From: Acetohalobium arabaticum DSM 5501
GTDB taxonomy: Bacteria > Bacillota > Halanaerobiia > Halobacteroidales > Acetohalobiaceae
Length of the DNA stretch: 32,000 bases
Assembly: GCF_000144695.1 (NCBI RefSeq)
Contig: NC_014378.1
Location: 1,790,043-1,822,042, forward strand
Direction: 5' to 3'
Positions 1 to 32,000 of this stretch are shown here, one piece after another. The notes under the pieces were generated by a model. The model was not told the DNA's origin. It did not search any database and worked only from the letters and a program-made list of their open reading frames with translations. The position numbers and the translations under genes were made by a program. The first letter of the stretch is position 1; every line of letters begins with the position of its first letter.

Positions 1-18
1 AAACTTTTTATCTAATTA

Positions 19-969
19 TTATACCGCTTCCCACTTAGGACATTTAGAACCCCAGCGGGCTACTAATTCATCATCCTGGTGGATATTAATGATTTCACAG
101 CTGTTAGGACAGCCGTCACAGTTAAAGCTGGAGACTTCGTAATCAAAATCAGAAGCATCGAATCCTTTAAATGAAGTTTCATCCTTATCCTGAACTCTTT
201 CTTGGGCCAGAATCCCTGCTCCTATTGCTCCCATAACATCATGATGCTTGGGAACAATTATTTCCGCATCTAAAGATCTAGCAAAAGCATCTTTAATCCC
301 ATCATTAGCAGCTACTCCGCCCTGAAAGACAATCGGTTCCTTAATCTCTTTACCCTGACCGACATTATTTAAATAATTCCGCACTAACGCTTCACAGAGT
401 CCAGCAATAATATCCTCCGTAGAATGGCCTAACTGCTGTTTATGAATCATATCTGACTCAGCAAAAACAGAACAGCGGCCAGCAATTCTAACAGGATTAT
501 CAGCTTGTAGCGCATACTGTCCAAATTCTTCAATAGGAATATTCAACCGACTGGCCTGCTGATCTAAAAAGGAACCGGTTCCGGCAGCACAGACAGTATT
601 CATACCAAAATCAACTACAACTCCATTCCGCAGAATAGTAATCTTTGAATCCTGACCGCCAATCTCCAATACAGTCTTTACTTCTGGTACTATATTAGAA
701 GCAGCTACTGCATGGGCTGTAATCTCATTTTTAACTATATCAGCCCCAACAATTACTCCAGCCAAATCCCGGGCACTTCCAGTAGTTCCCACAGCTCTAA
801 TTTCTAAATCATCTACCTTTGAACCTAATTCCTCCAAACCCGACTGAACGATATCAATCGGTCGGCCTTGAGTCCGCAAGTATAACTTCTCTTTTACTTC
901 CCTATTCTCATCCAGTAATACTAAATTAGTACTTACTGATCCTACATCTATTCCTAAATATCCTTTCAT
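19..969 (-). CDS. BadF/BadG/BcrA/BcrD-type ATPase, acyl-CoA dehydratase activase-like, with Cys-rich C-terminal tail
   Basis: 316-aa ORF. Has the actin-fold ATPase motifs GIDVGSVSTNLVL, GGQDSK and AAGTGSF typical of HgdC/BcrA-type activators. C-terminal CDGCPNSC...KCPKW cysteine cluster. ATGA overlap (966-969) with the upstream ORF. Confidence 0.8.
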   Translation of the reverse strand: MKGYLGIDVGSVSTNLVLLDENREVKEKLYLRTQGRPIDIVQSGLEELGSKVDDLEIRAVGTTGSARDLAGVIVGADIVKNEITAHAVAASNIVPEVKTVLEIGGQDSKITILRNGVVVDFGMNTVCAAGTGSFLDQQASRLNIPIEEFGQYALQADNPVRIAGRCSVFAESDMIHKQQLGHSTEDIIAGLCEALVRNYLNNVGQGKEIKEPIVFQGGVAANDGIKDAFARSLDAEIIVPKHHDVMGAIGAGILAQERVQDKDETSFKGFDASDFDYEVSSFNCDGCPNSCEIINIHQDDELVARWGSKCPKWEAV

Positions 970-2066
970 ATTACCTGACCTCCTGTTGTTATCTGCTGCT
1001 TTCTTTCCAATAAATCAACAAAGGCTTCCAATCTAGTAATATATCCTGCTTCACCAGTATGTTCATCTAAAGTCAAAGACAGCACCGGCAGATCAAGATC
1101 ACGACTAACTTCCGGTAGAATACTCTCAGCTACTATCTCCGGCATACAGGTAAAAGGAGCCAACTGGACTACTCCATTATATCCCTCTTGATTATATAAC
1201 ACTGTGCGGCCAATTGTCTCCAGACCGTGGCCGCCGACAAAATGTTTTAAATAAGGCTCAGCTGCCTCTTCTATTCTCCGATGCTCCTCACTATCAACTG
1301 AACTGCTGAATAAATGTTCACTAATCCAGTCACTGAGATAAATAGAACGGTCAACTATAACTCCCATCTCTCCTAGTTTCTTTTCTAAATTCAGATTTGT
1401 AAACGGCTCTAATACAACATAGATCTCACCTACTATTCCTACTTTAAGCGGCTCTTTCTGCCAGTCAATCTCTAGATCTAAAATCTGATTCTTCATTTCA
1501 ATTACAGCTGATTGAAGCCTTTCTCTATCATGAAGATCCTCTATCTCCATTAGAAAGTCTTCGTAAACTTCAGTTACTAATTCAGGGTTAACTGCATATC
1601 CTCTCAGCTTATTTGTATATTCTGCTGCTTCATCAATTAACTGACATTTAGTCCAGGCTAACTTCCAGGCACTCCAAAGTTTCCACCAGGAAAGATGTTT
1701 AAAGATAAACTTAAACTGCTGTAAGAAGTTCTGCCAGGAGCCCTGAAATGGTTCAAAAATCACCATCTCAAAATCATAATCGAGATCCTTTAATATCTCG
1801 CGCTGTACTTCACCATAATAGCCAAAGCGGCAGGGACCACATCCCCCAGCCATAATAATTGTATCTGCTCCTTTTTCTAAGGCTTCAATATAATTACCAA
1901 TATTTATTTTTAGCGGTAAACAAGCAAATTCCGGAGCATGCTTAACACCTAAATCCAATGTTCGGTCTGTAATCGGAGGCGGTTCTACTACCTCTAAATC
2001 CAATTCTCTTAACAATGTTTTAACTGATAGATTCATCTGTCCCATATGGGGAAAAGTTACCTTCAT
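966..2066 (-). CDS. activase-associated / 2-hydroxyacyl-CoA dehydratase-related subunit (DUF2229-like)
   Basis: 366-aa ORF with ATGA overlaps on both sides. Cys motifs GGCGPCRFGYY and FTCMPE. C-terminal LDEHTGEAGYITRLEAFVD motif shared with the next ORF. Confidence 0.65.
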   Translation of the reverse strand: MKVTFPHMGQMNLSVKTLLRELDLEVVEPPPITDRTLDLGVKHAPEFACLPLKINIGNYIEALEKGADTIIMAGGCGPCRFGYYGEVQREILKDLDYDFEMVIFEPFQGSWQNFLQQFKFIFKHLSWWKLWSAWKLAWTKCQLIDEAAEYTNKLRGYAVNPELVTEVYEDFLMEIEDLHDRERLQSAVIEMKNQILDLEIDWQKEPLKVGIVGEIYVVLEPFTNLNLEKKLGEMGVIVDRSIYLSDWISEHLFSSSVDSEEHRRIEEAAEPYLKHFVGGHGLETIGRTVLYNQEGYNGVVQLAPFTCMPEIVAESILPEVSRDLDLPVLSLTLDEHTGEAGYITRLEAFVDLLERKQQITTGGQVI

Positions 2067-2986
2067 GCTCCTTTAACCTCCCATCTAATCATATCTACAA
2101 ATGCTTCCAGCCTAGTCTCTAATCCTGCTTCGCCGGTATGTTCATCGAGATTAAGCGACATAAAGTGAATATCACTACGGCGTTTGGCCTTCCTCTCTAT
2201 TAATTCACCGATTAAAGCATCGGGGCCGCAGCCAAAAGCAGCCAGTTGAATAAAACCATCCACTTCTTGGTGTTCAAAAAGATAATAGGCAGTGCCAATT
2301 ATCTCCCGATTGAAAGTCCAAAATAGAGACTTAGATAATTTATTGGCTCCTTTATCAATCTGTCTTTCAGTTAAATTCTGAGGAGTAATCACCTCGACCC
2401 CTAACTCTTCCAATTTCTCTTTTAATCCTAGACTCAAATATTCATCATTTAACAGATAAGCATGGCCCAGCAGTGCAATTGTTAATCTATTCTGTTTAGG
2501 TTCTTTAATTAAGTTCTCTTGATATCGTCGAAGAGCCTTTCTGGCCTGCCAGTGGGCTTTCATAATCTGAAATCTGTCATCTGTAAATTCAGCCCCCAAT
2601 TTCAAATTTGACTCCAATAAATCAAGCCAGCCTTGATTATGATTTATTGTAGGAGTTAATAACTTAGGTAAATTTGATATATTATTTTTGATCATATCAG
2701 CCAGGCCCATTAATTTAGGACAGACATACTCATCCTTAACTACACTGATAATTCGCGGTAGAAAGATATAATCAGCTTTATTACGGAGATTAACTATATG
2801 CCCATGACAGACTTTGACCGGAAAACAGGCTTCATCAACAGATAATTTAATACCTCTATCGATAATTGATTGATTTGAATCATCAGATTCTACTACTTTT
2901 GCTCCTAACTGCTGAAAGAAGGTCTTCCAGGCTGGATAGTAATGGAAGTATAATAATGATTTGGGAATCCCTACTTTAACTGTCAT
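2063..2986 (-). CDS. activase-associated / 2-hydroxyacyl-CoA dehydratase-related subunit, paralog of 966..2066
   Basis: 307-aa ORF. C-terminal LDEHTGEAGLETRLEAFVD is almost identical to its neighbour. Cys motifs EACFPVK and AAFGCGPDA. Confidence 0.65.
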   Translation of the reverse strand: MTVKVGIPKSLLYFHYYPAWKTFFQQLGAKVVESDDSNQSIIDRGIKLSVDEACFPVKVCHGHIVNLRNKADYIFLPRIISVVKDEYVCPKLMGLADMIKNNISNLPKLLTPTINHNQGWLDLLESNLKLGAEFTDDRFQIMKAHWQARKALRRYQENLIKEPKQNRLTIALLGHAYLLNDEYLSLGLKEKLEELGVEVITPQNLTERQIDKGANKLSKSLFWTFNREIIGTAYYLFEHQEVDGFIQLAAFGCGPDALIGELIERKAKRRSDIHFMSLNLDEHTGEAGLETRLEAFVDMIRWEVKGA

Positions 2987-3017
2987 CTATTTTCTCCTTT
3001 CTTAATAAAATAATACC

Positions 3018-3740
3018 TTAAAAACTGAGCGGTGTAGACATAAAGGTTTCTCCTAATAAAAAACTGACCAAGAATCCAAGCAGAATTCCGAGCACTTCAA
3101 CTTTGCTCCCTACTTTAACAGCTCTAGGAATCATCTCATCAACAATCATATACAGAATTGCTCCTCCAGCAAATGCCATTATTGATCCTAACCAGAACTC
3201 TGATAAACCAACCAAGAATTCAAAACCAATTATAGCTCCCATAGGATTAATTAACGCAATACTGCCGGCAATTAAATAAGCAAACTTTTTATCTATCTGT
3301 CCTACATTCACCATCTCTTCAGTAGTCAAAAATCCTTCCGGAATATTATGCAGAAAGATTGAAATCGCCAATACTATTCCTAACCCACCGCTTTTAGTAG
3401 CAAAACCGACTCCCATACTGATAGCTTCAGGAAGATCATCTAATGCAGTACCTATGGCAATTCCAAAACCTGAATTAAGTCTATACTCTATATAGCTATC
3501 AATTATTAAAAAGAAGATTCCGCCTAATAAAAAACTAACCGAACTGCCTAAGACTCCAGCTTCTCGATAAGCTTCTGGAATCAACGAAAAAGAGATAACT
3601 GAAATTAAGATTCCGGCTCCAAAAGAAAGCATGGCCGATAACAGTCGATCTGATATATCCTTAGTACCTAAATAACCGCCAATTAAAATAGCACTACCAG
3701 CTAAAGAACTATAAATAATTACTTTAACTAAACTACTCAT
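3018..3740 (-). CDS. ZIP family divalent-metal transporter (ZupT/GufA-like)
   Basis: 240-aa polytopic membrane ORF with the ZIP signature FLHNIPEGF and Gly-rich TM helices. Confidence 0.8.
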   Translation of the reverse strand: MSSLVKVIIYSSLAGSAILIGGYLGTKDISDRLLSAMLSFGAGILISVISFSLIPEAYREAGVLGSSVSFLLGGIFFLIIDSYIEYRLNSGFGIAIGTALDDLPEAISMGVGFATKSGGLGIVLAISIFLHNIPEGFLTTEEMVNVGQIDKKFAYLIAGSIALINPMGAIIGFEFLVGLSEFWLGSIMAFAGGAILYMIVDEMIPRAVKVGSKVEVLGILLGFLVSFLLGETFMSTPLSF

Positions 3741-3749
3741 CTATCTCCC

Positions 3750-5228
3750 TCATTCCTGATTATCTTCTGGATATCTATCTGAATCCTTGGGACTATGAAT
3801 ATTAGGTCTTCTATGGGATAAATCAAGGATCGACTGTCTGATAATATGGGACTTTAAAGCATTCCAATCGAAAGGAATTAACGGCCATAAATAGGAGATT
3901 CCAAAGGATTTACTGAAGACAAATAAGGCTACGATAGCTACTGTTCCAATAATGAAGCCATAAAGCTTAAAACTGGTAACCAGAATTAATAATATAAATC
4001 GCAATAACTTAATTGTTAAGGCCAATTCAAAACCTGAAATGGCAAAATTGCCAATCGCTCCTATAGCCATATAGATAATTGTTTCGGGAACAAATAATCC
4101 AACTTTAGCCGCAAAATCCCCCAGTAATAATGCTCCAATAATACCCAACGAGGTCGCTAAAGCACTGGGAACCTGGAATGATGCCATACGGACAAAATCA
4201 ATTCCCAAACTAGCTATAATAAACTGGATTCCAAGAGGTATCTGTCCGGTCTCCTTAGGTCCGATAAAACTCAAGGTTTCTGGTAATAATTCAGGCTGTA
4301 GAGCAACCAACAACCAAATTACCGGTAAAAAGAGTGAAACTCCAGTAGCAAATAAACGCAGTAATTTTAAATAAGTTCCCGGCAGCGGTGGCTGGCGGTA
4401 ATCCTCTAGACTCTGTACCTGATCAAAAAAAGTAGCCGGTAAAATTAAGGCAGTAGGTGAATTATCAACTATAATACAGATCTTTCCTTCTAGTAAATGA
4501 GCCGATACAATATCCGGCCGTTCTGTATAGCGAACTTTAGGCAGTGGATTCAAATTATCACCGGTTAAAAAATCTTCAATTGTCTTATCAGCCATCGGTA
4601 GACCGTCTACTTTAATCTTTTTAATCTTATTCTTTATCTTCTTAACCAAACCAGGATCGACTATATCATCTATATAAAGCATAGCAACATCATTTTTAGA
4701 TCTAGCCCCTACTTGCTGGACTTCAGTAACCAGCTCTGGATCACGCAGTCTTCTTCTTACCATCTGTACATTGAATAACATCGTCTCTACAAAGCCGTCG
4801 CCAGGACCGCGGGTTGATTTTTCCAGTTCCGGTTCATCAGGAGAAGTACCCATCCAGGTACGACCATCAATAACTATAGCCTCTGTTTCGCCATCAATCA
4901 GTAGTACCTGCGGTCCAGACAGAATCTCATCAACCGCATCATCTAAAGTAGTTACAGTACTAACCTCATAGTAAGGCAGATGCTTATCAAGTACCTTTTG
5001 AATCGCATCTACACTTAAGTCTTTACGCTCTACATCCAATAAACGATTCAAAATATATATCAATTGATCTTTAATAAATCCATCTAAATAGATCAAACCA
5101 GCTTTTCTATTACCTACATCAAAAGTACGGGTCAAGACATCAAAACTCAGATCAGCATGTAATTCATCCTGTAAATAATCTAAATTATGATCAAGATTCT
5201 TAGTTAACTCTTTCATAGCTTTTCCCAC
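3750..5228 (-). CDS. spoVAF: stage V sporulation protein AF (GerA-family spore germination protein)
   Basis: 492-aa ORF with a soluble N-domain and a C-terminal multi-TM domain, as in GerA/SpoVAF. Last gene of the spoVA operon. Start is uncertain: GTG at 5228 or ATG at 5216. Confidence 0.8.
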   Translation of the reverse strand: MGKAMKELTKNLDHNLDYLQDELHADLSFDVLTRTFDVGNRKAGLIYLDGFIKDQLIYILNRLLDVERKDLSVDAIQKVLDKHLPYYEVSTVTTLDDAVDEILSGPQVLLIDGETEAIVIDGRTWMGTSPDEPELEKSTRGPGDGFVETMLFNVQMVRRRLRDPELVTEVQQVGARSKNDVAMLYIDDIVDPGLVKKIKNKIKKIKVDGLPMADKTIEDFLTGDNLNPLPKVRYTERPDIVSAHLLEGKICIIVDNSPTALILPATFFDQVQSLEDYRQPPLPGTYLKLLRLFATGVSLFLPVIWLLVALQPELLPETLSFIGPKETGQIPLGIQFIIASLGIDFVRMASFQVPSALATSLGIIGALLLGDFAAKVGLFVPETIIYMAIGAIGNFAISGFELALTIKLLRFILLILVTSFKLYGFIIGTVAIVALFVFSKSFGISYLWPLIPFDWNALKSHIIRQSILDLSHRRPNIHSPKDSDRYPEDNQE

Positions 5229-5787
5229 TCCTACTTAAAATCTCCTCAATTGCTTTAGTAGTTATTGGACAGCCTTTGTTATGATCATCCTGATGATCCA
5301 TCTTGCCGATATCACCAATACCTATTACCAATTGAGGACTGAATTCATTAATTATATCAACAGTATCACCTTCTAAATAAAGATGATCTGCTGATTCTGG
5401 ACTACCGTCCTTAGTAACTGGAGCATCTATAACTTCTGCTTGATTAGTTACAGAAAAATCAGGCTTAATTCCTACTACATCTTTGGTATCTGAAGCTACA
5501 GCTAAAATACCAAGTATCTCTATTTCATCTGCTGCTAAAACTCTTTCCATTGCCTGCTCTCCACTACCTTTATTTTTATCCCCTTCATCATCAAACATGA
5601 CTAAAGCAGTGTCTGACTCGGCTTCTTTGATTAACTTAATTATCTCTTCCCCACTATGATCAGTAGGAGTACCAGCCGATTTAGAAATTGTTCTTACACC
5701 TAATTTCTGACCTGCATTTTCTACTGCTCTACAGGCTGTATTATCTCCATCAGTAATGATAATTGCTTGATCAGCGACGTTATACAT
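5200..5787 (-). CDS. spoVAEA: stage V sporulation protein AEA (soluble Toprim-like part)
   Basis: 195-aa ORF with N-terminal IIITDGD, following spoVAEB as in Bacillus. Confidence 0.75.
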   Translation of the reverse strand: MYNVADQAIIITDGDNTACRAVENAGQKLGVRTISKSAGTPTDHSGEEIIKLIKEAESDTALVMFDDEGDKNKGSGEQAMERVLAADEIEILGILAVASDTKDVVGIKPDFSVTNQAEVIDAPVTKDGSPESADHLYLEGDTVDIINEFSPQLVIGIGDIGKMDHQDDHNKGCPITTKAIEEILSRSGKSYERVN

Positions 5788-5800
5788 CCTCCCTTCTAGA

Positions 5801-6151
5801 TTACTCTTTTGGCCTAAAGATAGCAGCCATTAAGAATCCAATCACTATCGAAGCACTGATTCCAACACTGCCTAATTCTAAAATTCCAGCAAAGAGGCCG
5901 AGAAATCCATTTCTATTAACTTCATTTAATACTCCTTTAGTTACTACATGTCCAAAATTAATAACTAACGCTGTCACTCCGGCTCCAGCGAAATCAATTA
6001 AAGGCTGGAATAGACCTAATCCGGTTAGAATAGCTCCTACTGTCACCATCGTCACTAGTAAATGGGCTGGCGTATAATTAGTATAATCTAGAAATAGCTG
6101 GCCTAGGCCACAGATTAAACCGCCAACTAAAAAGGCAGTCAAATAATTCAT
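5801..6151 (-). CDS. spoVAEB: stage V sporulation protein AEB (membrane part)
   Basis: 116-aa hydrophobic ORF, the same length as B. subtilis SpoVAEB and paralogous in style to SpoVAC. Its ATG directly abuts the spoVAD stop. Confidence 0.85.
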   Translation of the reverse strand: MNYLTAFLVGGLICGLGQLFLDYTNYTPAHLLVTMVTVGAILTGLGLFQPLIDFAGAGVTALVINFGHVVTKGVLNEVNRNGFLGLFAGILELGSVGISASIVIGFLMAAIFRPKE

Positions 6152-7213
6152 CTATTTGCCCTCACTTTTTACTTTAGATTCTATACTTCCAACTGCATTA
6201 CTTTTTGAATTATTCTCAATCACCACTCCATGAGCAATACAGGGAATAGAATCGCCCTGTAGAGAAGTTACAGAACTTAACAATGATCCTGTAGCTACTA
6301 CAAAGATTCGATTAAAGTTGCCGTTGTTAATGTATGGTAAAAGATAGGATGCAGTTACCACTGCCGAACAAGCACAACCGCTGCCGCCGGCACCGACTCC
6401 CTGGTCCGAATTATAGAGCATCAAGCCGCAGTCATCATGGCTATCTGCTATATCTACTCCTTTTTCTTTCAGTAATTCTGCCAATATTTCACTTCCCACT
6501 TCACCCAGATCACCGGTTACAATTAAATCATAATCATTTGGAGTACGTCCAGTATCCTCTAGATGCTGCAAAATAGTATCAGCAGCTGCTGGAGCCATAG
6601 CTGAACCCATATCCTGAGGATCCTTAATGCCTAAATCTACTACCTGACCAGGTGTTGCTTCTGTAATTACTGGGCCTGATCCATCTCTAGATGTTATCAT
6701 AGCTCCTGCTCCAGTAGCCGTCCACTGCTTATAAGGCGGATACTTATCACCATACTCATTGGGAGTTCTATACTGGCGTTCAGCACTCTGATAATGGCTC
6801 GAGGTAAAGTTTATAACTCGATTACCAAATCCACCATCGATTAAAACAGCTCCTAGAATCAATCCTTCAGCTAATGTAGAACAGGCCCCATAAATGCCAA
6901 AGTACGGCACTGGAAATTTAACAGCAGAAAAATTAGAAGTTACTACCTGGTTTAATAAATCGCCGCCGACTAAGTAATCTATTTTATCAGGGCTTAGTTT
7001 AGCTTTTGTAAGCAGAAGATCAATATTCTCCTTAGTCATCTTCCGTTCTGCCTTCTCCCAAGTATCCTGTTGATAATAGGAGTCGTCTAATACTTTATCA
7101 AAATATTCTCCTAACGGCCCATCTCCTTCTTTAGGACCTACAATAGCAGAAGAAGAGATAATTTTAGGCTGTGATTCAAAACTAATTGTCTGTTGGCCGA
7201 TTGATTTATTCAT
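6152..7213 (-). CDS. spoVAD: stage V sporulation protein AD (thiolase-fold)
   Basis: Thiolase-like sequence (GIYGACST, GAGGSGCACS). I moved the start from 7243 to the ATG at 7211-7213, which sits 7 nt after GGAGG (MNKSIGQ...). Stop codon is TAG. Confidence 0.85.
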   Translation of the reverse strand: MNKSIGQQTISFESQPKIISSSAIVGPKEGDGPLGEYFDKVLDDSYYQQDTWEKAERKMTKENIDLLLTKAKLSPDKIDYLVGGDLLNQVVTSNFSAVKFPVPYFGIYGACSTLAEGLILGAVLIDGGFGNRVINFTSSHYQSAERQYRTPNEYGDKYPPYKQWTATGAGAMITSRDGSGPVITEATPGQVVDLGIKDPQDMGSAMAPAAADTILQHLEDTGRTPNDYDLIVTGDLGEVGSEILAELLKEKGVDIADSHDDCGLMLYNSDQGVGAGGSGCACSAVVTASYLLPYINNGNFNRIFVVATGSLLSSVTSLQGDSIPCIAHGVVIENNSKSNAVGSIESKVKSEGK

Positions 7214-7235
7214 TCTATTTCCTCCAATAGGATAA

Positions 7236-7682
7236 TTAAGCAAAAATTAATTTAATAATTCCGATTGTAAAACCGGACAGCATAGCATAAGTCAATACCG
7301 GGCCAGCAATATTATACATCTTAGCCCCCAACCCCAGGACATATCCATCCTGTTTATATTCCATAGCCGGTGCCACTATAGCATTAGCAAAACCAGTAAT
7401 CGGTACAATTGTTCCTGCTCCAGCATATTGAGCAATCCTATCATAAACACCAAGCCCGGTTAATAATCCTCCAATAAAGATCATACTTACACTCATTAGT
7501 GGTCCTGCTTCATTCAATGGTAGCCCTTGAGCAGTTAAAGACATAGTAATCAACTCACCAATAACAGCGATTAGTCCTCCGATTAGATAAGCCAAAAGAA
7601 AGTTTTTAAACTTTGACTGAGAAGGATGAACCTTTTTAACTAATTTCTTATATTCCTTTGAATTCTTGTTGATATCAGCCAC
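7236..7682 (-). CDS. spoVAC: stage V sporulation protein AC
   Basis: 148-aa four-TM ORF (B. subtilis SpoVAC is about 150 aa). GTG start preceded by GAGGTGAG. Confidence 0.85.
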   Translation of the reverse strand: MADINKNSKEYKKLVKKVHPSQSKFKNFLLAYLIGGLIAVIGELITMSLTAQGLPLNEAGPLMSVSMIFIGGLLTGLGVYDRIAQYAGAGTIVPITGFANAIVAPAMEYKQDGYVLGLGAKMYNIAGPVLTYAMLSGFTIGIIKLIFA

Positions 7683-7688
7683 AGCTTC

Positions 7689-7892
7689 TCACCTCATACT
7701 TAATTTTAACCTAAACCGATCATTACTATTCAAATTAGCTTCTTCAAGCTTATACTCATTAAAAACTTTTTTAGCTCCCGGTGATAGTTCTGGATCAAAA
7801 AGACTGCTGTTTACTAACATCCAAGACAGAACTGCTAAAGTAAGCAGAATTATAATAGTTAAAATGATAAATAAATTCTTTTCTCTTAACAT
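7689..7892 (-). CDS. small single-TM protein, first gene of the spoVA operon
   Basis: 67-aa ORF with an N-terminal TM (FIILTIIILLTLAVLSWML). Strong SD AAGGAGAG 7 nt before the ATG. Stop lies 6 nt before the spoVAC start. Confidence 0.6.
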   Translation of the reverse strand: MLREKNLFIILTIIILLTLAVLSWMLVNSSLFDPELSPGAKKVFNEYKLEEANLNSNDRFRLKLSMR

Positions 7893-7931
7893 TAAACCAC
7901 TCTCCTTGGCTGTTTAATTCACCTCTAAAAA

Positions 7932-7962
7932 TATTATGTTCGGTATAATAAATTTTAATTCA
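7932..7962 (-). promoter_or_regulatory. forespore sigma-G/F-type promoter candidate for the spoVA operon
   Basis: Minus strand reads TGAATT - 18 nt - CATAATA, close to the sigma-G consensus (GAATA ... CATAnTA). It sits 40 nt upstream of the ATG at 7892. Confidence 0.4.
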
Positions 7963-7970
7963 ATAACAAA

Positions 7971-8000
7971 ATAAAAAAGCTACAGGAAAATCCTGTAGCT
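7971..8000 (-). terminator. intrinsic terminator ending the sigF-side transcript
   Basis: 9-bp stem 7978-7986 / 7992-8000 (agctacagg/cctgtagct) with a 5-nt loop, followed on the minus strand by TTTTTT. Confidence 0.8.
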
Positions 8001-8567
8001 TAAATGATATATTATGTCACTTTTAAGATATTGCAGATTATAGTCAATATGTATCCGCCGCTTGTCGTTCGCTCAACGTCATGTTTCGCTCACTGTCAAA
8101 AACTGGCCCTCCATCGTCCGTGATTCCAGGCCAGTTTTAAGAGTCGCTCTGGACACATATTGACTATTGATAATAGATATATCACTATAGTTATCATTAA
8201 TTAGAGTTGCTATAGGCGCATATTGACCATTTGCAGTATGACATTGTCATGGTATTACATTGCAATCACAGCCTGGGTTGTTTCGGAGAAAAAAGATCTG
8301 GAACGGAGAAACTTCCCAGGCTATAGTTACAGCACAAAAATTTCATTAAGCTGGTTTTAAACGCTTCCTCAGATAATTTTGTACAATTAGTTGATATCTT
8401 GCAACAAGCGACTTTAAAGCAGTCCCAAAAGAGAGAATGGTTAATATATAAAGCAAAATCTTTAAATCGTAACGCTAAGGTTGATTTACTGCTGAGTGAC
8501 TAGGACTGATTTTCGAAGCGTTTGCAAGATATCAACTATAAACTGCAACAATATATCAATATAATTT
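8001..8567 (-). ncRNA. candidate large structured ncRNA or structured 3' UTR of the spoIIA operon (family unknown)
   Basis: No ORF of 60 aa or more in any frame. No terminator after sigF, and the only terminator is at 7971-8000. G+C is about 47-52% in 8041-8160. Helices: 8388-8404/8522-8538 (17 bp), 8420-8425/8503-8508, 8270-8277/8315-8322 (8 bp), 8099-8108/8129-8138 (10 bp), 8041-8052/8155-8166 (12 bp). Confidence 0.4.
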
Positions 8568-9329
8568 TCAGTCCAACTCTTCCCTTACTTTATCTATAAT
8601 CTTCCTTTCCAATCTTGATACCTGTACCTGAGAAACACCTATTCTGTCTGCTACTTCCTGTTGGGTCTTTTCATCAAAAAAACGCAGCTTTAGAATTAGC
8701 CTTTCTCGTGTCTTGAGCTCATCGATTACTTCACGCAAAGCCAATCTATCTATTTCCTGTTCCTGATTTTCACTACTAGCAGCTAATTGATCCACTAATT
8801 CTATTGAATTACCTTCATTTTCATAAACTGGCGAATAGATTGAAGTAGGTTCTCGAACAGCTTCTAAAGCATTAACTATTTCTTCCTTATCTACTTCCAT
8901 TTCCTCAGCAATCTCTTGTATAGTTGGCTCTCGATTCAATTCAGCAGTTAGACTCTCTTTAACTTCATTTATTCTATGTGCTCTTCGCTTTAGTGACCGA
9001 CTAACTTTAACAGCATCATCATCCCGTAAAAATCGCTTAATTTCACCAATAATTAACGGAACTGCATATGTAGAAAACTTAACATCACGTTCTAAATCAA
9101 ACCGCTCGATTGCTTTTAATAAACCGATACTACCAATCTGAAATAATTCCTCATAATCATAATTTTTATTAGCAAATCGATGGGCTACTTTCAAGACTAG
9201 CTTTACATTGTGATTAACTAACTTATCCTTAGCCTTCTGGTCGCCAGCCTGAGCCTTCTTTAATAACTCTTTGGTTTCAGCTTCAGATAACAGCTCTTTT
9301 TGGGGAATATTGAGACTATTATTATTCAT
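8568..9329 (-). CDS. sigF: RNA polymerase sporulation sigma factor F
   Basis: 253-aa sigma-70 family ORF (regions 2-4, C-terminal GVSQVQVSRLE HTH), third gene after spoIIAA-spoIIAB. Confidence 0.9.
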   Translation of the reverse strand: MNNNSLNIPQKELLSEAETKELLKKAQAGDQKAKDKLVNHNVKLVLKVAHRFANKNYDYEELFQIGSIGLLKAIERFDLERDVKFSTYAVPLIIGEIKRFLRDDDAVKVSRSLKRRAHRINEVKESLTAELNREPTIQEIAEEMEVDKEEIVNALEAVREPTSIYSPVYENEGNSIELVDQLAASSENQEQEIDRLALREVIDELKTRERLILKLRFFDEKTQQEVADRIGVSQVQVSRLERKIIDKVREELD

Positions 9330-9341
9330 AAGATTCCGCCC

Positions 9342-9773
9342 CTAATTAACTTTCTTTTCTGTCTTCTCTGGACTTGTGATCATTCTTATTTTGGTACCCT
9401 GCTCTAATTCTGAATCGATACTTAACTCATCCATAAAAGAATCAATAAATACTAATCCTAATCCCATTCTATCAGCCGTAGTATAAGAAGGTTCACAGGC
9501 TTGTTCAATATTTGAGATTCCCCGACCTGAATCTTCAACTTCAATAATTAATTTATCACCGTCAATCTCTAAATTAATTCCAATAATACCTGTCTCATCT
9601 TTATAGCCGTGGATAATTGCATTTGATACTGCTTCAGAAACTGCTACTTTAATCTCCTCAATCTCTGAAATAGTAAAATCCAGCTGGGCTGCAAATGAAG
9701 CTACTGTTACTCTAGCTAAGCCAATATTATCGGAAATACTCTTTAACTCCAACCTGGCATTATTCTTACTCAA
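9342..9773 (-). CDS. spoIIAB: anti-sigma F factor (serine kinase)
   Basis: HATPase_c motifs (EAVSNAIIHGY, DSGRGI, GLGL). I place the start at TTG 9771-9773, 8 nt after AGGAGG, giving 143 aa. The longer track ORF would overlap spoIIAA. Stop codon is TAG. Confidence 0.85.
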   Translation of the reverse strand: MSKNNARLELKSISDNIGLARVTVASFAAQLDFTISEIEEIKVAVSEAVSNAIIHGYKDETGIIGINLEIDGDKLIIEVEDSGRGISNIEQACEPSYTTADRMGLGLVFIDSFMDELSIDSELEQGTKIRMITSPEKTEKKVN

Positions 9774-9795
9774 TCTAATTACCTCCTTAATTTTT

Positions 9796-10134
9796 TTATA
9801 CTGCTTGTAGAGCTTCTTGCTCATCAGTAAATACATCAACTATCTTTAAAATTCCTGATAATTCAAATACCTGTTTGATGGAGTTATTAACATTGATAAT
9901 CTTTAATTTTCCTCCATGATTATTTATCTGCTTATATCTACCAATGATAAATCCTAAACCAGAACTATCAATAAAATCAACATTCTTTAAATTAAGAATC
10001 ATATTCTGAATTCCCACTTCTCCTGTCAGTTTCTCATCAATCCGTTTGCGCAGTGTATCAACTGTATGTAAATCCAGACTTCCATCAATTCTGACTATTA
10101 AATTGACTCCTACTCTCTCTATTTCTAGTTCCAC
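9796..10134 (-). CDS. spoIIAA: anti-sigma F factor antagonist (STAS domain)
   Basis: 112-aa STAS ORF with the DSSGLG phosphoserine motif. GTG start preceded by TAAGGAGG. Confidence 0.9.
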   Translation of the reverse strand: MELEIERVGVNLIVRIDGSLDLHTVDTLRKRIDEKLTGEVGIQNMILNLKNVDFIDSSGLGFIIGRYKQINNHGGKLKIINVNNSIKQVFELSGILKIVDVFTDEQEALQAV

Positions 10135-10180
10135 TAGCCAAACCTCCTTAATAAAAAAACTCCCCTGTCATTTATTAGAA

Positions 10181-10208
10181 TAATTTCAAGGCTAATCTAT
10201 ATTCTCCT
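10181..10208 (-). promoter_or_regulatory. possible sigma-H-type promoter of the spoIIA operon
   Basis: Minus strand reads AGGAGAAT, then GAAAT 17 nt after AGGA. The spacing fits RNAGGAWWW-N11-12-RNNGAATWW, but the -10 is GAAA, not GAAT. Confidence 0.25.
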
Positions 10209-10261
10209 GCATTTTTTCCATTTTTTTCAATTGATTTTGTTATTTGTAATTAACTATTGAA

Positions 10262-11455
10262 TTAATTAAAGACATTAACAATATTTAATAAAAATTTCTT
10301 AAGCAACTGGATTATTACCTGAATAATATTCCCTTTCTGTACCTCTCGATTGGCCACTAAATCTACGCTGGCTATCTTTTGTCCATCGGATAATACTCTC
10401 AATTCTCCAATCTTTTCCCCTCTCTTCAGCGGAGCAGTTAAATCTTCTTTAACTAAAATCTGCCGCTTTAAATTACCCTCATTTCCTTTAATTACAGCAG
10501 CAGTTAGATCCTTTCTAGCAACTGCTTTAACCTTGGGATTCTTCCCTTTATAGATCTCTACTTCATCAATTGCTACTTCTCCTTTCTGAATTACCGGAAC
10601 TGAACGATAGATACTAAAACCATAAGACAACAATTCTCCTGCTTCTTTAAATCGAGTATCCGAAGTCTCTTCTTTCATCACCACAGCTATAAACCTCAAG
10701 CCTTTTCGTTCAGCAGTCGCAACAACTCCAAAACCTGCTTGGCTAGTATGACCTGTCTTTAAACCGTCAGCTCCTTTATAGAATCTAACTAGATTATTCG
10801 TATTCCGCAGAAAGGAATCTCCATCCCGCAAATGGTCAATCCAGATTTTAGTATAATCAAGCACCTGAGGATATTTAGTTACTAATTCCCTTGACATAAC
10901 ACCTACATCATGAGCACTGGTATAATTTCCTCGTTTATCAGAATCTTCAACCGGAAGGCCGTTAGTATTAACAAAATGAGTATCATCCAGGCCTAATTCG
11001 TCAGCCTTCTCATTCATAGCATTGACAAAGACCTCTTCTGTACCATAAAGATGTTCAGCTACTGCTACACAGGCATCATTGGCCGAAACAATAGCAATTG
11101 CCTTAATCATCTCTTCTAGTTTCATCTCTTCGCCTGGCTCCAGCCAAATCTGTGAACCACCCATTCCTGCCGCATATTCACTAGTAGTTACAGCTTCATC
11201 CAAGTTTGCTTTACCTTCATCAATTGCTTCCATAGTCAACAGTAAAGTCATTGTTTTCGTAATGCTGGCTGGAGGTAATTCTTCGTGTGCATTCTTTTCA
11301 TAAATAACTTTCCCCGATTTGGCCTCCATCAATACTGCTGACTTGGCTTCCAAATCAAACTCAGGATCAGGTAATTCTTCGGCAGATAAAGTAAGAGAAA
11401 ATGATAAACAGAGAAGAAAGACTAACAAAATGATAGATATTATACGTTTTACCAA
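10262..11455 (-). CDS. dacF: D-alanyl-D-alanine carboxypeptidase (sporulation PBP, DacF/DacB-like)
   Basis: 397-aa ORF with a signal peptide and the SITK (SxxK), SAND (SxN) and KTGHT (KTG) motifs. Sits directly upstream of spoIIAA, as dacF does in Bacillus. TTG start. Confidence 0.85.
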   Translation of the reverse strand: MVKRIISIILLVFLLCLSFSLTLSAEELPDPEFDLEAKSAVLMEAKSGKVIYEKNAHEELPPASITKTMTLLLTMEAIDEGKANLDEAVTTSEYAAGMGGSQIWLEPGEEMKLEEMIKAIAIVSANDACVAVAEHLYGTEEVFVNAMNEKADELGLDDTHFVNTNGLPVEDSDKRGNYTSAHDVGVMSRELVTKYPQVLDYTKIWIDHLRDGDSFLRNTNNLVRFYKGADGLKTGHTSQAGFGVVATAERKGLRFIAVVMKEETSDTRFKEAGELLSYGFSIYRSVPVIQKGEVAIDEVEIYKGKNPKVKAVARKDLTAAVIKGNEGNLKRQILVKEDLTAPLKRGEKIGELRVLSDGQKIASVDLVANREVQKGNIIQVIIQLLKKFLLNIVNVFN

Positions 11456-11591
11456 TTTACTTTCCCCCTTTTCGAATATTTGGGATATTATGTTAAATTA
11501 TTATTAATAGTTATCTGAAAGTATTCTTGGTAAAAGGAGGAAACAGGCCTAAAAAAGGCCAGATTAAGAAGGTTAACTCTTAAAATATATT

Positions 11592-12896
11592 TTATTCTAT
11601 AATTTTATAAATCAATTTGCTCTTATCTGATTGCTCATCAGTAATAGTATAGGCACTCTGCAGCTGCTCTTTAACAGCCATCAAATTCGCATCATCATTT
11701 ATATGTAAAGTAGCCAGGGTATCTCCGTAATTAACCTGATCCCCTACTTTAGCTTGTAATACCACACCTACTGAGGGATCAATAATATCATCCTTAGTTT
11801 CTCTGCCTGCTCCTAATGACATAGCAGCTAGTCCAACCTCTTCAGCATCAATCCCCGCTATATAGCCTTCCTTCTGCGCCTTTAACTCTATCTGTTTTTT
11901 AGCAGCCGGCAGTAGGGTCAAATCATCTACTACACTGCTGTTACCACCTTGAGCAGCTATTAAGTCTTTAAACTTTCTTAAAGCAGCTCCACTGTTTAAA
12001 ACCTCTTTAAGCTGTTCTCTACCTTCAGATTCTGTCTCAACCATTCCGGCTACCTTCAGCATCTGAGCACCTAATGTAAGACATAACTTAATTAAATCTT
12101 CAGGGCCTTCACCGTAGAGAGTCTTAACTGCTTCTTTAACCTCCAGGGCATTACCAACTGCCTGGCCAAGCGGCTGGTCCATATTAGAAAGAACAGCAAC
12201 TGTCTGGCGATTAACCTGACGGCCTATCTCTACCATAGATTCAGCTAACTTAACTGCCTGTTCATAAGTCTTCATAAAGGCCCCACTGCCGACTTTAACA
12301 TCTAAAACAATCTTTTCCGCTCCGGCAGCTATCTTCTTACTCATGATGCTACTAGCAATTAAGGAAATAGAATCCACAGTAGCCGTTACATCCCGCAGAG
12401 CATAAAGCTGTTTATCAGCAGGAGCCAAGTTACTGGTTTGACCAGCTACAGCTACCTGCCTATGATTTACATTAGCTATAAATTCTTCTAAGGAAAGAGA
12501 GGTATTAAAGCCGGGAATTGCCTCCAGCTTATCTATAGTTCCCCCAGTATGGCCTAAACCCCTCCCCGACATTTTAGCTACTGGTACTCCTGCTGCTGCT
12601 ACCAATGGTGCTAAGACTAATGTTGTTGTATCACCAACGCCTCCAGTACTATGTTTATCAACCTTAACTCCCTGAATTGGACTTAAATCAATCCGGTCCC
12701 CTGAATCAGCCATAGCCATAGTCAGATCTGCTGTTTCCCGCTTGCTCATTCCAGTAAAGAAGACAGCCATTGCCCAGGCTGCTAACTGATAATCAGGCAG
12801 TCTACCTGCTGTATATTCTCCAATTAAAAATTCTATTTCAGCCGTCGCTAATTCTTTGCCGTTACGCTTCTTTAAAATAATATCATATGCTCTCAC
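11592..12896 (-). CDS. pdp: pyrimidine-nucleoside (thymidine) phosphorylase
   Basis: 434-aa ORF with KHSTGGVGD and SGRGLGHTGGT motifs. Confidence 0.9.
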   Translation of the reverse strand: MRAYDIILKKRNGKELATAEIEFLIGEYTAGRLPDYQLAAWAMAVFFTGMSKRETADLTMAMADSGDRIDLSPIQGVKVDKHSTGGVGDTTTLVLAPLVAAAGVPVAKMSGRGLGHTGGTIDKLEAIPGFNTSLSLEEFIANVNHRQVAVAGQTSNLAPADKQLYALRDVTATVDSISLIASSIMSKKIAAGAEKIVLDVKVGSGAFMKTYEQAVKLAESMVEIGRQVNRQTVAVLSNMDQPLGQAVGNALEVKEAVKTLYGEGPEDLIKLCLTLGAQMLKVAGMVETESEGREQLKEVLNSGAALRKFKDLIAAQGGNSSVVDDLTLLPAAKKQIELKAQKEGYIAGIDAEEVGLAAMSLGAGRETKDDIIDPSVGVVLQAKVGDQVNYGDTLATLHINDDANLMAVKEQLQSAYTITDEQSDKSKLIYKIIE

Positions 12897-13711
12897 TCTA
12901 TTACCTCCAGAACTTTAGTAACTAAATTAATAAAGTCTTCCTTAACCCGTTTAGTAGTCTCAATTACTTCCATATGGTCGAGGGGTTCAGAAAGGATTCC
13001 AGCTGCCATATTGGCAATACAGGAAATCCCTAATACTTCACAATTCATATGATTAGCTACAATCACCTCTGGTACTGTTGACATTCCTACAGCATCAGCA
13101 CCTAGACGGGACATACAGCGCACCTCAGCCGGAGTTTCATAATTTGGTCCTGTAGTTGCTAAATAAACCCCTTTGCGGGTATTAACTCCAATCTTGCTAG
13201 CTGCTCTTTCTGCTGCAGTAATCAACTCTGGACTGTAAGCCTGGGACATATCGAGAAAACGAGGCCCAAATTCTTCTTCATTAGGACCAACTAGAGGATT
13301 GGTCCCCATAAAATTGATGTGATCATTAATAATCATTAAGTCACCTACATTATAATTTCTATTTACTCCCCCAGCTGAATTAGTAATAATTAATTTATCT
13401 GCTCCCAGAAGCTCCATCACCCGCACCGGAAAGGTTATTTCTGCCATATCATATCCTTCATAATAATGAAACCTTCCCTGCATAGCTATAACTTTCTTGC
13501 GTCTTAATCTACCGCTAACTAGCTGTCCAGCATGTCCTTTAACAGTAGAGACGGGAAAATTAGGAATCTCACTATATGGTATTGATGTAGCTTCTTTAAT
13601 TTCATCAGCCAACTCTCCTAGACCTGAACCTAAAATTAAAGCAATCTCCGGTTTAATATCAATTAGATCAGCTAAATATTCTACAGTCTCTTCTACTTTA
13701 AGTAGTTCCAT
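12893..13711 (-). CDS. punA: purine nucleoside phosphorylase (PNP family, inosine/guanosine type)
   Basis: 272-aa ORF with GSGLG, GRFHYYEG and VGMSTVPE motifs. 4-nt overlap with pdp. Confidence 0.9.
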   Translation of the reverse strand: MELLKVEETVEYLADLIDIKPEIALILGSGLGELADEIKEATSIPYSEIPNFPVSTVKGHAGQLVSGRLRRKKVIAMQGRFHYYEGYDMAEITFPVRVMELLGADKLIITNSAGGVNRNYNVGDLMIINDHINFMGTNPLVGPNEEEFGPRFLDMSQAYSPELITAAERAASKIGVNTRKGVYLATTGPNYETPAEVRCMSRLGADAVGMSTVPEVIVANHMNCEVLGISCIANMAAGILSEPLDHMEVIETTKRVKEDFINLVTKVLEVIE

Positions 13712-13729
13712 ACTTCTTCTCCTTTCTTT

Positions 13730-14905
13730 TTAACGAAACAGTTTTTCTTTAAAGCTCGTCCCAGCTGGGGGCTTAGTAACCTCCAGTAAATCAGCAATAG
13801 TAGCAGCCAGATCTGCAAAAGTATCTCTAGTTCCTAGATTAACATCTCTTTTAATCCGTTCTCCAGAAACCAATAATGGAACATATTCTCTAGTATGGTC
13901 GGTCCCTTCATAAATTGGATCACAACCGTGATCAGCTGTAATAATTAATATATCTTTCTCAGTTAATAACTCAATAATTTCAGGCAGACTGGCATCAAAC
14001 TTTTCTAAAGCCTGAGCATAGCCTTGTGGATCATTTCGGTGGCCGTACTCCTGATCAAAATCAATTAAATTAGCAAAAATCAAGCCTTCCTTATCCCTAG
14101 TTAAGAACTTACATATATCCTGGACTGCTTCCTGATTATTGGTACTATGTATTGAATCAGTAATTCCCCGCTCAGAAAAGATATCTTCAATCTTTCCTAC
14201 AGCCATGACTGATTTTCCTGCTTGGCTAACAGAGTCCAACAGCGTCTCCTCTGGCGGCTGTAAGGAAAAATCCTCTCGCCTTTCAGTCCGTTCAAAACTA
14301 CCCAACTCACCAACAAAGGGCCTGGCTATTACTCTACCTACTGCATGAGGACCAGTCAATATCTTGCGAGCAGTTCTACAAATTTCATAAAGTTCCTCTA
14401 CTGGAATAACCTCTTCATGGGCCGCTATCTGAAAAACGCTGTCAGCCGAGGTATAGACAATCGGTTTTCCTGTCTCTAAATGTTCAGCCCCCAGTTCTTC
14501 AATAATTACTGTTCCAGAAGCCGGTTTATTCCCCAACACTTCCCTACCAATCTGCTCTTCAAATTCTTCAATCACTTCTGCAGGAAATCCTTCGGAATAA
14601 GTAGGAAATGGTTCAGACGAAACTAAACCGGCCAGCTCCCAGTGGCCTGTAATCGTATCCTTACCCTGTGAGGCCTCCTTCATCCGCCCGAAAACTCCTG
14701 CAGGATTATCAGTTTGAGCTATACCTGAAATCTCAGTAATATTTCCTAACCCTAACTCTTCTAAATTAGGCAGTTCAATATCGCCTACTGCTTCAGCTAC
14801 ATGTACTAAAGTATTAGCACCTTCATCACCAAAGTCAGCAGCATCCGGCAAAGCACCAATACCTACGCTATCTAGAACGATTAATACTACTCTATCGATC
14901 TCCAT
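13730..14905 (-). CDS. deoB: phosphopentomutase
   Basis: 391-aa ORF with [15 protein letters not shown] and ADHGCDP motifs of the DeoB alkaline-phosphatase superfamily. Confidence 0.9.
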
Positions 14906-14919
14906 TCTTTACCTCCTAA

Positions 14920-15564
14920 TCAGTAAATTACCGTCTTAGTAATGAAACTCATCAATATAGGTGTTAAAAATGATTCAATTAATCCGGCCGTAACTAAAAT
15001 AACAGCTAATATGATCATTAAGGTAGAATAACCAAAAAAATATTGAGCAAAATTAATCGGCATTCTTTTAAAACGGCTTTTAAATAGATTAAGTGCAAAA
15101 GCTATTCCGGCTGTTCCTGCTATAATTAAACTGGGAATGGCAAATAGATTATGTGGTACAATAGAAACAACAGCAAACAGAAAACCTTTAACTGCCAACT
15201 CATCAACTAAAAACCCAACAGCAAACCCTAAAATAAAACCACGTAAAAAGACAAGAATAGGAATTATCGGCATTCCGACTATGGAAATCCCCAGTATCCA
15301 GACTAAAAGAATTAACTTTAAATTATAAAAAACTGCTTCTTGGGCTAAAATTTCCTGTTGGAGAACCAATTTTCCCTTGAAATTTTGAAAAAAATTGGCT
15401 AAATAATTCACTAATTGATTCTTTTCTGCATAACTTAACATCTTAACTGCAATAGCCCCAAAAGTAACCCCGCTGATAAAAATAATAATTAAGAACAAAA
15501 GAATAGAAAGATTACGGCGCATAAACTGAATACTGCTAGTTCCAAGCTGTCTTAAACTAAACAT
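14920..15564 (-). CDS. spoIIM: stage II sporulation protein M
   Basis: 214-aa polytopic membrane ORF. Length, topology and the HNLFAIP motif fit SpoIIM. Confidence 0.75.
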   Translation of the reverse strand: MFSLRQLGTSSIQFMRRNLSILLFLIIIFISGVTFGAIAVKMLSYAEKNQLVNYLANFFQNFKGKLVLQQEILAQEAVFYNLKLILLVWILGISIVGMPIIPILVFLRGFILGFAVGFLVDELAVKGFLFAVVSIVPHNLFAIPSLIIAGTAGIAFALNLFKSRFKRMPINFAQYFFGYSTLMIILAVILVTAGLIESFLTPILMSFITKTVIY

Positions 15565-15630
15565 TATCTTTCCCCCTAATTTACTCCAACTTATTAAATC
15601 ATACTCAAACTTAGAGGGAAATATAACACT

Positions 15631-16329
15631 TTAAATCTGGAGAAAACCTTCTTCAATAATTAATTTACCTATCTGCTCAGCAGCCAGTACATCTTCATGA
15701 GAATTAGAACTAGCTGCTACTAAGGTAATACCTGTTTTAAACTTTTGGGCTGCTATAATTGCCCGCTGGGCTGATTCTTTAGCTGGCATAACTCCACTCT
15801 TTTTAAAAGTTCGAGCTACAGTTCCGGTTATTACCTCTGGAGCTCCATGATTATAGGCAGCATCATAAGCTGTCCCTCCAGTATCAGTAATGACTAACAC
15901 TACTTTACCTTCAAAATCAACTAATTTCACTATCTCAGCCCCTAAATTAGGGATTATCGTATCAATTTCTACTCCTGCCCTCTTTATTCCTGTTAAAGCC
16001 AATTGAATATTATCCTTACGTTCCTCATTAGAAGCCAGGCGAGGCTCAGTAGCAATTATCAATTCTGTATCATTCTTCAATGCTTTCTTGCCAGCAAAGT
16101 AGCCAATCTTTTCGGGATTAACTGTAACTGGAGTTGAAACACAGTCAGGACTGGCCCCAAAAACATCAATAGCCCCCGCATCTAAAGCAGTTTCTACTGT
16201 TGTTGACATACTGATCAGATCAACAATCATAACTACATCACCTTTTCTGGCTGCTTCTGCTGCTCCCGAAGCATTAGAAGTAATATTTAAAGTAGGTATC
16301 CACTCCTGATTACTGGTTAATGTGGCCAC
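15631..16329 (-). CDS. hypothetical protein (weak 2-phosphosulfolactate-phosphatase-like motif)
   Basis: 232-aa soluble ORF. Only VVMIVDLISMSTTVETALDAGA recalls the ComB-type VIDxLRATS motif. No confident family. Confidence 0.5.
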   Translation of the reverse strand: MATLTSNQEWIPTLNITSNASGAAEAARKGDVVMIVDLISMSTTVETALDAGAIDVFGASPDCVSTPVTVNPEKIGYFAGKKALKNDTELIIATEPRLASNEERKDNIQLALTGIKRAGVEIDTIIPNLGAEIVKLVDFEGKVVLVITDTGGTAYDAAYNHGAPEVITGTVARTFKKSGVMPAKESAQRAIIAAQKFKTGITLVAASSNSHEDVLAAEQIGKLIIEEGFLQI

Positions 16330-16366
16330 TGTATATACCGCCTCCTTAACATAGTCTTATCTTCCA

Positions 16367-16924
16367 CTAATCTATATTATTCTGTTGTAGATGATTTAAT
16401 AAATACTGAAGACCAATTACTGTTTTAGCATCAGAAATCTCTGGAGTATATAACTTCTGTTTTATCTTTTTTAGCGGCATTTTAACTAATTCAATAAATT
16501 CGTCACCATCAGTCTTTTGACTATACTTCGATAAATCCTGAGCTAAGTAAAGATGGATCTCTTCATTACAAAAACCAGGTGAAGTATAGAAACTTCCAAT
16601 CTGTTGTAAATCTTCAGTTCTATAGCCTGTCTCCTCCTCTAATTCTCGGCGAGCACAGCTTTTAGGATCCTCATTAATTTCAAGAAGACCAGCAGGAAGT
16701 TCCAGTAATACCTTCTCAATAGGATTCCTAAATTGACGTACCAGTATCACTTCCTTATCTTCGAACAAATAAGGAATAACCGCTACTCCACCGGCATGTT
16801 CTACTATCTCTCGTTTAGCCTTATTATTATCCGGCAGCTTTACATCATCCAGTCTTAGATTAACTATTCTTCCTTCATAGATAGATGTACTATTTAACTG
16901 CTCTTCAATCAGTGATTCATTCAT
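16367..16924 (-). CDS. nudF: ADP-ribose pyrophosphatase (Nudix hydrolase)
   Basis: 185-aa ORF with Nudix box GLLEINEDPKSCARRELEEETGY. Stop codon is TAG. Confidence 0.85.
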   Translation of the reverse strand: MNESLIEEQLNSTSIYEGRIVNLRLDDVKLPDNNKAKREIVEHAGGVAVIPYLFEDKEVILVRQFRNPIEKVLLELPAGLLEINEDPKSCARRELEEETGYRTEDLQQIGSFYTSPGFCNEEIHLYLAQDLSKYSQKTDGDEFIELVKMPLKKIKQKLYTPEISDAKTVIGLQYLLNHLQQNNID

Positions 16925-16942
16925 CCTCTTCTCCTCCTTAAG

Positions 16943-18034
16943 TTAAAGACTAACCCCTAATTCTTCCAAAGCCAAAACTCCAGTTATACCGGCTGTCATA
17001 AAGAATTCCGGATCCTCTGTTTCATCACGCCCCATAGTATTAACTCCAATATCTGAGTTGCTTATTAATTCTAAAACATCACTCCCATCCCTATATCTAA
17101 TATCATGTTTATAATTAAGATTGGACTCTATTAACTGACTGTTTAATCTTTTCTGCTTATTAGCTGCTGATAATTTAGGGACTCCAACTACTGCTTCTCT
17201 TAAAGCAATCTCCTCTAGAACAGTCAATGTATGATGGCTGAAGCCGTAATGCCGCTTTCTTTCATCACTAAAGCTAATTCGGGGAATAGCCAATGGAATA
17301 CCACCTAAATTAGAAACTGCATTGATAATCTCTCCCTGCTCTATACCGCTAAAACCATATTTAGTCCCGGTCCCTACTACTCCAGGACCCATAGCTACAA
17401 TGATGACATCAGCTTCAGCTACTTCTTTAGCTGCTGCCAGACCTGAATAAATATTAACCGCTTCCAGGTCTCCACCAAAAGCATGACCAATGGTAATTGT
17501 AGTATCTAAAAGTTCTTTCTGCTGCAGTTCAGCTACTGTATTACTTAATTTCAGCGGTAAAGCAGCAGCATCAGTCATAATGTAAGCTATTTGTAAAGAA
17601 AAATTACTTAGTCTATTCAACACTATAACAGTCGGAGCCAACATACTATGCAGTGAACCGATAATTACAGGATTTCCCTCGAGAGAAGTAAAGTTCTTAA
17701 TCTCTTGCTGCCAGGAACTTGCTTCTTCTTCTACACTAAGAGTCTTAAGTTGAAAGGGAGAATACCTAAGCTTCATGATATGGCCTAAACCATCTAGATC
17801 CCTGGGTTCATTACCCTCAATATAGATAATAAAATCATAACCGCCGGTGCCTAAATCTAATTCAACAGCAGTCGTATTTAAAATCACTTCATCTCCTAGG
17901 CTAACCTCTCCCGTCAGATCATCATAATTGATTGCCCGTCTTTTCTCTCCAGTCTTTAATTCTACTTCTACTTCAGTCAAACCTGGTCGTTGCTTGATGA
18001 TTTTAGCAATCTTTCCTCTTTTAATTGCTAGCAA
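16943..18034 (-). CDS. DUF3866-like conserved protein
   Basis: 363-aa ORF. The N-terminus (AINYDDLTGEVSLGDEVILNTTAVELDLGTGGYDF) matches my memory of the DUF3866 family of Firmicutes. TTG start after GGAGG. Confidence 0.5.
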   Translation of the reverse strand: MLAIKRGKIAKIIKQRPGLTEVEVELKTGEKRRAINYDDLTGEVSLGDEVILNTTAVELDLGTGGYDFIIYIEGNEPRDLDGLGHIMKLRYSPFQLKTLSVEEEASSWQQEIKNFTSLEGNPVIIGSLHSMLAPTVIVLNRLSNFSLQIAYIMTDAAALPLKLSNTVAELQQKELLDTTITIGHAFGGDLEAVNIYSGLAAAKEVAEADVIIVAMGPGVVGTGTKYGFSGIEQGEIINAVSNLGGIPLAIPRISFSDERKRHYGFSHHTLTVLEEIALREAVVGVPKLSAANKQKRLNSQLIESNLNYKHDIRYRDGSDVLELISNSDIGVNTMGRDETEDPEFFMTAGITGVLALEELGVSL

Positions 18035-18200
18035 AATAGCAACCTCCAGACTATTGATAATTATTCAGTATTATCTATTCTTCTCCTGCTTCTATAGAAT
18101 ATTTTTCTGAACTCCGATATAAAAATAACCAAGATTATTATTTGCTACTTTCTCTTTAATCATACAGTTAAAGACTAACAGATAATACAATATTAATTAA

Positions 18201-18221
18201 GAGAGGCCCCCAAGGCCTCTC
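18201..18221 (-). terminator. probable intrinsic terminator after the M20 peptidase gene
   Basis: 8-bp GC-rich stem gagaggcc/ggcctctc with a 5-nt loop, followed on the minus strand by the U/A-rich tract TTAATTAATATT. Confidence 0.5.
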
Positions 18222-18242
18222 CGCAAATAAACTTTATTTTCA

Positions 18243-19373
18243 TTATGCATAATTCTTCTTCAAATCTTCCATAATAGCCAAATTATATTCTACAGTCTGA
18301 ATTAAATCATCTGCTCTGATGTTCTCTTTAGGAGTATGATTATCCTTAACTCCAATCCCCATGTTAATAGCAGGAATTCCTCGATTATTAAAAATGTTAG
18401 TATCACTCCCGCCTCCAGTAGCAACTAACTTCGGTTCAATTCCTAAACGTTTAGCACCACTGACGGCTGCCTGAACAACTGGAAGATTACTATTTAGGTA
18501 GAAAGCTGAAAATAATCTATTATTCTCAATATTTACTTCAGCTCCAACCTTCTCTGCTGATCTTTTAAAGATATTGATCATATGTTCCATCTGAATATCC
18601 AGCTTCTCCTCATCTCTACTTCTGGCTTCTCCTTTAAGCTCTACTCTATCCGGAACAATATTAGTAGCCTTTCCGCCTTTAATAACTCCGATATTGGCCG
18701 TAGTCTCTTCATCAATCTCTCCTAATTTCATATTTGATAGAGCAATACTAGCCACCTTGATAGCATTGATCCCTTTTTGTGGATTCTTCCCAGCATGAGC
18801 AGATCTTCCTCTAACAACTACCCTAATCTTCTCTTGAGCCGGACCTTCAGTAATTATAGTACCTATCTCTCCATCAGAATCATAAACAATTCCCATATCG
18901 GCTTCCAATCTATTAAAGTCTAAATTCTTAGCTCCTAGTAATCCTGCTTCCTCACAGACAGTAAATACTACCTCTATATCCCCATATTCGTAGTCATTTT
19001 CAATTAACTGCTCCAAAGTAGCCAAAATAATTGTAATTCCTGCCTTATCATCAGCACCTAAAATAGTCTGTCCCTGACTGAAGATAACCCCATTTTTAAT
19101 AATCGGCTTAATATTCTGGCCGGGCACTACAGTATCCAAATGGGCTATTAAGCATATAGTAGGCAGTTCAGGATTTGTTCCCTCCAATTTCCCAATTATA
19201 TTACCGGTATAGCTTCCAATTCGGGCCCCGGTATCATCCTCCCACACCTCTAGACCTAAGTCTGATAACTCAGATTTCATTCGATTGGCCATCTGCCGCT
19301 CAAATCTGGACTCACTATCTATCTGGACTAACTCCATAAATTTATCAATAATCTCGGTCCGGTCAAGCATCAA
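18243..19373 (-). CDS. M20/M42-family metallopeptidase (peptidase T / YqjE-like)
   Basis: 376-aa ORF with metal-ligand contexts AHLDTV, GADDKAG and CEEAGLLGA. Confidence 0.8.
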   Translation of the reverse strand: MMLDRTEIIDKFMELVQIDSESRFERQMANRMKSELSDLGLEVWEDDTGARIGSYTGNIIGKLEGTNPELPTICLIAHLDTVVPGQNIKPIIKNGVIFSQGQTILGADDKAGITIILATLEQLIENDYEYGDIEVVFTVCEEAGLLGAKNLDFNRLEADMGIVYDSDGEIGTIITEGPAQEKIRVVVRGRSAHAGKNPQKGINAIKVASIALSNMKLGEIDEETTANIGVIKGGKATNIVPDRVELKGEARSRDEEKLDIQMEHMINIFKRSAEKVGAEVNIENNRLFSAFYLNSNLPVVQAAVSGAKRLGIEPKLVATGGGSDTNIFNNRGIPAINMGIGVKDNHTPKENIRADDLIQTVEYNLAIMEDLKKNYA

Positions 19374-19495
19374 AAAATTCCCCTCTCTCTAGAATATTTA
19401 CTACTTTATTAAATATTATGATTCTAGATATGATTCCGTTATCCTGCTTGAATATGAATATTTAACCTATTTAATAAATTAAGTTCTTTTATCTT

Positions 19496-20578
19496 TTAAT
19501 TAGATGATATATATGATATATCTACATACTGAGAAGTAGCAGCATTCAATAATGCTCCATAATTAAGCTTAAACTTCAGAATATCTCCTACTTCTATTCC
19601 TGCTTCATAATCTGTAACATCGATTATTAAATGATCGCTACTTGCCTCTTCTATCTCTATATCTTCAGCCAATGGAGTTAATCCCTTCATCTTTATATCC
19701 TGACGGCCAATACCTAAGATAGCCCTTCTTCTAACTCCGGTTTTAGTAATCTTCCTTCTTTCTCCAAAAGCATTCTGACCCCGCCTTCCTTCTGGCTGCA
19801 CAGGCTTCTTCTTTACTTCAATTACTTCCGCTGCTAAGAGAAAAGTTTCCTGATAAGTATCAGGAAACGGACTGCGGTCAATTACATTGCTGCCGAGTAG
19901 AATTGTCTCTCCTACCCGCAGTTGAGTAATTTCATCAGGTAAGCCTTTATTTCTTAATCGAGGCAGTGAACTACTATTACCGCCTGAGATCTGTTGGATA
20001 TTCACCCCAAACTTATTATTAATCTCATTCTTTAAATCGATCAATAACTGCATATTATTTTCTGAAGGTAAAACCCCGCCAAAACAGGCTAAATTAGTAC
20101 CTAATCCAGTTAGTTCAATATTCTCCAGATCCAATATCTCTGCGGCTATATCAATTACATCTTCAGGCATAACTCCTTCTCTGCGGTCGCCTACATCTAC
20201 CATCAAGATAATCCGATGCTTCTGATTCATTTCTTTAGCTACCTGGTCCAAAGCTTTAATTACTTCCAGCTCTGAATTAAGGCTGATATCTGCATACTCT
20301 ACTACTCTATCAACCTCACTTATCATCGGTATTCTAAGCAGCATTAAAGGAATATCAGGCGAGACTAAGTTCTCCTGCATATACTTCAAATTTTTAATTC
20401 TGGAATCAGCTAACCCATCGACTCCTCCGGCTAACATAGCCTCAGCAATCTTTATGTCAGCACAGACTGATTTAGTAACCCCTATAATCTCTATATCTTC
20501 ACTGTCAGCTAGATTTACTATTCTTTCTGCATTGGCTGTTACTTTATCTAAATCTACTTCCAGTCTTGGATAACTCAT
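19496..20578 (-). CDS. alanine/ornithine racemase family PLP-dependent enzyme
   Basis: 360-aa ORF with an N-terminal TIM-barrel and a PLP-lysine context (GVTKSVC). Its size matches ornithine racemase-like proteins. Confidence 0.7.
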   Translation of the reverse strand: MSYPRLEVDLDKVTANAERIVNLADSEDIEIIGVTKSVCADIKIAEAMLAGGVDGLADSRIKNLKYMQENLVSPDIPLMLLRIPMISEVDRVVEYADISLNSELEVIKALDQVAKEMNQKHRIILMVDVGDRREGVMPEDVIDIAAEILDLENIELTGLGTNLACFGGVLPSENNMQLLIDLKNEINNKFGVNIQQISGGNSSSLPRLRNKGLPDEITQLRVGETILLGSNVIDRSPFPDTYQETFLLAAEVIEVKKKPVQPEGRRGQNAFGERRKITKTGVRRRAILGIGRQDIKMKGLTPLAEDIEIEEASSDHLIIDVTDYEAGIEVGDILKFKLNYGALLNAATSQYVDISYISSN

Positions 20579-20644
20579 ATCTTTTCCTCCAGAGTTTTAT
20601 CTTTATACTCCTTAAAAAGAAGTTCTAATGCTTCATCAAATTTG

Positions 20645-20673
20645 AGTATATCATTTCATTAATATACTTGCAA
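20645..20673 (-). promoter_or_regulatory. sigma-A-type promoter candidate for the racemase-like gene
   Basis: Minus strand reads TTGCAA - 17 nt - TATACT, about 65 nt upstream of the ATG at 20578. Confidence 0.45.
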
Positions 20674-20734
20674 GCGACATAATAATATGGAAAAGTTAAT
20701 TAAGCTCTATGCTAGTAATTTCAATCTTCATTCT

Positions 20735-20805
20735 CAAAATAAAATAGATAGTCATCGGCTATAAATTTCACCTTTTCTAGTGAATGTATAGCCGATACTA
20801 TCTAT
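20735..20805 (-). terminator. intrinsic terminator after mtmC
   Basis: 19-bp interrupted stem (20744-20763 / 20787-20805, one bulged C at 20753), followed on the minus strand by TTTTATTTT. Confidence 0.6.
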
Positions 20806-20835
20806 CTTTCAAATAAATAAGTTTTTAATAAATAA

Positions 20836-21480
20836 TTATCCTACTAAATCATAAACAACCTTAACAGCTTGGTTAGCTGTTTCTCCATAACCATCAGCTT
20901 CGATTTCTTCAGCCCATTCTTCTGTAACTGGAGCTCCACCAACCAGTACATCAAATTGTTCCCGTAAATTCTCTTCTTTCAAAGTATTAATTAATTTTTC
21001 ATTTTCTGCCATTGTTGTAGTTAATAAAGAACTAGTACTAATTACATCAGCATCAACCTCTTTTGCTTTAGAAATGAAATCATCTACAGAAACTTCGGTA
21101 CCGAGATCATAAACATCCATTCCGTTAGCTTCTAATAAGGTTTTAACAATACCTTTTCCTATATCATGAACATCTCCTGCTACTGATCCTATTACAACAG
21201 TAATATTTTCTTCTTGGTCTTTTCCTTGCTCAACTGCAGCTTCCTTTAAAATATCAGAAGCTGCTTTCATAGCCTCAGAACAAGACATTAATTGTGGTAA
21301 AAATACTTCTCCTTGATCAAATAAATCACCTACTTCAGTAATTCCCACTGTAAAACCTTTCTCAATCATTTTTAAAGGATCAATATTTTCTTCCACAGCG
21401 GTTTCAGCTAATTCAACAGCTTTATCTACATTGCCATCACAAACTGCTTCAGCAGCCTTTTCAAACAACTCTTCACTCAC
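20836..21480 (-). CDS. mtmC: methylamine-specific corrinoid (B12-binding) protein
   Basis: 214-aa ORF with an N-terminal helical cap and a B12-binding domain carrying GDVHDIGK (DxHxxG), SSLLTTT and VGGAPV. GTG start after GGAGGG. Lies directly downstream of mtmB. Confidence 0.8.
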   Translation of the reverse strand: MSEELFEKAAEAVCDGNVDKAVELAETAVEENIDPLKMIEKGFTVGITEVGDLFDQGEVFLPQLMSCSEAMKAASDILKEAAVEQGKDQEENITVVIGSVAGDVHDIGKGIVKTLLEANGMDVYDLGTEVSVDDFISKAKEVDADVISTSSLLTTTMAENEKLINTLKEENLREQFDVLVGGAPVTEEWAEEIEADGYGETANQAVKVVYDLVG

Positions 21481-21515
21481 TCTGAATCCCTCCAGACAAA
21501 TTTTATTAATTGAAC

Positions 21516-21550
21516 AATTATTCAGAAGGGGAATCCCCCTCTGAATAATT
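21516..21550 (-). other. strong intercistronic hairpin between mtmB and mtmC
   Basis: 11 bp (21516-21526 / 21540-21550) plus 4 G-C pairs (21528-21531 / 21535-21538) with one A/C mismatch and a 3-nt loop. Starts 3 nt after the mtmB TAA. The downstream tract is only moderately U-rich. Confidence 0.5.
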
Positions 21551-21552
21551 AT

Positions 21553-22941
21553 TTAATAATCTTTAATATCCAAGCCAATTTCTTTTAATGTTTTAGCAGC
21601 CTTTTCATAAACTTCCAGATACTCATCATTAGGATCAAGGGTAACTACATCATAACATTCTTGAAACTTCTTACCCTTAGGAGCATCATTATAATTGTTT
21701 TCATAAGTTGCTACTAATTCGTCCAATATTTTATTTACTTTATTAAGTTCCATTCCTGCTACTGAATAAGCAGCTTCTCCCATAAAGCGAGCTTCCATAC
21801 CAGTAGTATAATCAGTTTCTACTCCTTTAGCTGATGCTACGCCTGACAATAACCCACGCCCACTGGCAGTATCAGTAATTGACTGGGCAGCTGTTTCTAA
21901 TAAGCACATCTCAGTACATGGACCAGCTAAAGTGTAATATTGATTTGAAGTTATCAGGTCAGTATTGGCTGCAATAGCTCTGGCACAGTGTCCTGCTACC
22001 TGTAAAGTCTCCCTAGCTGTAGTTATTCCCCAACGTACATGAACGGGGCCATCTAGGTGATAATCAGCGTCAGTCATTAAAAAGGAATTTAGATGAGTAG
22101 CCACATCTACAATAGTAGTTTCCTCTAAACCTCCAGCATAACCACCAAAGATCGGCATCTGTTCGCACATGATGACATCCCCATTTAAGACATAATGAGC
22201 AGTGAAGGTCAATGCACCTACATCGATCTTCAGCTCATTTAACTGGGATACCTCATGGCTATCAGATTCTTTCATCCCGCCGTCATGGTCTGCAGCAATA
22301 CATCCGGCAGGACTCAATGCTGTTTCGCAGCCCTACAACCCTGTACCAGGATAGCCAGCTCTCTTACAAGCATGACGAATCAACTTACCTTCAGATTTAG
22401 AAGCTTTTATTTCCCATGGACTACCTGGAGCTGGTTGATTACCATTTATTGTCTCAAAAACCCCATTTACAATCGTATCAACCAATGGCTCCTGAGCAAA
22501 TGCCTCATGCATCTCCACAAATAAATCTTCTGAAACCGGTGCCCCTGTTGGCCCACCTTGTATAATAGGAGGCTCAGTATCCTTATGCGTTCTACTGACT
22601 AACTCTACAGCATCCTTACCCTCACCCAAAGTTACACTCTTAGGAGCAGCCTTAATCGCTTCTAAGACTTCTTCTTCAGTATACTCTATCACTCGACCTG
22701 TTTCTTTACAGTAAGCTCCAGTTTCAACTAACATTTCAAGTCCAGCCTGAAAAAGTCTATCTATCAAATCCTCATCTGTAGGAATAAATTCTCCTTCTTC
22801 AAATTCAATATCATACTTTTCTTTCATCTTCTTCGCATTTTCAGGAATAACTTCATAATCCCATTCGTCTTTATCCACTTTTGGACCTGTTAAAGCACGA
22901 TTATAAGCTTCAAAAACATCTACTTTTTTCTTGGTAGTCAT
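21553..22941 (-). CDS. mtmB: monomethylamine methyltransferase with an in-frame UAG (predicted pyrrolysine) at codon 203
   Basis: Track ORFs 22333..22941 and 21553..22317 share one frame and are separated by one TAG plus 5 sense codons. The joined 462 codons run collinear with archaeal MtmB as I recall it (blocks QGGPTG, SHEVSQLNELKID, EQMPIFGGYAGG, AGPCTEMCLLE, SITDTASGR). ATG start after GGGGGAG. Confidence 0.85.
22333..22335 (-). other. in-frame amber codon (candidate pyrrolysine recoding site)
   Basis: Forward cta gives minus-strand TAG, in the context ...RAGYPGTGL-TAG-GCETALSPAG... Confidence 0.8.
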
Positions 22942-23002
22942 ATTGCTCCCCCTTTTTTAATTTTGCTCTTTTTAAAAAATTCTAATAATTAAATATTTAA
23001 TC

Positions 23003-23013
23003 TATTAAGAAAC
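23003..23013. repeat. copy 1 of 11-nt direct repeat TATTAAGAAAC in the mtmB upstream region
   Basis: Exact 11-mer, also present at 23142-23152. The two copies flank the tandem repeat. Confidence 0.6.
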
Positions 23014-23071
23014 TATCCCTCCTCCTAAGTAATCTTTAGGGGTATCATAATTAACTTCCCCATTAATAAAT

Positions 23072-23104
23072 TATATCTTTATTATATCTTTATTATATCT
23101 TTAT
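23072..23104. repeat. three perfect tandem copies of an 11-bp unit (tatatctttat) upstream of mtmB
   Basis: 23072-23082, 23083-23093 and 23094-23104 are identical. On the coding (minus) strand each unit contains TATAAT. Confidence 0.9.
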
Positions 23105-23141
23105 TAACTTACTACATGAATTATTAAAGTTATTTTTGATA

Positions 23142-23152
23142 TATTAAGAAAC
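23142..23152. repeat. copy 2 of 11-nt direct repeat TATTAAGAAAC
   Basis: Exact match to 23003-23013. Confidence 0.6.
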
Positions 23153-23170
23153 ATTCTCTTAATCAATACT

Positions 23171-23210
23171 AAAAAACAAAAATCCCTATCAAGAATATTC
23201 TTGATAGGGA
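23171..23210 (-). terminator. intrinsic terminator after the NSS transporter / small-subunit pair
   Basis: Perfect 28-nt palindrome 23183-23210 (tccctatcaagaat/attcttgataggga), followed on the minus strand by TTTTTGTTTTTT. Confidence 0.8.
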
Positions 23211-23219
23211 TAAATTAAA

Positions 23220-23315
23220 TTATTGATTCTTAAATGCAATATTAAGACAGATGCCTAATCCACCACCTAACACAACTATAGCAAATAGCAACATCATAAC
23301 TGCACTGTTGGACAT
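23220..23315 (-). CDS. MetS-like small subunit of the NSS transporter (31 aa, not in the ORF track)
   Basis: Minus-strand ATG at 23313-23315, TAA at 23220-22. Product MSNSAVMMLLFAIVVLGGGLGICLNIAFKNQ is a single TM. GGGAGG lies 10 nt upstream, inside the end of the transporter gene, and the start is 2 nt after the transporter stop. Confidence 0.6.
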   Translation of the reverse strand: MSNSAVMMLLFAIVVLGGGLGICLNIAFKNQ

Positions 23316-23317
23316 AA

Positions 23318-24838
23318 CTACATTACCTCCCTATTAGAAATAAGCTCATCGGATTTTTTACCTTTCCAGGGTCGAAGACTCATAATTATTCCTAATACGA
23401 TAACTCCAGCTGCTACTGACCAGCCATACTTAAGTATAGCATTCATTGGATAACCACCATAGGGAGCAGCCAATTCTTTCATTGTATTCTGTACAAAAGC
23501 AACACCTAAACAGATCGGTGTTATTACTCTAATCATAATATCCCACCAGGAACCGATAGCAAAATCGGATAATCTGTTAGCATGCTCTCTGATAATACTG
23601 ACCTTATAGAACCAGCCGATAATTATACATTCAACTAACCCAGCAAGAGCAATTCCAAACTGATTAATAAAGTGGTCCACAATATCTAAAAAGTAGAGGC
23701 CTGCTCCAGTAGTATAAAGTAAACTAATTACTGCACCAACTGAACAGACATAATTAACAGCTGCCTTACGGCCGATATCGAATTTATCCCTAACAGCTGC
23801 TATTACCGCTTCCAGAATAGAAACACAGGAAGAAAAACCGGCAATAGCTAAGGCTAAAAAGAAGATTACTCCAAACAAAGATCTAAAGGCCGGCAACATA
23901 TTAATTGCCTTTGGAAATGCTACAAAAGCCAACCCGATACCACTGGTTACTACTTTAGAAATCGGCTCTCCAGTCTGAGCAGCCATATAACCTAAGATAC
24001 CAAAAACTCCAATTCCAACAATAAAACTGAACGCACTATTGGATAAAGCAGTAATAAAAGCATTATTTACTATATCTGAATCTTCCGGCAAATAACTTGA
24101 ATAAGTTATCATAATTGCAAAACCAACACTTAAAGTAAAGAAGATCTGTCCATAGGCTGCCAACCAGACTTTAACATCAGTTAAAGCACTGAAATCCGGC
24201 TCTAAAAATTTATTAATTCCAGCCATAGCCCCAGGAAGTGTAACACCCCGAATAGTAATGATAATCATAAATAAAGCTAATAAAGGCATAAAGATTTTAG
24301 ATGCCTTCTCAATTCCTTCTTCAATTCCATTATATAGAATGATATAACTGACTCCCCAAACGATTAATAAACTAATTAAAACACTAAAATTAATCCCGCC
24401 TATCTGAGAAATACCATCAGTTATCTGTAAAAAGTCGCCAAAAAAGTAAGCTTCGGGATTCTCTCCCCAAACTCTATTGAAAGAAAATGTAACATAATTC
24501 AAACTCCAGCTAATAACTACTACATAATAAGTGGCAATCACAAATGAAACTAAAACCTGCCACCAACCTAGCCATTCCCACTTTTTCCCCATCTTAGCAA
24601 AGGAGAACGGTGCCGAACCGCGCATTTTATGGCCGAAACCGAATTCCATAATTAAAATAGGAATCCCTGCTGTTAATAGCGCAAAGAAGTAAGGAATTAA
24701 GAAGGCGCCCCCTCCATTATCGTAAGCCATGTAGCTGAATCGCCAGATATTACCTAAACCAACTGCCGAACCGATTGCTGCTAGAATAAAGCCTATTCTA
24801 GAACCCCATTGTCCATCATCACTGCTTTCTACTGACAT
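23318..24838 (-). CDS. sodium-dependent transporter, NSS/SNF family (MetP-like)
   Basis: 506-aa 11-12 TM ORF with the NSS signature WGSRIGFILAAIGSAVGLGNIWRFSYMAYDNGGGAFLIPY. Stop codon is TAG. Confidence 0.85.
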   Translation of the reverse strand: MSVESSDDGQWGSRIGFILAAIGSAVGLGNIWRFSYMAYDNGGGAFLIPYFFALLTAGIPILIMEFGFGHKMRGSAPFSFAKMGKKWEWLGWWQVLVSFVIATYYVVVISWSLNYVTFSFNRVWGENPEAYFFGDFLQITDGISQIGGINFSVLISLLIVWGVSYIILYNGIEEGIEKASKIFMPLLALFMIIITIRGVTLPGAMAGINKFLEPDFSALTDVKVWLAAYGQIFFTLSVGFAIMITYSSYLPEDSDIVNNAFITALSNSAFSFIVGIGVFGILGYMAAQTGEPISKVVTSGIGLAFVAFPKAINMLPAFRSLFGVIFFLALAIAGFSSCVSILEAVIAAVRDKFDIGRKAAVNYVCSVGAVISLLYTTGAGLYFLDIVDHFINQFGIALAGLVECIIIGWFYKVSIIREHANRLSDFAIGSWWDIMIRVITPICLGVAFVQNTMKELAAPYGGYPMNAILKYGWSVAAGVIVLGIIMSLRPWKGKKSDELISNREVM

Positions 24839-24958
24839 TATTACTCTCCTCCTTCATAATCATGATTCATTATTAATTATTGTTGCTACTTTGTAATTAC
24901 TACTACCTTCTAACTAAGACCGTTTTCTGCTCCTCCCTTCTTTCACATTTACTAATAT

Positions 24959-24986
24959 AATATATTATGTTCTTAAAGATTGTCAA
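24959..24986 (-). promoter_or_regulatory. sigma-A-type promoter candidate for the NSS transporter
   Basis: Minus strand reads TTGACA - 16 nt - TATATT, leaving a 5' UTR of about 110 nt. Confidence 0.45.
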
Positions 24987-24997
24987 CTTATAATCTC

Positions 24998-25047
24998 AAA
25001 AAACAAAAAAAATGAGTAGGAGACGTATTTTCTCCGCCGTCCTCTCA
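24998..25047 (-). terminator. probable terminator after the GT4 gene
   Basis: Imperfect hairpin (25019-25023/25031-25035, with outer pairs 25013-25016/25044-25047), followed on the minus strand by TTTTTTTTGTTTTTT. Confidence 0.45.
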
Positions 25048-25064
25048 TATAACCACTCATACTA

Positions 25065-25880
25065 TTATATCCTGCCCCTACCTAATTGATCAATATAATT
25101 CAAAACTCTATTCCGAGCAATTAATTCTGTCAGTGAAGACTTTTCAGTATAAATATGAATCAGTACTAATCCAACCACTAACATAACCTTATAGATAAAT
25201 CCTAAAGAAAAAAGAAGGCCTAATCCTAAACAAGCACCTAATAAGTTTGAACCAACATCACCTAACATTGCCTCTGCCCGCAGATCAATTGGCAATAAAA
25301 TAATAACCATCACTAAAAGCGGTAATAGTAATTTAATAAATAAAATATCTGTTGCTAATAAGGAACTAAAAGTTATAATTATAAATCCCTTCAAGGCCCG
25401 TCCAGGCCGTAAGTCAAGCAGATTAATAAAATTAGTCATCAACACTACCAATGAAAAATTAACTAGCCTAACTACAAAATTATCCATAATAACTCTATTC
25501 ACAATTAAAAATGTAAAGATTCCTATTAAAGCCGCCTTCAAGAAACCTGTTGTGACTTGATATTCCTGCCACAGCTTGCGTAAATGTCCGCTAAAACCAC
25601 TGCTCTGTTCATAACCTAAGTAATCATCTGCTAATCCCGTTGCTCCTGCAACCATAATTAAGAATACAAAGGAAGTAACAACCTCTCCTGGATAAATTCG
25701 CAGTCCCTTGCCAACCAGCAAAATTATTACAGCATTGACTCCTAGCAACAAACCATAACCTACTGGAATCTCACAACCAGAAAAATTTTCTGTAACTAAG
25801 CTGTACCTAATTAATAACCTTTTGATTAATGGATAACCAAGATAGGTCAAAATTAGAGTTATTCCAGTTAATATAGCCAT
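25065..25880 (-). CDS. glycosyltransferase family 4 (MraY/WecA-like polyprenyl-phosphate sugar-phosphate transferase), short form
   Basis: 271-aa polytopic ORF with GLADDYLG and NLLDLRPGRALKG motifs. Its start overlaps the GT2 stop (TAATG). Confidence 0.6.
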   Translation of the reverse strand: MAILTGITLILTYLGYPLIKRLLIRYSLVTENFSGCEIPVGYGLLLGVNAVIILLVGKGLRIYPGEVVTSFVFLIMVAGATGLADDYLGYEQSSGFSGHLRKLWQEYQVTTGFLKAALIGIFTFLIVNRVIMDNFVVRLVNFSLVVLMTNFINLLDLRPGRALKGFIIITFSSLLATDILFIKLLLPLLVMVIILLPIDLRAEAMLGDVGSNLLGACLGLGLLFSLGFIYKVMLVVGLVLIHIYTEKSSLTELIARNRVLNYIDQLGRGRI

Positions 25881-26566
25881 TACCTTCCACTCCTTAACTG
25901 ATCTAGAAGCACCTTCAATACATCTTTAAACTGTCTACCCCGATGTCTAAACCCCTTCCAGTCCCTGCCGGTTTCGCGGTGGCTCATCTCTACCGGTATC
26001 TCTGCTACTTCAAAACCTCCGTTAATAACTTCAATTGTTAATCCTACCTCTACCCCAAAACCTGATTTAAAACCGTTTAAATAATCAATTACTTCTCTTG
26101 TCAAAACCCGCTGTCCGGAAAGAGGCGATCCAAACTCCTCTCCTGTAAAGAACTTCAACCCCAATTGGGCCAGATTGGTCACCAGTCCAAAGCCTCCTTT
26201 CTTCTCTGGAGAAGGGAAATCAGCTATCGACATATCAACTTGCTGATGTACTACTGGCTCTAACAACTTCTCCAATTCTACAGCAGTTTCTTCCAGGTCA
26301 GCATCTACTAAAGAAATTATTTTTCCCTGCGCAGCTTCTAACCCTTTATTTAAAGCAGCACCTTTACCCTGATTGGTCTCTAAATCTATTAATTTAGCCG
26401 GGGTTTTATTACTTACAATCTCAGCTGTATTATCAGTTGAACCGTCATTAATGGCTATAATCTCATCTATCTTTGGTACCTGATCTAAAGCACGAATAGT
26501 AAATTTAATTTTATCGGCTTCATTATAAGCAGGAACTAAGACAGTAACTTCACTCAATCTGAACAC
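25880..26566 (-). CDS. glycosyltransferase family 2
   Basis: VLVPAYNE, NDGSTDNT, GKGAALN and DADL motifs. Start is GTG at 26566, or more likely TTG at 26557, which lies 8 nt after GGGAG. Confidence 0.8.
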   Translation of the reverse strand: MFRLSEVTVLVPAYNEADKIKFTIRALDQVPKIDEIIAINDGSTDNTAEIVSNKTPAKLIDLETNQGKGAALNKGLEAAQGKIISLVDADLEETAVELEKLLEPVVHQQVDMSIADFPSPEKKGGFGLVTNLAQLGLKFFTGEEFGSPLSGQRVLTREVIDYLNGFKSGFGVEVGLTIEVINGGFEVAEIPVEMSHRETGRDWKGFRHRGRQFKDVLKVLLDQLRSGR

Positions 26567-27158
26567 TCCCAGTCTGAGATAAATTACCGCTTAATTTCAG
26601 AAAATATTTCATCAATTTCTGTTTAGAGCCCAGTATATCATCAGAGAGATACTTTATCTTTTTAAAATTATTATTATACTCTTTTTGCAGTTCCTTATCA
26701 GCAAATTTCTCTTTTGAACCTAAATAGATTAAGTAATTATATGAATCCAGTGTGACTTTTTTAGGTAAAGAATCTATCGGTTTGATTGTTATACGTTTAC
26801 TTCCGGCCAACTTAAAAATACTATTTAATTTATCAACCTTATCACCTAAATTAGATTTATTATGGACTACTAAAACAGTCTCATCATTGATGATGCCATC
26901 AACCACTACAGGAAATAATTCTTGTTGAAACTGCTGATTATCCTCTATCTTCTCCTGCAGGGATATAATTTTCTGTTGAAAGCGGTTGTTTTTGCGGCGT
27001 AAATGGTCAAAATCATTCTCCAAACGATTAATCATCTTCTGCTGTTCGGTAACTATTCCTTGTTTGCCAACCATAGAACTTCCGATTAAGATTCCAATCC
27101 CTAAAGTTAAAAAGATAATTACTGTAGTTACTATCTGATATCTGAGATCAATTACCAC
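26550..27158 (-). CDS. MctB-like 'copper transporter' family membrane-anchored protein
   Basis: 202-aa ORF. The N-terminus MVIDLRYQIVTTVIIFLTLGIGILIGS matches the MctB/PF11382 family start, followed by a coiled-coil segment. Confidence 0.6.
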   Translation of the reverse strand: MVIDLRYQIVTTVIIFLTLGIGILIGSSMVGKQGIVTEQQKMINRLENDFDHLRRKNNRFQQKIISLQEKIEDNQQFQQELFPVVVDGIINDETVLVVHNKSNLGDKVDKLNSIFKLAGSKRITIKPIDSLPKKVTLDSYNYLIYLGSKEKFADKELQKEYNNNFKKIKYLSDDILGSKQKLMKYFLKLSGNLSQTGSVQIE

Positions 27159-27179
27159 TCCTATCGTCTCCTTTCTTAA

Positions 27180-28298
27180 TTAAAAACCTAAGCTAAACCG
27201 CAGCTTAATTAGCAATAAGCGCATCATCTGCTGCATGGGGGGAGCAACAACTAAAATAATTATTACTGGAATCATTGCTGCTGCTATAATCTGCAGAATA
27301 TGTTTCGGCCTTAATCGGTTATTATAGAGTTTATTAACCCCCTTAGCATCTACTAATCTAGCCCCAATCTTTAATCTAGTCAAAAAAGTGCTGGACATAC
27401 CTGCTCTACCCTTCTCCAAAAAATCAATCATATTCGAATGGGTTCCTACCGCTGTAATTAACTCTGACCCCTTCTCATAAGCCAGCTGCATAGCTATATC
27501 TTCACTAGTACCAGGAGCTGGAAACTTCTGAGCCGTTAAGTTTAAATCATGTATCCGCTCCATTCCAGGAGCATCTCCATTAGGATAAGCATGGACAATT
27601 AATTCTGCTCCTAGCTGTAGGGCATAATCACTGATACTATCCATATCACCGATAATAATATCAGGTTCAAACCCAAACTCTAGCAAAGCATCTGCTCCAC
27701 CGTCAACACCAATCAAGACCGGTTCAATCTCTCTGATATAAGAAGTGATAGCCTCCAAGTCATCCTTATAATCCTGACCCCTAACTACAATTAAAACATG
27801 CTCTCCTTCAATCTGAGTCTCAATTTCAGGTGGATGCAAATCCAAAATTAAATCTTTCTCCTCTTTAGCATACTCTAAAGTATTTTCAACAAACTTATCT
27901 AATTCTTCTTCTAGATTCTCTCTACTTATTTTGAGTTTTTCTTCGAGAGTTGCTCTATCCAATACCCTACCCTCAGCAATCTTACTCCCAGCTTTAAATA
28001 TTTCATTATCAACTATCCGAATTTTATCACCGTCTTCTAATTTTTGAAAGATTTCTGTTCCCACCTCATCTATAATAAATATATTATTAGTAAGTAATTC
28101 CTCCGGACCTAAATTCGGATACTTGCCAGTAATTGAGGAGCTGGCATTAACAACTGCTTTAATCCCAGTATCAATTAAAGAAGTAGCTGCTAACTGATCT
28201 ATATCTGTATGGTCAATAACTGCTATTTCTCTTCCGGTTAACTGTTTAACTAATTTTTTAGTTTTTTTACCTAATTTTACTTCTGCATTTATTTCCAT
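27180..28298 (-). CDS. steA: SteA-like protein (thiamine-pyrophosphokinase-like domain plus C-terminal TM)
   Basis: 372-aa ORF with GVDGGADAL and IIGDMDS (TPK-catalytic-like) motifs and a C-terminal TM (ILQIIAAAMIPVIIILVVAPP). Sits next to the MctB-like gene, as in Actinobacteria. Confidence 0.55.
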   Translation of the reverse strand: MEINAEVKLGKKTKKLVKQLTGREIAVIDHTDIDQLAATSLIDTGIKAVVNASSSITGKYPNLGPEELLTNNIFIIDEVGTEIFQKLEDGDKIRIVDNEIFKAGSKIAEGRVLDRATLEEKLKISRENLEEELDKFVENTLEYAKEEKDLILDLHPPEIETQIEGEHVLIVVRGQDYKDDLEAITSYIREIEPVLIGVDGGADALLEFGFEPDIIIGDMDSISDYALQLGAELIVHAYPNGDAPGMERIHDLNLTAQKFPAPGTSEDIAMQLAYEKGSELITAVGTHSNMIDFLEKGRAGMSSTFLTRLKIGARLVDAKGVNKLYNNRLRPKHILQIIAAAMIPVIIILVVAPPMQQMMRLLLIKLRFSLGF

Positions 28299-28555
28299 GT
28301 TAGTACCTCCAGCTTAAATTCAGTTTTAGTATATACTTCTCTATCTTTTCTAATACCGAATTAAAAAACTACATTCTAATGTAAAAAGTGGTGTTAAATA
28401 ACCAAGTGTCCAGATAATCATATTCTGCAACAGATATAAGATAAAATATTGTGAAAATTATCTTTATTTTAAATTTTTGCATTTATTGCAGGAATATAAT
28501 AATAAATATCGTAATAGTTATAAAAGAAAAAATATTATGAATAAGGAGGAGTTCA

Positions 28556-29197
28556 ATGCCAAAGGAAACCAAAGAAGTATCAGAATCTGTTATTAAACGG
28601 ATGTCTTTTTACTCACAAATTTTAGAAAAATTAAAAACAAAAGATGTTGAGTTTATTTCAATTCAGCAGTTAGAAGAAAAGTTTGGACTTAATGTAATCC
28701 GATTTCGTAAGGATCTAGCCTGTTTTGGAGAATTCAACATGCAAGAGTTAGTTATGAATCAGTGGGAAGTAGATAAACTATTATCTAAACTAAAGAAAAT
28801 TTTAGGATTAAATAAAAAACAAAAAGCAATTCTGATTGGAGGAGGACGTATAGGGACAGCACTGACTGATTTTAACCAAAAAGAAAAAAATTCTGAAGTT
28901 AAAATTAAATCTGTGTTTGATAATGATCCAGAAAAAATTGGTACAAAAATTGGAGAACTAGAAATTAAACCGGTTAGTAAAGTACCACAAGTAGTCAAAG
29001 AAATCAATCCTGAAATAGGTATTATTACAGTTTCTAACCAAACTGCACAACAAGTTGCAGATTTATTAATCGAAAATGGAATTAAAGTTTTACTTAACTT
29101 TGCTTCTATTCATGTGGAAGTCCCAGAAGAGGTATATCTCCAAAATATTGATTTAACTTTAGAAATGAGAAAATTAATGTACTATTCTAATTCATAA
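28556..29197 (+). CDS. rex: redox-sensing transcriptional repressor Rex (divergent)
   Basis: 213-aa ORF with an N-terminal winged helix (VIKRMSFYSQILEKL ... RKDLACFGEF), a Rossmann GGGRIG motif and strong SD AAGGAGGAG. The only plus-strand gene in the window. Confidence 0.75.
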   Translation: MPKETKEVSESVIKRMSFYSQILEKLKTKDVEFISIQQLEEKFGLNVIRFRKDLACFGEFNMQELVMNQWEVDKLLSKLKKILGLNKKQKAILIGGGRIGTALTDFNQKEKNSEVKIKSVFDNDPEKIGTKIGELEIKPVSKVPQVVKEINPEIGIITVSNQTAQQVADLLIENGIKVLLNFASIHVEVPEEVYLQNIDLTLEMRKLMYYSNS

Positions 29198-29213
29198 AAT
29201 CTGCTTATATAAT

Positions 29214-29249
29214 AAAAAAGAACTAAGTCAATTGACTTAGTTCTTTTTT
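29214..29249. terminator. bidirectional intrinsic terminator between rex and spo0A
   Basis: Perfect 36-nt palindrome aaaaaagaactaagtcaa/ttgacttagttctttttt. This gives a U-tract on both strands. Confidence 0.75.
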
Positions 29250-29285
29250 ATTATTTGATTTTTCACTACTTTAAAATTACTTTTG

Positions 29286-30074
29286 TCAACTAGCCTTTAT
29301 CTCTAATCTTAATTTATCAGCAATTTTGGCAATAAACTGCGAATTAGTCGGTTTGCCGCTTTCGGTACTTACAGAGTGACCAAATAATTTATTAATAGCC
29401 TCAGTATTACCACGCTCCCAAGCTACCTCTATAGCATGGCGAATTGCACGTTCCACTCTACTAGGCGTTGTATTAAACTTGCGGGCAACCAAGGGATATA
29501 ATTCTTTAGTAATAGCACCCAATAATTCAACTTCTTCTACTACCATCCCTATTGCTTCCCGTAGATATAGATAACCTTTAATATGAGCAGGAACTCCAAT
29601 TTCATGCATGATATCAGTAATTCTTACATCCAGATTCTGACTCTTATCTGTAGTAGCATTAGCAGTAGCAGTTACACCACCCTGTTGTCCAACAGGAGTC
29701 ATCAACTGTTCAATTCGATCTACTAATTTCTCTAAGTCAAACGGCTTCAGAATATAATAATTTGCTCCTAACTCTACTACTTTCTGTGTCAATTCTTCTT
29801 GACCAAAAGCAGTCAACATAATAACCTTTAAATCATTGATTTTACCGTCTTCCTTTAATTCTTCCAATACTCCAATACCGTCAAGATGAGGCATAATAAT
29901 GTCAAGAATTACAACATCTGGGTCTTTTTCTTCAATTAAATCTAAAGCTTCCAATCCATTATTTCCAACACCAATTACTTCCATATTTTCTTGTTCTTCA
30001 ATAAATTCTCTAACTAGCTGGCAAAACTCTTTATTATCATCTACTAACAATACTTTAGTATTATCCTTCTCCAT
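29286..30074 (-). CDS. spo0A: sporulation master response regulator Spo0A
   Basis: 262-aa ORF with a receiver domain ([20 protein letters not shown]) and the Spo0A-specific C-domain ([15 protein letters not shown]). Confidence 0.95.
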
Positions 30075-30170
30075 ATTACACTCCCCCTTATGAATATAAT
30101 TATTAATTGTAAAATTTATGTATTCTTAACTATTTGTTTCTACATCAATTACCAATTTCCTCCTTTCAAA

Positions 30171-30210
30171 TAAAAAAACTAGAGAATTAATTTAAATTAA
30201 TTCTCTAGTT
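30171..30210 (-). terminator. intrinsic terminator after spoIVB
   Basis: 14-bp stem 30177-30190 / 30197-30210 with a 6-nt loop, followed by a T-run on the minus strand. The spoIVB TAG stop lies inside the stem. Confidence 0.75.
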
Positions 30211-31554
30211 TTGAGCCATTTTATCTTGTATTAAGCCTGCCTTTTCTATCATCCATTCTGCTAAAACACCATAGCCTTTAGTAGAATCATTGATAAACAC
30301 ATGGGTTACTGCGCCTACTAGTTTACCATTTTGAACGATAGGACTTCCGCTCATCCCCTGAATTATGCCTCCAGTTTTATTTAGAAGCTCATGATCCGTA
30401 ATCTTAACTACAAGACCTTTTTCATGGGGACTCTGCTGCTTCATAACCTCTACAATTTGAATCTGAAACTCTTCAATTTCATCATCCTCAACTACAGTAT
30501 AAATCTTTGCTGGTCCCCGCTTAACCTGCAATGCTGTAGCAACAGGAATCGGGTCTGGAAAGAACTTATTTGAAACAGTATGATTTAATTTTCCATAGAT
30601 ACCAAATCTATCATTCTTATTAATCTTACCCATTATCTGCTGGTTATCAAAGAAAGTTCCTAACTTTTCACCTGGTAAAGTATCATTTCCCCGCTGAATA
30701 CCTGAAATATCTGCTTTTACTATCTTACCTTCACTAATAGGCATCCGCGATCTACTATTAGGTTCAGTAATCATATGGCCTAATGCTCCATACATTTTAG
30801 TCTGCGGATCATAGAAAGTCATCGTTCCTACTCCTGTAGCTCCATCATCAATATATAAGCCAATCATATACCGACCTGAATGATTCTTTTTAGGTTCTAG
30901 ATTCTTAGTAATTAAACTTCCATTTCTCCTTATTTTCAACTTTAATACTTCCTGACGCTGACCATAATAATTAATCAGCTTAGATAAAGATTTCTTTCCT
31001 TCTACCCGCTGGCCATTAACAGCCAAGATTCTGTCTCCAACCTTAATTCCTGCTGAATTAGCCAGATAATATTTTTCATTATCAGTTCCTAAAACATAGG
31101 ACTTCTTAACTACTAATACTCCTTTTGATTCGAGTATAATTCCAACTGATTGGCCGCCAGGATAGACTTTAACCTGAGGAATAACGTTAACTGTTGCCTG
31201 CCGAATTGGAATAACACCGAATAGATTAAACTCTAAATCAATTTCACCTAAAACAGCAGACTTAATAGCCAAAGGATTACTGAGATCAACTTTAAAATAA
31301 TTATCATTTACCTGCTGACCATTAATCTTTAACTCTTCACTTTTATCGACACGGATATAGACAGGGAAAGGAAAGTCAATCTCTAGTAACTGCTTGTGGC
31401 CTTTAACTATCTGTAACTCTTCTGGAAAGCCAATTGTCGTAAGAAACATGGGAATTAATAAGGTAAGCACCAATAGACTAATGCCAAGATACAGGGAGGA
31501 TCTCTTCCATCTCTGCTTCACAGATTTAATCACACTCCTACACAGCCTCCCCAT
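30205..31554 (-). CDS. spoIVB: SpoIVB peptidase (S55) with PDZ domain
   Basis: 449-aa ORF with an N-terminal TM, a PDZ domain (GIKVGDRILAVNG), and catalytic contexts GALGH and GMSGSPI. Stop codon is TAG. Confidence 0.9.
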   Translation of the reverse strand: MGRLCRSVIKSVKQRWKRSSLYLGISLLVLTLLIPMFLTTIGFPEELQIVKGHKQLLEIDFPFPVYIRVDKSEELKINGQQVNDNYFKVDLSNPLAIKSAVLGEIDLEFNLFGVIPIRQATVNVIPQVKVYPGGQSVGIILESKGVLVVKKSYVLGTDNEKYYLANSAGIKVGDRILAVNGQRVEGKKSLSKLINYYGQRQEVLKLKIRRNGSLITKNLEPKKNHSGRYMIGLYIDDGATGVGTMTFYDPQTKMYGALGHMITEPNSRSRMPISEGKIVKADISGIQRGNDTLPGEKLGTFFDNQQIMGKINKNDRFGIYGKLNHTVSNKFFPDPIPVATALQVKRGPAKIYTVVEDDEIEEFQIQIVEVMKQQSPHEKGLVVKITDHELLNKTGGIIQGMSGSPIVQNGKLVGAVTHVFINDSTKGYGVLAEWMIEKAGLIQDKMAQN

Positions 31555-31633
31555 CTCTGTGTAGAACTCCTCCGGTAAAAAATTTCAGATTCAAAATACC
31601 TCTATATTTAAAGATGCCCTCTTTTATTTTTAT

Positions 31634-32000
31634 TTATTCAATTTTACTCTCTAAAATAGTTTCCTTCTTCTTCCTAGCCAGCTTGATCATTTCATCAGCA
31701 TGTTCTAAAGTAGCATCAGTCAACTGGCTTCCAGCTAACATTCGCGATAATTCTTCGATACGTTTCTTATCTTCTAGCTGAACTACTTCTGTTTTTGTTT
31801 GCCCATCAGTCATATTTTTGGAAATATGGTAATGAGTATCTCCCATACTGGCAATCTGAGGTAAGTGAGTAATAGAGATAACCTGCTGATTTTGAGCAAT
31901 AATGGCCAACTTTTCTGCTACTAGATCAGCAACCCTACCACCTATTCCAGTATCAACTTCATCGAAGATAAGCGTCTGAACTTCATCATTTTCAGCTATA
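31634..32000 (-). CDS. recN: DNA repair protein RecN, C-terminal part (continues past the window end)
   Basis: The frame stays open to position 32000. FDEVDTGIGG (Walker B/D-loop) lies upstream of the track's TTG pseudo-start, and the C-terminal sequence is RecN-like. Confidence 0.85.
   Translation of the reverse strand, partial: IAENDEVQTLIFDEVDTGIGGRVADLVAEKLAIIAQNQQVISITHLPQIASMGDTHYHISKNMTDGQTKTEVVQLEDKKRIEELSRMLAGSQLTDATLEHADEMIKLARKKKETILESKIE

Follow-up and report, generated by a model that had tools for sequence, protein, structure and literature searches.

The mtmB-mtmC locus

The window, by which we mean the whole 32-kb stretch of Acetohalobium arabaticum DSM 5501 DNA that was analysed, carries an mtmB gene and an adjoining corrinoid protein gene on the minus strand. 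Two minus-strand ORFs, 22333..22941 (202 aa, ATG start) and 21553..22317 (254 aa, TTG start), form a single frame and are parted by TAG at 22333-22335 plus the 15 nt GGC TGC GAA ACA GCA (GCETA); re-reading of the coordinates agreed with the original prediction. The joined frame spans 1389 nt, i.e., 462 codons and a terminal TAA. Its sole in-frame stop is the TAG at codon 203, in the context RAGYPGTGL-TAG-GCETALSPAG, and it contains no frameshift. The features of the locus are listed below, with the basis of each assignment in parentheses.

20603..23166, minus: whole mtmB-mtmC cassette, 2.56 kb, with upstream region, two genes and terminator (alignment to a relative)
20728..20808, minus: intrinsic terminator 3' of mtmC, in which UUUUAUUUU follows a long hairpin (folding)
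20836..21480, minus: mtmC-like gene for a cognate corrinoid (B12-binding) protein of 214 aa, GTG start, ribosome-binding site GGAGGG (Pfam, NCBIfam)
21509..21557, minus: stable hairpin where mtmB meets mtmC; it overlaps the stop codon of mtmB (inverted repeat, arms of 24 nt)
21553..22941, minus: mtmB, monomethylamine:corrinoid methyltransferase, with one UAG probably read through (Pfam PF05369, PDB 1L2Q, published listing)
22236..22335, minus: Rfam PYLIS_1 match, 100 nt of coding sequence from the UAG onward (RF01982 score)
22333..22335, minus: in-frame UAG, codon 203, probable pyrrolysine codon (alignment to MtmB1 residue 202, homologue column, published offset)
22942..23166, minus: mtmB upstream region, putative promoter and leader (repeats, shared 11-mer)
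22946..22952, minus: Shine-Dalgarno sequence GGGGGAG, 4 nt before the mtmB ATG (read from the sequence)
23182..23211, minus: terminator of the upstream unit, a 13-bp stem followed by a T-run (folding)
23220..23315, minus: MetS-like 31-aa ORF of the upstream unit (NCBIfam NF033493 match)
23318..24838, minus: SNF transporter gene of the upstream unit

The joined translation matched Pfam PF05369 with 791.2 bits (E = 3.7e-238) over profile positions 1-450 of 450. It also matched the M. barkeri MtmB1 structures (PDB 1L2Q, 1NTH, and 1TV2) with E = 1.8e-177 over residues 1-457, bearing out the prediction of a 462-codon, MtmB-like frame with the amber at codon 203. Every block quoted there as conserved on either side of the TAG was present in the translation (QGGPTG, SHEVSQLNELKID, EQMPIFGGYAGG, LDGPVHVRWG, AGPCTEMCLLE, and SITDTASGR). 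None of the NCBIfam models matched the joined protein, and exact protein look-ups found no entry, whether residue 203 was given as X or as K. Supplementary file 1 of PMC3639795 lists an A. arabaticum 'mtmb' at 1811595-1812983 on the minus strand, of the same length as the window gene. The table of that paper places its UAG at 1812377, an offset of 782 nt from the left end of the gene, as in the window.

The mtmC-like gene begins 72 nt 3' of mtmB within one terminator-bounded unit, so the B12-binding corrinoid protein predicted to follow mtmB was indeed found there. Its product matched both Pfam B12-binding_2 and B12-binding as well as NCBIfam TIGR02370, 'methyltransferase cognate corrinoid protein' (216.9 bits, cut-off 215.3), and is identical to ADL13223.1 of A. 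arabaticum. Proteins encoded in the neighbourhood of mtmB are 100% identical to entries from A. arabaticum DSM 5501, and the accessions ADL13224 and ADL13225 fall between those of the neighbours so identified. The folding energy was -26.9 kcal/mol (z-score -6.5) for the junction hairpin, -33.6 kcal/mol (z-score -9.0) for the terminator 3' of mtmC, and -19.4 kcal/mol (z-score -6.4) for that of the upstream unit. Co-transcription of mtmB with the SNF transporter gene was rejected because this last, strong terminator separates the two. A low-threshold Rfam scan of the cassette gave hairpin-type chance matches only. Next to mtmBC in the window, no gene for a methylcorrinoid:tetrahydrofolate methyltransferase or for RamA-type corrinoid reactivation was found.

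Three tandem 11-nt repeats lie at 23070-23106 in the mtmB upstream region. An 11-mer, GAGGAGGGATA, occurs at 23014-23024 in the mtmB leader and 5' of mttB on a contig of the pyl locus (L085, 459-469), once in each sequence; it is weak evidence, as allowing one mismatch yields about 1.1 chance matches per window in shuffled sequences. The repeats and the 11-mer may have a regulatory role. A close relative (L084, Logan ERR10664791), about 90% identical in DNA, aligns to window positions 25003..23167 (91.0%) and 20602..13458 (89.5%). In this relative the entire cassette is absent, and about 240 unrelated nt stand in its place. The alignment suggests a recent gain or loss of the cassette.

The UAG codon in the pyrrolysine column

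The original prediction had proposed aligning the joined translation with Methanosarcina MtmB1. In a HMMER alignment with PDB 1L2Q, the X substituted for TAG fell exactly on the X (pyrrolysine) of M. barkeri MtmB1 residue 202. TAG also stands in this column in every one of the 85 bacterial and archaeal homologues with 53% identity or more. The closest homologue, found by scanning genome contigs of species representatives, is 70% identical to the window MtmB. Sense codons (M, W, N, F, or L) occupy the column in MtmB-family paralogues of about 30% identity; one exception was a homologue of 62% identity, in which the codon is a genuine TGT (Cys). Database proteins also show 'Q' or 'K' at this position; one of the 'Q' entries, traced to its DNA, proved to have a TAG read under a different genetic code. 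A sequencing error at the TAG was ruled out, since the Logan assemblies of SRR060971, SRR059978, and SRR059979, all separate runs, agree in every one of the 70 nt around it. Bacteria account for 26 of the 77 best mtmB loci among species-representative genomes, and pyrrolysine-type mtmB is therefore no longer rare in Bacteria, although the original prediction had called pyrrolysine decoding rare there. Among the bacterial examples given with that prediction, Acetohalobium stands, being represented by the window gene itself, and Desulfitobacterium hafniense appears in the table of PMC3639795 under mttB but not under mtmB.

The alignment to 1L2Q also showed that acidic residues are kept in the window protein at the positions of M. 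barkeri E205, E229, and E259. A catalytic role for these three residues of M. barkeri MtmB was reportedly described by Hao et al. in 2002.

The 100 nt from the UAG onward scored 78.5 bits with the Rfam PYLIS_1 covariance model RF01982, above its gathering score of 70. Of the 15 model pairs, the window sequence keeps just 10 as standard pairs, fewer than in archaeal mtmB, where the helices are largely kept (mean 12.7 of 15). The region is no more stable than shuffled sequences (folding-energy z-score -0.17). Across 80 sequences, 78.4% of cells were compatible with the model pairing as compared with 76.7% in shuffles, the departures being mostly unpaired cells, and the same sequences gave no covariation support for the helices. 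On folding energy, pair count, and shuffle comparison, PYLIS was rejected as a working recoding signal in this mtmB. The match reflects homology of the coding sequence, and an RNA structure is not supported. The element has been described as non-essential (PMC8211752; PMC3639795).

Pyrrolysine machinery and the meaning of the UAG

The window itself contains no tRNA, no PylS match, and no pyl gene, and the pyl locus does not adjoin mtmB; according to PMC3639795, mttB maps near 0.385 Mb and mtmB near 1.81 Mb. A search for pyl genes, which the original prediction had suggested for the whole genome, recovered the locus on contigs from isolate runs that carry mtmB as well (SRR059978 and SRR059979). 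Its order is pylT(CUA)-mttB(UAG)-mttC-pylSn-pylSc-pylB-pylC-pylD. ARAGORN located tRNA-Pyl (CUA) at 297-368 of contig L085 and at 26-97 of contig L086, the latter assembled from SRR059979, the run that also yielded the mtmB region of the window (contig L004). All five Pyl proteins exceeded the curated cut-offs of equivalog-type NCBIfam models: PylSn (TIGR03912, 115.7 bits, cut-off 51.15), PylSc (TIGR02367, 303 bits, cut-off 178.15), PylB (TIGR03910, 474 bits, cut-off 348.2), PylC (TIGR03909, 409 bits, cut-off 248.3), and PylD (TIGR03911, 262.1 bits, cut-off 150.05). A six-sequence PylS profile gave 2805 matches, and A. arabaticum was absent from the 120 listed; its PylS was found among the 50%-identity representatives by an amino-acid make-up like that of the window proteins, and that protein bears the database name 'pyrrolysine--tRNA(Pyl) ligase large subunit [Acetohalobium arabaticum]'. 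[quoted passage not shown] The mttB of the locus has its own single in-frame TAG and a corrinoid gene downstream. Placement of pyl genes beside a pyrrolysine-dependent gene is common, not defining.

Taken together, we conclude with a probability of about 0.93 that the window gene is mtmB of A. arabaticum DSM 5501 and that its codon 203 UAG is translated as pyrrolysine, as the original prediction had it. The TAG on Pyl202, its presence in 85 of 85 homologues, the conserved downstream half, and the pyl locus of the organism all argue for this reading. A peptide across residue 203 with pyrrolysine inserted would read AGYPGTGL-Pyl-GCETALSPAGCIAADHDGGMK.

Carbon-source-dependent pyrrolysine decoding in A. 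arabaticum was reportedly shown by Prat et al. in 2012, with experimental evidence for pyrrolysine said to concern MttB. Reviews of that work state that cells given trimethylamine, but not those given pyruvate, express pyl and decode pyrrolysine (PMC11467909; PMC8211752), and they name MttB 'and other proteins'. A methyltransferase 'with Pyl (Acetohalobium arabaticum...)' is also mentioned in PMC3941956. Neither monomethylamine nor dimethylamine reportedly supports growth of the organism (PMC3035264; PMC5023251), yet small amounts of both appear as it grows on trimethylamine (PMC3035264). Any physiological use of MtmB is consequently putative. The failure to grow on monomethylamine agrees with the published trimethylamine dependence of pyrrolysine decoding. 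There is thus a mismatch between the gene content (mtmB-mtmC) and the growth substrates of A. arabaticum.

These observations leave some room for a cryptic or accessory role, in which pyrrolysine is inserted but the enzyme serves only the stepwise demethylation of trimethylamine or another small amine. Monomethylamine alone would then not support growth, trimethylamine being required as the inducer of UAG decoding. We regard this as possible, at odds clearly below even. The release of both lower amines during growth on trimethylamine, the trimethylamine-dependent pyl expression, the indel of the cassette in the close relative, and the 11-mer common to the mtmB and mttB leaders are all consistent with such a role, the 11-mer match being weak. 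Nothing contradicts it; it refines the pyrrolysine reading and is no alternative to pyrrolysine decoding.

It is very unlikely that the UAG is a nonsense mutation that killed mtmB and left a useless 202-residue fragment. The lack of growth on monomethylamine would suit a dead gene, as would the splitting of mtmB into two ORFs by gene callers. TAG is moreover the normal terminator of 5 of the 34 window genes scored; UAG being also an ordinary stop in A. arabaticum, its decoding must be partial or conditional. Against a mutation, the TAG sits in the exact pyrrolysine column shared by all 85 homologues, the 462 codons contain no other stop or frameshift, and the organism has a complete pyl machinery. 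In comparison with three homologues, the half of mtmB after the TAG is 64.5-75.9% identical and the half before it 49.3-61.4%. This better conservation of the downstream half is not that of a dead gene, and the post-UAG sequence appears to be under purifying selection, i.e., translated. Least probable of all, and hardly credible, is a split gene whose second polypeptide restarts at TTG 22317, five codons 3' of the TAG, to assemble with the first into a pyrrolysine-free enzyme: no Shine-Dalgarno site precedes this TTG, the bridging GCETA codons align with the conserved MtmB residues GPETS, the family's catalytic residue would be lost, and Methanosarcina has the same layout with a crystal structure (PDB 1L2Q) of a single chain containing pyrrolysine.

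Proposed mechanism, related systems, and significance

On the pyrrolysine reading, PylB, PylC, and PylD, encoded by the pyl locus elsewhere on the chromosome, would convert lysine into pyrrolysine, which the split synthetase PylSn/PylSc would charge onto tRNA-Pyl, the tRNA bearing the CUA anticodon. tRNA-Pyl and release factor would then compete at the UAG, and ribosomes that read through would finish the 462-residue MtmB. Pyrrolysine in the active-site cleft would present the methylamine, and MtmC, putatively co-transcribed, would take up the methyl group on its Co(I) corrinoid. From there it would be handed to tetrahydrofolate and the Wood-Ljungdahl pathway of this acetogen. On pyruvate, translation would end at the mtmB UAG, leaving the 202-residue fragment as the only possible product. 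Pyrrolysine insertion at this UAG, enzyme activity, methyl acceptor, and regulation are drawn from inference or from the literature. We also consider, more tentatively than the accessory role above, that the UAG may serve as a substrate gate. In that case trimethylamine alone would switch on the pyl operon, and full-length MtmB would be made only then; the cassette may have been gained or lost as a module in recent times, and its sharing of the 11-mer with the mttB leader may place it under the same control. If true, such a gate would explain the lack of growth on monomethylamine alone despite an intact mtmB-mtmC cassette.

M. barkeri MtmB1, the founding pyrrolysine protein, belongs to the same family and has the same UAG column and flanking blocks, with 458 residues as compared with 462 here; Methanosarcina homologues in general are about 58% identical to the A. 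arabaticum protein. In both organisms mtmB is accompanied by the gene for a dedicated corrinoid protein. The final methyl acceptor is coenzyme M in the M. barkeri system, whereas A. arabaticum, being a bacterial acetogen, should use tetrahydrofolate. The order mtmB-mtmC is unusual, since among the copies examined 58 of 59 archaeal and 22 of 27 bacterial ones have the corrinoid gene 5' of mtmB. Other bacterial pyrrolysine-type MtmB proteins (from Thermincola, Desulfotomaculum acetoxidans, Desulfosporosinus orientis, Desulfobacula, Dehalococcoidales, Lachnospiraceae, and others) show 60-70% identity, the same TAG column, and an adjoining corrinoid gene. pylS lies within 10 kb of mtmB in 12 of the 26 bacterial loci, usually together with pylT, but is distant in A. 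arabaticum. Within the organism, mttB resembles mtmB in its single in-frame TAG and downstream corrinoid gene, and the two must be served by the same tRNA-Pyl and PylS; mttB sits directly beside pylT and the pyl genes, whereas mtmB is elsewhere on the chromosome. The non-pyrrolysine paralogues share the Pfam family, but at about 30% identity and with a sense codon at the pyrrolysine column, and the window gene falls into the TAG group.

Both the mtmB of A. arabaticum and the pyrrolysine machinery of this organism have been published before; the gene is tabulated and discussed in earlier papers and so adds nothing new. The small additions made here are leads, not discoveries: the presence or absence of the cassette, the reversed gene order, the unsupported PYLIS structure, and the disparity between gene content and growth. 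More broadly, pyrrolysine decoding in bacteria is an example of conditional expansion of a genetic code and connects acetogenesis in hypersaline sediments with the anaerobic turnover of methylamines.

The mtmB reading frame and its UAG codon

The original prediction that two ORFs on the minus strand, 22333..22941 (202 aa, ATG) and 21553..22317 (254 aa, TTG), form one gene with an in-frame UAG is confirmed by the ORF list and the sequence. The two ORFs share a common frame, and the gap between them consists of TAG and five sense codons (GCETA). The single frame, minus strand 21553..22941, contains 462 codons and a terminal TAA, and its sole internal stop is TAG 22333-22335 at codon 203. All the motifs cited in the prediction were found in the joined translation. 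With X placed at the TAG, the joined protein covered the whole Pfam PF05369 profile (791 bits, E = 3.7e-238) and aligned with the crystal-structure chains of M. barkeri MtmB1, the founding pyrrolysine protein, over residues 1-457 (E = 1.8e-177). The query X was paired with residue 202 of 1L2Q, an X that stands for pyrrolysine (1TV2 writes K at this position), so that the TAG occupies the Pyl column of Methanosarcina MtmB1 as proposed; the shift from 202 to 203 is due to one extra residue near position 48. In the 1L2Q alignment, the window MtmB retains acidic residues matching M. barkeri E205, E229 and E259, which, reportedly from work by Hao et al. in 2002, line the pyrrolysine pocket.

A pyrrolysine-type mtmB in A. 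arabaticum is already known from the literature and is not new. Supplementary file 1 of PMC3639795 (2013) contains the entry 'Acetohalobium_arabaticum 1811595 1812983 - ... 1812377 mtmb', which equals the window gene in length (1389 nt), strand and UAG offset (782 nt from the left end). Given equal orientation, the window would lie at about 1,790,043-1,822,042 of NC_014378.1. The table also gives mttB and mtbB with in-frame UAG for this genome.

Scanning a single genome per species gave 385 stretches encoding MtmB relatives. The best 77 included 26 bacterial loci, from Thermincola, Peptococcaceae, Desulfobacula and other Desulfobacterales, Coriobacteriia, Lachnospiraceae, Butyricicoccus, Dehalococcoidales, Syntrophomonadaceae and a spirochaete. 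The aligned codon was TAG in all 85 gene copies at least 53% identical to the window MtmB; sense codons (M, W, N, F or L) in the Pyl column appeared in the species scan only in paralogues of about 30% identity. Identity after the TAG was 75.9, 67.1 and 64.5% for the Thermincola, Desulfobacterales and Methanosarcina homologues, respectively, versus 61.4, 59.9 and 49.3% before it.

These data bear on three other explanations of the split frame. The two halves might be separate polypeptides, the second opening at its TTG. A strong Shine-Dalgarno sequence (GGGGGAG, 22946-22952, minus strand) precedes the first ATG, but direct reading of the sequence revealed none before the TTG after the TAG; a second half lacking a ribosome-binding site argues against two products, as do the bridging codons, which align with conserved residues. 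A pseudogene, which an internal stop could also indicate, is contradicted by the conserved TAG column, by the presence of the pyrrolysine machinery (see below) and by the better conservation of the downstream half, judged from sequence to be the reverse of the expectation for a dead gene. A sequencing error is excluded, as independent assemblies from three sequencing runs show the same sequence around the TAG. Pyrrolysine decoding of the mtmB UAG is the supported reading.

In one Logan contig (L082, SRR15661548), the gene at 554-1951 encodes an MtmB homologue that shares 62% identity with the window MtmB and has a genuine TGT (Cys) at the pyrrolysine column (GGG ATA TGT GGA); genes for a corrinoid protein and a URO-D-type methyltransferase come next. 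Cysteine in place of pyrrolysine is unusual in so close a relative of Pyl enzymes; every other sense-codon paralogue seen was only about 30% identical.

The Rfam RNA model PYLIS_1 matched 22236..22335, from the UAG on, above threshold. As an RNA structure in the window mtmB the element was rejected on three grounds: 10 of the 15 model pairs are standard in the window sequence, the fold is not more stable than that of shuffled sequences (z-score -0.17), and pairing over 80 distinct sequences was 78.4%, versus 76.7% with partners shuffled within columns. Departures were mostly unpaired cells rather than compensated changes, and the mean number of pairs was 9.8/15 in bacterial and 12.7/15 in archaeal copies. 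Since pairing and stability fail, the match is best explained by homology in a conserved coding region. The PYLIS element has been described as dispensable (PMC3639795, PMC8211752).

The pyrrolysine machinery

Neither a tRNA gene nor a PylS match occurs in the 32-kb window, whereas pylS lies within 10 kb of mtmB, usually together with pylT, in 12 of the 26 bacterial Pyl-type loci. We searched 50%-identity representatives with Thermincola PylSc, which gave about 20 full-length clusters, and chose one (P0255) whose amino-acid make-up resembled that of the window proteins. This protein is 'pyrrolysine--tRNA(Pyl) ligase large subunit [Acetohalobium arabaticum]'. Its contigs come from SRR059978 and SRR059979, both of which also carry the window mtmB region, and from SRR3924029 and SRR3924030. 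One contig (L085) carries the following features.

Features of the A. arabaticum pyl/mttB contig L085
297-368, tRNA-Pyl (CUA), ARAGORN
556-2016, mttB with internal TAG at 1543-1545; Rfam PYLIS_3 match 1543-1642
2177-2809, corrinoid protein, TIGR02370
2873-3157, pylSn, TIGR03912
3184-4023, pylSc, TIGR02367
4041-5147, pylB, TIGR03910
5164-7128, 654-aa hydantoinase-like gene, weak NCBIfam matches only
7167-8339, pylC, TIGR03909
8344-9150, pylD, TIGR03911
9145-10014, minus strand, divergent LysR regulator, NF040786

All five Pyl proteins scored above the NCBIfam curated cut-offs. Gene set and order agree with PMC2933860, in which all five pyl genes are reported in A. arabaticum with pylSn before pylSc, and with Table 1 of PMC3639795. 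With tRNA-Pyl, pylSn, pylSc, pylB, pylC and pylD seen directly, a genome devoid of pyl genes is excluded.

The hydantoinase_A-like protein between pylB and pylC weakly resembles GlmL/MutL mutase accessory proteins; one idea is that it might help the radical-SAM mutase PylB. The LysR gene overlaps the 3' end of pylD, and among NCBIfam models it matches 'selenium metabolism-associated LysR' best (251.9 bits, cut-off 250). It is a candidate controller of trimethylamine-dependent pyl expression.

The mtmB-mtmC cassette and its surroundings

The B12-binding corrinoid gene predicted downstream of mtmB is present at 20836..21480 (mtmC, minus strand; TIGR02370 above cut-off). Its product is 100% identical to ADL13223.1 by exact look-up, and the two genes form a compact unit.

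Hairpins around the mtmB-mtmC unit
23182-23211 plus T-run, strong terminator of the upstream sodium symporter/MetS-like unit (z-score -6.4)
21509-21557, hairpin between mtmB and mtmC, over the mtmB stop codon (-26.9 kcal/mol, z-score -6.5)
20728-20808, long hairpin and U-run downstream of mtmC (z-score -9.0)

No clean U-run follows the hairpin at 21509-21557, which may terminate transcription partially or may set the MtmB:MtmC ratio as an mRNA stability/processing element. The 225-nt region upstream of mtmB contains three perfect tandem 11-nt repeats (23070-23106). An exact 11-mer, GAGGAGGGATA, occurs once in the window (23014-23024) and once in L085 (459-469), about 85-97 nt before the mtmB and mttB start codons, a weak hint of a common control element. 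The mtmB-mtmC order is uncommon; 80 of the 86 homologous copies examined (22/27 bacterial, 58/59 archaeal) have the corrinoid gene upstream of mtmB.

Contig L084, from a relative, aligns collinearly with the sequence flanking the cassette on either side (89.5-91.0% identity), but in place of the whole mtmB-mtmC cassette (window 20603..23166) it has about 240 unrelated nt (2344-2582). The cassette thus shows presence/absence polymorphism, in keeping with the accepted idea of horizontal movement of Pyl-linked genes. At the junctions between window and L084 there were neither repeats nor genes of mobile elements.

A sodium:neurotransmitter-family symporter gene (23318-24838) and, after it, a 31-aa MetS-like small-subunit ORF (23220-23315, NF033493) end in a terminator of their own and also occur in the relative lacking mtmBC, so the pair is probably unrelated to methylamine uptake. 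The symporter is 100% identical to A. arabaticum ADL13226.1, as are Spo0A to ADL13232.1, sigma F to ADL13210.1, and further window proteins to ADL13222.1, ADL13220.1 and ADL13218.1. Sporulation genes are dense at 3750-10134, 14920-15564 and 29286-31554 (gerA-type, spoVA C/D/E, sigF, spoIIAB, spoIIAA, spoIIM, spo0A, spoIVB); the genome paper lists sporulation in this species as 'not observed'. Between sigF and a small ORF at the upstream end of the spoVA cluster, 7893-8567 (675 nt) has no ORF above 45 aa and no Rfam match at gathering thresholds. The plus strand of the whole window has 7383 C and 4413 G, and 33 of 34 scored genes are encoded by the minus strand, as would fit a block of leading-strand genes.

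Proposed conditional decoding of UAG

Charged tRNA-Pyl would decode UAG-203 to give full MtmB, in which pyrrolysine would activate methylamine to donate its methyl group to Co(I)-MtmC; from there the methyl group would pass to tetrahydrofolate, as expected in an acetogen. No gene for methyl transfer to tetrahydrofolate or for corrinoid reactivation adjoins mtmBC.

UAG is also an ordinary stop, ending 5 of the 34 scored window genes (6152-6154 and 9342-9344; also 16367, 23318 and 30205). Read-through of the SpoVAD TAG runs in frame into the next gene, a SpoVA protein (5801..6151), and that of the SpoIIAB TAG into sigma F (8568..9329). Constant UAG suppression in A. arabaticum would yield fusion proteins, which makes conditional expression of the suppressor sensible. 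In the passages of reviews that treat Prat et al. 2012 (PMC11467909, PMC8211752), the pyl genes are described as expressed on trimethylamine and not on pyruvate. According to reports, A. arabaticum grows on neither monomethylamine nor dimethylamine, and it releases small amounts of both when grown on trimethylamine (PMC3035264, PMC5023251). A simple reconciliation of mtmB with the lack of growth on monomethylamine is that full-length MtmB would be made only if the pyl genes have been induced by trimethylamine.
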